This document shows, piece by piece, positions 1-64,000 of a DNA stretch of 64,000 bases; positions within the stretch are counted from its first letter, which is position 1, and every line of letters begins with the position of its first letter. The notes below the pieces were generated by a model. It saw only the letters and a list, made by a program, of their open reading frames with translations. It did not search any database and was not told the origin of the DNA. The stretch spans positions 2,100-66,099 of the forward strand of contig CAIOPG010000007.1 of the NCBI GenBank assembly GCA_903860135.1, written 5' to 3'. Both the position numbers and the translations under genes were made by a program. This stretch comes from Candidatus Omnitrophota bacterium (GTDB lineage Bacteria; Omnitrophota; Gorgyraeia; Zapsychrales; Fredricksoniimonadaceae).

Positions 1-24
1 GAAAAGTCAGTCTACGCGCTAAAT

Positions 25-978
25 TTGTTGAGTGAGGTGTTACGAGCTTATCCGGGGTTGGTTTTTAAAGGCGGGACATCGCTGTTGCTTTACATTTATC
101 CCCCAGTGAGGCTGTCCATCGATATTGATATTCTTTTGCCTGTGGCAGCAAAAGAAGGGCTTTTTGATCGTCTGGCCCGTGTGGCTCAGGATTCACAGTG
201 GTTTGGCGATATGGAAGAGTCTGTTCGCAAGGGGAAGGATATTCCCAAGGCTCATTTTAAGTTTCCGTTTAAATCGCATTTCTCCAAGATCCAGCAGTAT
301 GTATTGTTGGACGTGGTTTTTACAGAAGCACCTTATGGCAGATTGGAGCGGAAAAATCTCGCCGACACTCCTATGGCATTTGCGGAGTCAGGCGGGATTG
401 TCACTGTTCCGACGGTGAACGGGCTTTTCGGTGATAAATTGACGGCAATGTCTCCGAAAACGTTGGGGATTCCGCTGGTTCAGGATCGCGCCATGGAGGT
501 AATGAAACAGATCATTGATCTTGGCTCGCTTTTTATGGTTGTGGACGATGTTGAGGAATTAAACAGATCTTTTCTGAAGACTGTCGCGGTCGAGAATGGT
601 TTCCGGAACAGCGCATATACTAACGAGGATATTTTCAGCGACATTTGGGAGCTGGCATTTCGGTATTCACAATCGCGTCTTCGGGGAGGTAACAATACAT
701 TTGTGGAGATCGAGCTTCTGATCGACGGGAATGCCAAGGTTGCTAATCATCTGCGGGCAAGGTTTAACCCTGATGAGACCAAGATCGCTTTTGCGCGTAT
801 TGTTTATATGATCAGCGTTCTTCGCCGGGGTGATAAGGCCGGACTTGTTAAACAGGTAGATATGCGCGCGGTTGAGGGCTATGTTATTCCTGAAAAGTAT
901 AAGGTTCTTGAGAAGCTCAAGGTTACTGTTCCCGAGGCGTATTTTTATTGGGCTATGGCGGTCGGTCTGCCTGGGTAG
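25..978 (+). CDS. AbiEii/AbiGii-family nucleotidyltransferase toxin-like protein (DUF1814-like); possibly 5'-partial, since the reading frame is open back to window position 1
   Basis: N-terminal motif LVFKGGTSLLLYIY...RLSIDIDIL matches the GGT...S.D.D signature of abortive-infection AbiEii nucleotidyltransferases; no in-frame stop upstream inside the window. Confidence 0.55.
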   Translation: MLSEVLRAYPGLVFKGGTSLLLYIYPPVRLSIDIDILLPVAAKEGLFDRLARVAQDSQWFGDMEESVRKGKDIPKAHFKFPFKSHFSKIQQYVLLDVVFTEAPYGRLERKNLADTPMAFAESGGIVTVPTVNGLFGDKLTAMSPKTLGIPLVQDRAMEVMKQIIDLGSLFMVVDDVEELNRSFLKTVAVENGFRNSAYTNEDIFSDIWELAFRYSQSRLRGGNNTFVEIELLIDGNAKVANHLRARFNPDETKIAFARIVYMISVLRRGDKAGLVKQVDMRAVEGYVIPEKYKVLEKLKVTVPEAYFYWAMAVGLPG

Positions 979-1100
979 TCCGCAAGTGCTTGTGGGCGAT
1001 GTTTCTGTATCTTGTTGATGCTCTTGATTTTGTTCAACAGACTTTTGCCACTTTCCAGGCATGTTTTAGTGCGAACGGTTACGTCGACGAAAGACGGCTA

Positions 1101-1127
1101 TTGCACAATCCGGGTTTATGATACAAT
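1101..1127 (+). promoter_or_regulatory. Candidate sigma70-type promoter upstream of the membrane-protein gene: TTGCAC at 1101-1106, extended -10 TGaTACAAT at 1119-1127
   Basis: Hexamers read directly from the sequence; the spacer is short (15 nt) but an extended -10 TG is present; lies 50 bp upstream of ATG 1177. Confidence 0.25.
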
Positions 1128-1176
1128 TTGTAACTCATGGGCAAGTGTTTGAGGAAGTTTTCAAAGGACAATTTCT

Positions 1177-2709
1177 ATGAAGAAAATCGTATTTACTATC
1201 TTTCTGGCCGCCTTTTTCTTGTTAAGGCCTTTTTCTTTACAGGATACGGGCGGTTGGTATCCCAATGATGATTATGATTATTTTGCCCAAGCTTCTTTTT
1301 TGAGTTTTGGCCAATTCCCGTCGTATAAGAACGAGTTTTTTACGAATTTGAAAGAAGGCCCTATGGGCGCAATAGGCTCAGGCATGCTGGCGGCCCCTTT
1401 TGTTTTTATGTTTTCTTTGCTGGATCGTGTCGAACATTCGAGTATCGTTGAACAACGTACGGTTGATAATGTTCCTAAAAGCTGGTCTCAGTTCGGATTT
1501 ATATTTGCGAGTATTTTTTATTTCTCGGTTGCTTGTTTGTTATTGTTTCGCGGGGCGGCCTTACTTGTCGGTCCTGTCTTTGCTTCCTGGGCGGTCATCC
1601 TGATGGTTATTTGTCAGGGAATGCCACTCTTTGCCTTCCGACGGCCCATTTTCAGCCAAATCCCTGAATTCTTTTTGCAAAGTGTATTTGTGTATTTGTT
1701 TATAAGAAATGAAGTGTCATGCGGTGCGTTTATAAGAAAGTGGTGGACCTATGTGTTGCTGGGGATTGGCGCGGCGCTGATCTTTTTGACCAGGAATAAC
1801 AACATCATGTTTGCATTGATCTGGCCGCTATTGTTTATTGGTCGCTATGTTGAAGATAGAGGGCTTCATCGTTTCTTGCGCCGGCTATGTTGTGTCTTTA
1901 TTCCTTTCATTCTTATGGTCATGATTTTTAAGATTTTACCTGAAGCCTATAATCACTATACGCCGTATTCAAATGCTTTTGGTAATATGTTAGTGGGTGC
2001 GCCGTGGCAGGATATTCTTCAACGTCTTGTTCATATATTTATCGGTATTGACTGGGGGCTCATCTTCACGGCCCCGTTTTTTATTTTTGGATTATTGGGC
2101 TTATTTTTTATAAAGATGCCGTTCAAAAGAAGGCTGTTGTTTGCTTCAACACCTTTATTAGTTAACTTCTTTGTTATAGTGTTCTTTGGTTCGCAGGGTG
2201 GCTGGTATGGTTACAGGTATTTCATTGCATCTGCTTTCCCTCTTTTTGTAATACCACTGGCATTTTTGCTTCAATGGCTGGACGAGAGGGTGGGTATATG
2301 GTGGAAATGGGGTTCACTATTGATATTATTAATGCCGCTGATGTCTATGTGGTGTTTTGAGCATCCGGGGCTTTACCTTGGCGTCATACAGCAGTCATTT
2401 GGAAGATCTGATTATGGCCACGCTACTTATCAAGGTGTCGTGTGGCAGACTGTTACAACCCCCTCGAAGTTCTTTTGGGTGATCTATCAGGGAGGAATAA
2501 GTTATTTGCATTATCTTTATTATATTATCAATCATCATTTCGGTTTTCCGGCAAAGACCTGGATTTACAACTTTCTCCCTATAGACAAGAAAATCAATCT
2601 AGTCCTTCTTCCTTTTGAAATAAAGATATTGGTGCGAACTACGATTATTTATTTGATGCCCTTTGGTATTGGTTGGATTTTTCGAAAGTGGACCAGCGCG
2701 TTAAAGTAA
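1177..2709 (+). CDS. Polytopic integral membrane protein, possibly a GT-C-fold glycosyltransferase (ArnT/PMT-like)
   Basis: More than 10 predicted hydrophobic helices; acidic first loop NDDYDYF after TM1 resembles the DxD loop of GT-C enzymes; no soluble domains. Confidence 0.4.
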   Translation: MKKIVFTIFLAAFFLLRPFSLQDTGGWYPNDDYDYFAQASFLSFGQFPSYKNEFFTNLKEGPMGAIGSGMLAAPFVFMFSLLDRVEHSSIVEQRTVDNVPKSWSQFGFIFASIFYFSVACLLLFRGAALLVGPVFASWAVILMVICQGMPLFAFRRPIFSQIPEFFLQSVFVYLFIRNEVSCGAFIRKWWTYVLLGIGAALIFLTRNNNIMFALIWPLLFIGRYVEDRGLHRFLRRLCCVFIPFILMVMIFKILPEAYNHYTPYSNAFGNMLVGAPWQDILQRLVHIFIGIDWGLIFTAPFFIFGLLGLFFIKMPFKRRLLFASTPLLVNFFVIVFFGSQGGWYGYRYFIASAFPLFVIPLAFLLQWLDERVGIWWKWGSLLILLMPLMSMWCFEHPGLYLGVIQQSFGRSDYGHATYQGVVWQTVTTPSKFFWVIYQGGISYLHYLYYIINHHFGFPAKTWIYNFLPIDKKINLVLLPFEIKILVRTTIIYLMPFGIGWIFRKWTSALK

Positions 2710-2743
2710 TGCCTGCGGGCTTTTTATGATATAATCCAAAAAT

Positions 2744-3613
2744 ATGCGTAAAATCACCGATATTTTCCAAGAGAAAGCCCGGACATTTTCTGTTGAAATA
2801 TTCCCTCCTAAGACGGATAAGGGGATGGACGCCCTGCGTGTGACGCTGGCGGATCTGGCGGCACTGCGACCAGACTTTGTTTCGGTAACCTATGGGGCGG
2901 GCGGGTCTAGCCGGGATACGACGTTTGATATTGTGCGGCTGGTCGAGGAACAATATCACCTTCCGGCGGTGCATCATTTTACTTGTGTGGCGCATACGCG
3001 CGCTGAGATCCGGGCCATTCTCGACAAGTTGCGTGCGCAGGATATCCGCAATATCCTGGCCCTGCGCGGCGATGCCCCCAAAGATCAGCCGAACTGGACC
3101 CCGGGACCCGAGCATTTCAAGTATGCCTCTGACCTGGTGCAATTCATCCGGGATAATTACGGTGATCATTTTGCCATTGGCGTGGCCGGTTTCCCTGAGG
3201 GGCATCCGCTGGCATCGGATCTTGCTTCGGATGCCCGGATACTCGCCAGGAAGATCGCTGTCGGCGGGGAGTTTGTCATGACCCAGCTTTTCTTTGATAA
3301 TCAGCTTTATTTTGATTATGTCCGACGCCTGCGCGCGCTCGGTGTTACGGCGCGTGTCATCCCCGGCATCTTGCCTATCACCAATTATGAAGCGGCCGTC
3401 AATTTTTGCCGGGGTTGCGGTGCGGCTATCCCTGCCAGCGTCCATGAGATATTTGCGGCGGTGGCGCACGATAAGGACAAGACCCTTGAGGCGGGAACCC
3501 GGTTCGCCATCAGGCAATGCCGTGAACTTTTGGCCGGTGGGGCACCGGGGATCCATCTTTATGCGTTGAACAAGACCGAACCGGTACGGACGATCCTTCA
3601 GGCATTGATCTAA
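2744..3613 (+). CDS. metF: 5,10-methylenetetrahydrofolate reductase
   Basis: FSVEIFPPKT and SVTYGAGGS motifs, length 289 aa, typical MetF TIM-barrel pattern. Confidence 0.88.
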   Translation: MRKITDIFQEKARTFSVEIFPPKTDKGMDALRVTLADLAALRPDFVSVTYGAGGSSRDTTFDIVRLVEEQYHLPAVHHFTCVAHTRAEIRAILDKLRAQDIRNILALRGDAPKDQPNWTPGPEHFKYASDLVQFIRDNYGDHFAIGVAGFPEGHPLASDLASDARILARKIAVGGEFVMTQLFFDNQLYFDYVRRLRALGVTARVIPGILPITNYEAAVNFCRGCGAAIPASVHEIFAAVAHDKDKTLEAGTRFAIRQCRELLAGGAPGIHLYALNKTEPVRTILQALI

Positions 3614-3626
3614 GCGGAGGCGCCTT

Positions 3627-4061
3627 ATGTGTTGGAACAAGATCAAGCAATGGTTTATAAGAAAGCCACGTCAGATATTAGCCATCGATGATAATCCGAT
3701 CGACCAGAGGGTCTTGATCGAGGCGATTCGGCAGACGGGTTGTTTGCCATTGGTCGCGACGACCGGAGCCGAAGGCCTTGCGATGGCGCGTGCGCATCGA
3801 CCGGACGTGATTATCCTTGACGTTTACCTTCCCCGAAAAGAAGGGTTTGATATTGGTCGCCAGATCCGGGGGGATGCCTTGCTCAAGGATGTGTCGCTCA
3901 TGTATTTCACCGTGGCTTCATCTCCGGAATCTATTATAGAAGGGCTAAAACACGGGGATCTTTATGTGTCCAAGCCTTTTCAGTTGGATGATCTGGTCAA
4001 GGCCATCCGTGCTATGCTGGCTCGCCGGCAGGAGCGGGTTGGGATGATGCCCACCCATTAA
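3627..4061 (+). CDS. Single-domain response regulator (CheY-like receiver)
   Basis: ILAIDDNP...IILDVYLP (phospho-acceptor Asp)...VSKPF (conserved Lys); 144 aa with no output domain. Confidence 0.85.
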   Translation: MCWNKIKQWFIRKPRQILAIDDNPIDQRVLIEAIRQTGCLPLVATTGAEGLAMARAHRPDVIILDVYLPRKEGFDIGRQIRGDALLKDVSLMYFTVASSPESIIEGLKHGDLYVSKPFQLDDLVKAIRAMLARRQERVGMMPTH

Positions 4062-4141
4062 TTTTTTCTATCTGGACTTTATAATGAGCTTTTGTTATTA
4101 TATTAAAATATTTTCTGAAGAAAAACCACATGGGAGGAAGT

Positions 4142-4741
4142 ATGCTTAAGAAAATTTTTGGGTTAATGTTCATTCTTTTTATGGCTTTCCAGCTTTCTGC
4201 TTTTGCCGCGATCAATATTGGGCAGAGAACGGGAACGTTGAAGATCACCATGCCCGATAGCACGGTGCTCATCATTGCGCCCGGCGATCCGCTTCCGGTC
4301 ATTCCTGATGGCGCCACGCTGGAAGTTGTTTCTGGTATTGCCGAAATTTCTACGACCGGAGCGTCCACGGTTCAGGTCGTTGCTGGTGGACAGACCATTA
4401 ATGTCACGCCGGCTTCAACGATCAGCATCAGCTTTGAGGCCACAGGAGCGGTGATCGTTGGTGTGACCGAGGGTTCAGCTAATATCGTAACCGCCAGCGG
4501 CGGGACGGCGCATATTGACGCCGGCGATCAGGTCCGTGTTGGTGCTGGCGTTACGGCAGGTTCAGGGTTTGATGTGATCCGGGGGCAGGTAACAGTAACA
4601 CAACCTGACGGGACAACGACCACACAGGAGCCCACAACGGTTGAAGGGTATACGCCGCCGGAACTCCCTAATACTGATGATGTTGACACGACTGTTCAGA
4701 CTGAAGAAACCGCGGCCGATATCAGCCCTGTGGTTCGATAG
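4142..4741 (+). CDS. Secreted Thr/Gly-rich protein with a FecR-like beta-sandwich region
   Basis: Signal peptide MLKKIFGLMFILFMAFQLSAFA; repeated V.V..G...V....T motifs like the FecR domain; start chosen at the second ATG (4142) after GGAGG. Confidence 0.4.
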   Translation: MLKKIFGLMFILFMAFQLSAFAAINIGQRTGTLKITMPDSTVLIIAPGDPLPVIPDGATLEVVSGIAEISTTGASTVQVVAGGQTINVTPASTISISFEATGAVIVGVTEGSANIVTASGGTAHIDAGDQVRVGAGVTAGSGFDVIRGQVTVTQPDGTTTTQEPTTVEGYTPPELPNTDDVDTTVQTEETAADISPVVR

Positions 4742-4785
4742 TCTTGATGTTGTTTAAAAAGTTCATTTTACAAAAAAGAGAGGGA

Positions 4786-6003
4786 ATGATGCAATTATTT
4801 AAATTTGGATTCGCCGCGTTGATTCTGAGCGTTATTTTTAGTCAGCCTGTATTCGCTCAATCTTTTAGGGAAGAGGGCGTGCGCATTGGACGTCATGAAT
4901 TCAAGGACATCAAGGGCTATCGTATCGGGCAGGCCAGCTTAAAGGCAGGCATTTCAACCGAAGGCCGTTATGACAGCAATGTTTATCTGACCTCCAATAA
5001 CAAGAAATCGGATTATATCAGCATCACCAGCCCCAAGTTCCTGTTGGACCTTCCCCTGGGGATCGACGAGCGGCACCTTGTTCAGCTGATGTACACCGCA
5101 GATGCCGGTGCTTTTTCCGATCAGAAGGACCAGAACTACCTTAACCAGAATGCGGCCACCAATATCAATCTGCGCCTGCCTTTCGGTTATTTGAATGTTA
5201 ACAATGATTTTAAAGATACGGTTGACCGTGCCGCGACCGAATTTACGAGCCAGGTTCACCGCAAGGAGAACAAGGCCCAGGCCACCCTCGGTATCGAGGT
5301 CAACAAGCTTTCCTATGAATTAGGGTATTCCAACTTCATAAAAAGGTATTACGACAAGACATACCAGAACATTGAATACAACGAGGATGTTGTTTCCGGG
5401 ATCGCGTACTATCAATTGTTGCCCAAGACAAAAGCCTTGTTGTCCTATGACCGCGGCTTTGTGAATTATACCAAGGACAGCACGCGCGATTCTGTTTATG
5501 ACGAATTCATGGCTGGTTTGAAAGGCGAGTTGACCAGCAAGGTCGTCGGCATTGTAAAAGCAGGGTATCAGACGAGGAATTATGATGCGGCCGGACAGCG
5601 CGGTTATAATGGTTTTGTTTCCGAGGCAGGTTTGATCGGCTCTCTTTCCGAGCGCACCGAATTGACGCTCAAGTATGTGACCACGATCATGGAATCTTCC
5701 TTCGGTAATAACAATTACTATAATGCCAATATCTTGAGTGCTGAACTTGACCAGAAGTTGATGGGCAATTTTAATATTCTGTTAAAGTCGGGTTTCTCGC
5801 GCAACCTTTATCCCGAGAGCGATACGATTTACAACACTAAACGTGCCGACAGCCTGATCTCGGAGGGCGCCGCCCTTCAGTATAAGTTTAAGGATTATGG
5901 CAAGGTCAGCCTGGGGTATGATTATAAGGAGCTGATGTCCAACATTGATGCCAAGGCGTATAACGATAATATTGTTTCCATGCGGTTCGATCTTCTGATG
6001 TAG
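4786..6003 (+). CDS. Outer-membrane beta-barrel protein (putative polysaccharide-export beta-barrel partner, BBP2-like)
   Basis: Signal peptide MMQLFKFGFAALILSVIFSQPVFAQ; alternating Y/aromatic beta-strand pattern throughout; C-terminal MRFDLLM; located directly upstream of the Wza-like gene. Confidence 0.5.
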   Translation: MMQLFKFGFAALILSVIFSQPVFAQSFREEGVRIGRHEFKDIKGYRIGQASLKAGISTEGRYDSNVYLTSNNKKSDYISITSPKFLLDLPLGIDERHLVQLMYTADAGAFSDQKDQNYLNQNAATNINLRLPFGYLNVNNDFKDTVDRAATEFTSQVHRKENKAQATLGIEVNKLSYELGYSNFIKRYYDKTYQNIEYNEDVVSGIAYYQLLPKTKALLSYDRGFVNYTKDSTRDSVYDEFMAGLKGELTSKVVGIVKAGYQTRNYDAAGQRGYNGFVSEAGLIGSLSERTELTLKYVTTIMESSFGNNNYYNANILSAELDQKLMGNFNILLKSGFSRNLYPESDTIYNTKRADSLISEGAALQYKFKDYGKVSLGYDYKELMSNIDAKAYNDNIVSMRFDLLM

Positions 6004-6023
6004 AAAGAGATGGTTCTGGGGAT

Positions 6024-6626
6024 ATGACAATGCGGCGGCTCTTTACAGGGTATGTTTTAATCACGGTCTTTTTAACCGGAGTGGCATTGGCTCAGGCTCC
6101 GGTAAAGCCGACGGCCATTCCGTCAGAATATCAGGTCGGGCCGGAGAATGCCCTTCAGATCGATGTTTATTACGGCAAGAGCGAAAAGATATCCCAGAAA
6201 GTGCGTGTTTCTTCACGCGGGGTCATTAATTTCCCTCTCATCGGGGAAGTCGAGATCATCGGTCTGACGGTTGCCGCCGTGCAGGATAAACTTAAGCAAC
6301 TCCTGGAAAAAGATTATCTGGTTAATCCGCAGGTCACGGTATTCATTGAGGAATACAGCACGGTATCGATCATGGGCGAGGTCAACAAGCCCGGCGCGTA
6401 TCCCATCAAGGGACGACTGACCGTTGTCGAGCTTATTTCGCTGGCCGAAGGGTTTTCCAAGGTAGCCGCCCCCAACAAAGTTAAAGTGATCCATACCAAT
6501 CCCGACGGCACCAAGGACGAAACGCCTGTCCGTGTTTATGACCTGATGAACAAGGATGCCTCTGGCCAAGATAAAGTTGTTCTGCGTTCGGGGGATGTGG
6601 TCATTGTTCCTGAAAGCCTTTTTTAA
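6024..6626 (+). CDS. Polysaccharide export protein, short Wza/OPX family (Poly_export + SLBB domains only)
   Basis: Signal peptide; PES motif region YQVGPENALQIDVY; SLBB-like region ISLAEGF...VKVIH; only 200 aa, so it lacks the C-terminal amphipathic helix of E. coli Wza. Confidence 0.85.
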   Translation: MTMRRLFTGYVLITVFLTGVALAQAPVKPTAIPSEYQVGPENALQIDVYYGKSEKISQKVRVSSRGVINFPLIGEVEIIGLTVAAVQDKLKQLLEKDYLVNPQVTVFIEEYSTVSIMGEVNKPGAYPIKGRLTVVELISLAEGFSKVAAPNKVKVIHTNPDGTKDETPVRVYDLMNKDASGQDKVVLRSGDVVIVPESLF

Positions 6627-6637
6627 GGGGTTCCTGC

Positions 6638-8347
6638 ATGCCTGAATTACAGTCCAACGAGTCGTCAGATGTCATTGAAATAGATCTGCGGGATGTGTTG
6701 CACAAGATCATCAAGCATCGGCAGACGATCATGACAACGGTCGGGATCTGCATGGTCCTTGCACTTGTTTTTTCGTTTACGGCTACACCCATTTTCAGCG
6801 CTTCCAGCCGCATTCTCGTTGAACCCAAACCGCCCAAGATCGTCAAGATCGAGGGCGCGATCCTCCCGGACTATACGGACCGTACTAATTTCTTTAATTC
6901 GCAAATCGAGATTTTGAAGAGTCATACGGTCGCTGAACTTGTGTTCAAGGATCTTGGTCATTATGAAATGTGGGAGCGCCGCGGTCAGCCTGCAGAAAGA
7001 CTTAAGCCTGTTACCGAAAACCAACGCATTGATTTTCTTTTAAAGCATGTGAAGATATCGCCGGTGCGCATGACCCAGGTCATTGAAGTGTCGGCGGAAG
7101 ATCCGGATCCTGTCATGGCGGCGCGCATTGCCAATGGCTGGGCGCGCGCGTATGTGCTTTTTTCATCGCAAGATCAGCTTCTTCAGCGCCGCAGTGAGCT
7201 TGAATCCGACATGGTCCAACAGCTCAAATTCCTCAAGGATAAACATCCGGTCATCATCGGCCTCAGGAACGAGATTGATGCTATCAACGAAAAGATCAAT
7301 AATGAACGTAAGCGGCTGAGCAAGGACGAAGGGGCTTCCGCGCTGACGAGCGATATCACCAATGTGAAGATCCTTGATCGTGCTGAAATTCCTGATCACC
7401 CATCGCGCCCGCGTAAGGCACTTAATGTGGTGCTGGCGCTCGTGCTCGGTCTTTTCGCGGGGGTGGGGCTGGTGTTCCTGTTTGAATCGCTTGACCAAAC
7501 GATCAAGACGCCCGATGATATGCAGGCACTGCTCAAGTTGCTGTGCCTTGTGCCGATCCCGCGTTATGAATCCGACGCAACGCACCCGGACGCGTCTCCG
7601 GAATTTGTGGCGGACAAAGCGCGCCATTCGACCATGGCCGAGGCGTTTCGCAGTCTGCGCACGGGCATTATTTTCAGCAATCCCGATCTTCCCAAGAAAA
7701 CATTCCTTATTACGAGCTCTTCGCCGTCTGAAGGGAAGACAACGGTGGCGGTCAATATGGCGACTGTTTTTGCCCAGGCCGAGGAGCGTGTGATCCTTAT
7801 TGATACAGACCTGCGCAATCCGCGCCTGCACAGCGTTTTCAAGATCGACCGTGCCAATGGGATCACGGACATCCTTGCGTTTGACAAGGCGGACATCGCC
7901 GCGTTCATTCATAAAACAAATATCAAGGGGCTTGATTTTCTGGCATGCGGCGAAGTCCCGCCCAATCCGTCGGAACTTTTAGGGTCAAAGAAGATGAAAG
8001 ACCTTATTGGGAAGCTTTCTACAATGTATGACCGCATTATTTTCGATACACCGCCAGTGCTGGCGGCAACGGATGCGGTTGTCTTGTCCACCCAGGTTGA
8101 TGCCACGATCATTGTCGTCAAGGCCGGGAGCACCCATCGTCAAGCCGCCATACGGAGCGTTGAGGCCTTAAGATCCGTGCACGCCAACGTGCTCGGGGCG
8201 GTGTTCAATATGATCACCAACGGTGCCCAGAATCCGTATTATTACTACTATTATCACTACGGCCATAACGCGGATAAGAAGGTCGCCGGACGATCCAAGG
8301 CCAACGATTTTCTCGCCAGGATCGATCCGCGCAACAAGAAAACCTGA
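6638..8347 (+). CDS. Polysaccharide co-polymerase / tyrosine autokinase (Wzc/EpsB-like) with N-terminal Wzz domain and C-terminal BY-kinase
   Basis: N-terminal TM plus coiled-coil Wzz region; Walker A SSPSEGKTT; Walker A'/B ILIDTDLRNP and IIFDTPP; C-terminal tyrosine cluster NPYYYYYYHYGH encoded by a tat/tac run at about 8237-8262. Confidence 0.9.
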   Translation: MPELQSNESSDVIEIDLRDVLHKIIKHRQTIMTTVGICMVLALVFSFTATPIFSASSRILVEPKPPKIVKIEGAILPDYTDRTNFFNSQIEILKSHTVAELVFKDLGHYEMWERRGQPAERLKPVTENQRIDFLLKHVKISPVRMTQVIEVSAEDPDPVMAARIANGWARAYVLFSSQDQLLQRRSELESDMVQQLKFLKDKHPVIIGLRNEIDAINEKINNERKRLSKDEGASALTSDITNVKILDRAEIPDHPSRPRKALNVVLALVLGLFAGVGLVFLFESLDQTIKTPDDMQALLKLLCLVPIPRYESDATHPDASPEFVADKARHSTMAEAFRSLRTGIIFSNPDLPKKTFLITSSSPSEGKTTVAVNMATVFAQAEERVILIDTDLRNPRLHSVFKIDRANGITDILAFDKADIAAFIHKTNIKGLDFLACGEVPPNPSELLGSKKMKDLIGKLSTMYDRIIFDTPPVLAATDAVVLSTQVDATIIVVKAGSTHRQAAIRSVEALRSVHANVLGAVFNMITNGAQNPYYYYYYHYGHNADKKVAGRSKANDFLARIDPRNKKT

Positions 8348-9786
8348 TGCTGCCCGTTGTTGACGGGGTTCTTTTCCTGAGCCTTGTGTTGGCTCCCCTG
8401 CTTTACGGTTCGGTGCATTTCCTGGCACTGCTTTTGCTGGCGTTGTTTTCCCTCATTGCATTTAATTTGATATATTTGGCACGGCCATGGTCGCTGGGCA
8501 GGGTCTTTGGCTCGCCATGGGTATGGCTGGGATTATTCCTGACGGGGTTCGCCGGTCTTCAGCTTCTTCCCTTGTCGCCGGACATTATCAAGAAATTCTC
8601 TCCCGCGCTCTATGTTTTTTACGCCCGGTATTGCCCTGATGTTTTGCTTGGTCCTGTGGCATCTTCAGTTTATGCCTCAGACACCGTGCGCGGCATCATC
8701 CAGTTTTTGATGTACGGCCTTTTTTTTATGAGTATCCTAATGCGCCTTCAACCTGATCCTGCGCACGAAGAAAATGTGCATTCAGTCAGCTGGCAGAAGT
8801 CGGAATACTTAAAGCTGGGTTGTTTGACCGGCGTCCTGTCGCTCTTATTCCACAGCATTTACGATTTTAATCTGCACATACCTGCTAACGGCCTTTACTT
8901 TACGGTCCTGCTGGCGCTCGGCGTCGGAGCGGCAGGGCAGGCGTATGACCATGCCTTCTTCAGGCGCATGGTGGAATTTATTATCATCTTCGGTTTTATG
9001 GTCGCGCTTTTTGCCATCGTCCAGAAGTTCAGTTATAACGGCCGTATTTACTGGATCGGCATGAAGAATGGCGGGCATCCCGTTGGCCCTTATTGCAATT
9101 ATGATCATTATGCCGGGTTCATGGAACTTTGCTCTGCCGTTGCGGTGGGTATGGCTGTGGCCGGTGTTTTTCACACATCTTTTTTTCGCCGCAAGGGCTT
9201 TATTGAGAAGGTTGTTTGGTTGGCAACAGCTGAAGCCAACAGGACGCTCCGTTATTTATTCATGGCCGTGGTGATGGCGGCTACCATATTCATGTCAACT
9301 TCGCGCGGGGGGATTATGAGTTTTGTGCTCGGTCAGATCATCTTTTTTGCCACTGTGACGTGGGCTGCAGGCCGGGCGCGCAAAGGCCACCGGCTCGTCG
9401 GGATACTGACTACCGTTGCATTGCTTATCGGCGTCATGGTGATCTGGCTTGGCCCTGAGGCATTTCTTAAACGCTTTCGCCTGACTTCCATAGAGAAGAT
9501 CGTCAAGATGGAAGGATCGGATGCTGACCGTATACGTTTTTATGTCGGCGCAACCCATGTGATCAAGGATTTTCCGGTCACTGGAACGGGGCTTAGCACT
9601 TTTGGTACGAATTTTACCCGTTACCGCTGGTTTGATTTTCGTGGGCGCATGGATTATCTGCGCTACACCCACAATGATTATCTTCAGCTTGTTTCCGAGA
9701 CGGGGGCGGGCGGGATGATCTTTCTTTTTGGGTTCATGATCTTTTATACAGGTGCGTATATCCGTGTGGCGAGGAAGCTCGCATGA
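8347..9786 (+). CDS. O-antigen ligase / Wzy-family polytopic membrane protein
   Basis: About 12 TM helices; large periplasmic loop containing the TSRGGIMSF motif typical of the Wzy_C/O-antigen ligase domain; start overlaps the Wzc stop (TGATG). Confidence 0.6.
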   Translation: MLPVVDGVLFLSLVLAPLLYGSVHFLALLLLALFSLIAFNLIYLARPWSLGRVFGSPWVWLGLFLTGFAGLQLLPLSPDIIKKFSPALYVFYARYCPDVLLGPVASSVYASDTVRGIIQFLMYGLFFMSILMRLQPDPAHEENVHSVSWQKSEYLKLGCLTGVLSLLFHSIYDFNLHIPANGLYFTVLLALGVGAAGQAYDHAFFRRMVEFIIIFGFMVALFAIVQKFSYNGRIYWIGMKNGGHPVGPYCNYDHYAGFMELCSAVAVGMAVAGVFHTSFFRRKGFIEKVVWLATAEANRTLRYLFMAVVMAATIFMSTSRGGIMSFVLGQIIFFATVTWAAGRARKGHRLVGILTTVALLIGVMVIWLGPEAFLKRFRLTSIEKIVKMEGSDADRIRFYVGATHVIKDFPVTGTGLSTFGTNFTRYRWFDFRGRMDYLRYTHNDYLQLVSETGAGGMIFLFGFMIFYTGAYIRVARKLA

Positions 9787-10496
9787 GGACTTTTGTCATG
9801 GGCGATATCCACGGGGCCTACAAGGCGCTCGAGCAGTGCCTGGCGCGCGCGCCCTTTGATCCTGCGCTCGACCGACTGATCGTGCTCGGCGATGTTTGCG
9901 ATGTTTATCCGCAGGTGAACGCCTGCATCGACACATTGCTGTCGTTGAAGCACTGTGATTTTATCATCGGCAACCATGATCTGTGGGCGCTGGACTGGGC
10001 GATGACCGGCCGCAAACCAGCGATGTGGCTTGAGCAGGGCGGGGCAGAAACCATGGCTTCTTATGGCGGCGCGGCGATGCCACAGGCCCATATTGATTTC
10101 CTGAACAGGGGCTTGCCCTGGCTTGAGGTGGCAGGGCGGGTGTTTGTGCATGCCGGCTTTGACCCTGACCGGCCTTTAAAAGAGCAGGGCCTTCGGCGCC
10201 TGGCGTGGGACCGCGCGCTGTTGAGCATCGCCGTGATGCGCCGCGGCACCGGGCCTATAGGCTGTTACAGGGAAATTTTCCTGGGCCATACGCCGACCAT
10301 GCGTTTTGGCAGTACCGTTCCGTTTCAGGCGTGCAATGTATGGGCCATGGACACAGGCGCGGGCTGGTCGGGAAAGCTCTCCATCATGGATGTGGAAAGC
10401 AAAGAATTCTGGCAGTCCGACACGACACCCGGGCTGTATGGTGTGGCTGGCCGTGGCGACGGGCGTCGTCCCGGACCAGGCGAAGGGGCAAATTAA
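9783..10496 (+). CDS. Calcineurin-like metallophosphoesterase (PPP/ApaH-type Ser/Thr/Tyr phosphatase family)
   Basis: GDIHG, GDVCD and GNHD metal-binding motifs in canonical order; ATGA overlap with the upstream gene. Confidence 0.8.
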   Translation: MRTFVMGDIHGAYKALEQCLARAPFDPALDRLIVLGDVCDVYPQVNACIDTLLSLKHCDFIIGNHDLWALDWAMTGRKPAMWLEQGGAETMASYGGAAMPQAHIDFLNRGLPWLEVAGRVFVHAGFDPDRPLKEQGLRRLAWDRALLSIAVMRRGTGPIGCYREIFLGHTPTMRFGSTVPFQACNVWAMDTGAGWSGKLSIMDVESKEFWQSDTTPGLYGVAGRGDGRRPGPGEGAN

Positions 10497-10497
10497 T

Positions 10498-10899
10498 ATG
10501 CGCAGCCTTGTTATTGTCTTTAGTCTTTTATTCGCCGCCCTTCTTTTGTGCACAGGGGCGGGCGAGTTCTTTTTTCTTAAAGGCCAGGCGGACAAGAACG
10601 CCGGGTTCATCAAACAGGCCCAGCAGTTAAACCCGCTGGTGTCGGATTATTTTTATGAGGAATACCGCCTTACGGGCCATATCAACGCCCTTCACCAGGC
10701 TATTCGCCTTGAGCCAACAAAGCCGCAGTATCATATGTATTACGGCCTTGCCGTTCTCAAGCCGTTGCCGCGCACGCGTGCCGGCGATCAGCTGGCTGTC
10801 ACCGAAATATGCCTGGCCGCGGCCCTGAAGCCGTACAGCAAGGCCTATGCCCAAGCCTGCGCCCGGTACAGCACCGCGATCGCATCAGCGGTGCCATGA
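10498..10899 (+). CDS. Small secreted hypothetical protein
   Basis: ATG at 10498 followed by signal peptide MRSLVIVFSLLFAALLLCTGAG; about 133 aa; no recognizable domain. Confidence 0.4.
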   Translation: MRSLVIVFSLLFAALLLCTGAGEFFFLKGQADKNAGFIKQAQQLNPLVSDYFYEEYRLTGHINALHQAIRLEPTKPQYHMYYGLAVLKPLPRTRAGDQLAVTEICLAAALKPYSKAYAQACARYSTAIASAVP

Positions 10900-10963
10900 C
10901 ACGTCGGGATAGATGAACATTGAAATGTTGTAATTATAACTTAAATTGTTGAGGCGTAGTGAG

Positions 10964-12535
10964 ATGAGGAGACCTGACACTATTATTTCTGACACTATTA
11001 TTTCTGACACTATTATTTCTCAAAACTTTAAAAAACAACTTCCCATCAACCTTATCTCCAACGTCGGGTATTTTGCCCTGAACGTGGTGATCGGGATATG
11101 GATGGTGCCGTTTCTGATCCGGCATCTGGGTGTTGAAGGTTACGGGTTCATTCCGTTAGCTTCATCAGTTACGTCTTATGTGAGCTTAATTACTCTTGCG
11201 CTGAATGGCGCTGTGTCTCGATATCTTGTCATAGCATTGCAAAAAAATGATGTCGAAGGGGCGAATAAAATATTTAATACTGCATTCTGGGCACTTGCGT
11301 TTCTTTCAGTTATTTTGGTTCCTTTAGTCGGGGTATTTTCTTGGTTTGTTCCAAGAATATTTCATGTGCCAGTACACCTTGTTTTTCAGGTGCAGGGACT
11401 TTTTTTCATGATATTACTGTCTTTTGTTATTTCTGTTTTCTCTTCGATATTTTATGTTTCGACTTTTGCTAATAATCGTCTTGATTTACGTAATTTGATC
11501 GACATGAGCAGTCTTTCTGTTAGAGCAATACTTATTATTATATCTATTACTTTTGTATCGACAAGTTTGACTAATGTCGGAGTGGCATATTTTTCTGGTG
11601 CATTGATAGCGCTACTCCTTGGGCATGCCTTTTTTAGGAAATTAACACCATCTTTAAAGATTTCACGGAAATTCTTTGATCTCTCGAAGTTGCGGGAGCT
11701 CACGTCTATGGGGGGATGGCTTGTTGTTGGTCAAACGGGCACATTGTTTTTCTTGCAGATTGATCTTATTCTTTGCAATATTTTATTTAGTGCCCATGAT
11801 ACGGGTGTTTACGCGGCGCTTATTCAATGGAATTTCTTGTTAAGAAGTATGGCGGGTGTGGTGGCTGCTGTTTTAGCTCCGGTAGTGACCATAAGTTATG
11901 CATTGAATCAAAAAGAGCGGATTGTTCGAATGTCTCAATGTGCGGTGAAATATATGGGGTTAGGCGTCGCCTTGCCTGTTGGCTTTTTGTTCGGGTTTGC
12001 TGATAGTATTTTACGTGTTTGGTTAGGGCTGGACTTTGTTCAGTATGCTCCTTTATTAAGATTGATGACTTTTTATTTAACGATTAATCTTGCCGTTTTG
12101 CCTTTGTTTGGTCTGAGTGCGGCGTATAATAAAGTTAAGTGGCCTGGGATTGTTACTTTTTTAAGCGGTATTATAAATATCTTTGTAGCGGTTTTCTTGG
12201 CTAAGTTTCTTGGCTGGGGCTTGTACGGCATTGCTTCAGCTGGATTTATTGTTTTAACATTTAAGAATGTGATATTTGCGCCATTATACTTTGCGCATGT
12301 TTTAAACATTTCAAAGCTTTCTTTCTTTAGGCCGCTTATAACGAGTTGCGTGGCAGTTGCTGTTGTTTCTGGGGTGGCTTATACGTTATCGAGATTTGTT
12401 GTATTGGAGAATTTTGGGGCTGTTCTCATGGCAGGATTAGGCATTTCAATTGTTTATCTAATTTTTGTTTGGTTATGTTTGTTTCAAGCAGAAGACCGGA
12501 GCTTGTTTCTGGGATTGTTTAAGAGGGGTGGGTAA
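10964..12535 (+). CDS. Oligosaccharide-unit flippase (Wzx, MOP/polysaccharide biosynthesis protein family)
   Basis: About 12-14 TM helices; Polysacc_synt-like N-terminus INLISNVGYFALNVVIG; start taken at ATG 10964 (the ORF track starts at TTG 10946). Confidence 0.7.
   Translation: MRRPDTIISDTIISDTIISQNFKKQLPINLISNVGYFALNVVIGIWMVPFLIRHLGVEGYGFIPLASSVTSYVSLITLALNGAVSRYLVIALQKNDVEGANKIFNTAFWALAFLSVILVPLVGVFSWFVPRIFHVPVHLVFQVQGLFFMILLSFVISVFSSIFYVSTFANNRLDLRNLIDMSSLSVRAILIIISITFVSTSLTNVGVAYFSGALIALLLGHAFFRKLTPSLKISRKFFDLSKLRELTSMGGWLVVGQTGTLFFLQIDLILCNILFSAHDTGVYAALIQWNFLLRSMAGVVAAVLAPVVTISYALNQKERIVRMSQCAVKYMGLGVALPVGFLFGFADSILRVWLGLDFVQYAPLLRLMTFYLTINLAVLPLFGLSAAYNKVKWPGIVTFLSGIINIFVAVFLAKFLGWGLYGIASAGFIVLTFKNVIFAPLYFAHVLNISKLSFFRPLITSCVAVAVVSGVAYTLSRFVVLENFGAVLMAGLGISIVYLIFVWLCLFQAEDRSLFLGLFKRGG
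10976..11020 (+). repeat. Perfect 3 x 15-bp tandem repeat (gacactattatttct) inside the 5' coding end of the Wzx gene, encoding DTIIS x3
   Basis: Read directly from the sequence: copies at 10976-10990, 10991-11005 and 11006-11020. Confidence 0.95.
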
Positions 12536-13725
12536 TGAATATAGTGAATGCTGTGTGTATTCTTTTCTTGGTGATTCTTTTTCTTTACTCTTTAAAAGAT
12601 TTATTTATAAAAATAATAAGAAAATGGAATTCTTTGCATAGATTTTCTTGGGTGGATAATGATGTGTATTTTAAAAAGGTAAGTTCTGTCGCTCAACGAT
12701 GGCTTTTGGATCCGCCAATGTTGCCGGCGTTTGATGTGGCAGTAGGGATGCCATGGAACTATATTTCTTATCGAAGGGTTTGTGAGGAGGTGCGACGTGG
12801 TTGGCCAATGGGTCTTTTGGCGAAAGGAGTTATGGTCGCTGATATTTATGCTGGTGGGCGTCTCGATGTTTTGGAAAAGTTCTATGCAAGATATTTAACA
12901 AGTGAAGGTCGTTTTCGATTTTCTTTAAAATATGTCGATGATGCTTTGCATGGGGAAGTTCTTTTGTATTTATATAAGAAGACCGGAAATCAAAAATATC
13001 GACAAGCTTCAGATGAGATCTTTTATTGGCTATTGGGGCAGTATAGGCGGTCTAAAACAACATTGCCTTATCGAGATAAGATAAGTGTAAGATTTGTCGA
13101 CACGCTGGGGATGATTATTCCATTTTTGTTTGAATACAATGCGCAGTTTGTGAATAAAGATGCTCAAGAGTTGGCGGTATTGCATATGGAGGATTTTATT
13201 TTATTCGCTGTAGAGAAAAGGTCGGGGTTGCCGTTTCACGGGTATAATGTTGAGTTTTCTAATATGCCAACAGGGCTTTTCTCCTGGGGGCGTGGGGTGG
13301 GGTGGTATGTGTTAGGTCTAGTGGAGGTTTTAACGCAATTAACTTCAAGTAATACGAAGTTCGAGTTCTTTCAGCAATCTTTTATTAAGTTAGCAAATAC
13401 GGTACGCGATTTACAAAAGAAAGATGGAGGTTGGGGTGATATCATTAATATCTCAACGAGCAAATATGATTCTAGTGCGACAGCAATGATTCTTTATGCA
13501 TTCAAGAAGGCAATGATGGCTGGAATTATTGATCCGTCGTATCAAGACATGCTTTCTCAAGGGTTCCATCGGTTGCAGGGGTCTACAACGAAGGCAGGGG
13601 TTGTTTTGGATTCGCAAGGGGTGTGTATGGGGCTTAATAAACATTCCGGAGTATTTTCTTTCACGCCTTATTCTCAAGGGATGGTTCTTGCGGCGACTTC
13701 CGTTATGATTTTTGAATTAGATTAG
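12535..13725 (+). CDS. Glycoside hydrolase family 88/105-like protein (unsaturated glucuronyl/rhamnogalacturonyl hydrolase fold) with an N-terminal membrane anchor
   Basis: VDTLGMIIPF and WGRGVGWYVLGL motifs resemble the DxLGM / WxRGxGW signatures of the GH105/GH88 alpha6/alpha6 barrel; N-terminal hydrophobic helix. Confidence 0.45.
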   Translation: MNIVNAVCILFLVILFLYSLKDLFIKIIRKWNSLHRFSWVDNDVYFKKVSSVAQRWLLDPPMLPAFDVAVGMPWNYISYRRVCEEVRRGWPMGLLAKGVMVADIYAGGRLDVLEKFYARYLTSEGRFRFSLKYVDDALHGEVLLYLYKKTGNQKYRQASDEIFYWLLGQYRRSKTTLPYRDKISVRFVDTLGMIIPFLFEYNAQFVNKDAQELAVLHMEDFILFAVEKRSGLPFHGYNVEFSNMPTGLFSWGRGVGWYVLGLVEVLTQLTSSNTKFEFFQQSFIKLANTVRDLQKKDGGWGDIINISTSKYDSSATAMILYAFKKAMMAGIIDPSYQDMLSQGFHRLQGSTTKAGVVLDSQGVCMGLNKHSGVFSFTPYSQGMVLAATSVMIFELD

Positions 13726-13743
13726 AAAAGGACTTGGTTCCGT

Positions 13744-14955
13744 ATGGTTCAAAAGAACTTGTTTATTCTAGCCGGCAATGGTTCATACGACAATCGCGGT
13801 TGTGAAGCGATTGTAAGGGGAACAACGGAGATCATCAGGCAACACTTTGATGTGCCGGAGTTTCTGTCGATTAGTAATTTTCAGAATGAGGATCAATTTA
13901 AGGCTCAAGTTAAGCATGAATGTGATGGCGCGATAGCACATGCAAGAACGTTTCGTAGTAATAGGCGGTTTTCGCCAGGCTGGTTCTTGTATGCGGCATT
14001 GCGGTTTTCTATGCGGCGTCTTCGTGTTGAGCTTATTTACCGTGAAATGTTGCATGTGCTTAAAGAATCGAGAGCTGTTCTTTCTATTGGAGGGGATAAT
14101 TATTCGTTAGATTATGGCAAGCCATTATTGTATACGACGCTGGATGATTTGGTTTTAAGGCGAAAGAAGCCGATTATTATTTGGGGTGCTTCTGTAGGGC
14201 CGTTTGATGGAATTCCTGGTTATGAAAAGTATATGAGCAAGCATCTTAAAAGAGTGACAGGTATATTTGTACGTGAAACGGCAACTTTAGAGTATCTGGC
14301 ATCAATAGGGGTGAAGGAAAACGTAACGCTTGTCGCGGATCCGGCATTTTTACTCAAGATTGCTCAGCCAGCCATCGTTCCGGATATTAAGGCAGAGTCT
14401 ATTGGTATAAATTTAAGTCCTTTCATGGCCAAATATTTGACCGATGGCGATCTTTCTTGTTGGGTTAAGTTATCTGCACAGATTGTTCGTGAGGTGTCTG
14501 AAGCGACTGGACGTAAGATTTATTTGATCCCGCATGTTACAAGTCCGCATACTAATGATTATACTTTTCTGAAGAATGTGTTGGGTTTATTGGATGATGT
14601 TGATGTTGCTCTGATTGATGATAAGTATAGCGCGGCTGAGATTAAGTGGATTATTAGCAAGATGGCAGTCTTTGCCGGAGCTAGGACGCACGCGACGATC
14701 GCGGCTATTTCCACATGTGTGCCAACGTTGAGTTTTGTTTACAGCATTAAAGCTAGAGGGATTAACCGGGATGTTTTTGGGCATGAAAGATTTTGTATCT
14801 TAAAAAAAGCTTGTCGACCAAAACTTGTAGCTGAAAAAGTGCAAGAAACATTGGCGGAGGCTGATGGAATTCGAGAACAACTTAAATCTATTGTTCCTGA
14901 GTTTCAGAAGAAAGCTTTATCAGCGGGACAGAAATTATTAGAGGTCTGTGTTTAA
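13744..14955 (+). CDS. Polysaccharide pyruvyl transferase family protein (WcaK/CsaB-like)
   Basis: N-terminal ILAGNGSYDNRGCEAIVRGT (the GN.G..N.G motif of PS_pyruv_trans); about 400 aa; typical neighbourhood in EPS loci. Confidence 0.6.
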   Translation: MVQKNLFILAGNGSYDNRGCEAIVRGTTEIIRQHFDVPEFLSISNFQNEDQFKAQVKHECDGAIAHARTFRSNRRFSPGWFLYAALRFSMRRLRVELIYREMLHVLKESRAVLSIGGDNYSLDYGKPLLYTTLDDLVLRRKKPIIIWGASVGPFDGIPGYEKYMSKHLKRVTGIFVRETATLEYLASIGVKENVTLVADPAFLLKIAQPAIVPDIKAESIGINLSPFMAKYLTDGDLSCWVKLSAQIVREVSEATGRKIYLIPHVTSPHTNDYTFLKNVLGLLDDVDVALIDDKYSAAEIKWIISKMAVFAGARTHATIAAISTCVPTLSFVYSIKARGINRDVFGHERFCILKKACRPKLVAEKVQETLAEADGIREQLKSIVPEFQKKALSAGQKLLEVCV

Positions 14956-14956
14956 T

Positions 14957-15895
14957 ATGCCTAAAGTTTCCATTGTTATTCCGTTATACAACAAAGAGAA
15001 ATATATTGCCCGGGCGATTAATTCTATCTTGGCTCAGACGCTATCGGATTGCGAAATTGTTGTAGTTGATGATGGGTCAACGGATAAAAGTGCTGATATT
15101 GTTAGGTCTTTTGACGACTCTCGTATTCATTTGATTCAGCAGGCTAATGCGGGTGTTTCAGTAGCAAGAAATAAGGGGATCAAAGAATCAAAAGCAGAAC
15201 TTGTCGCGTTTTTGGACGCGGATGATGAATGGATGCCTCAGTTCCTCCAAGAGATGGTTGTGTTTATTTCAAAAAAACCTGTAGGGCTTGTTTTATCGAA
15301 CTATTTGAATGGTGCAACAGGGAAGCCGTTCTTCCCAACGGAAAAACGTTGGGAAGGGATTATCCCAGACTATTTTAAACAAGTATTGCGATGGAATAAA
15401 GACATCGCTTTTTCATCTGCCCTCCTTGTGAGGCGGTCGTGTTTTCAGAAGACGGGAATATTCCCTGTGGGTGTCGCTTATGGGGAAGATGTGGATATGT
15501 GGAATCGTATTGCCTGGGTTACGCTGGTGGGATATATTCCTGAGCCATTAGCGATATATCACAACACTACTGAAGGGGCGTGCCATGCTTTTTCTCGTTT
15601 GGGACCACCGTATCCTGTTTTCTTAAAGACATTCAAGTCCTGGAAGAAAGAAAAGTTGATTTCTGCCAGCTTGTTGCGTAGTAGCGAAGAGTATGCGAAT
15701 TGGACGCTTTTATATTACGTTAGACGCCTCATAGGGGCGAAGAGAAAGATCGAAGCTTTTAAAGTTTTTTGTTTCGAATGTTCGTTTTCTTTGGCAACCG
15801 GCCATCTTTATGTAAAAATATTTTGTTTGTTTCTTGTGCCAGATTCGTTATTGTTTTTCTATAGAAAGATTCTAAAATTCTTTTTTAAAAGTTAA
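14957..15895 (+). CDS. Glycosyltransferase family 2
   Basis: VSIVIPLYNKEKYIARAINSILAQT...VVDDGSTD...DADD motifs of GT-A/GT2; start at ATG 14957 just after the upstream stop. Confidence 0.85.
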   Translation: MPKVSIVIPLYNKEKYIARAINSILAQTLSDCEIVVVDDGSTDKSADIVRSFDDSRIHLIQQANAGVSVARNKGIKESKAELVAFLDADDEWMPQFLQEMVVFISKKPVGLVLSNYLNGATGKPFFPTEKRWEGIIPDYFKQVLRWNKDIAFSSALLVRRSCFQKTGIFPVGVAYGEDVDMWNRIAWVTLVGYIPEPLAIYHNTTEGACHAFSRLGPPYPVFLKTFKSWKKEKLISASLLRSSEEYANWTLLYYVRRLIGAKRKIEAFKVFCFECSFSLATGHLYVKIFCLFLVPDSLLFFYRKILKFFFKS

Positions 15896-15921
15896 TAAAG
15901 TTGTTAAGAAAGCGATTGTTA

Positions 15922-16539
15922 ATGAAAAAGAAAAAAATTATTGCTCATTTGATCAGTATGTTCCCGTCGAACTGTGTGCGTGTTATTCTTTATAGATTGA
16001 TCATGAAATATGAAATTTCGGATTCTTATATAGGGTTTGGCACCGTTATAGCTGTTGATAAGGCGATCATTAAGAATAGTTCTGTTGGGAGATCAAATTG
16101 TTTCTATGGCCCGATGAGCGTGATGATCAAAGATGGTTGCTGTATAGGCAATCACAATCAATTTATGTGCGGCAGCTGGGTTGAGGAGCGGTCATTTTCC
16201 GATCAAAAGTATGCTCGCTTGCTAGAGATCAATGAGAAGGTCTTAATAACATCTGATCACTATTTTGATGTTGCTGGAAATATCTCTATTGGTCAAGGGA
16301 CCTGGGTTGCGGGGAGGGGGTCTCAATTTTGGACGCACGGCGTCGGTGTTTCCGATCGTGATATTCATATAGGAGAATCGTGTTATTTGGGAAGTGCGGT
16401 GAGATTTGCCCCAGGCGTTTTGATAGGAAATAAAACTTTGGTCGCACTGGGGAGTGTTGTGACAAAGAAATTCGGTGTTAATAATGTATTATTGGGCGGG
16501 GTGCCAGCAACTATTTTGAAAGAGAATTATATCTGGTAA
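15922..16539 (+). CDS. Hexapeptide-repeat (LbH) acetyltransferase, WcaF/CysE-like sugar O-acetyltransferase
   Basis: Left-handed beta-helix hexapeptide repeats (IGxxxxIGxxxxI) in the C-terminal half; ATG at 15922. Confidence 0.55.
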   Translation: MKKKKIIAHLISMFPSNCVRVILYRLIMKYEISDSYIGFGTVIAVDKAIIKNSSVGRSNCFYGPMSVMIKDGCCIGNHNQFMCGSWVEERSFSDQKYARLLEINEKVLITSDHYFDVAGNISIGQGTWVAGRGSQFWTHGVGVSDRDIHIGESCYLGSAVRFAPGVLIGNKTLVALGSVVTKKFGVNNVLLGGVPATILKENYIW

Positions 16540-16564
16540 GATTTGGAAGGAATTCCGAGGCAAT

Positions 16565-17836
16565 ATGTTATTAAGATTTTCGTTCGACAGGGTTAAATAT
16601 CTTAAGTTCTGTGCTTTTTGCTGGGGGTTGTCACTTGGCTTGCCAAGCACTTCCATCCCTCTTTCTAATATTTTCGGGATTACGTTGGCGCACTTCTTGA
16701 TGTTTGCGACACTAACAGCTGTATTATCAAGATTAAGAAGTTTTCATCTTTTATGTTGGATGGCACTTGTTTCTCCGGCATTAATTTCCACATTGTTCAT
16801 CCCGACTATTGATGCGGGATTAACGCTAAAGTATCTTGGAGATTTGGTTATTGCTACCTTGCCGCTTTTGTTTACAATGGTTTTGGCATTGTCGTTTGGA
16901 TTGGAGATATTGAAAGGTTCAGCTGTTATTATTCTTGTAAATGTTGCATTTGGTTTTTACCAGATGTTATGTGGGGTTTTGGGGCGTACGTTTGATTTGG
17001 GTTTCTTATATAATTATCCACAGTATAACTTTACAGCAAACGGGTTACAAGCAATGTGTGATACGTTCCGGCCTTTCGGGTTGTTCCCGGAGCCTTCGGC
17101 GACGAACGCAGCACTTTCTCCGTGGATATTGTTATTGCTTGCGCTTGGATTTGGGCTCATAAAATTCAAACAGTCCCTTGTTGATGAAGAATGCCTTAGG
17201 ATGTTTAAGGTTGCGGGTCTTTTGGGGGTTCTTTTGGTCTTTTTTTCAAAGTCGGGGCATACGATTTTTCTTTTGTTTGGGTTGTCGGGCATCTTTATTT
17301 TATTAGTGAAGAAATATGTTAGACAAAGGCGATGGAGTCTTTTAACTCTGACATTGGCCGTTATTCCTTTGATTGTTGTCGTTGGACTTTACTTGACATC
17401 CCAAAGAATAGAGTCTCAATTTGATCCTGCAGGTGTTGGGAATAATTCCTGGTCGAAGCGTTTTAATGCGATCATGGATAGTGTTGATATTTGGCTTAAT
17501 TATGGCTTCTTAAGGATATTCTTCGGTTGCGGGGGAGACGCGGCGCGGATCGTTTTTGCAGAGAAGGGAAGTGATGCGATATGGAGCGTATTGATGACAC
17601 ACGTCGTTAATACTGGGATTTGTGGACTCTTATTTATTCTAGGGGTCTTTGTCGCCGGACTTAATGCTATAAAAAGATCCGGGGTTGTTCTTGTTGGATT
17701 TGTTTTCTTCTCGGTGTGGTTGTTAGGCATCACATTTACAACCTGTTATCAATCGTTAACGGCTGTTTGGGCATCTTTAGGCTGGCTTCTTGTATGGGAT
17801 AAGTGTGTGAAAAGATCGGATGAGGTTGCATGTTAA
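16565..17836 (+). CDS. Polytopic membrane protein, putative O-antigen/EPS polymerase (Wzy-like)
   Basis: 10-12 hydrophobic helices with one larger loop; no soluble domain; sits between transferases in the repeat-unit-specific block. Confidence 0.45.
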   Translation: MLLRFSFDRVKYLKFCAFCWGLSLGLPSTSIPLSNIFGITLAHFLMFATLTAVLSRLRSFHLLCWMALVSPALISTLFIPTIDAGLTLKYLGDLVIATLPLLFTMVLALSFGLEILKGSAVIILVNVAFGFYQMLCGVLGRTFDLGFLYNYPQYNFTANGLQAMCDTFRPFGLFPEPSATNAALSPWILLLLALGFGLIKFKQSLVDEECLRMFKVAGLLGVLLVFFSKSGHTIFLLFGLSGIFILLVKKYVRQRRWSLLTLTLAVIPLIVVVGLYLTSQRIESQFDPAGVGNNSWSKRFNAIMDSVDIWLNYGFLRIFFGCGGDAARIVFAEKGSDAIWSVLMTHVVNTGICGLLFILGVFVAGLNAIKRSGVVLVGFVFFSVWLLGITFTTCYQSLTAVWASLGWLLVWDKCVKRSDEVAC

Positions 17837-19029
17837 AGATTTTCATGGTTTCTTTTACAGGGAAGGGCGGGCATCCTGTTTATGTTAATGAAGTTATTGT
17901 TGCGTTGAATAAGAATTGTTCTGCTGACGTTAAGGTGGAGTTTCTTGCTCCGCAAGATTTGGAAAAGAAATATTTTAGAAACGGCTATGTTGTTCATGCG
18001 GACCTCCCTGCATATCCTGTCCGTGGTAAAAAACTTAATGCCCTATGGCGGACCGAGCAGATTGGGCATTTTATAAGATCATATTTAGTTTGTTTCCTAT
18101 GGCTGAGGAAACAGAAGGATTCTTGTGGGGTTCATTTTCAGGATTCTCTTTGGTTATTGGGGATGTTCTTTTGGGTATTTCGTTTCTTGAAGGTGCCTTT
18201 ATTCTTTACAGTTCATAATATTAAACCCCATAAGTATTCGGGTTTGATGCCACATGTGATCGAAGAAAAGTTTTACAAATTTGTTTGGAGATCATGCGAG
18301 GGGCTTTTTGTTCATTCGCAAGGATTGAAGTCTGAGGCCATTCAATTTCTTGGGAACGGACATCCTTCGATCTATGTAGTTCCGCATGGGTTATTCTTGG
18401 TTAACAGCAGTGTGATGACCCCATTATTGATCCGCATGAACAAGAAACGGCTTCTTTTTTTCGGAGCCATAAGAGAAAACAAGGGGCTGCATCTTTTGTT
18501 GGAAGCAATGAAGTCTCTTGATGGATTTGAGTTAACGATCGCTGGCAAGATCGCGGATCATGTTTATTGGAGGGAGACGGTAACGCCTTTACTGGATTCC
18601 TTACGGTTACAAGATAAGAAAGTAACGTTGATAGATGTGTTTATTCCAGACCATGAGGTGGCGGCATTGTTTGATTCCCATAGTGCGGTGATTTTATCGT
18701 ATACGCAGGGCTTTCATTCGCAAAGCGGGGTTTTGCATCTGGCAGTGGCTTTAGACACTCCTGTTGTGGCAACATCAGTAGGGGGAATAGGTGACTTGAT
18801 CGAGAAGTATAAAGTAGGGACTTTGGCAAGATCATGCGATGCCGCACAAGTGAAGGACGCGATCTTGTCTCTCTTTAAAGAAGAGGCTGGTCAACTGCAA
18901 GCGAATTTTAATCTGGCTAAGGAAGATCTTTCCTGGGTTAAATTGGCCGCTGGTACTTGCCATGCGTATAAATTTTCACAGTCATTGAAGAAAAAGAACT
19001 GCGCCCTTGCGGATGGATGTGTTTCATGA
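17830..19029 (+). CDS. Glycosyltransferase family 4 (GT-B, GT1/GT4 retaining type)
   Basis: C-terminal FFGAIRENKGLHLLLEA... and the glycine-rich donor-binding region typical of Glycos_transf_1. Confidence 0.75.
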   Translation: MLKIFMVSFTGKGGHPVYVNEVIVALNKNCSADVKVEFLAPQDLEKKYFRNGYVVHADLPAYPVRGKKLNALWRTEQIGHFIRSYLVCFLWLRKQKDSCGVHFQDSLWLLGMFFWVFRFLKVPLFFTVHNIKPHKYSGLMPHVIEEKFYKFVWRSCEGLFVHSQGLKSEAIQFLGNGHPSIYVVPHGLFLVNSSVMTPLLIRMNKKRLLFFGAIRENKGLHLLLEAMKSLDGFELTIAGKIADHVYWRETVTPLLDSLRLQDKKVTLIDVFIPDHEVAALFDSHSAVILSYTQGFHSQSGVLHLAVALDTPVVATSVGGIGDLIEKYKVGTLARSCDAAQVKDAILSLFKEEAGQLQANFNLAKEDLSWVKLAAGTCHAYKFSQSLKKKNCALADGCVS

Positions 19030-20231
19030 CGATAGTCTATATCACGGCGTTCATCCCTTTTGGCAGGACTGAATCTTTTGTTTTGGAAGAAATCTCCTCA
19101 ATAAAGGGATTGTTCTCCAATATTTTAATTATTCCCCGAAATCCTAGCAAAGAAGTTTTCCATCAAAAGGCCAAAGAGCTTGCCAAGAATGCTTTACGGC
19201 TGCCGTTGTTTAATTTTGAAATAGTGAGGGTGTTCTTTTTTTCGCTGTTGTCATTGGATGTATGGAAAGTTTTGATCAAGATCGTATTTAATTCGCGTAA
19301 TTTCAAAATATGTTTGAAGAATTTATCAATTTTCCCCAAGAGTATCTATTTGTCGCGTATTTTGAAGGAGAAGAATGTCGGCCACATTCATGCGCATTGG
19401 GCGGGTACCACGACTACGATGGCATATATCATTCATTGTTTAACAGGCATTCCGTATAGTTTTACTTCACATCGATGGGATATTTATGAGAACAATATGC
19501 TGAAGGAAAAAGTAAACACAGCCGTTTTCGCGCGGTGCATTTCCATAAAAGGCAAAAATGATGTTATTTCAATAGTTGGGCAAGAGTTTGAAAAGAAGGT
19601 GCAGGTTCTGCATTTGGGTGTTGCGCTGCCCGAACTGATCTTTAATGGCAGCCATTCTAATAAAGATTTTATAGTGATGACGCCGGCTAATCTTTTGCCC
19701 GTTAAAGGGCATCAGTATATGATTGAGGCCTGTGATCTATTAAAAAAAAGAGGGATCAAAGTAAGGTATTGGATTGTCGGCGATGGCGAACTTGAGCCCG
19801 GTTTAAAGAAGCAGGTAATAAATTTGAAATTAGGGGAAGATGTTTTATTTTTGGGTCGTGTTCCACACGAAAAGGTTATGCGGATGTACCAAAATAAAGA
19901 AGTTGATCTGGTCGTTTTGCCAAGTATTAATACGAATGATGCGCAACATGAAGGGATCCCTGTCGCTTTAATGGAGGCGATGGCATATCAAATCCCGGTT
20001 ATTTCGACAGATACAGGTTCGATCCCAGAATTGTTGGTTGATGGCGGCGGGCTTTTGGTGAGTGAGAAAAGCGCGGATGACCTGGCGGATGCTGTGGAAC
20101 GATTATTGAAGGATAAGGATTTGTATAATAATTCGGGCGTTAGCGGGCGAAGAAAGATCGAGAAAGATTTTTCAGAAAATATGATTAGCCGACGTTTGGC
20201 TGAACTGTTTTCTTCAAAAGTGCAGAAGTAA
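19026..20231 (+). CDS. Glycosyltransferase family 4 (GT-B)
   Basis: KGHQYMIEA...GDGELEP...EGIPVALMEAMAYQIPVISTDTGSIPELL (E-x7-E motif region); ATGA overlap with the upstream gene. Confidence 0.85.
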   Translation: MTIVYITAFIPFGRTESFVLEEISSIKGLFSNILIIPRNPSKEVFHQKAKELAKNALRLPLFNFEIVRVFFFSLLSLDVWKVLIKIVFNSRNFKICLKNLSIFPKSIYLSRILKEKNVGHIHAHWAGTTTTMAYIIHCLTGIPYSFTSHRWDIYENNMLKEKVNTAVFARCISIKGKNDVISIVGQEFEKKVQVLHLGVALPELIFNGSHSNKDFIVMTPANLLPVKGHQYMIEACDLLKKRGIKVRYWIVGDGELEPGLKKQVINLKLGEDVLFLGRVPHEKVMRMYQNKEVDLVVLPSINTNDAQHEGIPVALMEAMAYQIPVISTDTGSIPELLVDGGGLLVSEKSADDLADAVERLLKDKDLYNNSGVSGRRKIEKDFSENMISRRLAELFSSKVQK

Positions 20232-20233
20232 AC

Positions 20234-21391
20234 ATGAAATTCTTTACATTTTATTTTAAATATATTTCGGCAGGGCTATTTTTGTTGAACAGTTTGTGTT
20301 TAGCATCTTTTTGTCATGCCGACAGTTGGCGCTTGGGCTTGTCCCATCAGTTGGTTTTAGACGGAAAAGAGTTTTTCCCTATCGGAATGTATGGCGTATA
20401 TTCAGCGGATGGTGTTGAGGCGTTAAAAGAGTTAAAAGCGGCTGGCTTTAACGCGGTTCAGACGTATGTCTATAGCAAAAAGTATTTACAAGATTATTTA
20501 AGGGAAGCTCAGCAGGTTGGTTTAAGGGCATTTATTTATCCAGGAACGAGACTTAGCCGGGATGAGGTCGACCCATTAGGTAAGGTTGCCTCGATGGTAA
20601 AGACTTTAAGTGAGAAGGACGCTGTTTTGGCTTGGCAACTTGCTGATGAGCCGGAATATAATAAAATATTGCCTGAGCAAGTAGAGGAATTGCGAAGACG
20701 TATTCATTTAGGAGATCGGTCAAGGCCAACAGCTTTGGTCATAGCAAAATCGAATAATTATAAAAATTATGCTCCAGTAACGGATATTATGATTGTTGAT
20801 CCTTATCCCGTGTCTAAAGAGCCATTGACTGGGATTTCAGATGCGGTTGAGAAGGCGAGGATTGCTGTTAAAAATAAAAAGCCCGTTTGGGTGGTAGTAC
20901 AGCTTTTTGGCTATCAGAATGAACAGCATAAAGGATATGGAAGAAAGCGAGAGCCTACTATTGAAGAAGTTCGCTGCATGACCTACCTTGCCATTGTGCA
21001 TGGGGCTAAGGGGATCTTTTATTTTGCTTATCATGGCAGTCAGTATGATGTGAGGTTATCGCCCAAGTATTGGGAAGGGGTTAAGGGGATCGCGGGTGAG
21101 TTGAGAGATCTCACACCTGTTTTATTGGCATCAGGAAATGGCAAGAAGATTAATGTACAGGATCAAGGGGGGGGGCAGAAAGCAATACATTCTTTGGTTA
21201 AAAAGCTTGATGGCAAGAAGTATCTTTTTGCGGTGAATACATTAAATGCACCTGTGCATGGTATTATCTTAGGCGTCGAAGGATCTGTTCAGCAAATTGG
21301 CGTAGAGTTTGAAAGTCGCAATGTTGATCGTGTCGATGGCGTTTTTGTGGATAATTTTGCCCCCTATGCCGTACATATTTACAAGATCTGA
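20234..21391 (+). CDS. Secreted TIM-barrel glycoside-hydrolase-like protein (GH5/GH42-like fold, candidate polymer-processing glycanase)
   Basis: Signal peptide; GFNAVQTY and LADEPEY motifs resemble the GH clan-A strand-3/strand-4 acid/base signature (NEP); family assignment uncertain. Confidence 0.4.
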   Translation: MKFFTFYFKYISAGLFLLNSLCLASFCHADSWRLGLSHQLVLDGKEFFPIGMYGVYSADGVEALKELKAAGFNAVQTYVYSKKYLQDYLREAQQVGLRAFIYPGTRLSRDEVDPLGKVASMVKTLSEKDAVLAWQLADEPEYNKILPEQVEELRRRIHLGDRSRPTALVIAKSNNYKNYAPVTDIMIVDPYPVSKEPLTGISDAVEKARIAVKNKKPVWVVVQLFGYQNEQHKGYGRKREPTIEEVRCMTYLAIVHGAKGIFYFAYHGSQYDVRLSPKYWEGVKGIAGELRDLTPVLLASGNGKKINVQDQGGGQKAIHSLVKKLDGKKYLFAVNTLNAPVHGIILGVEGSVQQIGVEFESRNVDRVDGVFVDNFAPYAVHIYKI

Positions 21392-21400
21392 GGATTTAAA

Positions 21401-21526
21401 ATGTCTGAATTTATTTCCGTCATTATTCCCTGCCGCAACGAAGAGAAATTCATCGCCGGATGTCTGGGGAAAAGAGGGGATACGTTGACGATCAGTATGC
21501 GATCAGCCGTATTCTGGCTCAAATGA
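21401..21526 (+). pseudogene. Truncated 5' fragment (41 codons) paralogous to the N-terminus of the GT2 gene at 22169
   Basis: 21408-21470 is about 90% identical at nucleotide level to 22181-22243 (MSEFISVIIPCRNEEKFIAGCL vs FFISVIIPCRNEERFIAKCL); similarity stops abruptly after tgtctgg and the frame terminates after 41 aa. Confidence 0.6.
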
Positions 21527-21597
21527 AGAAGTAGCTTGAAAATAATTATACTACAAATATTTATTATGGTATTGTTGTAGTGTAAATGGAGGCGGAT

Positions 21598-21903
21598 ATG
21601 GATGTTCTAAATGGCGTTCTTATAGAAAGCAAAAAGCACTATGGTGATCTGGCTAAACGGATCGTAAGAGATTTGAAGTCTTTACCATTAGGAAGTGTAA
21701 AAAAGCGCAAGATCTCCGGCGCGATCTATTATTACTTACAGAAGCGCATTGGGAAGAAGGTGGTACATAAATATTTGGGTAAAGAAAACCCGGCAGATTT
21801 GCTTAAACAAATTGCTGAACGGCGGGCACTTAAAGCTGAATTGAAGAAGGTTGAGGAAGGGCTGAAAGTGGTGCGCCGTGCTCAAGGGAGGAAGCGTGCT
21901 TGA
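21598..21903 (+). CDS. Small basic Lys-rich hypothetical protein (possible antitoxin-like partner of a degraded nucleotidyltransferase gene)
   Basis: About 100 aa, pI clearly basic; preceded by a 9/10 inverted repeat (21547-21556 / 21575-21584) and GGAGG; followed immediately by a short truncated ORF; embedded between the GT2 fragment and the intact GT2. Confidence 0.35.
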   Translation: MDVLNGVLIESKKHYGDLAKRIVRDLKSLPLGSVKKRKISGAIYYYLQKRIGKKVVHKYLGKENPADLLKQIAERRALKAELKKVEEGLKVVRRAQGRKRA

Positions 21904-22057
21904 GTTCATTGGGGATATTCTGAAGGTTATTTCAAAGAACGGGCTCTTCGATGAAGGCGTTGAGTTGATCGGGAGTTGGTCTTTTCTTGTTTATCAGAAA
22001 TATCTTGGAGCTAGGTCGTTGCCTTTTGTAACACAGGGTGGCAGTCAGATATTTTAA
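21896..22057 (+). pseudogene. Short truncated ORF (54 codons) overlapping the stop of the preceding small gene; possible remnant of a toxin/nucleotidyltransferase-type partner
   Basis: Starts at GTG and overlaps the upstream stop by 8 nt, ending at TAA 22055-22057; too short for a domain; inference only. Confidence 0.2.
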
Positions 22058-22168
22058 AGGTTTTAATACATGCGGGTAAGGTCCTTCCTCTTTATAGAAA
22101 AGAGATAGAACGGATAGATCTTGCCCTGCAAATTTCAAGATAACTTCTAAGGTATTGATAGGTTTCTT

Positions 22169-23206
22169 ATGAATGACTTTTTTATTTCCGTCATTATCCC
22201 CTGCCGCAATGAAGAAAGATTCATCGCCAAGTGTCTGGATTGTATTTTAGGGCAGAATTATCCGCAGGGGAAGATGGAGATTCTCATTGCTGATGGCGGA
22301 AGCACGGATGATACGAGAAAGATACTGGAGGTCTATGCTCAGAAGTTTCCTCAGGTGCGCTGGTTTGATAATCCGGGCAAGATAGTCCCAACTGGGTTGA
22401 ATATTCTTATTCGTCAGACTAAGGGGAAAATCATTGTTCGCATGGATGCCCACAATGAGTATCCTGAAGATTATATTTCAAAATGTGTTAAGGCACTTAT
22501 TGAACATAAAGCTGATAACGTGGGCGGATTGTGGATCACGCGGCCTAGTGCGAATACATTGACAGCAAAGGCTATTGCGCTGGCTGTTTCTACGGGTTTT
22601 GGTGTTGGCAATGTTTCATACAAGTTGGGAGTTAAGGTGGCAACGGCTGTTGATACGGTCCCATTCGGATGTTTCCGTCGTGATATCTTTGACAAGGTCG
22701 GATTGTTCGATGAAGATATGGTGCGGGCGCAAGATAGCGAATTAAACCACAGGATCATCAAGAGTGGCGGGAAAATAATGTTGATCCCTGATATCTTTTC
22801 TTATTATCACGCAAGAGATAGTTTTTCGAAGCTTTTGAGAATGTATTCTCAGTATGGTTATTTTAAGGTCTTTACAGCGGTGAAGTTGGGAAGTGTTTTT
22901 ACGGTAAGGCAATTGATCCCGGCAATATTTGTTAGTTCGGTCCTGTTGTTAGCGGTGCTTGGTATCGTTCAGCCTGTTTTTTGGTGGTTGTTTGTGGCAG
23001 ATCTTGGGGTCTATGCTGCGGCTAATATCTTGTTCTCAGCAAAATTAGCCATGAAAGAAGATGTAAGGCTTTTTCCGTTCTTGGTTTGGGCTTTTTGTTT
23101 GATCCACGCTTGCTTTGGGTTTAATTATTTACGAGGGGTTGTGGATTTCTGGTTTTTAAAGAAACACTTACATATGAAGATATCCGATCTTCCTTTGACG
23201 CGTTGA
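22169..23206 (+). CDS. Glycosyltransferase family 2 with C-terminal transmembrane extension
   Basis: ISVIIPCRNEERFIAKCLDCILGQ...ADGGSTDDT...RMDAHNEY GT2 motifs; three or four C-terminal hydrophobic helices. Confidence 0.85.
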   Translation: MNDFFISVIIPCRNEERFIAKCLDCILGQNYPQGKMEILIADGGSTDDTRKILEVYAQKFPQVRWFDNPGKIVPTGLNILIRQTKGKIIVRMDAHNEYPEDYISKCVKALIEHKADNVGGLWITRPSANTLTAKAIALAVSTGFGVGNVSYKLGVKVATAVDTVPFGCFRRDIFDKVGLFDEDMVRAQDSELNHRIIKSGGKIMLIPDIFSYYHARDSFSKLLRMYSQYGYFKVFTAVKLGSVFTVRQLIPAIFVSSVLLLAVLGIVQPVFWWLFVADLGVYAAANILFSAKLAMKEDVRLFPFLVWAFCLIHACFGFNYLRGVVDFWFLKKHLHMKISDLPLTR

Positions 23207-23231
23207 TGGCAGGGGCTAAAAGGGGCTTTGT

Positions 23232-24605
23232 ATGATAAAAGAACATAATCGTTTCAGGACAGGAGTTCTTTGCGGTGGAGATATTCTTGTCCTCTTATCG
23301 GCGGCGATATTGGCCTTTTTGACGCGCTTTGGGTTAGAGTGGCATGAGCGGCAGTATTATGCGGTGCCGCTGTTGATCCTTGTGGGGGTGTATTTTTTTT
23401 GTTTTTATGTTTTTAATCTTTACGAACAGCATTTGCGTTATAAAAGCGTTTATTTTCTTTCACGTTTTGTGGTTGCTGTCATTGCAGGATTTGCGATCAT
23501 GGCATTTGTGTCGTATATGGTGCCATTCTTGGAAGTAGGCCGTGGGTTGGCATTGTTAAGTTCGATCTATTTGTTGGTGCTCTTGCCTGTTTGGCGTTTC
23601 ATTTTTGAAGAGGTTTTCTTGTTCAATCTGTTGCGCAAGCGCGTGCTTATTGTCGGAGCAGGGTACGCGGGTCGTTATATTGCGGATGTTGTTAAGAAAG
23701 ATCGTAATTTTGAGCCTGTCGGTTTTATTGATGATGCGGCAGATAAGCATAATATGGTCATAGGGGGGGTCAAAGTGATCGGGGGCTCCGAACTTTTGCC
23801 TGCCATGGCAAGAGATAAAGCTGTGGATATTGTGGTGGTCGCAATCACGAATGAACGCAGCAATGAACTTTTCAACCGTCTTTTTTCTGTCAAAATGGCG
23901 GGCATTACGATCATGGATCTTCCTGCTTTGTATGAGGCGGTTACGGGAAAGATCCCTGTTTCGCATTTGCGCATAGGGTGGCTTGTGTTTTCTTCATTCA
24001 ATGCCATAAGCCGGCATCGTTTCGCCGAGTTGAAAAGATATTTTGATCTGTCTTTGGCGTTGGTTTTGCTTATTGTGACCACCCCGCTTATGTTGCTTCT
24101 GATGATCCTTATCAAGTTGGATTCCAGGGGGCCGGTTTTTTATAGACAAAAGAGGGTCGGGAAGAACGGCAAAGAATTTGTGATGTATAAATTCAGGTCC
24201 ATGGTCGTTGACGCAGAAAAGAAAGAGGGCGGCTTGTATACTTTGACCCGAGATGCGCGTGTGACGCGCCTGGGGGGAATATTGCGCAAAATCCGTTTTG
24301 ATGAACTGCCGCAACTTTGGAATATTTTTATCGGGGACATGAGCCTTGTCGGACCCAGGCCTGAGGCGGTGGAACTTTCAGAGAAATATCAGAAGATCAT
24401 TCCGCATTATATCATGCGCCATGTGGTACGTCCGGGTCTCAGTGGATGGGCGCAGGTGCGATATTCTTACAGCGCTTCAACTGAGGACGCACTGGAAAAG
24501 TTTAAATATGATATGTATTACCTGAAAAACATGTCTTTCACTCTCGATGTTCAGGTTATATTGAAGACCATTAGTGTTATTGTTTTTCGAGATGGTTCCC
24601 GTTGA
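23232..24605 (+). CDS. Polyprenyl-phosphate sugar-1-phosphate transferase (WbaP/CpsE-type priming enzyme for the undecaprenyl-phosphate lipid carrier, large PGT with Rossmann-like middle domain)
   Basis: N-terminal 4-5 TM helices; central VLIVGAGYAGR nucleotide-binding-like domain; C-terminal Bac_transf signature DLSLALVLLI...LIKLDSRGPVFYRQKRVGKNGKEFVMYKFRSM...DELPQLWNIFIGDMSLVGPRPE. Confidence 0.9.
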   Translation: MIKEHNRFRTGVLCGGDILVLLSAAILAFLTRFGLEWHERQYYAVPLLILVGVYFFCFYVFNLYEQHLRYKSVYFLSRFVVAVIAGFAIMAFVSYMVPFLEVGRGLALLSSIYLLVLLPVWRFIFEEVFLFNLLRKRVLIVGAGYAGRYIADVVKKDRNFEPVGFIDDAADKHNMVIGGVKVIGGSELLPAMARDKAVDIVVVAITNERSNELFNRLFSVKMAGITIMDLPALYEAVTGKIPVSHLRIGWLVFSSFNAISRHRFAELKRYFDLSLALVLLIVTTPLMLLLMILIKLDSRGPVFYRQKRVGKNGKEFVMYKFRSMVVDAEKKEGGLYTLTRDARVTRLGGILRKIRFDELPQLWNIFIGDMSLVGPRPEAVELSEKYQKIIPHYIMRHVVRPGLSGWAQVRYSYSASTEDALEKFKYDMYYLKNMSFTLDVQVILKTISVIVFRDGSR

Positions 24606-24655
24606 TCGATAAAGTTTCAAATGTATAATGGCATGAATAATTAAGGAGCTTTATT

Positions 24656-25501
24656 ATGCGCGGATTGTTGATCTTCTGTTCCCTGTTCCTGGCCGGGTGC
24701 GGCCAGCCGCCGTCGCTGCCAAAGGATGTTGTGGCCCGGGTGAATAATTACATGATCACCGCCGGGGAGTTCAAGCACGACCTTGACGGCTCGCTGGCCG
24801 TGTTCAAGAACTATCCGGATATTTCCCCGGCTCTTGTCAAAGAAAAGATCCTTGATGAGATGATCGTTAACGAGCTCCTTCTTGAAGAAGCCCAGAAACT
24901 CAACTTCGACAAGCAGGAGGCGTTCATGCGCGAGGTTGAGGGGTATTGGCGACAGGCCTTGCTTAAAGCGATCCTGCAGGAAAAGAACAGGGAATTCCTG
25001 GCCGGTGTGGCGGTGCCCGATGCAACGCTGCGCGCGCTTTATGCGCGTGAAGGCGAACAGCTTGAATTGACCATCACCTATCTTGTTGATGAAGCGGCGG
25101 CCAAAGAAATGTCCGGGGCAGGAGATGGCGCCATAGCCGTTCAAGAAAAACTTGGGGCCAGGATTTTACGTCAGGAAACTGGCTGGTGGATGTCGGGTGA
25201 TTTTCCGGCATTGGTGGAAGCGTCCGTATGGGGACTTAAAACAGGCGAGGTCAGCCAGCCCCTTTTTATCCCGCAGGACGGGTGGGTGGTGATGAAGGTT
25301 GTTTCCAAAGAAGTTATCCGGCAAAAGCCGTTTGAGGCCGTGGCGCCTGATTTACGGAAAAGGGCATCGGTGCAATCTGCCCAGGTCATGATTGACGGTT
25401 GGGTTGCCGCATTGAGGGCGAAGGCACAGATCGTTAAGGCCCAACAGGTCATTGACCGTGTGGCATTCTCAACGCAGGAAGGAGTTCGTGATGACAAATA
25501 A
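24656..25501 (+). CDS. Lipoprotein, SurA/PrsA-like peptidyl-prolyl isomerase/chaperone (parvulin-type)
   Basis: Lipobox LFLAGC; SurA_N-like helical N-terminus; C-terminal WGLKTGEVSQPLFIPQDGWVVMKV resembles parvulin rotamase strands. Confidence 0.4.
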   Translation: MRGLLIFCSLFLAGCGQPPSLPKDVVARVNNYMITAGEFKHDLDGSLAVFKNYPDISPALVKEKILDEMIVNELLLEEAQKLNFDKQEAFMREVEGYWRQALLKAILQEKNREFLAGVAVPDATLRALYAREGEQLELTITYLVDEAAAKEMSGAGDGAIAVQEKLGARILRQETGWWMSGDFPALVEASVWGLKTGEVSQPLFIPQDGWVVMKVVSKEVIRQKPFEAVAPDLRKRASVQSAQVMIDGWVAALRAKAQIVKAQQVIDRVAFSTQEGVRDDK

Positions 25502-26048
25502 CGACTCATGGGCCAATCGCCGCAAGATCCTTATTGTCGATAAGGAATTTCAGAACAAGTTCATTATTAAATTCTTTGCCATGGTCACCGCCGGGTCGGT
25601 GGTAACAGGGACGATCATCTATTCTTTCTGCGGGCGCACCTTGACGACGGTATTCAGGGATTCGCGTTTGAAGATCATGAGTACGGCTGATTTTATTTTT
25701 CCCGGGCTTGTGCTGAGTGCTATCCTGGTCATTCTTGTTGTTGGAGCGGCGACAGTATTCATGGCGCTTTACGTTTCTCACCGCATCGCCGGGCCTGTTT
25801 ATCGTATGCATCAGGATATCTTAAGCCTGCACGCGGGCAATCTTAAACAGATCTTCCGTCTGCGCGACAAAGACGAGATGAAACCACTGGCGCAGGCACT
25901 CAATGATATGGCGCGCAAGGTACAGCAGGATATTTCTATCCTCAAGGCGGAGGTGGCGGCACTCGAAAAAAGCGGGCAGGAACTTTCAAGCCCGGCGCAA
26001 GAGCATGTGAAGAATATGAAAAGGGTCTTGGATCATTATCATGTATAA
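25491..26048 (+). CDS. Small membrane protein with two TM helices and a HAMP-like linker
   Basis: TM1 FFAMVTAGSVVTGTIIYSF, TM2 FPGLVLSAILVILVVGAATVFMALYV followed by the amphipathic HRIAGPVYRM...ALNDMARKV; ATG at 25491 overlaps the upstream gene end. Confidence 0.35.
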   Translation: MTNNDSWANRRKILIVDKEFQNKFIIKFFAMVTAGSVVTGTIIYSFCGRTLTTVFRDSRLKIMSTADFIFPGLVLSAILVILVVGAATVFMALYVSHRIAGPVYRMHQDILSLHAGNLKQIFRLRDKDEMKPLAQALNDMARKVQQDISILKAEVAALEKSGQELSSPAQEHVKNMKRVLDHYHV

Positions 26049-26649
26049 GATGTTTTTCACGGGTATATTCCTGACAGGGGTGCTGGGGGCGTTGGCGTGT
26101 GCCCAGGAGGCAACGGCACTGCCGCCTGTTCCCGTTATTGCCGCTGTTCCGACGGGCGTCGAGGGGTTCTTGGAGGTCAAAGGCAATACGGTTTATCTTT
26201 ATTATTTGCCGACGACGAATTTGCGCAAGATCGAGGCCCGCCTGCGCAGCCGTTATTTGCCCTTGGCGCCGCAATACCGCGAGCTTTTCACCAGTCCGTC
26301 GTATCCCGTGGAAAGCCGTATCAGTGCCCGCCTTCAATTTTTGCTCATGCGGGTAGAAGATATCCTGGGGATGAAGCCCCTGATCGCCAAAGTCAGCATT
26401 GAGGTATTGGGATCTCGGCGTGATTTGCAGGCAAAATGCTTCGAACTTGTGCACGCGAATGAGGCTTACAAGGCGTTCTATGCGCATGGTTTGCGTACGA
26501 TCTTTTCTTCCGAACAGGACATCATCGATTCCATTATCGCCCATGAATTAGGGCACGCCGTCATTGATCATTACTTCATGGTTCCCCCGCCTTCCAAAGT
26601 AGCTGAACTTCTGGCGGGTTATGTGGATGAACACCTGGAGCGTGAGTAA
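26041..26649 (+). CDS. Secreted hypothetical protein with an HExxH zinc-metallopeptidase-like motif
   Basis: Signal peptide MYKMFFTGIFLTGVLGALACAQ; IIAHELGHAVIDH near the C-terminus. Confidence 0.35.
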   Translation: MYKMFFTGIFLTGVLGALACAQEATALPPVPVIAAVPTGVEGFLEVKGNTVYLYYLPTTNLRKIEARLRSRYLPLAPQYRELFTSPSYPVESRISARLQFLLMRVEDILGMKPLIAKVSIEVLGSRRDLQAKCFELVHANEAYKAFYAHGLRTIFSSEQDIIDSIIAHELGHAVIDHYFMVPPPSKVAELLAGYVDEHLERE

Positions 26650-26714
26650 GGGCGGTTCAGGGCAACGTGTGCGGCGATGGATCGTTTTTCCGGAGCCTGA
26701 AGCGAAGCCGGTTA

Positions 26715-26752
26715 TTGACAGGTGATTCGTCATATATTATATTATATGACGA
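26715..26752 (+). promoter_or_regulatory. Candidate promoter (TTGACA at 26715-26720, 17-nt spacer, tatatt at 26738-26743) overlapping a 10-bp inverted repeat, tcgtcatata at 26727-26736 and tatatgacga at 26743-26752, immediately upstream of the AAA ATPase gene
   Basis: Hexamers and palindrome read directly; RBS gaaagagg 26751-26758 precedes ATG 26765. Confidence 0.3.
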
Positions 26753-26764
26753 AAGAGGTGACAT

Positions 26765-27919
26765 ATGACATTGTCTGACATGGCCTACATAGATCGTTGT
26801 GTGAACCTGGAAGCGTTGTTAAAACAGAAGTCTTATTTTCTTCTGGGTCCGCGGCAAACAGGAAAAAGTTCATTAATACACCATAGCTTTCCTAGAGCCA
26901 AAGTTTATAACTTGCTGGATAATGCCTTGTTCCTTGAATTAAACAGCCGTCCTGGCCGGTTAAAGGAAGAGGTGTCCGCCAAAGACAAGCTTGTTATCAT
27001 CGACGAGATACAGCGTGTGCCGCAACTCTTGAATGAAGTGCACCTGCTCATTGAGGAGCGAGGGGTGCATTTTTTGTTAACAGGATCGAGCGCGCGTAAA
27101 TTGCGTTCGGGTGGCGTGAATCTTTTAGGTGGGCGTGCCCGGCAAGCTTACCTGCATCCTTTTGTAACGGTTGAGCTGGGGAAGAAATTTGATTTGGGCC
27201 GTGCCCTTAACGCCGGATTGATCCCGTCGATATATTTTTCCAATAACCCTGTCGCGGATCTGGCGTCTTACGTTGGTTCTTATCTCAAGACAGAGATTGC
27301 GTCCGAGGCGTTGACCCGTGATGTGCCGGCATTTTCACGCTTCCTGGGTGTTGCCGGACTGTGCAATGCGACCATTGTGAATTTCACGAATGTCGCCAAT
27401 GACGCGCAAGTCAAGCGGACGACAGTTTACGAATACTTTGAAATATTGAAAGACACCCTGCTCGTGCGCGAATTGCCCGCGTTCCGTAAGAGTATAAAAA
27501 GGAAGCCTGTCTGTTCATCCAAATATTATTTCTTTGATACGGGAGTGGCGCGGCAATTGCAAGGCCGCACGGCGATTACACCCGGGACGCCGGAATACGG
27601 GGATGCTTTTGAGACATTTATTGTGAATGAGGTTTTTGCTTTCAGCGACTATGTGCGTCCTGTTGCCATGAGTTTCTGGCGTACGAGCGCTCATTGTGAG
27701 GTCGACCTTGTTCTGGATGATCATATCGCTATTGAGATCAAGGCCCAACAGCAGGTGCGCGTTGAGGATCTTAAAGGCTTAAAAGCGATCGCCGAAGAAG
27801 CTTCTTTTAAGCGTATGATTTGTGTTTGTCTGGAGAAGCGCCCGCGCAAGGTCGGCGGGATCGAGATATTGCCGTATCAGGAATTTCTGGGAATGTTATG
27901 GGGAGGACGGGTGTTGTGA
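26765..27919 (+). CDS. AAA+ ATPase of the AAA_14/DUF4143 family (ATPase domain plus C-terminal PD-(D/E)xK-like nuclease-fold domain)
   Basis: Walker A LLGPRQTGKSSL; Walker B LVIIDEIQ; C-terminal CEVDLVLDD...IEIK resembles a restriction-endonuclease-like core. Confidence 0.85.
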   Translation: MTLSDMAYIDRCVNLEALLKQKSYFLLGPRQTGKSSLIHHSFPRAKVYNLLDNALFLELNSRPGRLKEEVSAKDKLVIIDEIQRVPQLLNEVHLLIEERGVHFLLTGSSARKLRSGGVNLLGGRARQAYLHPFVTVELGKKFDLGRALNAGLIPSIYFSNNPVADLASYVGSYLKTEIASEALTRDVPAFSRFLGVAGLCNATIVNFTNVANDAQVKRTTVYEYFEILKDTLLVRELPAFRKSIKRKPVCSSKYYFFDTGVARQLQGRTAITPGTPEYGDAFETFIVNEVFAFSDYVRPVAMSFWRTSAHCEVDLVLDDHIAIEIKAQQQVRVEDLKGLKAIAEEASFKRMICVCLEKRPRKVGGIEILPYQEFLGMLWGGRVL

Positions 27920-27998
27920 AGATGTGCCGTTGGTTCTGACAAGGGCGGGTATGGGGAGGCGGTGTCATCATCGGTTTGTCAATAATAAGGAGGGTGCC

Positions 27999-28763
27999 AT
28001 GCTGAAGAAAAGGATTCCGTTAAAGTCAATGGCCTATGCGTATGGCTGGGTGCCGGATATCCCTGACAGCCGCGACCTTTATTATAGCGCGATCCGCATC
28101 AAGGTGAAACTTGCCCCGGCGGTTGATCTGCGCCCGGCGTGTTCAACGGTTGAAGATCAGGGGCAATTGGGCAGTTGTACGGCCAATGCGCTGGCCGGGA
28201 ATCTTGAATTCCTCGATAATAGTGTGGATAATGCGTACACGGATGTGAGCCGGCTTTTTATTTATTATAATGAGCGGGTGCTTCAAGGTTCGGTGGATGC
28301 TGATTCTGGTGCTTCGTTGCGTAACGGCATTAAGACGCTGGCGAAAACGGGTGCCTGTTCGGAGATCTCTTGGCCGTACGACATCGCCCGTTTTGCCGAA
28401 AAGCCTTCAGTGCCCTGTTATACAGAAGCGGCACAGCACCGCATTGTTTCGTATCACAGGCTTGTTGATTTGAATGAAATGCTCTCCTGTTTGTCCGAAG
28501 GGTTTCCTTTTGTATTCGGTTTTGCGGTTTACGAAAGCCTGCAAACGCCGGAGGTCGCGCGTACGGGCAAGGTGCCGATGCCCAAAAAGACCGAGCGGAT
28601 GCTCGGCGGGCACGCGGTTATGGCCGTCGGGTATGACCAGAAGAAAAAACATTTTATTGTCCGCAATTCCTGGGGCGAAAGCTGGGGCATGAAGGGCTAT
28701 TTCACGATGCCGTTTGCCTACATTGAGACCTTGGCGGCGGATTTTTGGACGGTGAGGAAATGA
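27999..28763 (+). CDS. Papain-family (C1A) cysteine peptidase, small cytoplasmic form without signal peptide or propeptide
   Basis: Catalytic-triad signatures in canonical order: QGQLGSCTANA (Gln oxyanion + Cys), GGHAVMAVGYD (His), RNSWGESWGMKGYF (Asn-Ser-Trp); strong RBS AAGGAGG 7 nt upstream of ATG 27999. Confidence 0.8.
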   Translation: MLKKRIPLKSMAYAYGWVPDIPDSRDLYYSAIRIKVKLAPAVDLRPACSTVEDQGQLGSCTANALAGNLEFLDNSVDNAYTDVSRLFIYYNERVLQGSVDADSGASLRNGIKTLAKTGACSEISWPYDIARFAEKPSVPCYTEAAQHRIVSYHRLVDLNEMLSCLSEGFPFVFGFAVYESLQTPEVARTGKVPMPKKTERMLGGHAVMAVGYDQKKKHFIVRNSWGESWGMKGYFTMPFAYIETLAADFWTVRK

Positions 28764-28870
28764 TTTGTATTGAGGGTTATCATTTGTTTTTTGTTGATGT
28801 ATGATGATGTGTTATTAATTGGAAAAGAATAAGAATTATTTCTGTGTCTATAGGCAGGGGGCAATGATTT

Positions 28871-29935
28871 ATGACAAATGAGGTAGTTATGACAGCAATG
28901 TTGGTTGGTGGGAAAAAGATTTTCAGAGGGAGCCCTTGTTTTGTTATTGCCGAGATCGGCCATAATCACCAGGGGGATTTTCAGAAAGCCAAAGAGATGA
29001 TACGTTCGGCAGCCGAGTGTGGTGTTGATGCCGTAAAATTTCAGAAAAGGGATAATCGCAGTCTTTTCACAAAAGCGATGTATGCCAAGCCTTATGATAA
29101 TGAGAACAGTTTTGGAAAGACATACGGAGAACATCGTGAATTTCTGGAGTTTGGCTGGGATCAGTATGTTGAGCTTAAGGAAGAGGCGCACAGGTGCAAG
29201 GTTGCTTTTATGTGTACGCCGTTTGATGTCACCAGTGTTGATTTTCTCGAGAAGCTTGATATCGATGGGTATAAGATTGCTTCTGGTGATATTACCAACA
29301 CCCATCTTCTGGAGTATGTGGCACGCAAAGGCCGTCCGGTTTTTGTTTCGACCGGAGCCAGCACGATGGATGAAATACGTTCTGCCTACAAATGTATTAA
29401 GCTGCATAATGACCAGATATGCCTGTTGCATGCGGTCAGCTCATATCCAGCTAATTATAATGATTTGAATTTACGTTTTATTGAGGTGCTACGCCATGAA
29501 TTCCCAGATGTCATTATTGGTTACTCTGGCCATGATAGCGGGATTCTAGCGGGGGTTGTTGCGTATATGCTTGGGGCAACGGTCCTTGAAAAGCATTTTA
29601 CGCTTAATCGTGCCTGGAAAGGGACAGATCACCGGTTTTCTCTCGAGCCCGTTGGGATGCGCAAGCAAGTCAGGGATCTGCGGCGTATCGATGAATCTTT
29701 GGGGTCGGGGTTGAAAGTATTGCAGCCTTTCGAGGTTGAATTTAGGGCGAAACTTGGGAAAAGTCTATATTTTAAGGGTGCGCATAAGGCGGGTCATATT
29801 TTGGCTCGCGAAGATGTTTCTATCAAAGCTCCCGGGGGAGGTATCCCTCCGTATGATCTGGAGAGGATTATTGGTAAGAAGCTTGTTAAGAACGTAGCAG
29901 AAGAGCATCTTTTGACTATGGGAGATCTGGAGTGA
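28871..29935 (+). CDS. NeuB-family ulosonic/nonulosonic acid synthase (Neu5Ac/KDN-type, possibly a 9-phosphate synthase) with C-terminal SAF domain
   Basis: CFVIAEIGHNHQGDFQKAKEMIRSAAECGVDAVKFQKR and the downstream TIM-barrel pattern; C-terminal antifreeze-like SAF region. Confidence 0.85.
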   Translation: MTNEVVMTAMLVGGKKIFRGSPCFVIAEIGHNHQGDFQKAKEMIRSAAECGVDAVKFQKRDNRSLFTKAMYAKPYDNENSFGKTYGEHREFLEFGWDQYVELKEEAHRCKVAFMCTPFDVTSVDFLEKLDIDGYKIASGDITNTHLLEYVARKGRPVFVSTGASTMDEIRSAYKCIKLHNDQICLLHAVSSYPANYNDLNLRFIEVLRHEFPDVIIGYSGHDSGILAGVVAYMLGATVLEKHFTLNRAWKGTDHRFSLEPVGMRKQVRDLRRIDESLGSGLKVLQPFEVEFRAKLGKSLYFKGAHKAGHILAREDVSIKAPGGGIPPYDLERIIGKKLVKNVAEEHLLTMGDLE

Positions 29936-29942
29936 GGTTTTT

Positions 29943-30446
29943 ATGTTGACGCACGAGGCATTTAAAGAGCGGTTAAAACAGATAAAGCTTGTTGTTTTTG
30001 ACTTCGATGGTGTTTTTACGGACAACAGGGTCTTTGTTTTTCAGGACGGGAGGGAAGCCGTTGCCTGTTCCCGGGGCGATGGGATGGGAATATCGCTCAT
30101 GCGTAAGGCCGGGGTTGATATGTTTGTTCTTTCGACAGAGGAAAATCATGTGGTTGCAGCCCGCTGCCGTAAATTGCTCCTGCCGTATGTTCATGGCTGT
30201 GATGACAAGAAAAATTTTCTTCAAGAGGAACTTTCGCGTCGCTGTCTTGTGTGGGAAGATGTTCTGTTTATGGGCAATGATGTTAATGATGCCGCGTGTT
30301 TAGCGGCGGCAGGGTGCGCGGTCTGCCCCGTCGATGCGCATCGGGCAGTTATACAATATGCGCATTATGTTACCCGGTTGCCCGGCGGCGCTGGAGCCGT
30401 CAGGGAAGTTTGTGACTTTTTTTTACAGGTGAATCATGCAAAATAA
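29943..30446 (+). CDS. HAD-IIIA phosphatase of the KdsC family (3-deoxy-ulosonate 8/9-phosphate phosphatase-like)
   Basis: Motif I VVFDFDGVFTDN, 167 aa capless HAD, conserved GNDVND motif IV. Confidence 0.75.
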   Translation: MLTHEAFKERLKQIKLVVFDFDGVFTDNRVFVFQDGREAVACSRGDGMGISLMRKAGVDMFVLSTEENHVVAARCRKLLLPYVHGCDDKKNFLQEELSRRCLVWEDVLFMGNDVNDAACLAAAGCAVCPVDAHRAVIQYAHYVTRLPGGAGAVREVCDFFLQVNHAK

Positions 30447-31248
30447 CAAGCAGATATTATTTGGGTTAAATGGCAAGGTTGTTATTGTTACCGGTGCGGC
30501 GGGCCAGTTGGGCAATCAGTATGTCCGTGCGTTGCTTGATGCCGGAGCGAAAGTGGTGGCTCTAGACCTTGACCTTAAAAATTTAGGATCCCGCTTGGCT
30601 GACCTTGAGCTTGACGGCTTGTTGTTGCTTGAGGCGGATATTACTGACCGGGCTTCTCTTGAGAGTGCCTTGCAGGTGATATTGAAGAAATTTGGCGGTG
30701 TGCAGGCACTGGTGAATAATGCGGCCATTGATGCGCCACCGCATATGAAGTCAGCGGCATTAACAGGGCCATTTGAGACTTATCCTAAAGATGTCCTTCA
30801 AAAAATGTTCGATGTGAATTTAACCGGGAGTATTCTTTGCTGTCAGGTTTTCGGAGGGCATATGGCACGGCACGGCGGTGGCAGTATTATCAATATTGGT
30901 TCAATCTATGGCATATTAAGCCCTGATCAACGGCTTTATACGTATAAAGAAAAGCCTTTCTTTAAGCCTGTAGGGTATTCGGTAACCAAGTCTGCGGTAT
31001 TAAATTTGACGCGTTATCTGGCGACTTACTGGGCTGACAAGAATGTGCGGGTTAATACATTAACACTGGCCGGGGTGTTTAATAATCAGGATGAGGAATT
31101 TCTGCGGCGTTATACGGTAAAGGTGCCGCTGGGGCGTATGGCGCGGCCAGATGAGTATAACGGAGCTGTTATTTTTTTAATTTCGGATGCTTCCTCCTAT
31201 ATGACAGGATCTAATATGATCGTTGATGGCGGTTATAGTGCGTGGTGA
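30436..31248 (+). CDS. Short-chain dehydrogenase/reductase (classical SDR)
   Basis: TGAAGQLGN Rossmann motif, NNAA, catalytic Y...K region; 270 aa. Confidence 0.85.
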   Translation: MQNNKQILFGLNGKVVIVTGAAGQLGNQYVRALLDAGAKVVALDLDLKNLGSRLADLELDGLLLLEADITDRASLESALQVILKKFGGVQALVNNAAIDAPPHMKSAALTGPFETYPKDVLQKMFDVNLTGSILCCQVFGGHMARHGGGSIINIGSIYGILSPDQRLYTYKEKPFFKPVGYSVTKSAVLNLTRYLATYWADKNVRVNTLTLAGVFNNQDEEFLRRYTVKVPLGRMARPDEYNGAVIFLISDASSYMTGSNMIVDGGYSAW

Positions 31249-31261
31249 GAAAGGAAGATAT

Positions 31262-32749
31262 ATGATCAAGTATCAAAATCTTGTGGCGGGGCAATTGACG
31301 GAACCTTTGGCCAAGGGTTATTTTGAGAATGTCAATCCTGCGGACACGGCGGATATTATCGGTCTTTTCCCACGATCTAACCGGGAAGATGTGGCGCAGG
31401 CGGTGGCTGCGGCCCAAAGAGCATTGCCAGCCTGGAAGAATATGAGTGCGCCCAGGCGAGGGGAATTAATCTTTAAGGCTTCCGAGATCCTCTTGCGGCG
31501 CAAGGATGAGTTGGCGATGGTCATTGTCCGTGAGATGGGCAAGACAATGCCCGAGTCTCGAGGGGATATTCAGTCGAGCGCAGATGCGGGGTATTTTGCT
31601 GCTGGTGAGGGGCGGCGTTTGTATGGCCAGACAACGACATCGGCGCTGGACAATCGCCTGGCGATGACGCGCCGGGTGCCTGTCGGGGTATGCGGGTTGA
31701 TCACAGCCTGGAATGCCCCTATGGCGATCATCACATGGAAACTTTTTCCGGCGCTTGTTTGCGGCAATACCGTGGTGTTGAAGCCGTCGGAAGATACGCC
31801 CATGACGGCGCATCTGCTCGGTGAGGTCCTCAAAGAGGCTGGATTTCCTGACGGGGTTGTGAATATTGTTTATGGCTTCGGGCCTGAGGTTGGAGAGGCG
31901 CTGGTGGCGCATCCGGATGTGAAGCTTGTTTCGTTCACGGGGTCGTCCAAGGTGGGCAATGCGATCGCGGCTGATTGCGGGCGATTGATGAAGCGCTGTT
32001 CTCTGGAACTTGGCGGCAAGAATGCCCTGATCGTGATGGAGGATGCTGATATCGCGGCTGCAGCAAAAGCTGTTGCTGCCGGAGCCTTTTCCACGGCGGG
32101 ACAGCGGTGTGCGGCTACAAGCCGCGTCCTTGTCCATGATAAGGTTTATGATGTTTTTATTAAACTGTTATTAACGGAAACCAGGGCGATGAAAGTTGGT
32201 CCGGGGATGGATCCGGACACCAAGGTTTGTCCGATCATCAACGAGCGTCAGTACAAACGTATCCTGGAATATATTGATGAAGGTAAGCAAGCCGGTTTTG
32301 AACTTTTGTATGGCGGGAAAGTGTTCGATGCGGGGAGGTGTGCTCAAGGCCGGTATATCGAGCCGACTATTTTTGCCGGTGTTGATATTGATTCACGTTT
32401 AGCACAGGATGAGATATTTGGCCCTGTGCTGGCGGTGTTCAGGGTGGGTTCGTTTGATGAAGCGATGGCCAAGGCCAATGCGGTTAGTTACGGATTGACG
32501 GCGTCAATTTATACGCAGGATGTTTCCCTGGCCATGGTGGCGCTTGATCGTTTTGAGGCGGGGTGCTGTTATGTTAATGCGCCGACTTTCGGGTCGGAAC
32601 CGCATATGCCTTTTGGTGGTGTAAAGCTGTCGGGGCTAGGCGCGCGTGAACCGGGGACGCAGGCGCTGGATGTGTTCAGTGAATGGAAAACGATTTATAT
32701 TGATTATTCGGGCGGTGTTCAGCAATCGCAGTACAGGATGAATAAATAA
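31262..32749 (+). CDS. NAD(P)-dependent aldehyde dehydrogenase
   Basis: ELGGKNA (catalytic Glu) and GQRCAATSR (catalytic Cys) motifs; about 495 aa; ATG 31262 after RBS. Confidence 0.9.
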   Translation: MIKYQNLVAGQLTEPLAKGYFENVNPADTADIIGLFPRSNREDVAQAVAAAQRALPAWKNMSAPRRGELIFKASEILLRRKDELAMVIVREMGKTMPESRGDIQSSADAGYFAAGEGRRLYGQTTTSALDNRLAMTRRVPVGVCGLITAWNAPMAIITWKLFPALVCGNTVVLKPSEDTPMTAHLLGEVLKEAGFPDGVVNIVYGFGPEVGEALVAHPDVKLVSFTGSSKVGNAIAADCGRLMKRCSLELGGKNALIVMEDADIAAAAKAVAAGAFSTAGQRCAATSRVLVHDKVYDVFIKLLLTETRAMKVGPGMDPDTKVCPIINERQYKRILEYIDEGKQAGFELLYGGKVFDAGRCAQGRYIEPTIFAGVDIDSRLAQDEIFGPVLAVFRVGSFDEAMAKANAVSYGLTASIYTQDVSLAMVALDRFEAGCCYVNAPTFGSEPHMPFGGVKLSGLGAREPGTQALDVFSEWKTIYIDYSGGVQQSQYRMNK

Positions 32750-32752
32750 GGT

Positions 32753-33598
32753 ATGGCTATGGATCAACAGCGGATAGGGGAGTTGGTCAGGGTTTCAGCA
32801 CGTGTTCGGCAGCTTATCGTCGAAGTTCTGATCTGCGCGGGCTGCGGCCATCCGGGAGGTGCTTTTTCAAGCGTCGACCTGATGGTGGGGTTATATTTCC
32901 ATGCCCTCAGGATCGATCCGAAACGTCCGAGTGCTCCGGATAGAGATTTATTTGTGTTGAGTAAGGGGCATTCATCTGTTGGCCTTTACACGGTGCTTCA
33001 CGCGCGTGGGTTTCTTGATGAAAAAACGCTGATGACGTTTCGTCAAGATGGCAGTGCCCTCGGCGGTCATCCGATCAAGGACAAGGTTCCCGGTATTGAG
33101 GTGAGCACGGGATCATTGGGGCATGGTTTTTCTGTGGCGGCAGGGATGGCGCTGGGGATCAAGAAGGACGGGCAAGCTAAGCGTGTTTTCGTTATGGTCG
33201 GCGATGGAGAATGTCAGGAAGGTTCTGTTTGGGAAGCGGCGATGTTTGCCGCGCATTACAAGCTGGATAATCTGGTGGCTATCGTTGACCGTAACAGGAT
33301 ACAGATCGATGGGTTTACCGAGGATATTCTGGCGCTTGAGCCTATGGTGGACAAGTGGGAAGCGTTTGGGTGGGCTGTGCGGCGTATTAACGGACATAGC
33401 ATGACAGAAATCGTTGCTGCTATGGATGCCTTGCCGTTGGGGAAAGGGCGCCCATCGGTCATTATCGCGGATACGGTAAAAGGTAAAGGGGTTTCTTTCA
33501 TGGAGAATAATCCTGCCTGGCATGGTGGCGGGATATCTGGTGCTAATATTGAAATCGCACGGGCGGATACATATTGGCCTGGGGACAAGGGAGTATAA
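32753..33598 (+). CDS. Transketolase, N-terminal (thiamine diphosphate-binding) subunit of a split transketolase
   Basis: GHPGGAFSSVDLMVGLYF...GDGECQEGSVWEA ThDP-binding motifs; 281 aa. Confidence 0.85.
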   Translation: MAMDQQRIGELVRVSARVRQLIVEVLICAGCGHPGGAFSSVDLMVGLYFHALRIDPKRPSAPDRDLFVLSKGHSSVGLYTVLHARGFLDEKTLMTFRQDGSALGGHPIKDKVPGIEVSTGSLGHGFSVAAGMALGIKKDGQAKRVFVMVGDGECQEGSVWEAAMFAAHYKLDNLVAIVDRNRIQIDGFTEDILALEPMVDKWEAFGWAVRRINGHSMTEIVAAMDALPLGKGRPSVIIADTVKGKGVSFMENNPAWHGGGISGANIEIARADTYWPGDKGV

Positions 33599-33600
33599 AC

Positions 33601-34545
33601 ATGTCCAAGCAATCTATTCGACATGTTTATGGTGCTTGCCTGACCGAGCTGGGCAGGAAATATCCTCAGCTCATGGTTCTCGATGCAGATCTCAAGGAAT
33701 CAACGCAATCGATACAATTCGAGCGGGTATTCCCGGATCGCTACATTGAGTGCGGGATCGCCGAGCAGAATATGTTGTGTGTTGCCGCTGGCTTGGCCTT
33801 AGTCGGAAAAATCCCGGTGGTGCATTCTTTCGCGGCCTTTATAGCCATGCGAGCCTGTGAACAGGTGCGGACCTCCATTGCGTACCCCGGACTTAATGTC
33901 AAGATCGTAGGCACTCATGCCGGTGTGACCGCAGGGAGTGCTGGCACGACGCATCATGCGCTTGAGGATATTGCGATCATGCGGGCGATGGCGGGGATGA
34001 CGGTTTTTGTCCCTGGAGATGCGCGGGAGTTAGAACAGGTGATCGCTGCGGCTTTTGTGATCAATGGCCCGGTGTATATCCGTCTGGGTGCGATTGACTA
34101 TGAGGATGTGTACCGTGACAGCGATCAATTTATTTCTGGCAGGGCAACGCTATTACGCCCGGGGAATGATGTGACGATTATGACTACCGGACATTTGATG
34201 CACGCCGGGGTTGTGGCGGCGGATATCCTTAAGGATCAACATGGGATCAGCGCCAGGGTGTTGCAAATGGCTTCGATCAAGCCGCTGGATCATGCGGCGA
34301 TCGTGGCGGCGGTGAGGGAGACGGCCGGAATCGTGACGGTTGAGGATCATAATATTTTAGGCGGGTTGGGTGGCGCGGTTTGTGAGGCAGCATGCGCGGC
34401 CGGAGGTGCGCGCGTGGAGCGTATTGGCGTGAAGGATGGCTTTTGCGGGGTTGGTTCCTGCGCATTCTTGCTCCAACAACAGAAGGTGACAGTTGACAGC
34501 ATTGTTTTGGCCGTGCTTGATATTTGTTGTCAGAAGAGGGGTTGA
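33601..34545 (+). CDS. Transketolase, C-terminal (pyrimidine-binding + C-terminal domain) subunit
   Basis: Pyr domain pattern YIECGIAEQNM...FAAFIA; starts 2 nt after the N-terminal subunit stop. Confidence 0.85.
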   Translation: MSKQSIRHVYGACLTELGRKYPQLMVLDADLKESTQSIQFERVFPDRYIECGIAEQNMLCVAAGLALVGKIPVVHSFAAFIAMRACEQVRTSIAYPGLNVKIVGTHAGVTAGSAGTTHHALEDIAIMRAMAGMTVFVPGDARELEQVIAAAFVINGPVYIRLGAIDYEDVYRDSDQFISGRATLLRPGNDVTIMTTGHLMHAGVVAADILKDQHGISARVLQMASIKPLDHAAIVAAVRETAGIVTVEDHNILGGLGGAVCEAACAAGGARVERIGVKDGFCGVGSCAFLLQQQKVTVDSIVLAVLDICCQKRG

Positions 34546-36023
34546 TGACGCATGTTGAAAATCAGATGGGGAATTTGAAGCAAAGGATCCTGCACGGAGG
34601 GTCGTGGATGCTCTTTAGCCGGGTTGTTATTCAAATCCTTTCTTTGTTGCGAACGGCTGTTACGGCACGCATCCTTGTCCCCGAGGACTTTGGTTTGTTA
34701 GGGATAGCGGTGATCGTTGTGGCTTTTATTGAGCGGGTTACAACGGTTAATTTAAATCTCTTTTTGATGCAAAAGACAGAGAGCATCCACGAGGACATTG
34801 ACACTATTTGGACAATCGGTGTTTTAAAAGGGATATTCTTTTATGGGATTATTTTCTTTAGCGCGCCTTTTGTTGTCGGTTTCTTCGGGACGCCAGGAGC
34901 GGTGAATGTTTTAAGGGTGATAGCCTTGGTCTTTGTTATTAATTCTTTTGTTAACGGGGCGCTGGTTTATTTGCAAAAGAATATGGAGATGGAGAAGCTT
35001 TCGTATTCCAAGATCGTGGCGGCTATAGTTGAAACAGGGGTCACCCTGGGCATGGTATTTCTTTTAAGGAATGTTTGGGCCATTATTTTTGGTACGCTTG
35101 CCAGTTATTTGACCAATATGCTCATGTCGTTCTTGATTTATCCCAGGATGCCGCGGCTTGAGATAAAATGGGAGAAATTAAAGGATTGTTTTTTGTTTGG
35201 CAAATGGTTGTATTTTGGGAAAATGACAGCTTATTGTATTCAGTATGGCGACAATGCGACTGTCGGGAAAATGATGGGGCAGGGAGCTTTGGGGCTTTAT
35301 CAGATGGCGTATCGTTTGGGGATGCTTCCTTTTGACGAGTTGAGTCAGGCATTGAACAATATTGTTTATCCGGTTTATATTAAATTAAAAACTGAAGACG
35401 CACGGCTAAAGAAATTCTTTCTAAAAAGTATTGAATGGCAGGTCGCCGTGATTATCCCGCTTGTGATCATGATGGTTTTCTTTAGTAAAGGTGTTGTATC
35501 CCTTCTTTTAGGTGACAAGTGGCTAAATATGGTTGTTTGTTTTCAGATTATTGCTATTGTTGGTTTCTTTAAACATTTTCATAGTCATAATGGCCTTTTG
35601 TTGTTGGCTAAAGGGAAGCCACAGGTTGCTGCCTGGGGAGGAGCCATTCAACTGGTTATTATGGGGGCATTGATTATCCCCTTGACGTTATGGATGGGGA
35701 TCGAAGGCGCAGCCACTGCTGTTTTATTGGGTACTTTTATTGCAGCACTATTTTCCTTGTTCATGGCTTTCAAAGAGGTACGTTTACGTATAACGGATCT
35801 TGGGAGTGCTTTGGCCGGGCCGTTGTGTGCGTGTATTTTCATGTCATTGGTTTTGTGGGGATTTTCATGGTGGATCGCTGCTCATGCTATGGGTGGGATG
35901 GTTGTGGGGATGGGGCTAAGTTTGTTTGTGTATCTTGGAGTTTTATTATTGTTTGATCATTGGCAGGCGGGGGAGCTTTTAATAGATTTGAGAAAATGGA
36001 CTGGTTGGAAGTTCTTGGGGTAA
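34545..36023 (+). CDS. Second Wzx-like flippase (MOP superfamily polysaccharide biosynthesis protein)
   Basis: About 14 TM helices, Polysacc_synt-type N-terminal pattern; ATG 34545 overlaps the upstream stop (ATGA). Confidence 0.65.
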   Translation: MTHVENQMGNLKQRILHGGSWMLFSRVVIQILSLLRTAVTARILVPEDFGLLGIAVIVVAFIERVTTVNLNLFLMQKTESIHEDIDTIWTIGVLKGIFFYGIIFFSAPFVVGFFGTPGAVNVLRVIALVFVINSFVNGALVYLQKNMEMEKLSYSKIVAAIVETGVTLGMVFLLRNVWAIIFGTLASYLTNMLMSFLIYPRMPRLEIKWEKLKDCFLFGKWLYFGKMTAYCIQYGDNATVGKMMGQGALGLYQMAYRLGMLPFDELSQALNNIVYPVYIKLKTEDARLKKFFLKSIEWQVAVIIPLVIMMVFFSKGVVSLLLGDKWLNMVVCFQIIAIVGFFKHFHSHNGLLLLAKGKPQVAAWGGAIQLVIMGALIIPLTLWMGIEGAATAVLLGTFIAALFSLFMAFKEVRLRITDLGSALAGPLCACIFMSLVLWGFSWWIAAHAMGGMVVGMGLSLFVYLGVLLLFDHWQAGELLIDLRKWTGWKFLG

Positions 36024-36037
36024 TGGAGGGTTACAAG

Positions 36038-36817
36038 ATGAAAGTTGTTATTTTAGCGGGCGGGTATGGGACGCGCATCAGCGAAGAATCCCATCTTAAA
36101 CCTAAACCCATGATCGATATCGGCGATAAGCCGATGCTTTGGCATATCATGAAGATCTACGCTCATTATGGTTTTAATGACTTTGTGATCTGTTGCGGAT
36201 ACAAGGGATATATGATCAAGGAGTATTTCGCGAACTATTATTTGCATCAATCTGATGTGACGTTTGATTTTTGCGGGCAAAACAAAATGACGATTCATAA
36301 TAATATTGCCGAGCCATGGAAGGTTACGCTGGTGGATACGGGCAAAGACACGATGACGGGCGGCCGTATCAAGCGTATCCAGCCATATCTGGGTAACGAA
36401 CCCTTCTTCTTGACATATGGCGATGGCGTGGCCGATGTGGATATTAAGAAACTCCTGGCCTTTCATTGTGCGCATGGGAAGAAGGCCACGTTAACAGCGA
36501 TTCAACCTGAGGGGCGTTGGGGGACGATTGCTGTCGGGGAAGATGCTCATGTGCAGTCATTTACAGAAAAACCAAGGGGTGGTAATTCCTGGGTTAATGG
36601 CGGTTTTTTTATCCTTCAGCCTGACATTTTTGAGTATATCGCTGATGATCAGGTGTCCTGGGAAGGTGAATCGTTGAAGAAAATTGCACAGATCGGCCAG
36701 TTGAAAGCCTTTCAGCATAATGGATTCTGGCATGCCATGGATACCATGCGTGACAGGGTGATGCTCGAGGATTTCTGGAAGAGTGGGAAGGCACCATGGA
36801 AAGTGTGGAAAGATTAA
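36038..36817 (+). CDS. rfbF: Glucose-1-phosphate cytidylyltransferase
   Basis: MKVVILAGGYGTRISEESHLKPKPMIDIGDKPMLWHIMKIYAHYGFNDFVICCGYKGYMIKEYFANYYLH is near-canonical RfbF/DdhA. Confidence 0.9.
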   Translation: MKVVILAGGYGTRISEESHLKPKPMIDIGDKPMLWHIMKIYAHYGFNDFVICCGYKGYMIKEYFANYYLHQSDVTFDFCGQNKMTIHNNIAEPWKVTLVDTGKDTMTGGRIKRIQPYLGNEPFFLTYGDGVADVDIKKLLAFHCAHGKKATLTAIQPEGRWGTIAVGEDAHVQSFTEKPRGGNSWVNGGFFILQPDIFEYIADDQVSWEGESLKKIAQIGQLKAFQHNGFWHAMDTMRDRVMLEDFWKSGKAPWKVWKD

Positions 36818-37905
36818 TGAGGCCCACGGCTATCGATCCTGCCTTTTGGCGGAACAAGAATGTTCTTTTGACCGGACATACTGGTTTTAAAGGAGCGTGG
36901 CTTTCTTTATGGCTTGCCCATATCGGTGCCAGGGTGACAGGCGTTGCGTTACCCCCGCCGACAAAGCCCTCTCTTTTTCGTGCCGCGGAAGTGGACAAGC
37001 TTTTGGCAGCTTCGGTTATCCTGGATATCCGCGACCGCCAGAAACTTGTACGTCTTTTTAAAAAAGTAAAACCTCAGATCGTGATTCATATGGCGGCCCA
37101 GCCTTTGGTGCGGGCGTCGTACCTTGATCCTGTCCTGACGTATGAGACTAATGTGATGGGTACGGTAAATCTTCTTGAAGCAACGCGCGCTGTTTCAACT
37201 GTGCGTGCGGTTGTTAATGTGACGACGGACAAGTGTTATGAGAATATTGAGTCCGATAGAGGCTATCGAGAGGGTGATCCTCTGGGTGGTTATGATCCGT
37301 ATTCCAGCAGTAAGGCATGCGCCGAGATTGTGACAGCTGCGTATAGAAGGTCTTTTTTTAGTTCCAAGGAGTATGTCAAACACGGCGTGGCTATGGCTAC
37401 GGCGCGTGCCGGCAATGTGATCGGCGGCGGGGATTGGGCGAAAGACCGTCTTGTTCCTGATTGTATCCGTTCCTTGATGAAGGGGAAGGATATTATTCTT
37501 CGTCATCCACAAGCGGTGCGGCCCTGGCAGCATGTTTTGGAGCCGCTTTGTGGCTATTTGATGCTGGCGCAGAAACTTTTTCTGAAAGGTCCCGCATTTG
37601 CTTTGGGCTGGAATTTTGGTCCCGAACGCAAGGATGTCTTGACGGTAAAACGTGTTGCTGAATTAACGGCAGACGGGTGGGGCGCTGCTTCTAGTGTTAA
37701 GATTGCACCCGGCCGGCATTTGCATGAAGCGAAACTTTTGATGCTGGACATTCGAAAAGCTAAGAAAGAATTGGGATGGAAACCTTGCCTGAGTGTTCAA
37801 CAGGCTTTATCGTTGACGACCGAGTGGTATCAGGCATGGGCGCAAGGTTCTGATATGCAGAGATTCTCATTAAAGCATATTGATGATTTTCAAAAGCGGC
37901 TGTAA
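36817..37905 (+). CDS. rfbG: CDP-glucose 4,6-dehydratase
   Basis: VLLTGHTGFKGAWLSLWL N-terminus and extended-SDR pattern; alternative upstream ATG at 36796 is possible. Confidence 0.85.
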   Translation: MRPTAIDPAFWRNKNVLLTGHTGFKGAWLSLWLAHIGARVTGVALPPPTKPSLFRAAEVDKLLAASVILDIRDRQKLVRLFKKVKPQIVIHMAAQPLVRASYLDPVLTYETNVMGTVNLLEATRAVSTVRAVVNVTTDKCYENIESDRGYREGDPLGGYDPYSSSKACAEIVTAAYRRSFFSSKEYVKHGVAMATARAGNVIGGGDWAKDRLVPDCIRSLMKGKDIILRHPQAVRPWQHVLEPLCGYLMLAQKLFLKGPAFALGWNFGPERKDVLTVKRVAELTADGWGAASSVKIAPGRHLHEAKLLMLDIRKAKKELGWKPCLSVQQALSLTTEWYQAWAQGSDMQRFSLKHIDDFQKRL

Positions 37906-37952
37906 GTGAGTGTAATTCAGTAAAGAATTATTGTTTCAATTAGAAGGGGATT

Positions 37953-38483
37953 ATGAAATTCAAGGATATCGGGTTGAATGGTGTTTTTTTGATTGAACTT
38001 GAAAAAAGAGAGGATGCTCGAGGATTCTTTGCAAGGGCATGGTGTCGGGAAGAATTTGCGCAGGCGGGACTTGTCCATGATATTGCGCAGGTCAATCTTT
38101 CATTTAATAAGGATAAAGGTACGGTGAGGGGGATGCATTATCAAAAGCCCCCGTATGAAGAAGTCAAGATCGTTTCCTGTGCTCAAGGCGCAATTTTTGA
38201 TGTTGTTATTGATGTCCGCGAAGATTCGCCAACAAAATTTCAGTGGTATGGCGTTGAACTTACGGCAGGCAATGGCAAAATGTTGTATGTTCCTAAAGGT
38301 TTTGCGCATGGTTATCAAACAATACAGGAAGAAACAGCGGTTATTTATTTTGTTTCACAGGCCTATGTCCCATCTTCGGAAAATGGAGTTCATTGGGCTG
38401 ACCCGCGCATGGGTGTTGAGTGGCCCATTGTCAATCAAGTTATAGTATCAGACAAGGATGCGGCTTGGCCGCTGGTGAGATGA
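37953..38483 (+). CDS. RmlC-like cupin: NDP-4-keto-6-deoxyhexose 3,5-epimerase family
   Basis: LIELEKREDARGFFARAW...GMHYQ...FVPKGFAHGYQT epimerase motifs. Confidence 0.8.
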   Translation: MKFKDIGLNGVFLIELEKREDARGFFARAWCREEFAQAGLVHDIAQVNLSFNKDKGTVRGMHYQKPPYEEVKIVSCAQGAIFDVVIDVREDSPTKFQWYGVELTAGNGKMLYVPKGFAHGYQTIQEETAVIYFVSQAYVPSSENGVHWADPRMGVEWPIVNQVIVSDKDAAWPLVR

Positions 38484-39427
38484 ATAACAGAGGCAGATTA
38501 TTTATTACGGGGGCGTCAGGATTTATCGGTTCTCATGTTGTCATGGAGGCCTTGCGTCGTGGATGGGAAGTGGCAGCCCTGGTTCGCAGGGGGGATGATG
38601 TGTGGCGGTTGGCAGGGAGCTTGGACAGGATCCGTATTCTTTATGGTGATCTTGATGAATTGAAGGGCTTCGCCGGTGAATTGACGGGATGGCGGCCAGA
38701 TGTGTGTATTCATTTGGCATGGAATGTAGAGCCAGGGTCATACCTTGAATCTTTGGATAATATTAAATGTTTGAACAACACCATTGAGCTTGAAAAGACC
38801 ATGTTTGATATGGGGTGTTCTATTTTTGTTGCGGCGGGGACTTGCGTGGAATATGGAGCATCGTTGGTGCCCATTTCTGAGGAAGCGCTTGCTGTGCCTC
38901 AAACTGTTTATGCCGCGGCGAAGCTTTCTGCTTGTATCCTGGGAGAGCAGATAGCCAAGAAGTATGGAAAAGTTTTTTCATGGGGGAGGATTTTCTTTGT
39001 GTATGGTCCTCGAGAAGATCGGCGACGCATGGTGCCAGGACTTATTTGTTCTTTGACTGAGGGGAAAGTATTTCAGGCAAGTGCAGGAGATCAGATCAGG
39101 GATTATCTGCATGTAGCGGATGTGGCCGCTGCATTCCTTGTTATTGTTGAGGCGAAAGCCAGTGGTGTTGTTAATATTTGTTCTAGTGTTGGGATCCCGG
39201 TTAGAGATATTATGTTGGAAATAAAGCGACAGATACCAACGGGGCAGATTGAGTTCGGCGCCATAGCGTTGAGGCCGACGTGGGATCCGGCCTGTGTTGT
39301 TGGAGATAACCGTTGCCTGCGGGCATTAGGGTGGGAGCCGGGTTACAGATTGAGTGAAGGTCTTGCTGATACGATTTCTTGGTGGGGGCAGCACTTGAAT
39401 AGTTCGCGTAAAGGCAACGTTTTATGA
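38480..39427 (+). CDS. NAD-dependent epimerase/dehydratase family (extended SDR; likely NDP-sugar 4-reductase/epimerase)
   Basis: LFITGASGFIGSHVV Rossmann motif; YAAAK catalytic pair; ATGA overlap with the upstream gene. Confidence 0.8.
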   Translation: MNNRGRLFITGASGFIGSHVVMEALRRGWEVAALVRRGDDVWRLAGSLDRIRILYGDLDELKGFAGELTGWRPDVCIHLAWNVEPGSYLESLDNIKCLNNTIELEKTMFDMGCSIFVAAGTCVEYGASLVPISEEALAVPQTVYAAAKLSACILGEQIAKKYGKVFSWGRIFFVYGPREDRRRMVPGLICSLTEGKVFQASAGDQIRDYLHVADVAAAFLVIVEAKASGVVNICSSVGIPVRDIMLEIKRQIPTGQIEFGAIALRPTWDPACVVGDNRCLRALGWEPGYRLSEGLADTISWWGQHLNSSRKGNVL

Positions 39428-40605
39428 AGTGCCCAGTATGCTTGGCATCAGATCATGAAGTTTTTTGGGAAAAAGCACAGGTCCCTGTTCTACAAAACGC
39501 ACCGCTTCCGGATGAAATTTCAGCGCGGTCGGTTGTTCGTGGTCGTTTGAAATTTGTATTATGCCGGGCATGTGGTTTTGCTTTTAATGCGGGGTATGTT
39601 TCTTCATTGATCAAGTACGATGAACAATATGACAATCAGCAAGGTTTCTCGGGTGTCTTTGCAAAGCATTTGCAGGGTCGTATCGAAAGATTGTTGGATC
39701 TTGGTGTCCGTGATCGGCGCATTGTTGAGATCGGGTGTGGTCAAGGGGAGTTCTTGAATGAGTTGGTGCAGAAGGCCGGCGGGCATACCGAGGGGGTTGG
39801 CTATGATCCGAGTTATGGCGGCGCGGAGGTGCTTCAGGGCGGTAAAGTTAGTTTTGTGAAAAGCTATTACGACCGGGAGTGTGTATCTGGTGCCTCGGAT
39901 ATTGTCCTTTGTCGGCATGTTATTGAACACATCGCTGGTCCGGTTGAGTTTTTGGGGATGATTGCCGCCACGCTTAAAGGTGTTGATTCACGGGTATATC
40001 TTGAAACGCCGTGTTTGGAGTGGATATTGCGCCGAGGGGTTGTGTGGGATCTTTTTTATGAACACTGTTCTCTTTTTACTGTTGGGTCTTTAAGAGTGGC
40101 GTTGGAAAGAAGTAATTTGTCAATGCTTGCGGCGAGTCATGTATTTGAGAAACAGTATTTGTGGGGCGAAGCAGGGATCGGCTCTGAAGCTGCTTTCTCT
40201 GGTTGTTATCAGCTGGAGATGGGAAGCTTATTAAACGCAGCGGCAGGCTTTAAGTTGCAACAGGAAAAAAATCTGGCAAGATGGAGCCATAAGCTTCAGC
40301 TATGGCATAAATCTTCAGGGCGGGTTGCCGTTTGGGGGGCTGGTGCTAAAGGTGTGACTTTTGTCAATATGGTTGATGGCGATAAGGAGTTGATAGATGT
40401 TGTGATTGATATTAATCCGAACAAGCAAGGTAAGTTTGTTCCGGGAACAGGGCATGAGATTATAGGTCCGCAAGAGATTATGAATAGAGGGATTCGCTGT
40501 GTTGTTGTTTTAAATCCGAATTATGTTGAGGAGATACGGCAGTTGTTAGTGTTGCAGGGGCTGCAGGGGAAGATAGTGCTGGAGAATTTGATGAGCGTAG
40601 ATTAA
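39424..40605 (+). CDS. NDP-hexose C-methyltransferase-like protein (N-terminal Zn-ribbon + class I SAM MTase + C-methyltransferase C-terminal domain; TylCIII-like architecture)
   Basis: CPVC...CRACGF zinc ribbon; VEIGCGQGEFL SAM motif I; long C-terminal Rossmann-like extension. Confidence 0.6.
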   Translation: MKCPVCLASDHEVFWEKAQVPVLQNAPLPDEISARSVVRGRLKFVLCRACGFAFNAGYVSSLIKYDEQYDNQQGFSGVFAKHLQGRIERLLDLGVRDRRIVEIGCGQGEFLNELVQKAGGHTEGVGYDPSYGGAEVLQGGKVSFVKSYYDRECVSGASDIVLCRHVIEHIAGPVEFLGMIAATLKGVDSRVYLETPCLEWILRRGVVWDLFYEHCSLFTVGSLRVALERSNLSMLAASHVFEKQYLWGEAGIGSEAAFSGCYQLEMGSLLNAAAGFKLQQEKNLARWSHKLQLWHKSSGRVAVWGAGAKGVTFVNMVDGDKELIDVVIDINPNKQGKFVPGTGHEIIGPQEIMNRGIRCVVVLNPNYVEEIRQLLVLQGLQGKIVLENLMSVD

Positions 40606-40672
40606 TGGCAGCATGTTAAGCGCAGCACTTCCCAATAACGAGAAGAAATAATACTACGGAGGGTCGGCAATC

Positions 40673-41749
40673 GTGTGGCAAAAAGAATTCTTAAAGAAGA
40701 GTGATGGCTTGAGAGAGTCTCTGGGTTATCAGAATTATCTTCGATATCGCCCGTTAATTGGTGCCATGATTGATGAGATGTTTGTTAAGAGTTCCTCGGC
40801 AAGTCGTTATTGGCAGGAGGAGATCGCCGGGTTTGAATATCTTTTTGATGCTTCGCCTGTTCTGATCGATGCATTTCGGCAGCATTGTTATCATTTGACG
40901 GGCATTCATTCGTATGCTTACCGCGACCACCATGCAAGGTTGAAAAACAAGATCGCACAAAAGCTTTCTATGTTTGGCAAAGAGAAAGGAGCTGCCGGCC
41001 TTTGCGTCCCTGAATCAGCCATGCTCGGCGGGTTTGGGTATGAAATAAAGGGGCAAAGGTATAATGCGGATACATTAAAATATTACGAAAACCTTATTGC
41101 CTTGAATAAGTATGGGGTTTTAGATAAATTACGGCAATGTTCGGATAGAAAAGTTGTTCTTGAAATCGGAGGGGGATGGGGCGGCCTTGCGTATCAGTTT
41201 AAGACGCTGTTCCCAAAGATTACGTATGTTATTGTTGATCTTCCCTTCACACTGCTTTTTTCTTCCATTTATTTAAGTACGGTTTTCCCAAGGGCGAAGA
41301 TCTTAATGTATGAGAAAGATACGATTCTTGAAAAGATGAAGGATATCGCGGGTATTGATTTTATTTTTCTTCCTCATTATTTCTTTGATGATATTAAAAT
41401 GAAGGATATTTTTCTTGCCATGAATACGTCTTCTTTTCAAGAAATGACCACCGAACAGGTAAGGAATTATGTTCATGGTCTAGCCGGTATGGGCTGTGAG
41501 TGGATATATTCCTACAACAGGGATGTCTCTCCCAATAATGATGAAATTTCTTCTGTAAGCAGTATCCTGGGTGAGTGCTATGACCTAAGACCGATTGAAT
41601 TTGATTATCATTTTAATGCAAGGCATCCTTTACTAAGTTACATGAAACGATTGTCATATCAGGTTAAGCGGAAATTTATTGTTTCAGCTGAGAGTGAGCG
41701 TTTGGAATACAAGCATTTATTAGGGACATTGAAAACTGCCAAGAGGTAA
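40673..41749 (+). CDS. Class I SAM-methyltransferase-like protein, paralog A of a three-member family in this window (putative sugar O-methyltransferase type)
   Basis: VLEIGGGWGGLAY motif I; shares the architecture G-rich motif ... VDLP ... FP.AKI ... F.EM ... NR with ORFs 55521 and 56576; GTG start after GGAGGG. Confidence 0.45.
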   Translation: MWQKEFLKKSDGLRESLGYQNYLRYRPLIGAMIDEMFVKSSSASRYWQEEIAGFEYLFDASPVLIDAFRQHCYHLTGIHSYAYRDHHARLKNKIAQKLSMFGKEKGAAGLCVPESAMLGGFGYEIKGQRYNADTLKYYENLIALNKYGVLDKLRQCSDRKVVLEIGGGWGGLAYQFKTLFPKITYVIVDLPFTLLFSSIYLSTVFPRAKILMYEKDTILEKMKDIAGIDFIFLPHYFFDDIKMKDIFLAMNTSSFQEMTTEQVRNYVHGLAGMGCEWIYSYNRDVSPNNDEISSVSSILGECYDLRPIEFDYHFNARHPLLSYMKRLSYQVKRKFIVSAESERLEYKHLLGTLKTAKR

Positions 41750-41765
41750 GCGGAGATAAAAGCAT

Positions 41766-42542
41766 ATGAAAATAATTATTGATACTGATGCGGGGCAGTT
41801 GACATTGGCCGGGCAGACCGGTGAAACAAAGAGTATTCCATTGTTTTCAAAAGAAGCCTTTGAGCTTGTTTCCAGAGAATGGGTAAGGGTCGGGTGGAAC
41901 CAAAAGTATCATTATACATTCAGTTGGCTTGGGAGGCCTGTTATTCAGTTGCCTGAGGATCTGATAAGGATTCAAGAGGTGATCTTTCGGATAAAGCCGG
42001 ATGTGATTATAGAAACAGGCGTCGCTCACGGCGGGTCATTGATTTATTATGCTTCGCTTTGTAAAGTTCTTGGTCATGGCAAAGTGATTGGGATTGATTT
42101 AGAGATCAGAGAGCATAATCGCAAGGCGATCCTGGCACATGAGCTTGCTCCTTATATTACGTTAATTCAAGGAGATTCAGTGGCGCCAGATGTTATTAGC
42201 CAGGTTTCTGGGCTTGTTGCCAAAAAAGACAAAGTCTTGATCCTGCTGGATTCATGTCATACCGCTGCGCATGTTCTTAAAGAATTGGAAGCATATGGGC
42301 TGCTGGTTTCTGAAGGTTCCTACATAGTGGCTACAGACGGGATCATGCGAGAACTTTCGGATGTCCCTCGTGGCAAGAAGGAATGGATATGGGATCATCC
42401 CGTATCTGCAGCAGAGGAGTTTTTAAAAAGGCATCCTGAGTTTGTTCAGGAGCAACCGTTATGGCCATTTAATGAGAGTCAGTTGGAGAGGAATATTACG
42501 CATTGGCCGCATGCGTATTTAAAACGTATCGCGCGGAAATAA
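41766..42542 (+). CDS. CmcI/cephalosporin-hydroxylase-family SAM-dependent O-methyltransferase (rhamnosyl O-methyltransferase-like)
   Basis: WLGRPVIQLPEDLIRIQEVIFRIKPDVIIETGVAHGGSLIYYA is the hallmark CmcI family core. Confidence 0.7.
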   Translation: MKIIIDTDAGQLTLAGQTGETKSIPLFSKEAFELVSREWVRVGWNQKYHYTFSWLGRPVIQLPEDLIRIQEVIFRIKPDVIIETGVAHGGSLIYYASLCKVLGHGKVIGIDLEIREHNRKAILAHELAPYITLIQGDSVAPDVISQVSGLVAKKDKVLILLDSCHTAAHVLKELEAYGLLVSEGSYIVATDGIMRELSDVPRGKKEWIWDHPVSAAEEFLKRHPEFVQEQPLWPFNESQLERNITHWPHAYLKRIARK

Positions 42543-42546
42543 TATT

Positions 42547-43425
42547 ATGAAAGAAGCACCCGGGGTCACAATAGGTCTTCCTGTTTTTAATGAAGAAGCA
42601 CGGATCAGCAGGTGCATGGATGCTCTTTTATGCCAGACATATAAGAATTTTAGATTGATCATTTCTGATAATGGATCTACAGATACCACACGGATAGCTT
42701 GTCAGCAATATCTAGATAAGGATTCTAGGATTCAATTGATTCGTCAGGATAAGAATATGGGAGCGTTCAATAATTTTATTTATGTACTTTCTCAGGCGAA
42801 AACCCCTTATTTTATGTGGGCGGCAGCTGATGATATGTGGTCTGCGAATTTTCTTGAAGAATTAGTTGCTGATCTGGAGCGTAAGCCTGATTGTGCTGTT
42901 ACGATGCCGGCTTTTGACAGGGTTGATGAAGAAGGCCGGAGGCTTGATACGGTCAAGTTTTCGTTAAACAAGGATGCGAAGCTGTATTTTCTTGGCATGG
43001 CCTGGGGTGTAGCCGGAGCGGTCAAATATAATTGTTATATGTATGGTTTGTTCCGCACGGAAATTCTTCAAAGGGCCGCAAGGGTTTTTATGAATGTGCC
43101 GGCGGGTGACAGGATTTTCATCAGCCAGTTGGCATTGGGTGTCAAGTTTTCTTGTGTGGATAAAGTTTTGTATTTTAAGACACTCAGGAAAAGATCAGCA
43201 GCCGTCAGGTATAAGGAAGAGGATTTTAGTATCCTGGCGCAAAGAAGGTTCGCTCCTTTTTATACAGCCATGAATTTTGTCCGGACGATATTTGCTTCTG
43301 AAATAGTGCCGTATCCCCGAAAGTTCCTGGGTATTCTCGTGGCGATCTTTTCATTGGGTTTTGCGGCTTATGCGTGGGCATATCTTTTGCTTAGAAAGAT
43401 CAAGAGAGGTATATGGAAGTTTTAG
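42547..43425 (+). CDS. Glycosyltransferase family 2
   Basis: VTIGLPVFNEEARISRCMDALLCQTY...ISDNGSTD...AADD motifs. Confidence 0.8.
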   Translation: MKEAPGVTIGLPVFNEEARISRCMDALLCQTYKNFRLIISDNGSTDTTRIACQQYLDKDSRIQLIRQDKNMGAFNNFIYVLSQAKTPYFMWAAADDMWSANFLEELVADLERKPDCAVTMPAFDRVDEEGRRLDTVKFSLNKDAKLYFLGMAWGVAGAVKYNCYMYGLFRTEILQRAARVFMNVPAGDRIFISQLALGVKFSCVDKVLYFKTLRKRSAAVRYKEEDFSILAQRRFAPFYTAMNFVRTIFASEIVPYPRKFLGILVAIFSLGFAAYAWAYLLLRKIKRGIWKF

Positions 43426-44111
43426 CCTTGATACCGGCGCGTGGCGGATCGCTGCGGGTGCCGAATAAGAATATTTTGCCTTTGAATGGCAAGCCATTGA
43501 TCACTTATACGATCAGTGCGGCCAGGGCAGCGCATCAGGTGACACGGACGCTTGTATCGACAGATTCAAAGGAGATCGCTGCTGTGGCCCGTTCAGCTGG
43601 CGCACAGGTTCCTTTTTTGAGGCCGTCAGGTATTGCTCAATCAGCGTCGACGGAGATGGAGTTTCTGATCCACGCGCTGGACTGGCTGAAAACACAGGAA
43701 GGGTATGTGCCGGATCTTCTGGTGATCCTTTATCCGACGTCTCCTTTTCGTACGGCGGCGTCGATTGATGCGGCGGTTGACAGAATGAAAGCTTCACCGG
43801 AAGCAGATTCCCTGCGGAGTGTCAGGCTATGTTCGGAACATCCGTACAAGATGTGGGTCATGCAGGAGGGCTTGTTGAAGCCGTTGATGGGGCATGCTGA
43901 CAGGAATGCGCACACATGGTCGTATCAATGTTTGCCGCAAGTTTATATCCAGAATGCGAGTATTTATATCACACGTCCGAGGACAATTCTGGAGAAGGGG
44001 AATCCTGTCGGGGATATTATTCTTCCTTTTGTCATGAGTGAAGAAGAATCGCTGGATGTGAATACGGCCCTGGATTTTGAAACGGCTGTCTTCTTGATGG
44101 GGAAACGATGA
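43413..44111 (+). CDS. CMP-nonulosonic/ulosonic acid synthetase (acylneuraminate cytidylyltransferase family, NeuA/KdsB-like)
   Basis: LALIPARGGSLRVPNKNILPLNGKPLITYTI N-terminal CTP-binding motif; 232 aa. Confidence 0.8.
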   Translation: MEVLALIPARGGSLRVPNKNILPLNGKPLITYTISAARAAHQVTRTLVSTDSKEIAAVARSAGAQVPFLRPSGIAQSASTEMEFLIHALDWLKTQEGYVPDLLVILYPTSPFRTAASIDAAVDRMKASPEADSLRSVRLCSEHPYKMWVMQEGLLKPLMGHADRNAHTWSYQCLPQVYIQNASIYITRPRTILEKGNPVGDIILPFVMSEEESLDVNTALDFETAVFLMGKR

Positions 44112-45442
44112 AGAAACTGATTTGTATATCTTCAGATATATTTATCCGCAATTATATGCTCAGCGGGGCGTTTAATGTACTGGAAGATGATGATACATTT
44201 TTTATTGTCAGCAACAGGGTCAAGAATCGGCATTGTTTTGAATCAAAAAAGAATTTTATGGGATATGTGGAAGAATTATCCTGGCGGGAACGTGCTTTTG
44301 AATGGCTGATCAATATTCAAATGATCCGTCATTTTGATCGTTCAAGAACGTTTCGTTTTCGTTTTAATCGGTATCCTTGGTCGCAGCGTCTGAAATATAT
44401 GTTCGCCGCGCTGCCAGGGTTGTCCTCTTTGGTTATGATGCTCTTGCGGCGTCATATCGGCGAGAATCAGAGTTTGCGTCGGTATTTAAAGGATGTTAGG
44501 CCGGAGGTAATGATCCTCCCGAGTGCGGCGGTTGGGCTTTTGGATTATGATGTGGCGCGTGAGTCAAAGGACCTGAAGATCAGGACATTATTTCTTGTGG
44601 ATGGATGGGATAACCTTTCCAGCAAGACTGTTTTTCTGGTCAAACCGGATTTTCTCGGCGTATGGGGGCCTCAAAGCCAGGCACATGCGCGCGTGATCCA
44701 TGATATGCCGCAAAGCCGTGTCTTTAACATAGGGACGCCGCGCTTTGATCATTATTTCCGAATTGCTGCGCCGGCGAGATTGAAGGCATATCCATTCCCG
44801 TATGTGCTTTTTGCCGGGAATGCGATTCCTTTTGATGAATTGTCAGCACTCCAAGCGCTCGATGCGGCCCTTGCTGGCAGCGGTATACCGGATGTCAGGA
44901 TCATTTATCGGCCTCATCCCTGGCGGCAGCAGCGTTGTTGTCCCGATTTGTTTCAGGAAGAGGATTTTAAGCGGATTGTGATAGATAAGACGGTGCGTGA
45001 GGCTTATTATATGGCGGCCAACGGCCAGCGGCGTGAGGCGTTCGCTGTCCTGCCGCCGCTGGATGAATATCCTTCATTGTTAGCTAACGCCCTTTGTGTC
45101 GTGTCACCATTGTCGACGATGATGATCGAAGCGGCTATTTTCAATACGCCGGTCCTTGCTTTGGCTTATGATGATGGGATCCATTATACAAGCCCGCACA
45201 ATGCGCTCAGGGAGTATGTTCATTTTGAAGGTGTTGAAAATTTGCCTGGATTTGTTTTGTGTCATAAGAAGCCGTGCCTTGAGCGTACTTTTCTTGAGGT
45301 CCTGGATGCTTGCCTGAAAAAGGGCAAGCCTGAAGGTATGCGGGAAAGCCTGCGGCAATATCTTTTTTTTGAAGAGCGGGTATACGCGCAGAGGCTGGCG
45401 GATGCCGTGCATGTTGTGGGGAGTGGGGCCGTTGCTATTTGA
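44108..45442 (+). CDS. Hypothetical GT-B-like protein with an HP motif; candidate CMP-sugar-dependent (sialyl/Kdo-type) glycosyltransferase
   Basis: IIYRPHPW motif resembles the CMP-binding HP motif of GT-B sialyltransferases and KpsC/KpsS-type transferases; immediately downstream of a CMP-sugar synthetase; otherwise no recognizable signature. Confidence 0.35.
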   Translation: MKKLICISSDIFIRNYMLSGAFNVLEDDDTFFIVSNRVKNRHCFESKKNFMGYVEELSWRERAFEWLINIQMIRHFDRSRTFRFRFNRYPWSQRLKYMFAALPGLSSLVMMLLRRHIGENQSLRRYLKDVRPEVMILPSAAVGLLDYDVARESKDLKIRTLFLVDGWDNLSSKTVFLVKPDFLGVWGPQSQAHARVIHDMPQSRVFNIGTPRFDHYFRIAAPARLKAYPFPYVLFAGNAIPFDELSALQALDAALAGSGIPDVRIIYRPHPWRQQRCCPDLFQEEDFKRIVIDKTVREAYYMAANGQRREAFAVLPPLDEYPSLLANALCVVSPLSTMMIEAAIFNTPVLALAYDDGIHYTSPHNALREYVHFEGVENLPGFVLCHKKPCLERTFLEVLDACLKKGKPEGMRESLRQYLFFEERVYAQRLADAVHVVGSGAVAI

Positions 45443-45510
45443 AGACAGGAAAAGGTACAGCGTATTGTACTGTAAGAAAATTTATCTGATGAATAATCAT
45501 GGAGGCAAGC

Positions 45511-46509
45511 ATGCTTAATGGTAAGTCAATTCTGGTCACAGGTGGCACCGGATCGTTCGGGCATAAGTTTACAGAGACGGTGTTGAAGAAATATAAACCG
45601 GCAAAGCTTATTATCTTTAGCCGCGATGAGTATAAACAATACGAGATGGCTAAACTTTTTCCTGAGCAGAAGTATGCGGCGATCCGTTATTTTATCGGTG
45701 ATGTCAGGGACAAGAGCCGGCTGCATCGCGCGTTCCAAGGGGTCGATTATGTGGTGCACGCCGCGGCATTGAAGCAGGTCCCGGCGCTGGAGTACAATCC
45801 GACCGAAGCTGTCCGCACGAATGTTGACGGGGCTAATAATATCGTGGATGCGGCTATTGATGCCGGGGTCAAGAAAGTGATCGCTTTGTCCACGGATAAA
45901 GCGGTTGGGCCTGCCAATCTCTATGGGGCGACGAAGCTTGTGGCGGAGAAGCTCTTTATCGCGGCTAATTCCTACAGCGGCGGATCGGTCAAGTTCTCGG
46001 CGGTGCGTTACGGCAATGTGGTCGGGTCGCGCGGCAGTGTGATCCCGTTTTTTATGGACCTTAAGGCGCAGGGCGTGAAAGAGTATCCGATTACAGATGA
46101 GCGGATGACGCGTTTTTGGATCACCTTGGATCAGGGGGTTGAACTGGTCCTTAAGGCGTTGACGGAATCCGTTGGCGGCGAGATCTTTATTCCCAAGATA
46201 CCATCGATGCGTGTGGTTGATCTGGCCAAGGCCTTGGAGCCTGGCTGTGTGCTCAAGGATATCGGTATCCGCCCGGGAGAGAAGATCCATGAGTCGCTTA
46301 TTTCCGAGGATGAGGCCAGGAAGGCCTTGGAATTTGATAATCATTTCATTGTGTTGCCGCAGTTCATGAAGACCGAGGAGATCGTCGCGAAATTCAAGGG
46401 CGGCAAGGCATTGCCTGACGGATTTATTTATCGCAGTGACTTGAACAAGGATTGGCTGAATATCGATCAACTCAAGATGATGGTGCGTAACTGGAAAATG
46501 GATATTTAG
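45511..46509 (+). CDS. UDP-GlcNAc 4,6-dehydratase of the PseB/LegB (FlaA1/CapD) family
   Basis: MLNGKSILVTGGTGSFG...IIFSRDEYKQ...(Y)AATK pattern typical of PseB; start at second ATG 45511 after GGAGG. Confidence 0.85.
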   Translation: MLNGKSILVTGGTGSFGHKFTETVLKKYKPAKLIIFSRDEYKQYEMAKLFPEQKYAAIRYFIGDVRDKSRLHRAFQGVDYVVHAAALKQVPALEYNPTEAVRTNVDGANNIVDAAIDAGVKKVIALSTDKAVGPANLYGATKLVAEKLFIAANSYSGGSVKFSAVRYGNVVGSRGSVIPFFMDLKAQGVKEYPITDERMTRFWITLDQGVELVLKALTESVGGEIFIPKIPSMRVVDLAKALEPGCVLKDIGIRPGEKIHESLISEDEARKALEFDNHFIVLPQFMKTEEIVAKFKGGKALPDGFIYRSDLNKDWLNIDQLKMMVRNWKMDI

Positions 46510-46510
46510 T

Positions 46511-47677
46511 ATGCCCAAGACTTCTTCTGTATTGGCGTATGGTCGGCAGTCGATTGATGGAAAGGATATCGCGGCTGTTACGCGTGTCCTTAAGAGCCCT
46601 TTTCTCACCCAAGGCCCTGCGGTTGAGGCCTTCGAGCGTGACCTGTGCGCTTATACCGGGGCAACGTTTTGTGTTGTTGTGGCCAACGGGACAGCGGCAC
46701 TCCATTTGGCCGTGGCGGCGCTTGGTTTGAAGCCAGGGGTTTCAGGTGTGACGTCGCCGGTGACTTTCCTGGCGTCGGCCAATGCCCTGGTTTATAACGG
46801 GGTTTATCCGGTATTTGCGGATGTTGACCCGCAAACGGCTAATATATCTGTTGAGGCACTTGAGAGCAGCCTGCGCCGGGATACTAAGGTCATTATTCCG
46901 GTTCATTTTGCCGGACGCCCGGCGCCGATGAAGGAAATAGCTGCACTGGCCCGGAGGAAAAAGTGCCATGTGATCGAGGATGCGGCCCATGCCATTGGCA
47001 GTCGTTACGCTGACGGCGGGCGTGTGGGCAATGGCGCGTTTTCCGACATGACGATCTTTTCCTTTCATCCGGTCAAAACGATCACGACGGGTGAAGGCGG
47101 TGCGATCATGACCAATGATAAAATGCTCTACGAGCGTTTACGCCGGCTTCGTGCGCATGGCATGACGCGCGATCCTGCCTTGATCAAAAAGAGCCCGGGG
47201 CCATGGTATTACGAGATGCAGGAATTGGGATTTAATTATCGCCTGACAGATATCCAGGCCGCGCTGGGGTCTTCCCAGCTCAAGAAGATCGGTCATTTTA
47301 TCGCCCGGCGGACGCAGATCGTGGCTGCCTACAACAAAGCATTCGCTCATTTATCCTGCCTGCGAACTGTTGCAACAGATGACACGTTATCTGCCTTTCA
47401 TCTTTATGTGGTGCGCCTTGATTTTGCCAGGATCGGCCTGACACGCCGGGAATTTATGGAGAAATTGTCTGCCCTGGGTGTGGGCACGCAAGTGCATTAT
47501 ATCCCGGTCTATCGGCATCCGTATTATCAGAAGAATTTCAAAGTTGCGTTCTCCGGTTTTCCTGAGGCAGAGAGATATTATGAAGAATGTTTATCCTTGC
47601 CTCTTTTCCCGGCCATGACGGACAGGGATGTCAGGAAAGTTGTTATGTCAGTCGGTTCTTTGTTGCCCAAAAGTTAA
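46511..47677 (+). CDS. DegT/DnrJ/EryC1-family pyridoxal-phosphate aminotransferase (PseC/LegC-like UDP-4-keto-sugar aminotransferase)
   Basis: N-terminal LAYGRQSIDGKDIAAV...FLTQGPAVEAFE and the conserved SFHPVK pyridoxal-Lys region. Confidence 0.85.
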   Translation: MPKTSSVLAYGRQSIDGKDIAAVTRVLKSPFLTQGPAVEAFERDLCAYTGATFCVVVANGTAALHLAVAALGLKPGVSGVTSPVTFLASANALVYNGVYPVFADVDPQTANISVEALESSLRRDTKVIIPVHFAGRPAPMKEIAALARRKKCHVIEDAAHAIGSRYADGGRVGNGAFSDMTIFSFHPVKTITTGEGGAIMTNDKMLYERLRRLRAHGMTRDPALIKKSPGPWYYEMQELGFNYRLTDIQAALGSSQLKKIGHFIARRTQIVAAYNKAFAHLSCLRTVATDDTLSAFHLYVVRLDFARIGLTRREFMEKLSALGVGTQVHYIPVYRHPYYQKNFKVAFSGFPEAERYYEECLSLPLFPAMTDRDVRKVVMSVGSLLPKS

Positions 47678-47689
47678 TCAGGAAATTTT

Positions 47690-49006
47690 ATGAAGAATAT
47701 TAATTCTCAGGCTTTGCAGAAGAAGGCTAAACAATATATCCCCGGAATGTCTCAATTGTTATCCAAGCGTCCGGATATGTTTTCACTGGGGGTCTGGCCG
47801 GCGTATTACAGCCGGGCCGAAGGTGCCAAGGTCTGGGATGTCGATGGGAATGAATATATTGATATGAGTATCGGCGGTATTGGCGCCAATGTTCTGGGGT
47901 ATGCCGATCCGGATGTCAATGCCGCTGTGATTGAGGCTGTCAGGAATGGGTCAAGTTCTTCCCTGAACTGTCCGGAAGAAGTGGCGCTCGCTGAAGCGTT
48001 GTGCGCGTTGCACCCCTGGGCAGAGATGGCGCGTTTTGCGCGCAGTGGCGGAGAGGCCATGGCGGTTGCGGTGCGGATCGCCCGGGCGCATACCCAGAGG
48101 GATATTGTTGTTATTTGCGGTTATCATGGGTGGCATGATTGGTATCTGGCCGCCAATGTCGGCACCGAGAACGCTTTGGGCGAACATCTTATCCCTGGCC
48201 TTAGCCCGGCGGGAGTACCCCGTGCGCTCAAAGGGACAACGCTGGTTTTTCGTTATAATGACCTCTCCAGCCTGGAGAAAGTTGTCGCAGGGAACAAACA
48301 CAAGATCGCGGCCATTGTCATGGAACCGGTGCGAAGCGTACAGCCGATGCCGGGCTTCCTTGAGGGTGTCAGGCGGTTGGCGGATGAGGAAGGCGCGGTT
48401 TTTATTGTCGACGAGATATCATCGGGCTTTCGCATGAACTGCGGCGGTGCGCATCTGGTTTACGGGATCAAGCCGGATATTGCTGTGTTTTCAAAAGCAT
48501 TGGGCAATGGTTATCCGGTAGCCGCGGTCATCGGGTGTGCGGCGGTGATGGCGTCGGCGCAAAAAAGTTTTATCAGCAGCACGATGTGGACGGAGCGTAT
48601 CGGTCCGGTGGCGGCCCTGGCGACGATCAAGAAATTCAGGGCTCTTGGAGCGCATGAACATCTCATGGCGATGGGGCGTTTGGTCCAGGAAGGCTGGTCA
48701 GCGGCTGGTCAGCGGCAGGGCTTGGCTGTCAAGCCGTCGGGGATATACCCGCTCAGTCATTTTGTTTTTGAAGATGAGGACCATTTGGTCATGAAAGCAT
48801 TTTTTATTCAGGAAATGCTGGCGCAAGGCTTCCTGGCGTCGAACCTTTTTTATTCCATGCTGGCGCACACACGCGAGCATGTTGTTGCCTATCTTGCATC
48901 TGTGGAAGATGTATTTGGCCGCATCAAACAGTTAAAAGATAAGGGCGGGTTGCGTGCTGCGCTCAAAGGGGAACCATCAGCGTCGGGATTCAAACGGATC
49001 ACATGA
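47690..49006 (+). CDS. Class III pyridoxal-phosphate aminotransferase (glutamate-1-semialdehyde aminomutase-like)
   Basis: GYHGWHDW and DEISSGFR...FSKALGNG (PLP-binding Lys) motifs. Confidence 0.8.
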   Translation: MKNINSQALQKKAKQYIPGMSQLLSKRPDMFSLGVWPAYYSRAEGAKVWDVDGNEYIDMSIGGIGANVLGYADPDVNAAVIEAVRNGSSSSLNCPEEVALAEALCALHPWAEMARFARSGGEAMAVAVRIARAHTQRDIVVICGYHGWHDWYLAANVGTENALGEHLIPGLSPAGVPRALKGTTLVFRYNDLSSLEKVVAGNKHKIAAIVMEPVRSVQPMPGFLEGVRRLADEEGAVFIVDEISSGFRMNCGGAHLVYGIKPDIAVFSKALGNGYPVAAVIGCAAVMASAQKSFISSTMWTERIGPVAALATIKKFRALGAHEHLMAMGRLVQEGWSAAGQRQGLAVKPSGIYPLSHFVFEDEDHLVMKAFFIQEMLAQGFLASNLFYSMLAHTREHVVAYLASVEDVFGRIKQLKDKGGLRAALKGEPSASGFKRIT

Positions 49007-49890
49007 ACCACCACCGGCTTGTCCTGGGGACTGTCCAGCTGGGCATGCCCTACGGCATTAACAATATGTCAGGGAAGCCTGATTTTGACAGCGCGGTGAA
49101 TATCGTGAGGGCGGCTTTCGATCGTGGCATCGCGCGTTTTGATACGGCGCAGGCGTATGGAGACAGTGAAGAGGTTTTAGGGCGTATTTTTGACAAACTG
49201 GGCATCGGGGCGCAGGTCAAAGTTTACAGCAAGTTGCACCCGGGGCTTGACGGGTGCGATGAAGAGGCGGTATTAAGGTCGGTCGATGCTTCTTTGAAAA
49301 GGCTTAAGGTGGACTGCCTTGAGGGGTTGTTGTTGCATCATGAAGATATGGTGCAGGCCTGGGATAAGGGGTTGAAGCGTGCATTTAGGGCTTTGGTCAT
49401 TCAAGGTAAGGTGAAGGCGGCAGGGGCTTCTTTTTATACGCCAGGGAAGTGTTTTGAGGCCATGGATATGGAGGGGCTAGACCTCTTCCAGGTTCCGTCA
49501 AATATTTTTGATCACAGGTTTGAGGGGGCGGGTCTGTTTGAGAAAGCGCGGGAACGTGGTAAAGCTGTTTTTGTGCGGAGCGTCTTTCTTCAAGGCCTTT
49601 TGTTGATGCCGCTGGATCGTGTGCCGTCGTCGTTGCAACATGCTTTGCCTTATCTCAAGCGATTGGAACAGGCGGCGCTGGATATGCGGTTGAGCCGTCA
49701 GGCCTTGTCATTGCGATATGCGGCACAACGATGGCCGTCTGCGTATGTTTTATTCGGCGCGGAGAGCCCGGCTCAGGTGATCGCCAATGCCGAGGCCTTT
49801 TCCGTGAAGGCAGGGTTGAGGATGGATGAGGGCTTATTTAAGGATGTGCCGGAGAATATTTTAAACCCGGTGCTTTGGTCAAAAACATGA
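49003..49890 (+). CDS. Aldo/keto reductase
   Basis: LGTVQLG...FDTAQAYGDSEEVLG AKR N-terminal signature. Confidence 0.85.
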   Translation: MNHHRLVLGTVQLGMPYGINNMSGKPDFDSAVNIVRAAFDRGIARFDTAQAYGDSEEVLGRIFDKLGIGAQVKVYSKLHPGLDGCDEEAVLRSVDASLKRLKVDCLEGLLLHHEDMVQAWDKGLKRAFRALVIQGKVKAAGASFYTPGKCFEAMDMEGLDLFQVPSNIFDHRFEGAGLFEKARERGKAVFVRSVFLQGLLLMPLDRVPSSLQHALPYLKRLEQAALDMRLSRQALSLRYAAQRWPSAYVLFGAESPAQVIANAEAFSVKAGLRMDEGLFKDVPENILNPVLWSKT

Positions 49891-50651
49891 AGAAAGCTTC
49901 TGTGATCATCCAGGCGCGCATGGGGTCATCGCGCCTCCCGAATAAAGTGCTTATGCCGTTGGCCGGCAAGCCCGTGCTTGAGCATGTGATACGCCGTTGT
50001 CAGCAAGCCAGGCTGGTGGGCCGGGTCATTGTCGCGACGACCGTTGAAGCCAAGGATTTGCCTGTTGTTAATTTTGTGAGCGGTTTGGGCGTTAGTGTTT
50101 TTTGCGGCGCGGTTAATGATGTTCTCGACCGTTATTATCAGGCGGCAAGGCTTTTTGATTTGCAGCACATTGTCCGTATTACGGCGGATTGCCCCATGCT
50201 TGATCCAGAAGTGATCGACCGGGTGATCGTGGCATATTTTCAGGAGAAGGCCGACTACACCAGCAATACACTTGAGCCAGCCACGTATCCGGATGGTGAA
50301 GATGTTGAAGTTTTTTCTTTTGAGGCCCTGTCCCGCGCCTGGACAGAGGCTGTTCTTTTATCCGAGCGAGAGCATGTTACACCGTATATTAGAAAAAATG
50401 ATTCTTTCAGCAAGACCCGCGTGTTTCATGAAAAAGATATCAGTCATTTGCGTTGGACGCTCGATGAGACCCGGGATTATGAGAAACTGTCGGCTATCTT
50501 TGATGGGTTATACGTTGAGGATAATTTCTTTCACATGAAAGACGCGTTGAGGTTTCTGGCTGCTCATGCTGATATCGACGCGGTTAACGCTGCTATCGGG
50601 CGCAATGAGGGGTATCAGAAATCTTTGGCGAATGACGGGAAGGCTGTTTGA
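49887..50651 (+). CDS. SpsF/FlmC-type cytidylyltransferase (CMP-nonulosonic acid synthetase-like, CTP_transf_3)
   Basis: KASVIIQARMGSSRLPNKVLMPLAGKPVLEHVIRR is the hallmark SpsF N-terminus; ATGA overlap with the AKR gene. Confidence 0.75.
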   Translation: MKKASVIIQARMGSSRLPNKVLMPLAGKPVLEHVIRRCQQARLVGRVIVATTVEAKDLPVVNFVSGLGVSVFCGAVNDVLDRYYQAARLFDLQHIVRITADCPMLDPEVIDRVIVAYFQEKADYTSNTLEPATYPDGEDVEVFSFEALSRAWTEAVLLSEREHVTPYIRKNDSFSKTRVFHEKDISHLRWTLDETRDYEKLSAIFDGLYVEDNFFHMKDALRFLAAHADIDAVNAAIGRNEGYQKSLANDGKAV

Positions 50652-50652
50652 T

Positions 50653-51423
50653 ATGCCCAGGATCGGGCTTAAGTTATGGTCGACAAATTTAAACTATATT
50701 CCGCCTGCTCAAATTCTTTTTGCCAGGGAAGTTTTCGATTATATTGAACTTTTTGTGGTGCCCGGTTCTCTGGGAACCCTGACTCGCTGGCAGGCGCTGG
50801 ATATCCCGTACGTATTGCATGCTCCCCACAGTACGGCGGGGCTGAATCCGGCAGATTCCTCGCGACGGCAAGAACATATTGGGCTGGTAGGTGAGGTTAA
50901 TGCGTATGCCCTGAGCTTATCGCCGGAAAAGATTATTTTCCATCCGGGTATCAATGGCGACTGGCAGGAATCAATTTCTCAATTTAAGGTGTGGCGCAAG
51001 GAGTTTCCCTGTATGTTTGATGCTGTTGTGATCGAGAATAAACCAAGGATCGGACTGAAGGGTGAGCACTGCCTCGGGGCTTCGGTGACAGAGATGAGCG
51101 AGATCCTTAAGGCGGCAGGTTGCGGGTTTTGCCTGGACTTCGGGCATGCGATCTGTACGGCTGTGGCTGACGGCCTTGATTGGAAAGCAGTGGTGCGGGA
51201 TTTCATGACCTTAAAGCCGGTCATGTATCATTTGTGTGACGGGCCATTGTCAAGTAAGGATGCGCATGAGCATTTTGGCCGCGGCGCTTTCGATCTTGAT
51301 TTCCTTGTTAGCTGCATCGAGCCAGGACGGATGGTGACACTCGAAACAAAGAAAGATTTTGATGTTTCACTGGATGATTTTGCCGAGGATGTGGAGGCCT
51401 TCAAGCGTTATGCCAGTCATTAA
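50653..51423 (+). CDS. Xylose-isomerase-like TIM-barrel protein (sugar phosphate isomerase/epimerase family)
   Basis: Alternating beta/alpha pattern with conserved E/H/D metal-site positions (HAPH...E...DFGH...H); weak. Confidence 0.4.
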   Translation: MPRIGLKLWSTNLNYIPPAQILFAREVFDYIELFVVPGSLGTLTRWQALDIPYVLHAPHSTAGLNPADSSRRQEHIGLVGEVNAYALSLSPEKIIFHPGINGDWQESISQFKVWRKEFPCMFDAVVIENKPRIGLKGEHCLGASVTEMSEILKAAGCGFCLDFGHAICTAVADGLDWKAVVRDFMTLKPVMYHLCDGPLSSKDAHEHFGRGAFDLDFLVSCIEPGRMVTLETKKDFDVSLDDFAEDVEAFKRYASH

Positions 51424-52951
51424 TATTGCCGGACGCCTTATCGGCGAAGGGCAGCCATGTTATATCATCGCAGAAATGTCGGCCAATCACGGCGGAAGCT
51501 TGGATAAGGCGATGCAAATCGTGCGGGCGGCCAAAGCGGCGGGGGCCGATGCGATCAAGCTGCAGACATATACACCTGATACCATGACGTTGAATTGCGA
51601 CAGTGATTGTTTTCGTATTCACGAAGGCTCTCTTTGGGAAGGAAAAACACTTTATCAGCTTTATGCCGAGGCCATGACGCCATGGGAATGGCACAGGCCG
51701 TTAAAAGAAGAGGCAGAAAAGATCGGGCTGCATTTCTTTTCCACACCCTTTGATGAAACGTCTGTCAATTTTCTTGAAGAGCTCGGAGTACCTGCCTATA
51801 AAATTGCGTCTTTTGAGTTGACCGACGACCTTTTGTTGCGCAGGGTGGCAAGGACGGGGAAGCCTGTTATTATGTCAACGGGCATGTCGACCATGGAAGA
51901 GATCGCCAGGGCTTTGAGCGTTCTCAGGTCATCGGGAGCGCGTGAGATCGCTCTTTTAAAATGTGTCAGTGCTTATCCGGCCCCTTTGCATGAAATGAAT
52001 TTATCGGCGATCACGAGATTGCGGGAGAGTTTCGGCGTTGTTGTCGGGCTTTCAGACCACACGCTGGGAGATGTTTCTTCCCTTGTTTCTGTTGGCCTCG
52101 GAGCTGCTGTCTTCGAGAAACACTTGCGGCTAGATGACGGTGAGAGTACGCCTGACGCTGTCTTTTCAATGACCCCTTTGCAGCTGGAGCAGCTGGTGGT
52201 TAAGATGCGGGACGCTGAGGCGGCCATGGGCGTAGGTTTTATTGGCAGGACCGATAATGAAAGAGCTAATCTGCGGTTCCGTCGCTCGATCTTTGTGAGT
52301 TGTAACATCAAGCAGGGGGCTGTCTTCTCCAGGGAGAACATTCAGCTTGTTCGTCCCGGCTTTGGGCTTCCTTCGTATTGTTGGGATAAAATAATAGGAC
52401 AAAAAGCCGCGCATGATCTCTCTCAGGGACAGCCATTAGGCCGGCAGGATGTGGTATTCCCATCGGAGACAGTGCGACCTGAATTCCAGGTCCGTATGGT
52501 TCGGCCGGAGGATGCGCGCGTGCTTTGGGAGTGGAGGAATTTGCGTGATGTGCGGGAAGTCTCTATCGGCCAGGAGGAGATTTCCTGGGAGCAGCATGTG
52601 CATTGGTTGGATGAAAAGCTTAAAGACCCGCAAACTATCTTTTATATGATCGAGGTCGCAGGACAAGTGGCGGGACAGGTTCGTTTTGCGATTAAAGATT
52701 TTACGGCACAGGTCAGTATTGTATTGGCGCCATCATATCGCGCTTGCGGGCTTGGCAGTGCGGCATTGCAACAGCTGTCGCAAGCGTTGTTTTTGAATAA
52801 GTGGGCGGATGTTGTTGAGGCCCTGATCCGGCAGGAGAATACGGCTTCTTTATCTGCTTTTGTAAAAGCGGGGTTTATTTTTGAAACAGCAATAACGGTA
52901 TCAGGTGTGGATTGTTTTTTGTATAAAATGAAGAAAACAAGTTCTTCATGA
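51410..52951 (+). CDS. Fusion protein: PseI/NeuB-family nonulosonic acid synthase (N-terminal about 350 aa, with SAF domain) fused to a C-terminal GNAT N-acetyltransferase (PseH-like)
   Basis: CYIIAEMSANHGGSLDKAMQIVRAAKAAGADAIKLQTYTPDT (PseI-type QTY); C-terminal about 150 aa with GNAT motif A region QVAGQVRF...RACGLGSAAL; overlaps the upstream gene end. Confidence 0.8.
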   Translation: MPVINIAGRLIGEGQPCYIIAEMSANHGGSLDKAMQIVRAAKAAGADAIKLQTYTPDTMTLNCDSDCFRIHEGSLWEGKTLYQLYAEAMTPWEWHRPLKEEAEKIGLHFFSTPFDETSVNFLEELGVPAYKIASFELTDDLLLRRVARTGKPVIMSTGMSTMEEIARALSVLRSSGAREIALLKCVSAYPAPLHEMNLSAITRLRESFGVVVGLSDHTLGDVSSLVSVGLGAAVFEKHLRLDDGESTPDAVFSMTPLQLEQLVVKMRDAEAAMGVGFIGRTDNERANLRFRRSIFVSCNIKQGAVFSRENIQLVRPGFGLPSYCWDKIIGQKAAHDLSQGQPLGRQDVVFPSETVRPEFQVRMVRPEDARVLWEWRNLRDVREVSIGQEEISWEQHVHWLDEKLKDPQTIFYMIEVAGQVAGQVRFAIKDFTAQVSIVLAPSYRACGLGSAALQQLSQALFLNKWADVVEALIRQENTASLSAFVKAGFIFETAITVSGVDCFLYKMKKTSSS

Positions 52952-54780
52952 AGCATAAAACTATTCTTGTCCCAGAAATTCATCTCTTTAACTGGATCAT
53001 CTTTTATTGTTTATCCCATGCGATGCGTGTGGTGACTTGCCGTGTTTCTCCGGTGTTGAAACCGTTGCCTTTGGGGCGGATTGAGTTTGTAGACTGGGAA
53101 AAGTATGTGGGGTGGGAAGAAAAAAATATTCTCTTTGATCGTGCCGTTGATCTGCTGGCACAGCTGGGGCTTTACGAGGAAAAACCGGATAGCGCGATGA
53201 TCCTTGGGCGAAAGGTTGATTTGAAGGCGATGCTGCTGCAGCGCCGGAGCCAGGCTTTGACTGTGATCGTTTTTGGTGATGCGGGCCGCTCTGCGGGCTT
53301 GGTATTTATTGATGATGCCTTGACAGCGATGATCCGGCGTCAGTTGTACGGGTGCTGTCGGGTTGGGTTTTGGGCAACATTGAACATTGCACTTCAGTAT
53401 ATTAATTTCTTGGTTGAGAATATTTTGTTTTTTGGCAGAGGGGCAATCTGTTTATGGCGTGGTGTGATGTGTCTGGATCGGCGCTCTTTGAAGGTTGCAT
53501 ATGTTTATGATGGCGTTTCTCCACGGGAGCTTTCTGCGGATTCGAAAGATATAAGTTTTTCCTGGATTATTGATGGCGAGAAGATCAGGCGTGAGGATGT
53601 CTTTTTTATTTTACCTCGACCGGATTTTCAGATGCGTGGTCAGGCGTATGTTCCGTGTTCAGAAGATGGGTTTCGGGCGGCGTATCATGCCGAGACTTTT
53701 CATTATTTTTCAACCGAGGCTTTGTGGGCGGGTTTTCAGATGTTGGGGGGTGTCTTCCTGCGTGCCTGCTTTTCCTTGCGTCTCATGGATATTATCAGAG
53801 TTCGCGTCATGTTGGAGATGGTGCCGGGTATTGTCCTTTGCCGTTCCTTGCGGCCCAAAGTGTATATCATGACGTCGAGTGTCTGCGGGGGGGAGCCGGC
53901 GCACATCCCTTACTTGAATGCCGAGGGTGTCAGGACCGTCATATGGTCTTATGGGACGAATAGTTATTTGTTTCAGAAGAACGGGGGGGAAGAATGCCGT
54001 TTCCGTTTGACTGTCTTTGCGTATATTGCCTCTAATTTCTTTATTGTATGGAATGAGCATTATGCGCAATATGTGCGTGAGCATCCGCAGTTGTCGGTTG
54101 ATATTCGTGTTATCGGGCCATTAATGAGTGGCGATGAGTCGATTGTTCAGATGGGGCGGGAAGCGGTGTTTACGTCTGCTGGGATTTCTTATGATCCGCG
54201 GAAGAAATATATCGGGGTGTTTGATTGTCCGTTGCCTGTGGCACAATTTCGACGCCGGGGATCATGGTTTCCTGAAGCGGTGGATGATGAGTATAATCAT
54301 GCCTTGCTTGCTGATGTGTATAAGATCGTTAAAGATTCTGAAAATCTGGTGCTTGTCTATAAGCCCAAGCGCAGTTTGGCCAGCGGCAAGTTCTCGTATG
54401 CAAAAGAGATGCTTGAGATATTCGAGCAAATGAGGAATGATCCGAGTGTGATCATGCTGGATTATAATATCAACCCCTGGGTGCCGGTGGCCTTGGTTGA
54501 TGTGGCGATCAGCGCCCCGTTTGAGTCGCCGAATATCGCCGTTATGCATTATGGCAAGGAAAGTTTTTTTTATGATCCTTTTGGCATCGTCAACATTCAC
54601 AGGTATAATGATTCTTTAACGCTTATTTTAAAGGGTCGTAATGAGTTAAGAGAACGGATTCAAGCGTTGTTTGCTGATCAGGGCAAACAGGATATGCATC
54701 CAGCGTATGCATTACTGCAAGGGAGAAATCCGTGCTTGAATTCTTCAGGGATCTTCAGAGAATTCCTGCAGTCGTTATAA
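52948..54780 (+). CDS. Large hypothetical protein (610 aa), candidate glycosyltransferase of unknown family
   Basis: No recognizable motifs beyond a REHPQ segment; N-terminal hydrophobic segment; position between nonulosonic-acid genes. Confidence 0.3.
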   Translation: MKHKTILVPEIHLFNWIIFYCLSHAMRVVTCRVSPVLKPLPLGRIEFVDWEKYVGWEEKNILFDRAVDLLAQLGLYEEKPDSAMILGRKVDLKAMLLQRRSQALTVIVFGDAGRSAGLVFIDDALTAMIRRQLYGCCRVGFWATLNIALQYINFLVENILFFGRGAICLWRGVMCLDRRSLKVAYVYDGVSPRELSADSKDISFSWIIDGEKIRREDVFFILPRPDFQMRGQAYVPCSEDGFRAAYHAETFHYFSTEALWAGFQMLGGVFLRACFSLRLMDIIRVRVMLEMVPGIVLCRSLRPKVYIMTSSVCGGEPAHIPYLNAEGVRTVIWSYGTNSYLFQKNGGEECRFRLTVFAYIASNFFIVWNEHYAQYVREHPQLSVDIRVIGPLMSGDESIVQMGREAVFTSAGISYDPRKKYIGVFDCPLPVAQFRRRGSWFPEAVDDEYNHALLADVYKIVKDSENLVLVYKPKRSLASGKFSYAKEMLEIFEQMRNDPSVIMLDYNINPWVPVALVDVAISAPFESPNIAVMHYGKESFFYDPFGIVNIHRYNDSLTLILKGRNELRERIQALFADQGKQDMHPAYALLQGRNPCLNSSGIFREFLQSL

Positions 54781-54796
54781 TCGGGAGGGATGGCGT

Positions 54797-55507
54797 ATGC
54801 ATGTTGGTGACGGAATTAATAAAGGACGTGCTAATTGGGACTTTGGCGGAGATGTCGCGGATAATTTTGTGCCGCATGTGCGCAAGTCAGTGCCTTTATA
54901 TGATGAAGGGCATGAGCTTATTTGTCAGTTGAGTGATTTCTTCTGTCAAAAGGACAGTGTGTGTTATGAACTCGGTGCGTCCACCGGGCAGTTGATCGGA
55001 AAACTGGCACAGCATAACGCCCAAAAGCCGCAGATCCGCTGGATAGGTCTTGATCTTGAGGCCAATATGATCGATAAGGCCAGAGTCTACTGCAAGGATA
55101 TCCCGAATGTCGAGTTTATGGTGGATGATATTCTTACCTGTGACATGGAGAAGGCTGATTTTATTGTGGCGTATTATTGCGTGCAGTTTATTTCTGAACG
55201 GCACCGTCAGGAGCTTTTTAACAAGATATATGAACGTCTTAATTGGGGGGGGGCTTTTGTGTTATTCGAGAAGGTGAGGGCTCCGGACGCGCGGTTTCAG
55301 GATATGATGACAGGGCTTTACACCGATTTCAAAATACGCAATGGCTTTTCGCCCGAAGAGATTCTCGGGAAGGCGCAAAGTTTAAAAGGTGTTCTCGATC
55401 CGTTTTCAACAGACGGGAATCTGGGGCTTCTAAAGCGTGCGGGCTTTGTGGATGTGATGACGGTGATGAAGTATGTATGCTTTGAAGGTTTCTTGGCTAT
55501 AAAATAA
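54797..55507 (+). CDS. CmoA-family protein (carboxy-S-adenosyl-L-methionine synthase-like class I SAM enzyme)
   Basis: End-to-end collinear similarity to E. coli CmoA recalled from memory: W.F...VA..F.....KSVP.Y, YELGASTGQ, NKIYERLNWGGAFVLFEK, C-terminal KYVCFEGFLAIK vs FQCFNFGSLVALK. Confidence 0.8.
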   Translation: MHVGDGINKGRANWDFGGDVADNFVPHVRKSVPLYDEGHELICQLSDFFCQKDSVCYELGASTGQLIGKLAQHNAQKPQIRWIGLDLEANMIDKARVYCKDIPNVEFMVDDILTCDMEKADFIVAYYCVQFISERHRQELFNKIYERLNWGGAFVLFEKVRAPDARFQDMMTGLYTDFKIRNGFSPEEILGKAQSLKGVLDPFSTDGNLGLLKRAGFVDVMTVMKYVCFEGFLAIK

Positions 55508-55520
55508 CAAAGGGCTGGGC

Positions 55521-56579
55521 ATGCAAGAAAAAAATCTTATTAGCAGGATCGAGCAGGATCTCGCGGCATTAAAGATGGGCGTCAAGGATACTCCCGGCCG
55601 GTTGGATTCGAAGTGGGATTCTCTTTTATCGACAGAACCCAGGAAGTTCATTAATGAAGATTTGACGATCAATTTGGAAGGACTACGCAATTTTCGTCGT
55701 GATATTGTTTTTATTTCTGATACGCCTGTTCATGTCAAGCCGGGGTTGGGAACGATCAAGGCGCTCCTGAGCGGGGGGCATCGGGGGGAGCGCCGGTTGT
55801 TGAAGGATGCTTTTGCAGGGATTGATAAAGAAGGTCTTTTACCATTATTAAAGAAGTTCCCTTGTAATGGCGTTGGGAATCCTAATATTTGTCGGCACAA
55901 GGGGTATCAGTTTACTTTACGATGGCTGCGGCACATTTATTTAACAGGGACATTGGGGCGTCATACAGGCGATCGCTTGAATGCCGAGTTTTTTCATCTG
56001 GATGTTGGATCAAGTTATGGGCTTTTTGAGCATCTTTTGAAAATGCAATATTCCGGCGGGCATTCTATCCTTGTCGATTTTCCAGAGCAGCTGGTACTGG
56101 CGCATTATTATTTGGGAATGTCGTTCCCGGAGGCGAAGATCGCAGGGTTTCAGGAGGTTCTTAAGGCACAGGCTTTAGGGCGTGATTTCTTGAGAAAGTA
56201 TGATTTTATTTTGGTGCCCTGGTTTATGTATGAAAAGATTAGCCCTCAAACGATCGATCTTTTTACGAATTTTGCATCTTTTGGAGAAATGAAGAGAGAA
56301 TGGTTTGATTATTATTTAAAGAAAGAGCCGTTCTTAAGTGCCAGGATTTTTTATTGTGTTAACCGGTTTCAATCGGCGCCAACCTATGACACTGACTTGA
56401 CGATCCTTGATTATCCTTTGGCTCAATTTGAAAAGAAGCAATTTAGAATATCCCCTTTCTTTAGTCATACGTATCAGCGCAAGGCGGTCTTTTTTTGTGC
56501 AAAGGTTCCATTTTCATCGCAATATTTTGAGTTCGTCGGTGTTCAAAATAGTGGCGCAACAAATATGAGGAATAGATGA
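55521..56579 (+). CDS. Methyltransferase-like protein, paralog B (glycine motif partly degenerate: HLDVGSSYG)
   Basis: Shares the collinear motifs ILVDFPEQL...YYLGMSFPEAKI...FASFGEM...CVNR with ORFs 40673 and 56576. Confidence 0.45.
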   Translation: MQEKNLISRIEQDLAALKMGVKDTPGRLDSKWDSLLSTEPRKFINEDLTINLEGLRNFRRDIVFISDTPVHVKPGLGTIKALLSGGHRGERRLLKDAFAGIDKEGLLPLLKKFPCNGVGNPNICRHKGYQFTLRWLRHIYLTGTLGRHTGDRLNAEFFHLDVGSSYGLFEHLLKMQYSGGHSILVDFPEQLVLAHYYLGMSFPEAKIAGFQEVLKAQALGRDFLRKYDFILVPWFMYEKISPQTIDLFTNFASFGEMKREWFDYYLKKEPFLSARIFYCVNRFQSAPTYDTDLTILDYPLAQFEKKQFRISPFFSHTYQRKAVFFCAKVPFSSQYFEFVGVQNSGATNMRNR

Positions 56580-57496
56580 CTCATAAAGAAATCTTGAATA
56601 AGTTATATTCTGATTATTATGGGACTGCTGGGGAGTCTATTAAGGGGGGTGTTATAAGCAGTCATTGGGAAAAGTATGCAACACTCACAAATGTGTTTAT
56701 AAACAAAGGGATTTATAGCCTTTCTGGTGTTGGTTTTGGAAATTTTGTGTCGAGCAATTCGTTAAGGGCACTAAAACATTTTTTGCCTAACCGCCGTGCA
56801 CAGTCGTTACTTAATAAATTCCATGTGGACGGTAAAATACAATCGGCGGGGTTTAATGTTGCGAAAAAATCCAAAAGAGAAGTGGATTTTGATTGTGTGA
56901 AGCAAATGTTAAGCGTTGATTTGATGAATAAGCATGAAGTTCTTAATAAAGCTAAGACAATTGTTGTTATCGGAGATGGTTACGGGTATATGACGGCATT
57001 ATTAAGAACAATAGTGCCAGAGGCTAAGATTATTTGTATTAATTTAGGGCGGGTTTTGTTTTTTGATGTTTATTATGTTGGAAAAAATTTTCCGAATGAA
57101 AAGTATGCTTTAAATTCAATCGGGCATAAGGATCAGCGATTAGTTTTTTGGGAAGCTGAGAATTATCAATCATTGGGCGCTCTGCCGATAGATCTATTTA
57201 TCAATATTGCGTCTATGCAAGAAATGAATATGGATGTCATTCGCAACTATTTTAAGATCATGCGGGCCAGTGCGGGAGATGGATATTTCTATTGTTGTAA
57301 TCGTGTCGAAAAGGCATTGCCCGATGGCGCGATTATTCGATTTGATGCATATCCATGGGAAAAGAAGGACAAGGTTATGCTAGATGAATTGTGTCCATGG
57401 TATCAAAAGTTCCCCATACTGTATCCGCCATTCTGGAAAAACTTTGATGGACCATTACAGCATAGGTTGGTGAAATTGTTGCGACATTTTGGGTAA
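56576..57496 (+). CDS. Methyltransferase-like protein, paralog C
   Basis: VVIGDGYGYMTALL motif I; CINLGRVL...YYVGKNFPNEK...IASMQEM...CCNR collinear with paralogs A and B; ATGA overlap with paralog B. Confidence 0.45.
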   Translation: MTHKEILNKLYSDYYGTAGESIKGGVISSHWEKYATLTNVFINKGIYSLSGVGFGNFVSSNSLRALKHFLPNRRAQSLLNKFHVDGKIQSAGFNVAKKSKREVDFDCVKQMLSVDLMNKHEVLNKAKTIVVIGDGYGYMTALLRTIVPEAKIICINLGRVLFFDVYYVGKNFPNEKYALNSIGHKDQRLVFWEAENYQSLGALPIDLFINIASMQEMNMDVIRNYFKIMRASAGDGYFYCCNRVEKALPDGAIIRFDAYPWEKKDKVMLDELCPWYQKFPILYPPFWKNFDGPLQHRLVKLLRHFG

Positions 57497-57514
57497 AAAA
57501 GAGTAGGTGATATA

Positions 57515-58468
57515 ATGCTGAGGTCAAACATGATCCCCAAGAACAATGACATGCGTTTTGAGGTTTCAACGAAATGTAATTACAGGTGTGTGATCTGTCC
57601 GCATGGCAGTCTGACACGGGCGAAAGAAACCATGAGTCTTGAGGTTTTTAAGAAAATCTTTGACCGGCTTGTTACGGAGACCGATCAGTATGAAACATTG
57701 ACGTTCCCTGGTATGGGAGAACCTTTGCTTGATCCGACGCTCGAAGAAAAGATCGCGTATGCCAGGCAACGGAAGCCGGGGATCGCCGTTCTTATCTTGA
57801 CCAATGGATCTTTGTTGACGTTAAAGAAGTTCAAGGTTTTTGAAGCGTTGGGGGTGGCATCGATACGGGTCAGCCTTTATGGGACAGATCCCGAAAGTTA
57901 TGGGCAGGTTCATGGTATCAATGGTCAGGAGATGTATCCCCGGATCGAGGAAAACCTTCTGGCGATCTGCCGCGCAAAGACGATCACACAACTTTTGTTG
58001 ACGTATAATGTCGTCGACGGCAAGAACGACCGTGTTTTAAAGGAGTGGATCGATCTTTGGAAAGACAAGGTTGACCTTCTGGAGGTTTGGCGGCCGCACA
58101 ACTGGGTCGATTATAAGAAGTTTCGTCCTCTCCAATCGCAAATGACCAAGTCATGCGGCCGGCCATTCACAGGGCCGCTGCAGATCCAAGTCGACGGGAC
58201 AGTTAATATGTGTTGTTTCGACTTCGACGGAAAATTGACCATCGGCGATCTAAAGACACAGACGTTGGCCGAGATATTTGCCATGCCTTTTTTCCAAAAG
58301 ATCCAGCAGTGTCATGCGCGTGGTCTTTATAGTGCCAGCGGCCTGATTTGTGAGCACTGTGATCAACGCAACGCCGACAAGTCGGACACCATGATCTTTA
58401 ATTCGAAGTTCGATATCAAGGAGCGCGTGACACAGTTGTCAACAACGTACAAGAAGGTCAGGGAGTGA
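57515..58468 (+). CDS. Radical SAM enzyme with C-terminal Cys-rich (SPASM/twitch-like) region
   Basis: CNYRCVICPHG (CX3CX2C); additional C-terminal cysteines MCCFDFDG...CEHCD. Confidence 0.8.
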   Translation: MLRSNMIPKNNDMRFEVSTKCNYRCVICPHGSLTRAKETMSLEVFKKIFDRLVTETDQYETLTFPGMGEPLLDPTLEEKIAYARQRKPGIAVLILTNGSLLTLKKFKVFEALGVASIRVSLYGTDPESYGQVHGINGQEMYPRIEENLLAICRAKTITQLLLTYNVVDGKNDRVLKEWIDLWKDKVDLLEVWRPHNWVDYKKFRPLQSQMTKSCGRPFTGPLQIQVDGTVNMCCFDFDGKLTIGDLKTQTLAEIFAMPFFQKIQQCHARGLYSASGLICEHCDQRNADKSDTMIFNSKFDIKERVTQLSTTYKKVRE

Positions 58469-59049
58469 CAGCGCATGTGTTGAAACATTGGTTCTTCTGG
58501 CAGGCGGGCCGTATTTATTGCCGATGGCGCGGGGTTTGTTTTGGGAAAGGCCTGCGGGTATATGGATTGCCGATCCTTTCTTGTCATGATGAGGCAAGGA
58601 TCATGCTGGGGGATGATGTTGTTTTGACAAGTGATCCGCGGATGAACATGGCGGGCATGTCGCGCCGGGTGACATTGGCCGCGCCGTTTGCGGGCGGCGA
58701 GATTGTCGTCGGCGATCATACAGGCTTGTCCGGGGTTGTTGTTTTTGCTGTCAGGTCGGTACGCATTGGCCGTCATGTGAATGTGGGTGTTAATGTATCC
58801 ATTTATGACAACGATTTTCATGCTTTAGATTGGAAAGCCAGGCGGGCCAATGATCTTTCACAGGTGGCGGTTGCGCCGGTGGTGATTGAGGATGATGCCT
58901 GGATCGGGGGCAATGCCATGATCTTAAAAGGTGTCCATATCGGACGAGGGGCTGTGGTTGGAGCCGGCAGTGTTGTAACGTCGGATATCCCTGCCGGTAC
59001 GGTGTGGGCGGGCAATCCGGCCAAGTTCATCAAAAAACTGCCAGCATAA
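58465..59049 (+). CDS. Hexapeptide-repeat (LbH) sugar O-acetyltransferase (maltose/galactoside acetyltransferase-like)
   Basis: Multiple hexapeptide turns VGDHTGLSGVVVFA...IGRHVNVGVNVSI...IGGNAMILKGVHIGRGAVVGAGSVV and C-terminal GNPAK. Confidence 0.8.
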   Translation: MTAHVLKHWFFWQAGRIYCRWRGVCFGKGLRVYGLPILSCHDEARIMLGDDVVLTSDPRMNMAGMSRRVTLAAPFAGGEIVVGDHTGLSGVVVFAVRSVRIGRHVNVGVNVSIYDNDFHALDWKARRANDLSQVAVAPVVIEDDAWIGGNAMILKGVHIGRGAVVGAGSVVTSDIPAGTVWAGNPAKFIKKLPA

Positions 59050-60855
59050 ATGACATCGATCTTCTTCATCGACAGCCGCCAAGGCGCCCGGATCGTTCTG
59101 GATCGGGGTGTTGTCCCTTGCGCGCATGTCCTGCAGATCAAATATGATGCTAACGCTTCGGCTGCGCTTTTACTTCTGCAGGAGCGTATTCCGTCATTGC
59201 AGCTACTTTCTCCGGATCATTATGTTGAGGGCTATGAACGCAGGCACGCGGATCTTGTGGGGGCATTGAATCTTGCCAATAGCGGGGAGCCATCGTGGTG
59301 GGCGTTCGATCTGACCAATAAAAATCCAATCACGACACGCCTTTTTTATGCCATCTACCATGTACTTGTCATTAATAGGATCATAGACCGGGATACCCCG
59401 GAGTCCCTGTTTGTTGTGGCTGATGACATTGAGGCTTTTGAGCAGTTGCGCCGGCATTACCGCGCCTCTTCTACCGTGCAGCTCTTTTATCTAAGCACCC
59501 CCTATCCATGGGGAAAAGTATTGCAGCATTTCTTGCCAGTAGCCCCGATCTATCAATGCCTACGGGCATTGGCCGGGAAAGTCATCGCCCATGCCTCTCT
59601 TTCAAAATTACCTGCTGGCCAGAGGTCTTCGGTTGTGGTGATGTCGCTTTTGTATGATCCGGTCTTTAAGGGAGATAAGTATGAGGATGTTTATTTCGGC
59701 GGTTTCATCGATTTCTTAAGGAAGAGAAATATCGCTTTTATTTCGTTGATGGAGGTTTGTGCGCCATACCAACGGATGATGGCAAAGGCGCGGCGCTTTG
59801 GCCGTGAGGCGCATGTTTATCCCAAAGAATATTTCATTTCTGTCGGGCAGGTCATGACATGTTTAGGGCAAGGGTTGAAAGAGTTCTTCGGGCCGAGGGA
59901 GTTGACGGGCTCAACGATACTCGATGATCTGGATGTGCGGTACCTGGTAGAGCGCTTCTTGCAGTATGAACGTTCATCGACGCGATATGTTTCCAATCTT
60001 TTAATGCGGGAAGCTGTGAAAGGATTTGTCCGCAGGCAAGGAGCCCCGGATATTTTCTTTTATCCTTTTGAAAATCGGTCTTTTGAGAAGATGATGATTC
60101 TGGCCCTTCGTACAGGCGCGCCGGCCACCAGGATCACGGGGTATCAGCATGCGTCTTTTTCCGCACGGCATGTGAATTTTCTTTTGGCCGAAGGGGAGGC
60201 TGACATAACACCTTTGCCAGACAAGATCATGGCTTTAGGCGAAGCGACACGGGATATATTGGCCCGGATCGGGAAGTTTCCGCCCGCCATCCTGGAGGTT
60301 GGCTGTGCCTTGCGCGCGCGCCCGTTCAGTGGAGCCTTAAAACCACAGCGCGTGTTAAAAAATATTTTAGTGGCTTTAGCGACGAATATTGAGGAATATG
60401 TCAAGGTATTGCATTTCTTAAACCAGGCTTTTGATCCCGGCTGTTCGTATGTGGTGCGCCTCCGGCCGCATCCGGTGTTTCCTTTGGACGAAGCCCTGAA
60501 AATATGCGGCAGGATCGGGTTTAAATTTGAGGTTGATCGTGGCGGGCTTGAGGCGTCTTTGTCCTGGGCCGATGCGCTTGTTTATGTGCATTCCAGCCTG
60601 GCCATCGAAGGGCTGGCGCGTGGGATCCCGGCGGTCTGGCTCAGGACAGCCAGTGCGGCAAATCCGGATCCGCTGTTTGATTTCATGCGCTTCAAGTGGG
60701 CTGTTGATACTCCAGAGGCCATGATCCCGGTATTGGCGCAGATCAGTGCTTTATCTGAGATGGAATTCAAGGCGCGTCAAGAGGAGGGCGCTGGCTTTGC
60801 GCGTAAGTATATGTGTCCTGTAACAGAAGAAAGCATGGAGAGGTTTCTGGAATGA
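59050..60855 (+). CDS. Large hypothetical protein (601 aa) with an R-P-H-P motif; candidate CMP-sugar-dependent GT-B glycosyltransferase
   Basis: YVVRLRPHPVF resembles the HP motif and echoes IIYRPHPW of ORF 44108; no other signature recognized. Confidence 0.3.
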   Translation: MTSIFFIDSRQGARIVLDRGVVPCAHVLQIKYDANASAALLLLQERIPSLQLLSPDHYVEGYERRHADLVGALNLANSGEPSWWAFDLTNKNPITTRLFYAIYHVLVINRIIDRDTPESLFVVADDIEAFEQLRRHYRASSTVQLFYLSTPYPWGKVLQHFLPVAPIYQCLRALAGKVIAHASLSKLPAGQRSSVVVMSLLYDPVFKGDKYEDVYFGGFIDFLRKRNIAFISLMEVCAPYQRMMAKARRFGREAHVYPKEYFISVGQVMTCLGQGLKEFFGPRELTGSTILDDLDVRYLVERFLQYERSSTRYVSNLLMREAVKGFVRRQGAPDIFFYPFENRSFEKMMILALRTGAPATRITGYQHASFSARHVNFLLAEGEADITPLPDKIMALGEATRDILARIGKFPPAILEVGCALRARPFSGALKPQRVLKNILVALATNIEEYVKVLHFLNQAFDPGCSYVVRLRPHPVFPLDEALKICGRIGFKFEVDRGGLEASLSWADALVYVHSSLAIEGLARGIPAVWLRTASAANPDPLFDFMRFKWAVDTPEAMIPVLAQISALSEMEFKARQEEGAGFARKYMCPVTEESMERFLE

Positions 60856-61961
60856 ACATTAGTCATGTTTACATCAAGGGCGTGGCGTTCATGCGTTTCC
60901 TGGCGATGCGCTATGCGCCCTTTGGGGGCGATCGCTTCAAGGGGCGAGCGTACCTGGCAAGTTTGAACGTGACCGATAATTGTTGTTTAAAATGCGTGAT
61001 GTGCAATCAGTGGCAAACCACACATTCCGGGGAGCTAAAGACCGAAGAGTGGAAGGATATCCTAGCCCAGTTAAAGGCCGAAGGTATCCGGGAGATCAAT
61101 CTTACCGGCGGCGAGCCGTTGGTGCGCAAAGATATCTTTGATCTGATCGGGCATGCGCGGCAGCTTGGTTTGAACGTGGGGATGACCTCGAATGCTTACT
61201 TGATGAACAAGGCCAATATCGCCCGGTTGGTGGCAAGCGGCGTGAGTACCTTTAATGTGTCGATGGATGCTGTCGACGCAAAATATGATGAGATACGCGG
61301 CGTTGCGGGTGCGTACGCGCGGCTTTTGGCTGCATGTGAAGAGCTGGCGCTCAAGCGCAAGCAGGAAGGCGTGGCGGTTTATTTGTGTTTCTTGTTGATG
61401 AAAGATACGCTGGCGGATTATAAGGATGTCTTGGCACTGGGAGAAAAGCTTGGTTTGCCGGTTGTGATCAATTTGTTTGATATTAACCCTTATTTCTTTC
61501 AGGTTGACGGTCAGAAAGAGCGTTTCTGGATCCAGGAAGCACAAGCCCAGCAATTAAAGACGTTCCAGAAATTCATGGTCGAGAATAAATCCTTGCGTGA
61601 TGACTTTACTTATCACAGTTTCAGCGAGATCAAGTACGCGGCGGATTACTTTAAAGACCCCCTGCAGAAAAGACTGCCCTGTTATGTTTCACAAACGCGG
61701 CTTTGCCTTGGGCCTAAGGGCGAGGTGTTCGGCGGTTGCTGGGCCATGGGGGTTTATGGGGATTTGCGCAAGACAGCATTGAAAGACATCCTTCGATCGA
61801 AAAGATTTATTGAAGCGGGCAGGAAAATGTTCCATAAACAGTGCCCGGGCTGTTCTTGCGGGTATTCGTTGAATCTGCGTTATGCGCCACGGCATATTCT
61901 TCAGGAGATGCTATATCGGATTTTGCCATGGACGCGCGATGCGATCGGCCGGGAGCAATAA
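60852..61961 (+). CDS. Radical SAM enzyme with SPASM-like C-terminal domain
   Basis: CCLKCVMCNQW (CX3CX2C), NLTGGEPLVRKD glycine-rich SAM motif, C-terminal CYVSQTRLC...GGCW...QCPGCSC. Confidence 0.8.
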   Translation: MNISHVYIKGVAFMRFLAMRYAPFGGDRFKGRAYLASLNVTDNCCLKCVMCNQWQTTHSGELKTEEWKDILAQLKAEGIREINLTGGEPLVRKDIFDLIGHARQLGLNVGMTSNAYLMNKANIARLVASGVSTFNVSMDAVDAKYDEIRGVAGAYARLLAACEELALKRKQEGVAVYLCFLLMKDTLADYKDVLALGEKLGLPVVINLFDINPYFFQVDGQKERFWIQEAQAQQLKTFQKFMVENKSLRDDFTYHSFSEIKYAADYFKDPLQKRLPCYVSQTRLCLGPKGEVFGGCWAMGVYGDLRKTALKDILRSKRFIEAGRKMFHKQCPGCSCGYSLNLRYAPRHILQEMLYRILPWTRDAIGREQ

Positions 61962-61965
61962 GAAG

Positions 61966-62901
61966 ATGGTAAAACTCGCATTTATTATTGCTACCAAAGA
62001 CCGTCAGATGGAATTGCGGCGGCTGCTCCAGAGCCTTCAAGGGCAGTCTTGGTTCCCCGATGAGATCATCATTGTGGATGCCAGCCGTGAGCCAGCCATC
62101 GACAGGTATGCGGGCGGAGAGGCCGGGGTATTGACAATCAAATACGCCCGGGCTGAGCGGGCATGCCTTCCGGCGCAACGGAACCAGGGGGTCGGCTTGC
62201 TCGGAGAGGATATTAACCTGGTTTGTTTCCTAGATGATGATATTGTTTTTTGCCCGGGGTCGTTGCAAGCGATGCGTGATTTCTGGCTGTCTGCGGACGC
62301 GGGTATTGCGGGGGCGGTCTTAAATATTGTTAATGAAAAGAAGCCGACAGCCGGTGTTTTCCTGAAGAAACTATTCGTAACCGGTGGCCCTGAGAGGGGA
62401 GCGGTTCTTTGGTCTGGTTACAACACATTGATGTGTCCGGCCTCCCACGATATGGTGGTGCAATGGCTGTTTGGAGGGGCAACGGTTTGGCGTCGGGCGA
62501 TCTTTAAGGAATTCCTTTTCGATGACTGGTTTGAGGGGACGGGATTATGCGAAGACCTTGACTTCAGTTATCGTGTGGGGAGAAAATACCGGTTGCACGT
62601 TGTGGCAGGAGCCAGGGTGGAGCATTTGACCGGGAATTCTGGTCGGCGTCGGAATGTATGGTTCGGGCGAAGCCAAATCAAGAATCGTTATTATTTTGTC
62701 AGGAAGAATAGATTGTCGGTGGGCTTGTTCCTTTGGGCGTCAATGGGGCAATTACTTGAGAATCTGGTATTGGGAATTGTATCGTTGGACAGGCATTATT
62801 TATTGCGCACCTGGGGGAATTGTGTGGGTTTCTTTGAGCTGATGAAGGTTGAAGAGGATGTGCGTAAACGGGGAATACGGGATAAGAGTATCCCGCATTG
62901 A
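61966..62901 (+). CDS. Glycosyltransferase family 2
   Basis: LAFIIATKDRQMELRRLLQSL...IIIVDAS...FLDDD GT-A motifs. Confidence 0.75.
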   Translation: MVKLAFIIATKDRQMELRRLLQSLQGQSWFPDEIIIVDASREPAIDRYAGGEAGVLTIKYARAERACLPAQRNQGVGLLGEDINLVCFLDDDIVFCPGSLQAMRDFWLSADAGIAGAVLNIVNEKKPTAGVFLKKLFVTGGPERGAVLWSGYNTLMCPASHDMVVQWLFGGATVWRRAIFKEFLFDDWFEGTGLCEDLDFSYRVGRKYRLHVVAGARVEHLTGNSGRRRNVWFGRSQIKNRYYFVRKNRLSVGLFLWASMGQLLENLVLGIVSLDRHYLLRTWGNCVGFFELMKVEEDVRKRGIRDKSIPH

Positions 62902-62937
62902 TGGATCACTTTTGCGGATAAATCGGAGGCAAGGTTT

Positions 62938-64000
62938 ATGTTCGTGCGCGTGACGAGTTATTTATGCCTTGGGGTTATAGCGATGGCGGTGTTTTTCTAC
63001 GTTATCTTTGGGTCTTCTTTCGCCGAACTTTCTGTTCAGTTGCCTAGGCTGGATTTCCCCATATTTATTGGTGAATTATTATTGTTGTTTTGCGTTATTG
63101 TTTTCATCGGGCATCTTGTGAAGGAGCCGGTGATGTTGAAGGGGTGGCACGCAGGGGCTATGGCCTATGCCGGCTGGGTGGTCCTTAAGGCTGTGGACGG
63201 GTATATCAGCGGCGGGTCTTATGGCTTACGGAATGCCGCTTTATTCTATTATCCTCTTTTTGCTTTGTTGACCCATCATTTCATAATGAAGATCAAATTA
63301 GCGAAGCACACACTTGTCTTGCTGGGCATCCCGTTGGCGATGGCGGCTGTTGCTCTTAGTGAGCCGGGCATGACATATCCTTTATTTATGACGGCGTTGT
63401 GCCTGGCAGGCTGTATTCCTCGACGACGGATTAAGTATTCATTTTTTATCATCATTATATCTTTGTTTGTTTATCGACTGATCCTTTTAAGCAGTGGGCG
63501 TGCTTGCCTGGTTGGTGTTGTAACAGGGGTTTTATTCCTGGGTTGGTATATGATGCGCATCCAGAAGGTGTTGCTGGAGAAGCAGGTGGTTCCGATACTG
63601 GCTGTCATCATCCTCGTTGGGGGGAGTTTATGGTATCTGGGGGACCGCAATGCCATCATATCCCTGATCAAGCCGCAGCAGATGTTTGCGGCGTATAATG
63701 CATATGACAAGATTGTGGATCAACAGCAGGCAGCTTTTGTTCCGTGTAAAATTTCTTCGAAGCTTTACCATAAGAATGAGGTGGTAGTTAGGGATATTGA
63801 TAAAGGTCGTTTAAATTCGAATGATCCTGAAATTATTAGCAAGAAAGATGTTATAGCTGTATCGGCAGTGCCAGTAGTTGCGTCGTTTGATCGTCATGAG
63901 AATAATGCAATAAATATGGTAGATGTGAAAAAAAAGGCTGTTGTCGTAGAAAGTGCCGATCAGACAAGAACACAACGTTCTGCCCCAGCCCCGTTTGTTG
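62938..64000 (+). CDS. Polytopic membrane protein, 3'-partial (runs off the window end); possibly another Wzy/O-antigen-ligase-like protein
   Basis: Open frame from ATG 62938 to position 64000 without a stop (absent from the ORF track for that reason); at least 8 hydrophobic helices; LLSSGRACLVGVVTG segment. Confidence 0.45.
   Translation, partial: MFVRVTSYLCLGVIAMAVFFYVIFGSSFAELSVQLPRLDFPIFIGELLLLFCVIVFIGHLVKEPVMLKGWHAGAMAYAGWVVLKAVDGYISGGSYGLRNAALFYYPLFALLTHHFIMKIKLAKHTLVLLGIPLAMAAVALSEPGMTYPLFMTALCLAGCIPRRRIKYSFFIIIISLFVYRLILLSSGRACLVGVVTGVLFLGWYMMRIQKVLLEKQVVPILAVIILVGGSLWYLGDRNAIISLIKPQQMFAAYNAYDKIVDQQQAAFVPCKISSKLYHKNEVVVRDIDKGRLNSNDPEIISKKDVIAVSAVPVVASFDRHENNAINMVDVKKKAVVVESADQTRTQRSAPAPFV

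Follow-up and report, generated by a model that had tools for sequence, protein, structure and literature searches.

Does a perfect short tandem repeat at the very beginning of a polysaccharide flippase gene regulate the production of surface polysaccharide, or is it simply a rapidly changing stretch of coding sequence? The locus that raises this question lies in a stretch of 64,000 nucleotides (here called the window), in which three exact head-to-tail units of GACACTATTATTTCT can be read directly between positions 10976 and 11020 (gacactattatttct x3 across that interval). An earlier note on this DNA had described three 15-bp copies encoding DTIIS-DTIIS-DTIIS just past the start codon of a Wzx flippase gene, and had offered two interpretations: (i) a slippage-prone array that might underlie phase or quantitative variation of O-unit flipping, or (ii) a recent duplication artefact. 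The description itself was confirmed by the sequence, by Tandem Repeats Finder (TRF) and by the position of the units in codons 5–19. TRF reported a period of 15, 3.1 copies, 100% matches and a score of 94, which makes this the top-scoring tandem array of the 64-kb window (the runner-up scored 50). The dinucleotide CT that precedes the first unit matches the unit end, giving a full tract of 47 nt and corresponding to the extra 0.1 copy counted by TRF. With up to two mismatches allowed, the unit (27% GC) was found at three sites only in the window, all of them in the tract, relative to an expectation of 0.11, and none of 100 shuffles reached three, confirming that the repeat is real and beyond chance.

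The units are in frame within a plus-strand open reading frame that extends from 10946 to 12535, and two minus-strand open reading frames that run across the repeat (41 and 63 aa) were treated as spurious. We also rejected the possibility that the array is a regulator-binding iteron or an att site at an island boundary: the unit is found nowhere else in the window, a 15-bp period is not helical, and, for the att site, the ends of the surrounding island (~4050 and 27974) are far away. An Rfam search of the window returned no match. The coordinates of the features discussed here are collected in Table 1.

Table 1. Features of the repeat-bearing locus, in window coordinates
Feature	Position	Strand	Basis
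Exopolysaccharide island of ~23.9 kb that includes the repeat-bearing gene	4050..27974	+	Pfam and strain comparison
Conserved 153-aa gene, 57% GC, syntenic in the relative L005	10438..10899	+	Gene comparison
Shine-Dalgarno-like GAGG, 9 nt 5' of the ATG at 10964	10951..10954	+	Read from sequence
Predicted Wzx-like MOP-family oligosaccharide flippase gene (wzx), 523 aa plus stop	10964..12535	+	Pfam, gene calls, AlphaFold2, Foldseek, hydropathy
Perfect tandem repeat, three units of GACACTATTATTTCT plus 5' CT	10974..11020	+	Sequence, TRF, pattern search
Two sigma-70-like consensus matches, CTGACA-16 nt-TATTAT, 10/12	10974..11016	+	Consensus only
Predicted initiating polyprenyl glycosylphosphotransferase	23232..24605	+	TIGR03013 (XrtA/PEP-CTERM EpsB_2), 401 bits versus a cutoff of 393

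The gene product matched the Pfam family Polysacc_synt (PF01943) with 40.4 bits, relative to a cutoff of 28.2, and the sources of its homologues label them “oligosaccharide flippase family protein” or EpsK; a search of NCBIfam with the flippase protein gave no match. An AlphaFold2 model built from a 54-sequence alignment had a mean pLDDT of 90.6 and a pTM of 0.87, and Foldseek placed it with MATE transporters, MurJ and WzxE at a probability of 1.00 and TM values of about 0.6–0.75, with an identity to the solved MOP members of 13–17% only. By its PF01943 match and predicted MOP fold the protein is therefore a Wzx-like MOP flippase, as had been proposed. Its N-terminus reads MRRP(DTIIS)3Q and is followed by a conserved NFKKQLPxNLxxN motif, with TM1 beginning at approximately residue 30 by hydropathy. 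Residues 1–20, with a pLDDT of ~48–56, are the only stretch near the N-terminus that is modelled with low confidence.

Public gene calls for two versions of this protein (P0001 and P0095) begin MRRP(DTIIS), and both the BLASTP offset and the codon list concur in placing the wzx ATG at 10964; a start at 10961 was discarded as one codon too early by the BLASTP offset. A comparable layout, GAGG followed after 8 nt by a GTG start, is present in L005, the closest relative for which DNA was available (75% amino acid identity and the same upstream genes). The repeat unit itself contains no in-frame ATG, GTG or TTG codon, just ATT, and the first canonical in-frame start past the repeat is a GTG at codon 41, which is within TM1 and beyond KQLPxNLxxN. 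The repeat is thus translated, as DTIIS x3 at residues 5–19. An alternative start inside the repeat, where ATT is the only candidate codon, was rejected, as L005 shares the upstream GAGG-start layout, and an AGGAGA found 3' of the ATG is just the two Arg codons.

The flippase gene belongs to an exopolysaccharide (EPS) island that is absent from L011, a strain 94–97% identical. It is preceded, on the same strand, by island genes for a BBP2 porin, Wza, Wzc (Wzz, GNVR and P-loop domains), a Wzy_C protein, a metallophosphoesterase and the conserved 153-aa protein, and it is followed by genes for a GH88 enzyme, a pyruvyl transferase, GT2 and GT4 enzymes, an acetyltransferase and the initiating transferase. 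The partners expected of a Wzy-dependent pathway (Wza, Wzc, Wzy_C, glycosyltransferases and Bac_transf) share the same-strand cluster of wzx. The 153-aa gene ends at a sharp compositional break: precisely where the low-GC wzx begins, GC content drops from 0.57 to 0.40, and it stays low until ~24 kb. The wzx stop codon overlaps the GH88 start at 12535, suggesting that the two genes are read as one unit. Because the initiating transferase scores above the TIGR03013 cutoff and is accompanied by Wza and Wzc, the locus is marked as EPS-type. This context favors an exopolysaccharide-type Wzx/Wzy locus, producing EPS or capsule over O-antigen, and “O-unit flipping” was too specific a term for it. The gene resembles Wzx/PST-type MOP flippases (WzxE, MurJ; structures 9g9n and 6nc6) in its Polysacc_synt match, its predicted MOP fold and its Wzy-like, Wzc, Wza and initiating-transferase neighbors; it differs in that none of the other members examined has an N-terminal tandem repeat, and in that its locus appears to be of the EPS (PEP-CTERM/XrtA-type) rather than the O-antigen kind. 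The organism is probably a member of Candidatus Omnitrophota from stratified-lake metagenomes. For the adjoining MTHFR gene, the best named homologues are all from Candidatus Omnitrophota (84% and ~72% identity), and several of the wzx homologues likewise come from Omnitrophota.

The copy number of the repeat is polymorphic among closely related strains. A protein cluster formed at 90% identity had two members: P0095 (523 aa, two contigs), which equals the window protein, and P0001 (518 aa; four contigs, e.g., ERZ1426836 and ERZ1426828), which is identical to it at 518/518 aligned residues, minus one DTIIS. The DNA of the shorter allele was reached through a look-up of the upstream 153-aa protein, which yielded two contigs, each with a private difference from the window. 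Compared over 4005 nt, L012 (BUCK21-1_SAMEA6872856_METAG-scaffold_4585) has a single SNP relative to the window (8052 C>T) and a 15-nt gap; for L014 (ERZ27313295 k141_202719), compared over 2763 nt, the differences are another SNP (11117 A>T, Ile52Phe) and the same 15-nt gap. The three-copy ENA contig BUCK21-1_SAMEA6872998_METAG-scaffold_9 was identical to the window over 21,572 nt; it follows the same pipeline naming as L012 and comes from a different sample. Thus, two units are carried by L012, L014 and the four contigs of P0001, and three by the window (L001) and the two contigs of P0095. No other allele state was encountered in the public assemblies compared, and the differences are between samples.

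Divergence of the flanks between the two alleles amounts to 0–1 SNP in 2.8–4 kb, and the Wzc and GH88 proteins encoded in the flanks do not differ among six and seven contigs, respectively, with both alleles included. Given such near-identical flanks, the difference between two and three copies makes the repeat the fastest-changing site of this 3–4 kb region. Further, the two-copy allele occurs on at least three slightly different haplotypes, indicating that two copies are probably the more common and the older state. The instability that the earlier note had anticipated was therefore borne out, in that near-identical strains of other samples have two copies instead of three, and the comparison across strains that it had recommended revealed a copy number that is not invariant.

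It could be argued that one of the two copy numbers is absent from the DNA and arose during assembly. For k ≤ 31, we reasoned, the three-copy allele contains every k-mer of the two-copy allele, and small-k assemblers could collapse the repeat. However, the 47-nt tract is far below both the length of 2 x 150-bp reads and the final k of 141 used by MEGAHIT; contigs with k141_ names carry two copies; a single pipeline yielded three copies in one sample and two in another; and the two-copy contigs bear distinct private SNPs. Judging by the prefix of their names, the BUCK21-1 contigs probably stem from the data of Buck et al. (2021) on stratified lakes, a set of 2 x 150-bp reads assembled with MEGAHIT (PMC8121793). 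A k = 31 assembly fits this picture as well. To the right of the repeat, the Logan assembly of run ERR4195066 has a contig (L010) that matches the window at 100% identity. It starts at 10991, a position exactly predicted, by reasoning from the graph, as the exit of a de Bruijn cycle that only at least three copies create. At this k the two-copy path is a sub-path of the three-copy graph, which leaves the ERR4195066 assembly blind to coexistence of the alleles. The Logan contig on the left-hand side (L013) stops at 10959, so that 31 nt between it and L010 are uncovered and unaccounted for. With both alleles recurring in independent assemblies, and with the k = 31 break fitting at least three copies, we regard an artefact as highly improbable; of the “recent duplication artefact” suggested previously, only the recent duplication is retained, on the evidence of the homologues.

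None of the ~90 homologues has the repeat, as the earlier note had asked to be checked. The seven closest distinct homologues (53–74% identity) start M-x(2-8)-[FL][KR]KQLP, without a DTIIS segment, and of the 95 retrieved proteins none but the two alleles of this gene has a tandem peptide repeat at its N-terminus. Consistent with this result, TRF detected no tandem repeat at the 5' ends of wzx from L002, L004 and L005. The absence of the repeat from homologues indicates that the duplication is recent and lineage-specific. Scans of genome contigs and metagenome contigs returned only relatives of ≤75% identity, none of them of this species, and no further alleles, and a literature search on wzx, tandem repeats and phase variation turned up no earlier case of a flippase with an in-frame repeat at its N-terminus.

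The homologues also show how the segment that carries the repeat varies. Conservation of the DNA begins at AAyTTyAAAAAACAA (NFKKQ), directly 3' of the repeat, and the sequence preceding NFKKQLP is not conserved among homologues. In 53 homologues, between 7 and 38 residues (median 17) precede an invariant Asn, which is N29 here; the corresponding numbers for one, two and three units of the repeat are 18, 23 and 28, all of which are inside the homologue range. In L005, 11 residues precede FKKQLP, and the window protein with a single unit would have 12; the one-copy state of the window gene matches the N-tail length of L005. By these alignments and by the low model confidence of residues 1–20, the repeat sits in an N-terminal tail that is tolerant of changes in length. 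The idea that a change in copy number would keep the frame and vary this tail has held up, with a 15-bp unit and tails of 18, 23 or 28 residues, but the accompanying idea that it would redefine the start codon has not, for want of any ATG, GTG or TTG.

Does this variation regulate the flippase? Classical ON/OFF phase variation might be expected where a surface-polysaccharide gene begins with a perfect repeat that varies in copy number among strains, and known capsule genes do switch through repeats or duplications (PMC1391919; PMC11163986). A pneumococcal example is wciZ, in which a TA repeat of variable length at the 5' end sets serotype 15B apart from 15C (PMC1391919). The array described here is like that of wciZ in its location in a surface-polysaccharide gene and its strain-variable copy number; however, a wciZ-type unit is not a multiple of three and toggles the frame, which a 15-bp unit cannot do. 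Also comparable are the spontaneous tandem duplications that lead to reversible capsule phase variation in pneumococcal cap3A, cap8E and tts (Waite et al., as summarized in PMC11163986 and PMC1391919). They share with our repeat the character of a short de novo tandem duplication in a capsule or EPS biosynthesis reading frame, reversible by precise loss of a copy; yet, according to those summaries, they inactivate the enzyme (OFF), whereas the duplication here is in frame, lies away from the conserved core and is found in alleles that both look intact. Inactivation of the product, the mark of a cap3A-type switch, is not seen: the repeat is upstream of the conserved motif and TM1, and the modelled fold is undisrupted. 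Nor is there a switch of frame or of promoter spacing, as in an ON/OFF contingency locus, since no change in copy number alters the frame, the unit has no in-frame stop and no canonical start, and both alleles encode full-length proteins. An ON/OFF switch is therefore scarcely credible, and the proposal of phase variation fails on the inability of the unit to shift the frame.

Copy number might act as a quantitative “rheostat” on initiation of flippase translation, either through mRNA structure around the Shine-Dalgarno (SD) sequence and start codon or by lengthening an AT-rich, unstructured 5' coding ramp; the low GC content of the unit speaks for this reading. In folding predictions, the SD region is able to form pairs with the end of the last unit together with CAA. 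For one sequence context, the predicted probability that the SD is unpaired was 0.03, 0.06 and 0.22 for one, two and three copies, and ~0.2 for three or more. Averaged over 12 combinations of flanks, the predicted opening energy of positions -16 to +13 was 14.4, 13.9, 13.2 and 13.1 kcal/mol for one to four copies, a small monotonic fall that reaches a plateau from three copies. Between the two alleles that were observed, however, the step is ~0.7 kcal/mol, far less than the variation with flank choice, for which values lay at 9–19 kcal/mol across contexts, and the putative SD hairpin is without support from conservation, since the relatives lack the repeat. Quantitative variation, as previously suggested, would thus rest on a predicted difference smaller than that caused by the choice of flanks, and we consider such control of translation unlikely.

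The array might instead influence transcription. Its two sigma-70-like matches (10974–11001 and 10989–11016) each take a -35-like hexamer from one unit and a -10-like hexamer from the next, and exist only through the adjacency of units: there is one such match with two copies and two with three, and, reading from the sequence, the one-copy state would be without a -10 hexamer. An internal promoter born of the repeat could allow the GH88, pyruvyl-transferase and glycosyltransferase genes farther downstream to be transcribed without dependence on the upstream operon. Both 10/12 matches are purely array-derived, and there are six promoter-like sites in 900 nt versus 1.1 expected, although the sigma-70 consensus may not be that of Omnitrophota. 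Against this reading, the two are mutually dependent consensus matches in AT-rich DNA, the resulting transcripts would be without the wzx start codon, and the overlap of wzx with GH88 suggests joint reading. We consider a promoter of this kind very unlikely. Combining the two ideas, the array would be a copy-number-dependent tuner of the EPS island, in which additional units either loosen an SD-sequestering hairpin or add a sigma-70-like promoter and slippage sets graded expression of the flippase and the downstream glycosyltransferases among the cells of a population; this, too, seems quite improbable. Tuning of expression by copy number is, in sum, weakly supported.

In-frame coding VNTRs, or minisatellites, are used in bacterial MLVA typing, and slipped-strand mispairing is the accepted mechanism of their variation. 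The array shares several features with this class: perfect head-to-tail units, in frame and of a length that is a multiple of three; a copy number that differs between near-identical strains; and location in a length-tolerant segment. It differs from MLVA VNTRs in its host, an uncultured Omnitrophota-like lake bacterium, in its position in the N-tail of a MOP flippase, and in having just two or three copies. We therefore think it likely that the repeat is a young in-frame coding VNTR in a length-tolerant N-tail, present as two or three units among near-clonal lake populations; that it was generated by slippage and is neutral, or nearly so, are inferences.

According to this explanation, replication slippage would have duplicated a native 15-bp segment that codes for part of the N-terminus (codons 5–9), which is flanked by a 2-nt CT microhomology. 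Once perfect repeats were established, slipped-strand mispairing could add or remove whole units, and natural populations that are otherwise almost identical would thereby come to carry two or three copies. With each such step, the protein would gain or lose one DTIIS, five residues, ahead of the conserved KQLPxNLxxN/TM1 region. As gain or loss of a unit leaves the frame, the start codon and the folded MOP core unchanged, the polymorphism is most likely neutral, or nearly so, for the flipping of EPS repeat units.

If it were true that copy number tunes EPS expression, contingency-type variation would come to include an uncultured phylum that is not pathogenic, as well as a repeat that stays in frame; the evidence now available does not support such tuning. 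The polymorphism does bear on the flippase family, in that it shows the N-terminal tail of this family to tolerate insertions of five residues, and on assembly, in that assemblers with a small k break at the repeat or could collapse it. Most likely, the repeat serves mainly as a hypervariable strain marker, and, even if merely a neutral VNTR, it would separate near-identical Omnitrophota-like populations in lake metagenomes.

The two near-identical strain contigs that carry two copies of the 15-bp repeat in wzx, rather than the window's three, are separated from the window by only two SNPs, at 8052 and 11117. Two contigs from two different samples (L015 and L016) both stop at 10896, which is where the upstream gene ends and precisely where GC content drops (0.57 to 0.40). 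The Logan contig to the left of the repeat in run ERR4195066 (L013) stops at 10959, leaving 10960-10990 uncovered until its right-hand counterpart, L010, begins. Strain heterogeneity, or a variant lying just 5' of the ATG, may be the cause of these contig ends within 10896-10991.

The repeat array itself (10974-11016) yields two sigma-70-like hexamer pairs (CTGACA-16-TATTAT, 10/12 consensus matches), one at each unit-unit junction; a lone unit would form none. A further short in-frame repeat is found within the same locus, an imperfect 12-bp x2 tandem repeat, TATTATCACTAC, at 8237-8260, which encodes part of the tyrosine-rich C-terminal tail (YYYYYYHY) of the Wzc-like protein. A Planctomycetales MAG contig, L003, carries a 54-bp unit with the palindrome GTGGTTATTTATAACCA in arrays at 8311-8433 (2.3 copies) and 9604-9833 (4.2 copies), with 94% matches, just 5' of a wzx homologue starting at approximately 10001.

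Features of the window beyond the repeat array, and SNPs of the two-copy contigs
Feature	Window position	Location	Details
AbiEii-type nucleotidyltransferase toxin	25-978	left edge	type IV toxin-antitoxin / abortive infection
SNP C>T	8052	wzc	private to L012
SNP A>T	11117	wzx	Ile52Phe; private to L014
NeuB homologue 1	28871-29935	adjacent glycan cluster
Second MOP flippase	34524-36023		same strand; Polysacc_synt_3 PF13440, 239 bits
NeuB homologue 2	51359-52951	adjacent glycan cluster	GNAT domain fusion

A single plus-strand glycan super-locus spans nearly all of the 64-kb window. The second MOP flippase sits in a neighbouring glycan cluster, together with dTDP-sugar, methyltransferase and nonulosonic-acid genes, and the AbiEii-type toxin gene lies upstream of an MTHFR gene.

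We compared the EPS region (4050-27974) with positions 1-3099 of a Logan contig (SRR14761150; L011) from a related strain, whose flanks are 97.4% and 94.5% identical to those of the window at the nucleotide level. Past 28761, the sugar genes differ between the two strains. Because the response-regulator gene in the related strain is joined directly to the Peptidase_C1 gene, the EPS cluster (~23.9 kb), of which the wzx with the repeat is part, is in its entirety a presence/absence island.

Follow-up and report, generated by a model that had tools for sequence, protein, structure and literature searches.

Positions 21401-22168 of the window, by which we mean the whole 64,000-nucleotide stretch of DNA analysed here, probably represent a junction scar where, in a surface-polysaccharide locus of an Omnitrophota bacterium, the variable part meets the conserved 3′ module, which consists of a GT2 glycosyltransferase gene and a priming transferase gene. 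Three relics appear to be preserved in this scar: a GT2 stub, the 3′ end of a lost gene and a decayed toxin-antitoxin-like cassette. The scar is real but ordinary, and the intact GT2 and priming transferase genes are unaffected by it. For this genome the consequence is small, and the stub and the broken enzyme gene of the cassette should be annotated as pseudogenes.

Setting and authenticity of the interval

The interval lies in a polysaccharide cluster of low GC content (0.37-0.44) that occupies approximately positions 11000-24600 of the window, in which all genes are on one strand. Upstream, a gene for a 385-aa protein (20234-21391) ends 10 nt before the ATG of the stub, a gap that is normal for an operon junction. 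The interval itself is arranged as stub ORF, palindrome, GGAGG ribosome binding site, an ORF for a protein of 101 aa and an overlapping ORF of 53 codons, followed by the intact GT2 gene (22169..23206, plus strand). The latter encodes a 345-aa glycosyltransferase (PF00535, E 1.5e-28) that has full-length homologues at 77% identity and 100% coverage, and next to it lies the gene for the priming sugar-phosphate transferase (Bac_transf; 23232-24605; PF02397, E 5.9e-67). We found no terminator separating these two genes from the genes upstream, and searches of 21401-22168 for known RNA families, tRNA/tmRNA integration sites and terminators returned nothing. The initial annotation, made from the sequence alone, had seen a scar of insertion or recombination in the variable block of the cluster. 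This placement holds, in that the stub and the cassette remnant border the conserved GT2-transferase module.

The source is a metagenome-assembled genome and assemblers can be misled by repeats, which raises the question of whether the stub and cassette are an assembly or binning chimera. We dismiss such an artefact as next to impossible because four independently assembled contigs from other samples (L001-L004), obtained with different assemblers, match the window with 100% identity from end to end. Jointly, these contigs cover 21392-23008 and thereby the stub, the cassette, the deletion junction described below and the start of the GT2 gene. In addition, the same small protein is encoded in an identical gene order in 12 contigs.

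The GT2 stub and the orphan segment

When the segment was compared with the whole window by blastn-short, its sole significant self-match was a direct repeat between 21410-21467 and 22181-22238, the latter in the 5′ part of the intact GT2 gene, with 51 of 58 nt identical (88%; E = 5e-13 for a 48-nt core). The ORF that starts here has 41 codons (21401..21526, plus strand). It had been described as repeating the GT2 N-terminus along its full length at about 90% nucleotide identity and as breaking off exactly where the similarity ends. Nucleotide alignment of the 21401 region with the GT2 start does recover a real repeat of nearly that identity, but its extent is about 22 codons and not 41. Similarity to GT2 is confined to codons 4-22; beyond 21467 the reading frame contains 19 codons of unrelated sequence before it closes with a stop at 21524-21526. 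We therefore distinguish the stub (21401..21467, plus strand), comprising a start codon and about 22 codons of the same ~345-aa family as the GT2 at 22169, from the 41-codon ORF, which is the stub plus 19 unrelated codons and represents a pseudogene remnant rather than a conserved gene. The stub ends at codon 23 and the peptide that follows is unlike the family, leaving it without the catalytic and membrane domains of a full-length GT2. The codons directly after the ATG also differ (TCT GAA TTT in the stub versus AAT GAC TTT in the intact GT2, which has one additional codon). The sequence upstream of the stub is GAGGATTTAAA.

The stub is best read as a second allele or paralogue of the GT2 family, rather than as a copy of the neighbouring gene, because of its peptide match to another family member and the level of identity seen between species. 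Its peptide FISVIIPCRNEEKFIAGCL is identical at 19 of 19 residues to homologue P0070 among the GT2 homologues listed, and it is close to all 120 of them. The peptide conforms to the N-terminal motif [FV]S[VI]IIPCRNEE.FI..CL of the ~345-aa GT2 subfamily (PF00535). This motif is almost invariant in the family of the intact GT2 (6276 matches), whose C-terminus reads ...DLPLTR among the homologues listed. Two residues set the stub apart from the neighbouring GT2, K for R and G for K, and both are found in functional relatives. At the nucleotide level, the stub aligns over 49 nt, at 85.7% identity, with the beginning of the GT2 gene in locus L011, which belongs to another species. Over the 58-nt stretch, the stub shares 51 nt with the neighbouring GT2 and 47 nt with L011, and the neighbouring GT2 shares 48 nt with L011; the interspecies values thus amount to 81-83%, whereas identity over the entire GT2 gene falls to 74% between the window and L011. 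The identity of 88% between the stub and GT2 therefore reflects the most conserved stretch of the family.

These comparisons bear on the earlier description of the stub as a degenerate duplicate of the adjacent GT2. According to that scenario, the cassette would have landed in a lone GT2 gene, of which the first ~70 nt were duplicated, and the 58-nt copies do flank the cassette in direct orientation, 771 nt apart, each preceded by a start codon. We nevertheless regard it as very unlikely. The copies are separated by 7 differences in 58 nt, by different codons 2 and 3 and by a one-codon indel, and the nucleotidyltransferase remnants of the cassette lack neutral decay. Drift in a dead copy would not predict that the K and G of the stub are residues of functional members such as P0070, the identity of the stretch between species nearly equals that within the window, and the 77 nt at 21468-21544 belong to neither GT2 nor cassette. 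A swap of GT2 alleles, which the initial annotation had mentioned as an alternative, fits better. As for orthologous loci without the insertion, L011, L012 and an ERZ1426597 contig all run from variable genes to GT2 to the Bac_transf priming transferase, with the cassette absent.

The 77-nt orphan segment (21468..21544, plus strand) reads ...GEKRGYVDDQYAISRILAQMKK in another frame, with a TAG stop at 21532-21534, and has the appearance of the 3′ terminus of a gene now lost, referred to here as gene X; the peptide read from it is GYVDDQYAISRILAQMKK. An alignment with the cassette upstream regions of other loci places the segment outside the cassette. The orphan peptide gave no tblastn match in the window or in any of the related loci fetched, and a protein database search with the stub peptide joined to the orphan peptide matched solely the product of the 41-codon ORF itself. 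A single GT2 gene with the stub as its beginning and the orphan segment as its end was also considered and rejected, as the C-terminus predicted for the orphan segment is ...AQMKK and that of the family is ...DLPLTR. At the outer borders of the cassette there is a short inverted repeat (TAGCTTGAAA at 21532-21541 and TTTCAAGATA at 22133-22142), which was not seen in other loci and may be chance.

The cassette and its relatives

The first gene of the cassette (21598..21903, plus strand; Shine-Dalgarno sequence GGAGG at 21588-21592) is intact and encodes a basic protein of 101 aa, as the initial annotation had noted. This DUF6788-like protein is a putative antitoxin or regulator. It has 63 homologues at 50-100% identity, mostly in Omnitrophota, and its dN/dS against relatives is 0.07-0.12. 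Precomputed annotation places PF20586.4 (DUF6788) on 62 of the 63 homologues; against the local PF20586.3 (DUF6788) model the protein scores 13.5 bits (cutoff 27.2), and two relatives give no match. A profile search of 1.84 billion representatives retrieved 1116 relatives, most of them about 100 aa long. In four proteins of 332-340 aa, the small-protein domain (residues 1-94) is fused to a PF12281 domain that follows it (~104-297), and in one relative it is fused in front of an HNH nuclease. Its occurrence as the N-terminus of single-chain PF12281 proteins is not predicted by a simple labile-antitoxin model. The AF2 model (pLDDT 93) consists of a helix, a three-stranded sheet and a helix, and has no significant structural neighbour in the PDB.

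The second gene (21896..22057, plus strand) starts with GTG and overlaps the small gene by 8 nt. Its 53 codons consist of 47 homologous N-terminal residues and 6 out-of-frame codons before the stop, and compared with intact relatives it is indeed truncated, as had been proposed. Homology to the PF12281 (NTP_transf_8) nucleotidyltransferases is secure on sequence comparison. The fragment itself reaches E 2.6e-4 and 21.4 bits (gathering cutoff 26.3) over profile positions 3-38 only, and it aligns with residues 1-47 of the intact protein (232 aa) of locus L005 at 93.6% identity. Intact relatives at 81% DNA identity, which are found in the Omnitrophota MAGs GCA_015232565.1 and JGI 3300077326, score 87-99 bits against PF12281. 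In loci L005, L006, L007 and L008, the small-gene homologue is followed, with the same 8-nt overlap, by an intact PF12281 gene encoding 226-232 aa (E 1e-24 to 1e-28); in L008 this gene lies at 1024-1722. These intact pairs bear out the earlier suggestion that the two small ORFs are what is left of a two-gene, toxin-antitoxin-like cassette.

The nature of the truncation follows from blastn comparison with L005 and L008 (~81-84% identity), which yields two collinear blocks, 21543-22040 and 22036-22132. The blocks overlap by 5 nt at the deletion junction (22036..22040, plus strand), where we read 3-5 nt of microhomology by eye. Missing between them are ~439 nt that correspond to residues 48-193 and start exactly at the conserved DVDFLIPNP motif, which follows a G-S motif and may be catalytic. 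The enzyme gene of the window is preserved up to ...ELIGSWSFLVYQKYLGARSLPFVTQ, after which residues 48-193 are missing and the frame is shifted; with its nucleotidyltransferase core incomplete it is a pseudogene, and its product is, judged from the coding sequence, dead. Beyond the junction, a C-terminal remnant of 34 codons persists in a different frame (22039..22143, plus strand; WQSDILKVLIHAGKVLPLYRKEIERIDLALQISR followed by a stop) and is 81% identical to L005 residues 194-225. The dN/dS of this remnant is 0.14-0.20 and that of all enzyme remnants 0.03-0.20. Since these values are like those of the small gene and the remnants show no further lesion, the deletion appears to be recent.

The initial annotation had guessed at an AbiEii-type toxin with an AbiEi- or DUF6088-like partner, with reference to an AbiEii gene at the start of the window. 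That gene is present (25-978; PF08843, E 1.5e-15; PADLOC AbiEii, E 2.6e-69), and it is an unrelated system 20 kb away from the cassette. Searches with Pfam, NCBIfam and PADLOC gave no match to AbiEii (PF08843/DUF1814), AbiEi or DUF6088 for either cassette gene or their intact relatives. The guess therefore finds no support on either side: the truncated ORF matches PF12281 NTP_transf_8 and no AbiE model, and the small protein is DUF6788-like with no match to AbiE, DUF6088 or PADLOC models. Searches of the cassette proteins against PADLOC, NCBIfam and the PDB returned no model and no solved homologue.

The palindrome that had been noted ahead of the small gene lies at 21545..21586, with arms at 21546-21556 and 21575-21585 that are complementary at 10 of 11 positions, and we read it as a putative promoter-operator. 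A consensus palindrome, TTACACTACA-N19-TGTAGTGTAA, is located 5′ of every small gene. Its arms are invariant in ~28 loci and its spacer varies, usually holding an extended -10 element (TGnTATAAT), and the right arm abuts the Shine-Dalgarno sequence. In the window, the left arm ATTATACTACA departs from the consensus TTTACACTACA at two positions, the right arm TGTAGTGTAAA is without mismatch, and the spacer reads TGgTATTGT (-10 TATTGT) where relatives carry TGnTATAAT. Transcription is predicted to start within the right arm. Most loci possess a second palindrome copy at +963/+992, the left arm of which is made by the last codons of the enzyme gene, and this 3′ copy is kept even in loci without the enzyme gene. 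Most cassettes are thus bracketed by two copies, and homology between loci stops at the palindromes. In the window, homology with the remaining cassettes can be followed to ~22132-22135, which leaves 33 nt to the start codon of GT2. The 3′ palindrome is represented by a degenerate left arm (TGCCCTGCAAA, 22122..22132) and its right arm is absent, so that by alignment the cassette ends inside its own 3′ palindrome.

Other identities for the palindrome were rejected. As a free-standing element it turned up in 7 viral contigs without cassette genes and in unrelated contexts, which we judged to be chance or unrelated hairpins. Integron attC sites are imperfect palindromes with RYYYAAC...GTTRRRY core sites, located at the 3′ end of a cassette only; here, the arms TTACACTACA/TGTAGTGTAA lack an attC core, the palindrome brackets the cassette on both sides and has a promoter-like spacer in its 5′ copy. 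Xer/dif-type sites were ruled out on sequence and spacing.

Our locus set comprised 26 loci from a small-protein profile scan of species-representative genomes, plus L008 and L009, giving 28 in addition to the window. All 28 have an intact small gene. The enzyme gene is intact in 19/28, cut by a contig end in 1/28, and decayed, missing or replaced in 8/28 (L009, L021, L022, L023, L024, L025, L033 and L035); the resulting count of 8 in 27 informative loci is biased, as the survey was seeded with the small protein and enzyme-only loci could not appear in it. The eight comprise deletions of the enzyme gene, frameshifts, internal deletions and substitutions by a nucleotidyltransferase of another family. 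The flanks vary as well, with toxin-antitoxin islands around L006 and L007 and a different glycosyltransferase cluster around L008. In addition, 413 plasmids, mostly rhizobial (Rhizobiaceae), carry a 'GSU2403 family nucleotidyltransferase fold protein'. The five plasmid copies examined have 352-362 aa with a ~104-aa N-domain before PF12281, and in profile comparison this N-domain can be aligned collinearly, if weakly, with the small protein (E 0.0011, probability 20%). The small-gene/PF12281 unit appears to be a mobile, accessory two-gene cassette.

Function and history of the scar

The cassette shows general traits of toxin-antitoxin systems, namely adjacent, co-oriented small genes with an 8-nt overlap that occur in unrelated contexts, with homology ending at palindromes. 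A toxin-antitoxin-like nature is the most likely one given the accessory distribution, the location in toxin-antitoxin islands, the operator-like palindrome and the repeated loss of the enzyme. We infer this label rather than observe it, because both proteins also occur fused in one chain, and what we propose regarding toxicity, neutralisation, DNA binding and the order of events is likewise deduced. What the sequences show directly is how they are related, the deletion, the conservation of the palindromes and the recurrent decay of the enzyme gene in other genomes. Our literature search turned up no mention of the PF12281 and DUF6788 families.

Since fused small-protein/PF12281 chains exist, the pair can be regarded as the split form of a two-domain protein. 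It could accordingly be a split enzyme, composed of a nucleic-acid-binding N-domain and a nucleotidyltransferase, and not a toxin-antitoxin system at all, in which case the small gene of the window would be a relic that has not yet decayed. The fused proteins of 332-340 aa and the plasmid GSU2403 proteins of Rhizobiaceae, with their weakly matching N-domain, favour such a split enzyme, and with a deletion this recent, the small gene of the window could have survived without selection. Several observations nevertheless make it a possible but rather unlikely explanation: in eight species-level loci the small gene has stayed intact although the enzyme gene next to it is gone, damaged or substituted, the small gene has its own conserved palindromic promoter region, and cassettes are located in toxin-antitoxin islands. 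Moreover, fused toxin-antitoxin proteins are known, and fusion is therefore compatible with the toxin-antitoxin reading. At the other extreme, the small-protein/PF12281 unit might constitute an undescribed family of nucleotidyltransferase toxin-antitoxin or abortive-infection systems, whose protein binds the two bracketing palindromes as an operator pair, DNA-looping sites or mobile-cassette borders, with the orphan being kept as a domesticated regulator of surface-glycan expression 5′ of the GT2 and priming transferase genes. We consider this extended scenario quite unlikely.

Among catalogued modules, the closest is the DUF6788-like plus PF12281 (NTP_transf_8; 'GSU2403 family nucleotidyltransferase fold protein') unit, which is functionally uncharacterised. 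The window shares with it 81% DNA identity, the order of the two genes with their 8-nt overlap, and the palindrome upstream. Unlike in intact modules, residues 48-193 are missing from the enzyme of the window and the frame of its gene is shifted, the 3′ palindrome is reduced to a degenerate left arm, and the 5′ left arm and -10 element are weakened. A more general likeness exists to the AbiE (AbiEi/AbiEii) type IV toxin-antitoxin/abortive-infection systems and the related MenAT systems (PMC3985639; PMC7319586), which are similarly bicistronic, with a regulator-like gene first and a nucleotidyltransferase-fold gene second, and similarly accessory and patchy in distribution. Inverted repeats in the promoter are shared as well, as in AbiEi autoregulation. 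The cassette differs from AbiE in that its protein has 101 aa and a helix-sheet-helix model, whereas the AbiE antitoxin is a winged-helix two-domain protein; in the second palindrome at the 3′ end of the operon and the natural single-chain fusions; and in matching no AbiEii (PF08843), AbiEi, DUF6088 or PADLOC AbiE model. In locus L012, an AbiE pair adjoins the same kind of GT2-transferase module, which it flanks together with a truncated GT1 gene.

For the scar, we propose the following history. A GT2 allele or paralogue would once have directly followed the 385-aa gene and been cut at codon 23 by an illegitimate join. The stub would thereby have been joined to the 3′ end of gene X, which preceded the cassette and a second GT2-transferase module, either through deletion within a composite locus or through a replacement with one homologous and one illegitimate end. 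The cassette would have arrived as a palindromic promoter-operator, the 101-aa gene and a PF12281 gene overlapping it by 8 nt, before the internal deletion of ~439 nt removed the nucleotidyltransferase core and shifted the frame. In its complete form it may work like AbiE/MenAT-type modules, the small protein repressing its own promoter via the palindrome and counteracting the enzyme. What remains would be an orphan antitoxin or regulator that is probably still made, as the gene, the ribosome binding site and most of the operator are intact, and whose operon may read through into the GT2 and priming transferase genes. We did not find the ancestral or alternative haplotype or the donor; scans of genome and metagenome contigs with the 385-aa protein returned no relative, and a degenerate DNA pattern for the stub peptide retrieved nothing from metagenome contigs. 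Exact-protein look-ups of the 385-aa gene, GT2 and priming transferase products returned the same arrangement only.

Comparable scars are known from homology-facilitated illegitimate recombination (PMC3240628) and from the orphan immunity-gene arrays of Vibrio cholerae, which are left by sequential effector displacement (PMC5361080). The interval resembles such displacement scars in its short 5′ remnant next to an intact allele at the border of a variable block and a conserved module, and the V. cholerae arrays in that the protective partner would be kept once the harmful one is gone. It differs from those examples in that the mechanism is here read from the scar alone. The survey of the cassette family provides a first outline of an uncharacterised module whose palindromes are paired, whose two proteins occur both separately and fused, and whose enzyme gene is often lost. 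The border 5′ of the GT2-transferase module, in turn, appears to be a place where Omnitrophota glycan loci re-join and accessory cassettes lodge (cf. L008, L012).

Palindromes and borders of the cassette

In L008, L009 and L013-L038, loci in other genomes that carry a homologue of the small DUF6788-like gene, the cassette formed by this gene and the overlapping PF12281 nucleotidyltransferase gene (the enzyme) is flanked by two copies of one palindrome, TTACACTACA-N19-TGTAGTGTAA. Relative to the ATG of the small gene, the two copies in L019 are found at -51/-22 and +963/+992. The left arm of the 3' palindrome encodes the enzyme's C-terminal residues (I/L-T-L-Q), and the 3' palindrome is kept in L022, L024 and L033 despite deletion of the enzyme gene. 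Possible roles for this 3' copy are those of a second operator, of a site for DNA looping or of a boundary of the cassette.

Three close relatives carry a metallophosphoesterase gene 3' of the cassette (L005:2051-2743; L006:7010-7633; L016, about 5017-5706), the product of which is similar to ApaH/PrpA-like phosphatases (NCBIfam E about 1e-16). Because its start lies 14-24 nt past the right arm of the 3' palindrome, the unit in this clade may comprise three genes, with the metallophosphoesterase as the third.

The same palindrome occurs in solitary form (TTACACTACA-N-TGTAGTGTAA) in seven IMG/VR viral contigs (L039-L045), five of which also have the 29-nt arm offset of the cassette. No cassette genes were found near the solitary palindrome in any of the seven, and it stands in unrelated contexts.

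The window's copy of the cassette is bracketed by a 10-nt inverted repeat at 21532-21541 (TAGCTTGAAA) and 22133-22142 (TTTCAAGATA), complementary at 9 of 10 positions, that coincides exactly with the two outer borders. The repeat was not seen in other loci and may be due to chance.

Partners of the small protein

Among the homologous proteins P0204, P0214, P0227, P0258 and P0259 are single-chain forms of 332-340 aa, in which the small-protein domain lies N-terminal to PF12281, and one fusion that places an HNH nuclease behind the small-protein domain. Rhizobial plasmids (loci L046-L050) encode ‘GSU2403 family’ proteins of 352-362 aa, whose N-domain is collinear with the small protein at weak similarity. 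At L025, a 180-aa protein assigned to other nucleotidyltransferase families, NTP_transf_5, AbiEii-like and DUF2204 (4373-4915), follows the small gene in the place of PF12281, in what looks like a partner swap.

In L023, L025 and L033, where the enzyme partner has been lost or replaced, the small gene carries changes at otherwise nearly invariant positions, such as an H57Q substitution and YHY in place of YYY; in this small sample of three loci, the changes may point to a constraint that has been relaxed or altered.

The GT2-transferase module and the wider window

In more than one lineage, scars and cassettes of the toxin-antitoxin type accumulate at the borders of the module formed by the intact GT2 and the priming sugar-phosphate transferase. 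In L012, from another Omnitrophota genome, a 204-aa fragment just upstream of the module (5256-5870) shares 50% identity with the 404-aa GT1 of the window, of which it represents the C-terminal half, and an AbiEi/AbiEii-like pair lies just downstream of the transferase (8647-10309).

At its extreme start, the window contains an AbiEii-type nucleotidyltransferase gene (25-978; PADLOC AbiEii, E 2.6e-69), which has no relation to the cassette found at 21.5 kb and whose AbiEi partner would lie beyond the window. No tRNA genes were found within the 64 kb (1-64000). All long gene-like ORFs are on the + strand, and almost every 1-kb bin has a positive GC skew, with the cumulative skew climbing steadily to 12.3.

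Follow-up and report, generated by a model that had tools for sequence, protein, structure and literature searches.

A widespread gene cassette with a specialised transketolase-like enzyme for the probable synthesis of an undescribed sialic-acid-like surface sugar

Six adjacent genes in a 64,000-nucleotide (nt) stretch of Candidatus Omnitrophota DNA (GCA_903860135.1 CAIOPG010000007.1:2100-66099; the window), together with a CMP-transferase gene at 43413-44111 and probably its downstream neighbor, appear from their sequences to form a dedicated cassette that recurs across bacteria. Its product appears to be an undescribed sialic-acid-like surface sugar. The gene set at 28871-34545 comprises a NeuB-family synthase, a KdsC-like HAD phosphatase, an SDR, an aldehyde dehydrogenase (ALDH), and a split transketolase (TK). 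We tentatively favor, with slightly less than even confidence, a model in which Kdn is made via a phosphate route, loses two carbons, and is oxidized to a CMP-activated diacid of the heptulosaric type. A literature search found no paper describing this cassette. The original prediction held with respect to the phosphate route, the gene linkage, and the presence of two pathways, but not with respect to the limits of the module or to the building or remodelling of a phosphosugar acceptor.

All six predicted plus-strand ORFs were present at the coordinates given. In order, they were assigned as a NeuB-family ulosonic acid synthase of the NANS type, which uses sugar 6-phosphates (28889-29935; longest ORF from 28871), a C0-type HAD phosphatase that is KdsC-like but of a distinct subfamily (29943-30446), a classical SDR oxidoreductase resembling PRK09186 and PtmA (30436-31248), an NAD(P)-dependent ALDH (31262-32749), a transketolase-like N-terminal subunit (TK-N) for binding of the ThDP diphosphate (32753-33598), and a C-terminal subunit (TK-C) with pyrimidine-binding and C domains and an altered substrate pocket (33601-34545). 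The gene calls of the source contig place starts slightly inward (synthase 28889, ALDH 31262, TK-N 32759, TK-C 33601). The synthase and HAD genes are 7 nt apart, HAD and SDR overlap by 11 nt, the later gaps are 13, 3, and 2 nt, and TK-C runs with its stop codon into the start of the following gene, wzx. This tight spacing of the six genes is operon-like. The limits 28871-34545 were nevertheless drawn too narrowly, since the cassette CMP-transferase, probably with its transferase, lies at 43413-45442.

The synthase matched Pfam NeuB (PF03102) with 271 bits, with a weak SAF domain, and remained under the NCBIfam cut-offs for NeuB (291 versus 399.65 bits) and PseI (236 versus 340.25 bits). Human NANS, used as a query whose sequence was verified as exact, aligned with it over 336 amino acids (aa) at 43% identity with a single gap (285 bits); solved bacterial NeuB, SpsE, and PseI scored only 118 to 155 bits. 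The motif PY..ENSFGKTYGEHR..LEF is common to the window synthase and NANS. In a neighbor-joining tree, built without any Bacteroides Kdn-9-P synthase sequence, 64 cassette synthases including that of the window formed a clade (86% bootstrap), and animal N-acetylneuraminate-9-phosphate synthase (NANS) was its sister (95% bootstrap). Pse- and Leg-type paralogues from the same loci fell outside this clade. The predicted phosphorylated-route synthase is thus sister to animal NANS and is not a NeuB, PseI, or LegI, and it does not group with ordinary nonphosphorylated NeuB enzymes.

Two described systems offer a precedent for a phosphate route. As cited in PMC6200933 from Wang et al. 2008, Bacteroides thetaiotaomicron has a Kdn-9-P synthase (BT1714), a Kdn-9-P phosphatase (BT1713), and a CMP-Kdn synthetase; the Kdn-9-P synthetase of Prymnesium parvum accepted Man-6-P as the sole substrate among seven sugars tested (PMC6200933). 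Like these systems and vertebrate NANS/NANP, the window combines a NANS-type synthase, a small C0-type HAD, and a CTP_transf_3 enzyme, and, as in the phosphorylated Kdn/Neu5Ac route, a UDP-GlcNAc 2-epimerase is not needed. In the first step of our model, the synthase would join PEP to a sugar 6-phosphate, yielding a 9-phosphate (Kdn-9-P). Man-6-P would be the most economical substrate, because the cassette has no amino-sugar genes.

The HAD protein carries the catalytic motif DFDG. Its Pfam match was weak (20 bits), and it scored under the cut-offs of the NCBIfam models for KdsC (115 bits, E 4e-33; cut-off 208), YrbI (90.5 bits; cut-off 106.95), and KDN-9-P phosphatase (87 bits; cut-off 180). 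The top PDB match was 3mmz with 141 bits; KdsC reached about 91 bits and BT1713 66 bits. An assignment as KdsC proper was rejected, because the score is below the KdsC cut-off and 3mmz is closer than KdsC; the protein also belongs to another subfamily than BT1713. Fusion proteins of synthase and HAD exist (P0009 and P0039), and the C-terminal domain of P0039 shares 46% identity with the window HAD. A KdsC-type HAD was found in 52 loci and an unrelated HAD directly 3' of TK in 22, whereas no locus had both; a HAD of either type adjoins only about 60% of the cassettes. The fusions and the nonorthologous replacement tie the phosphatase functionally to the synthase, as had been proposed. The HAD presumably dephosphorylates the synthase product, and this second step would give the free acid (Kdn). 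Homology, fusion, and synteny are the basis of these two steps.

The window indeed contains two CMP-sugar synthetase genes, both of the CTP_transf_3 type, at 43413-44111 and 49875-50651. The first, a plus-strand gene about 9 kb downstream of the six, was assigned as a cassette-type CMP-ulosonic acid synthetase. Its product scored 76.5 bits against CTP_transf_3 and 140 bits against the PseF model (cut-off 205.7), and it is 41 to 64% identical to CMP-transferases located inside or directly after the cassette elsewhere, as opposed to only 38% over 63 aa for the Pse-block transferase of the window. The next plus-strand gene (44108-45442) tentatively encodes a transferase that uses the CMP-sugar and is distantly TagF/Glyphos_transf-like. 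While its product had no Pfam match at E≤0.01, homologues follow the cassette CMP-transferase in loci L003 (39% identity) and L057 (36%), and it shares 25% identity across 456 aa (E 5e-39) with a PF04464-annotated protein after the CMP-transferase of L166. A Capsule_synth (KpsC/KpsS-like) protein takes the same slot in other loci. The Pse/Leg-type pathway noted downstream, at 45.5-53 kb, is a bona fide pseudaminic acid pathway, with PseB, PseC, and PseI above their cut-offs (506 versus 408, 497 versus 424, and 441 versus 340 bits, respectively). Two separate keto-acid sugar pathways are therefore present at the locus, each with its own CMP-transferase.

Synteny was analyzed from two anchors, the synthase (58 genome loci) and the TK (23 metagenome loci). 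Around the synthase, SDR was present in 55 loci, ALDH in 49, TK in 44, and CMP-transferase in 47, with all four in 38, and this recurrence spans more than 15 phyla. Around the TK, synthase was present in 20 loci, SDR in 22, ALDH in 19, and CMP-transferase in 21. All four split-TK C-subunit relatives that were looked up sit in the same cassette, and Thermosulfuriphilus ammonigenes has a stand-alone compact copy. SDR, ALDH, and TK thus co-locate with the synthase across many phyla from either anchor, which rules out an unrelated operon. We also considered an ordinary pathway, in which the synthase, HAD, and CMP-transferase yield unmodified Kdn (or Neu5Ac) and the neighboring SDR, ALDH, and TK genes are housekeeping or unrelated. 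The generic nature of the ALDH and SDR families and the 57 to 60% identity of the window split TK to the canonical Carboxydothermus hydrogenoformans split TK would fit this, but the identical gene set and order in more than 15 phyla, seen from both anchors, contradicts it. With cassette genes that overlap or lie at most 13 nt apart and the canonical Asp found in 0 of the 120 closest TK-C homologues (see below), we regard this explanation as very improbable.

The SDR is the most constant neighbor of the synthase, lying within 2.2 kb of it in 63 of 71 cases. It matched Pfam adh_short_C2 with 146 bits and has intact TGxxGxxG, NNAA, and YxxxK motifs. Its NCBIfam scores (PRK09186, 190; gluconate 5-dehydrogenase, 151; PtmA, 136 bits) were all under the cut-offs; two of the better models, gluconate 5-dehydrogenase and mannonate oxidoreductase, stand for sugar-acid oxidation beside a terminal CH2OH. 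The ALDH matched Pfam Aldedh with 562 bits and contains the catalytic motifs ELGGK and GQRCAA. Its top NCBIfam models, all with scores below their cut-offs, were alpha-ketoglutaric semialdehyde (KGSA) dehydrogenase (500 bits), 2,5-dioxovalerate dehydrogenase (476 bits), and HpaE (441 bits), enzymes whose aldehyde substrates have an alpha-keto acid or carboxylate group at the far end. The likeness of both enzymes to named models is generic and everywhere under the cut-off.

TK-N matched Pfam Transketolase_N with 181 bits, and TK-C matched Transket_pyr (134 bits) and Transketolase_C (77 bits). Against the two chains of the C. hydrogenoformans split TK, the scores were 287 bits for TK-N (6yak) and 270 bits for TK-C (6yaj). 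All cofactor and catalytic residues are common to the two enzymes, and the motifs GHP, SKGH, GHP, GDGE, N, and WH are kept. In contrast, TK-C of the window has the changes E423S, D424A, and R474A (human TK numbering): C. hydrogenoformans and human TK have E-D at 423-424 and R at 474, and the window has S-A and A. Among the 120 closest TK-C homologues, position 423 is T or S in all, 424 is A in 119 and S in one, and 474 is A in 116. The fused TK, which occupies the TK slot in most cassettes, has G-P instead of E423-D424 and has replaced all four phosphate ligands (R318, S345, H416, and R474). The cassette TKs retain E366, H428, and R471 as well as the N-terminal His cluster. In both architectures, the cofactor and catalytic residues are thus intact, whereas the Asp for sugar binding and the Arg for phosphate binding are missing. 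The split form of the window type keeps R318, S345, and H416, three of the four phosphate ligands, leaving room for a phosphorylated substrate.

The loss of the Arg that binds phosphate and of the Asp that senses the 2-hydroxyl of the acceptor speaks for a nonphosphorylated substrate, and the TK is therefore more likely to modify the product once the phosphatase has acted. We reasoned that loss of the Asp would be explained by a nonulosonic acid pyranose, in which the ring oxygen lies where the 4'-OH of a donor sits. The same losses leave the original idea that SDR, ALDH, and TK build or remodel the phosphosugar acceptor without support. According to that idea, the three enzymes would act upstream of the synthase and, by two-carbon transfer and oxidation, convert central sugar phosphates into an unusual aldose 6-phosphate; PEP addition by the synthase, the phosphatase, and the CMP-transferase would then complete the pathway. 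Sugar phosphates are the usual substrates of transketolases, the split TK retains the three ligands mentioned above, and a dedicated precursor supply would likewise account for the conserved synteny. However, the fused TK has none of the four phosphate ligands, both forms lack R474 and D424, and prior oxidation by ALDH would destroy the aldehyde that the synthase needs, unless it took place at the phosphate-bearing end. ALDH would also be left without a clear job, and we consider such a precursor pathway rather unlikely.

In the favored model, steps 3 to 5 are deduced from the classes of the enzymes and the changes in their active sites. The SDR would oxidize the penultimate carbon C8, creating a terminal HOCH2-CO-CHOH ketol. 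The TK-like enzyme, with its ThDP and His machinery intact and a pocket unfit for phosphate or a free 4'-hydroxyl, would then cut off the two-carbon ketol, leaving the pyranose ring with an aldehyde at C7. Oxidation of this group to a carboxylate by ALDH would yield a 3-deoxy-hept-2-ulosaric diacid with a Dha-type skeleton. SqwGH of the sulfo-transketolase pathway, a 6-deoxy-6-sulfofructose transketolase (PMC9594981, PMC11659671), is similar in its described function, in that it is a two-subunit paralogue that is specialised for a nonphosphorylated ketose and takes C2 ketol units off a sugar chain. Unlike the cassette TK, it is catabolic, acts on a sulfonated hexulose, and has no tie to ulosonic acids or CMP activation. 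For the proposed dehydrogenation, a partial parallel is Kdo8N synthesis in Shewanella, in which, as PMC5125639 relates from Gattis et al. 2013, KdnB (3-deoxy-manno-octulosonate 8-oxidase) acts with the aminotransferase KdnA. In that account as well, a free ulosonic acid is dehydrogenated to a carbonyl at the end of its side chain, after the phosphatase and before CMP activation. KdnB, however, is an iron-type alcohol dehydrogenase and not an SDR, the carbonyl is transaminated and not cleaved or oxidized, and the route as related there has no TK or ALDH. The predicted product resembles 3-deoxy-D-lyxo-hept-2-ulosaric acid (Dha) of plant rhamnogalacturonan II, prasinophyte thecae, and Rhizobiaceae LPS cores, the activated form of which was still listed as unidentified in the 2012 literature. 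This likeness concerns the predicted product only: both have a 3-deoxy-2-ulopyranosaric skeleton with a carboxylate at each end, but by our reasoning a NeuB-type condensation on Man-6-P would give another stereoisomer.

Loci L053, L059, L060, and L075 have synthase, SDR, and ALDH without TK within 7 to 10 kb; a few others (L025, L037, L104, L119, L133, and L142) have TK without ALDH, and three Chloroflexota loci are without SDR. Pfam gave nothing informative for the extra ORFs in these variant loci. Such loci are not expected from a strictly linear SDR-TK-ALDH route, unless partner genes lie elsewhere. The four TK-less loci, some with CMP-transferase, would suit a simple chemistry from alcohol through aldehyde to acid, in which SDR and ALDH oxidize the terminal CH2OH of a Kdn-like acid without shortening it, yielding a nonulosaric acid, and the TK-like enzyme is an accessory, e.g., for salvage or an alternative tailoring branch. 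We find this distinctly unlikely, as the fused TK-like family is almost confined to the cassette (ALDH or CMP-transferase was present in 40 of the 41 loci whose upstream flank spans 2.5 kb or more) and TK occurs together with ALDH in 39 of 58 loci. An accessory role leaves unexplained both the tight linkage and the convergent pocket changes in two independent TK architectures.

Engineered E. coli TKs (D469/R520) accept nonnatural, nonphosphorylated aldehydes upon loss of the 2-OH-reading Asp and the phosphate-binding Arg, as these uses require. The cassette TKs have lost the same two residues, which would also be consistent with chain extension: SDR would turn the terminal CH2OH of the free acid into an aldehyde, with KdnB as a precedent for terminal oxidation, and the TK-like enzyme would extend it by a ketol of two carbons, with hydroxypyruvate or a ketose as donor, giving a C11 diulosonic acid. 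Unassigned higher-carbon CMP-ulosonic acids do occur in bacteria (SugarBase preprint), but the reported ones are C10 diamino sugars, neither C11 nor nitrogen-free, and the cassette has no aminotransferase. Moreover, ALDH and TK would compete for one aldehyde, so that the strongly conserved ALDH would have no role unless it acted on a side product or in an alternative branch. Chain extension is therefore quite improbable.

In the last step of the favored model, the cassette CMP-transferase would activate the shortened diacid, and the linked transferase would attach it to a surface glycan. The conserved SDR, ALDH, and TK-like enzymes have no counterpart in the described Kdn/Neu5Ac pathways, and the specialised transketolase is one that occurs in no known sugar-acid pathway.

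The six ORFs expected on the + strand at 28871-34545 were all found at these coordinates, and profile searches established their enzyme classes. Gene starts given here are those called on the source contig, a MAG contig of ~200 kb. The synthase starts at 28889 (Pfam NeuB, 271 bits). It is followed on the + strand by a HAD phosphatase (start 29943; weak Pfam match of 20 bits, KdsC model 115 bits with E 4e-33), an SDR (start 30436; adh_short_C2, 146 bits), an aldehyde dehydrogenase (ALDH; start 31262; Aldedh, 562 bits), and the two transketolase (TK) subunits TK-N (start 32759; Transketolase_N, 181 bits) and TK-C (start 33601; Transket_pyr, 134 bits, and Transketolase_C, 77 bits). Alignment and motif inspection showed complete catalytic motifs in all six proteins. 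Gaps or overlaps between the genes do not exceed 13 nt, and the TK-C stop and the start of the following wzx flippase gene overlap; we therefore read the six genes as one operon. A regulatory-signal scan yielded only one weak site resembling a promoter (28777-28805) and, within the block, nothing convincing as a terminator.

To look for these genes in other genomes, an alignment of the synthase subfamily was searched against one genome per GTDB species. This yielded 80 loci (49-60% identity) from Nitrospirota, Chloroflexota, Acidobacteriota, Gemmatimonadota, Actinomycetota, Desulfobacterota, Planctomycetota, Omnitrophota, Fibrobacterota, Calditrichota, Methylomirabilota, Armatimonadota, cyanobacteria, Alpha- and Gammaproteobacteria, and others. 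Partner genes were counted by profile searches of six-frame translations, on the same strand, in those 58 loci in which the sequence extends at least 6.5 kb downstream. These counts were preferred because longest-ORF calling gave antisense artefacts in high-GC loci (clusters c11, c14, c19, c30, and c31). Near the synthase gene, an SDR was present in 55/58 loci, an ALDH in 49/58, a CMP-transferase (CTP_transf_3) in 47/58, and a TK in 44/58; all four were present in 38/58. The commonest gene order was synthase-(HAD)-SDR-ALDH-CMP-transferase-TK, and the TK was in most loci a single protein of ~640 aa (fused form). A reciprocal scan of metagenome contigs with a fused-TK alignment also gave 80 loci. 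Where at least 6 kb of upstream sequence was available (n = 23), the synthase was found in 20, the SDR in 22, the ALDH in 19, and the CMP-transferase in 21; with at least 2.5 kb (n = 41), 40 loci contained an ALDH or a CMP-transferase. The same set thus recurs from both anchors, in agreement with the original prediction that the additional genes are non-canonical and syntenic with the synthase gene. Such conserved synteny speaks against, and indeed contradicts, the explanation that the SDR, ALDH, and TK genes are coincidental neighbours. We are confident that the genes form a conserved, dedicated cassette that includes its own CMP-transferase.

The split TK of the window type is equally dedicated: 4/4 relatives looked up were located in synthase-HAD-SDR-ALDH-(CMP-transferase)-TKN-TKC cassettes. 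Locus L003 has the six genes in identical order, with proteins 76-83% identical, but its source organism is closely related to that of the window. Two cultured bacteria carry the cassette. In the complete genome of Thermosulfuriphilus ammonigenes (CP048877.1; L167, 9001-16884), it is a compact, stand-alone unit of six genes that is not part of a large polysaccharide locus and has no HAD gene next to it, in the order synthase-SDR-ALDH-fused TK-CTP_transf_3-Capsule_synth-like. In Magnetospirillum fulvum DSM 13234, it is found at 10001-16625 of L073. In the Margulisiibacteriota locus L166, genes for an enolase-superfamily protein (MR_MLE) and a reductase of the ApbA type are inserted between the split TK and the CMP-transferase (9939-12003); this locus also contains two additional NeuB genes, of which one is fused to CTP_transf_3. 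Exceptions to the full gene set were loci with ALDH without TK, loci with TK without ALDH, and three loci without SDR. No candidate for an ALDH substitute was found in the ALDH-less loci, in which Pfam returned GDSL-like acylhydrolase domains, methyltransferase domains, or nothing.

The synthase belongs to the NeuB superfamily (PF03102; NeuB, 271 bits vs a cut-off of 22.1; C-terminal SAF, 21.4 vs 21), and it scored below the equivalog cut-offs for the N-acetylneuraminate synthase NeuB (TIGR03569, 291 bits vs 399.65) and the pseudaminic acid synthase PseI (TIGR03586, 236 vs 340.25). Matches to solved bacterial NeuB, SpsE, and PseI reached 118-155 bits, with Neisseria meningitidis NeuB at 118 bits. 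BLASTP with human NANS (an exact match to the reference sequence NP_061819.2/SIAS_HUMAN) gave 285 bits, with 43% identity and one gap over 336 residues, and the alignments revealed an insertion, KPYDNENSFGKTYGEHREFLEF, that is common to the synthase and human NANS. In a neighbour-joining tree (76 sequences, 100 bootstraps, calculated without BT1714), 64 cassette synthases clustered in one clade (86%), with human and mouse NANS as its sister group (95%). N. meningitidis NeuB, Bacillus subtilis SpsE, the 6ncs NeuB, the PseI-type paralogue of the window, and six second NeuB paralogues from related loci fell outside this clade. By sequence, the synthase is thus grouped with NANS-type 9-phosphate synthases and not with NeuB/PseI, and a phosphorylated acceptor is predicted. 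Together with the linked phosphatase, the sister position, the identity, and the shared insertion support the original assignment to a phosphorylated route. The NANS, Bacteroides thetaiotaomicron BT1714, and Prymnesium parvum enzymes join PEP to a hexose 6-phosphate; among seven sugars tested with the P. parvum enzyme, Man-6-P was the only one accepted (PMC6200933).

The HAD protein scored below the cut-offs for KdsC (114.8 vs 208), the YrbI subfamily (90.5 vs 106.95), and Kdn-9-P phosphatase of the BT1713 type (equivalog NF058599, 87 vs 180). Its nearest PDB match was the uncharacterised protein 3mmz (141 bits); KdsC reached ~91 and BT1713 (3e81 chain) 66. No kdsA-type gene was detected among the scanned ORFs of the window, and the CTP_transf_3 gene of the pseudaminic acid (Pse) block scored 75 with the Kdo cytidylyltransferase model (cut-off 255). 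The HAD gene lies 7 nt 3' of the synthase gene, and natural synthase-HAD fusions exist, an example being P0039, which shares 62% identity with the window synthase and whose C-terminal domain is 46% identical to the window HAD. Many cassettes without a KdsC-type HAD gene contain a second, unrelated HAD-superfamily gene (~265 aa; PF13242, PF12710, PF00702) directly 3' of TK; it follows the fused TK in L019, L026, L029, L031, L044, L048, L051, L063, L074, L077, and others. Among all 74 fetched loci with either type, the KdsC-type HAD was found in 52, the unrelated HAD in 22, and both in none. Because of adjacency, natural fusion, and non-orthologous displacement, we consider the phosphatase to be coupled to the synthase.

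Downstream of the six genes follow wzx, a CDP-hexose branch, two methyltransferase-like genes, a GT2 gene, a CTP_transf_3 gene (43413-44111), and a Pfam-less gene (44108-45442). The product of 43413-44111 (CTP_transf_3, 76.5 bits; PseF model, 140 vs a cut-off of 205.7) is 41-64% identical to cassette CMP-transferases and has only local similarity to the Pse-block transferase. On these identities, it is an orthologue of the cassette-embedded CMP-transferases. Since it resembles these enzymes and not the one of the Pse block, the cassette of the window is in two pieces. The Pse block at 45.5-53 kb encodes a bona fide pseudaminic acid pathway, with PseB, PseC, and PseI each above the equivalog cut-off, and has its own CTP_transf_3 gene. 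Thus, the expectation of two different keto-acid sugars held, each having a separate CMP-transferase. Candidates for the sugar transferase of the cassette are the Pfam-less, TagF-like gene at 44108-45442 in the window and Capsule_synth (KpsC/KpsS-like) genes in other loci.

The two halves of the cassette are separated by the CDP-hexose branch (35996-42542), which comprises a glucose-1-P cytidylyltransferase gene (RfbF; 423 bits, cut-off 300) and genes for a 4,6-dehydratase, a 3,5-epimerase, a reductase, and a C-methyltransferase, followed by a Pfam-poor gene (358 aa) and a CmcI-type O-methyltransferase gene. These genes suggest a C-methylated, O-methylated 6-deoxyhexose within the same glycan. 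In the Pse block, PseI (51359-52951; 441 bits vs a cut-off of 340) is fused to a C-terminal GNAT acetyltransferase domain and is possibly a PseI-PseH fusion; the block further contains genes for a class-III aminotransferase, an aldo/keto reductase, and a protein with a xylose-isomerase-like TIM barrel. Large successive ORFs without Pfam match (610, 352, 306, and 601 aa) occupy 52948-60855, interspersed with genes for a methyltransferase (54797-55507) and a radical SAM/SPASM enzyme (57515-58468). At its start, the window contains a gene with an AbiEii-type nucleotidyltransferase toxin domain (25-978; type IV toxin-antitoxin/abortive infection) and, downstream of it, an MTHFR gene (2744-3613). 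A Wza/Wzc/Wzy/Wzx polysaccharide locus on the + strand (4.1-24.6 kb) includes glycosyltransferases, a pyruvyl transferase, GH88, and an initiating Bac_transf enzyme. Between this locus and the synthase cassette are + strand genes for a DUF4143/AAA_14 ATPase (26765-27919) and a papain-like Peptidase_C1 (about 27999-28763); the peptidase-synthase junction recurs on two short ENA contigs (L001 and L002). G+C is ~40% in the glycosyltransferase region (12-24 kb) vs ~50% in the rest of the window. All ORFs that matched a family lie on the + strand. Each 2-kb bin has a positive GC skew, so that the cumulative curve climbs steadily.

The SDR and ALDH are generic by sequence, and their model matches are used as hints to the substrate only. 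The SDR is PRK09186/PtmA-like; its better models include gluconate 5-dehydrogenase and mannonate oxidoreductase, and its nearest PDB match is 6uh2 (134 bits). Top models of the ALDH were alpha-ketoglutaric semialdehyde dehydrogenase, 2,5-dioxovalerate dehydrogenase, and HpaE, the substrates of which bear a distal keto-acid or carboxylate; its PDB matches were unspecific. An analogy of the SDR to PtmA, which according to the literature acts early in legionaminic acid synthesis, in the GDP-GlcNAc segment, was dropped, the similarity being below threshold. We also dropped the SDR-then-aminotransferase order in L030 and L036 as a sign of a keto sugar acid, because a gene resembling GDP-mannose dehydratase lies next to the aminotransferase genes, which are probably part of a perosamine-type branch.

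TK-N and TK-C matched the canonical split TK of Carboxydothermus hydrogenoformans with 287 and 270 bits, respectively, and NF004559 (NCBIfam; transketolase, EC 2.2.1.1) with 286 and 267 bits when scored separately, the cut-off of 488 bits being set for a full-length single chain. The window TK keeps the ThDP/Mg site, the cofactor-activating Glu, and the catalytic His cluster (GHP, SKGH, GHP, GDGE, N, WH, E366, H428, and R471). In contrast to E-D and R in the human and C. hydrogenoformans enzymes, the positions of human E423-D424 and R474 are S-A and A in the window TK; the human numbering agrees with Q428, H416, R318, and S345 in the alignment. We take D424 to correspond to E. coli D469, a residue that binds the acceptor 2-hydroxyl or the donor 4-hydroxyl, and R474 to E. 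coli R520, a phosphate ligand. Among the closest 120 TK-C homologues (57-81% identity), position 423 is T or S in all 120, position 424 is A in 119 and S in one, and position 474 is A in 116; the canonical Asp was found in 0/120. In fused cassette TKs, R318 is replaced by V/I/S/A, S345 by D, H416 by Y/L, E423-D424 by G-P, and R474 by I/S. The window-type split TK retains three phosphate ligands. Thus, both architectures filling the same cassette slot have an altered pocket without the Asp and the phosphate-binding Arg. This double loss argues for a non-phosphorylated substrate in which the reacting carbons are flanked by something other than a free hydroxyl. The original prediction that the extra enzymes act on the phosphosugar acceptor therefore probably misplaced their step, and the altered pocket likewise speaks against the rival explanation that SDR, ALDH, and TK build the precursor before condensation.

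Because the cassette contains no amino-sugar genes, Man-6-P would be the simplest acceptor, giving Kdn-9-P with PEP and then Kdn. The SDR may oxidise C8 of Kdn to a terminal ketol, the motif needed in a TK donor, and the TK-like enzyme would take off C8-C9, so that the ring would be left with an aldehyde at C7. When the acid is in its pyranose form, the ring oxygen would be the counterpart of the donor 4'-OH, and the far end would carry a carboxylate instead of a phosphate, in keeping with the loss of the Asp and of the phosphate ligands. The ALDH could then introduce the second carboxylate, and the resulting 3-deoxy-hept-2-ulosaric acid would be CMP-activated and transferred. We favour this shortening of the side chain by SDR, TK, and ALDH, but only tentatively. 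The loci with an ALDH but no TK, those with a TK but no ALDH, the SDR-less loci, and the three phosphate ligands kept in the window-type TK do not sit easily with it. Other rival schemes are a two-carbon chain extension and a terminal oxidation without shortening. The predicted product would resemble Dha in its skeleton, and the expected NeuB-type stereochemistry differs. We rejected Dha as the exact product on the reasoning that NeuB condensation would give the opposite C4 configuration and that canonical TK stereochemistry would misfit D-lyxo; because of the difference in condensation stereochemistry, Dha is not claimed. A 2012 review lists the activated form of Dha as unidentified. It is somewhat unlikely, if conceivable, that the cassette is the first known route to a CMP-activated ulosaric sugar, in which an animal-type 9-phosphate synthase makes a Kdn-type acid and the glycerol side chain of this acid is trimmed by SDR/TK/ALDH to a Dha-like heptulosaric acid.

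Compared with known systems, the first half of the cassette works like the BT1714/BT1713 and NANS/NANP routes, but its HAD belongs to a different subfamily. For tailoring, the closest precedent in logic is KdnB, which oxidises free Kdo in Kdo8N synthesis (PMC5125639); for the TK, it is the sulfo-transketolase SqwGH, which acts on a non-phosphorylated ketose (PMC9594981, PMC11659671). A full-text literature search found no description of this gene combination, and the only mention of transketolase in a Cobetia capsule paper is in the legend to a generic pathway. Recent mass spectrometry has revealed CMP-linked keto acids without assignment in environmental bacteria. The unassigned higher-carbon CMP-ulosonic acids of Magnetospirillum gryphiswaldense in the SugarBase preprint are C10 diamino sugars; they were not adopted as the cassette product, the preprint drawing no gene link to TK. 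The tailoring half (SDR, ALDH, and TK) has no described counterpart.

The cassette is a system for CMP-ulosonic acid biosynthesis with an added, uncharacterised tailoring module and a dedicated TK family. The CMP-activated ulosonic acids, namely sialic, legionaminic, and pseudaminic acids as well as Kdo and Kdn, shape the surface of the cell, its recognition by phages and hosts, and its evasion of immunity, and to our knowledge their described routes all draw on a small, well-known enzyme set. Since the cassette adds a TK-like enzyme and an ALDH and spans >15 phyla, mainly environmental and uncultured lineages, the catalogue probably still lacks a widespread surface sugar, and the cassette could be the candidate gene set for the unassigned keto acids seen by mass spectrometry. 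It also reveals a large bacterial sister group of the animal-type 9-phosphate synthases, which bears on the evolution of sialic acid pathways, and a ThDP enzyme family with a substrate pocket redesigned twice (split and fused), which represents new enzymology. The cultured carriers T. ammonigenes and M. fulvum DSM 13234 make the cassette directly testable. If side-chain trimming proves true, it would provide a starting point for the biosynthesis of ulosaric acids such as Dha and would be a biological counterpart of the periodate truncation of sialic acids, the product of which many uncultured phyla would display on their surface.
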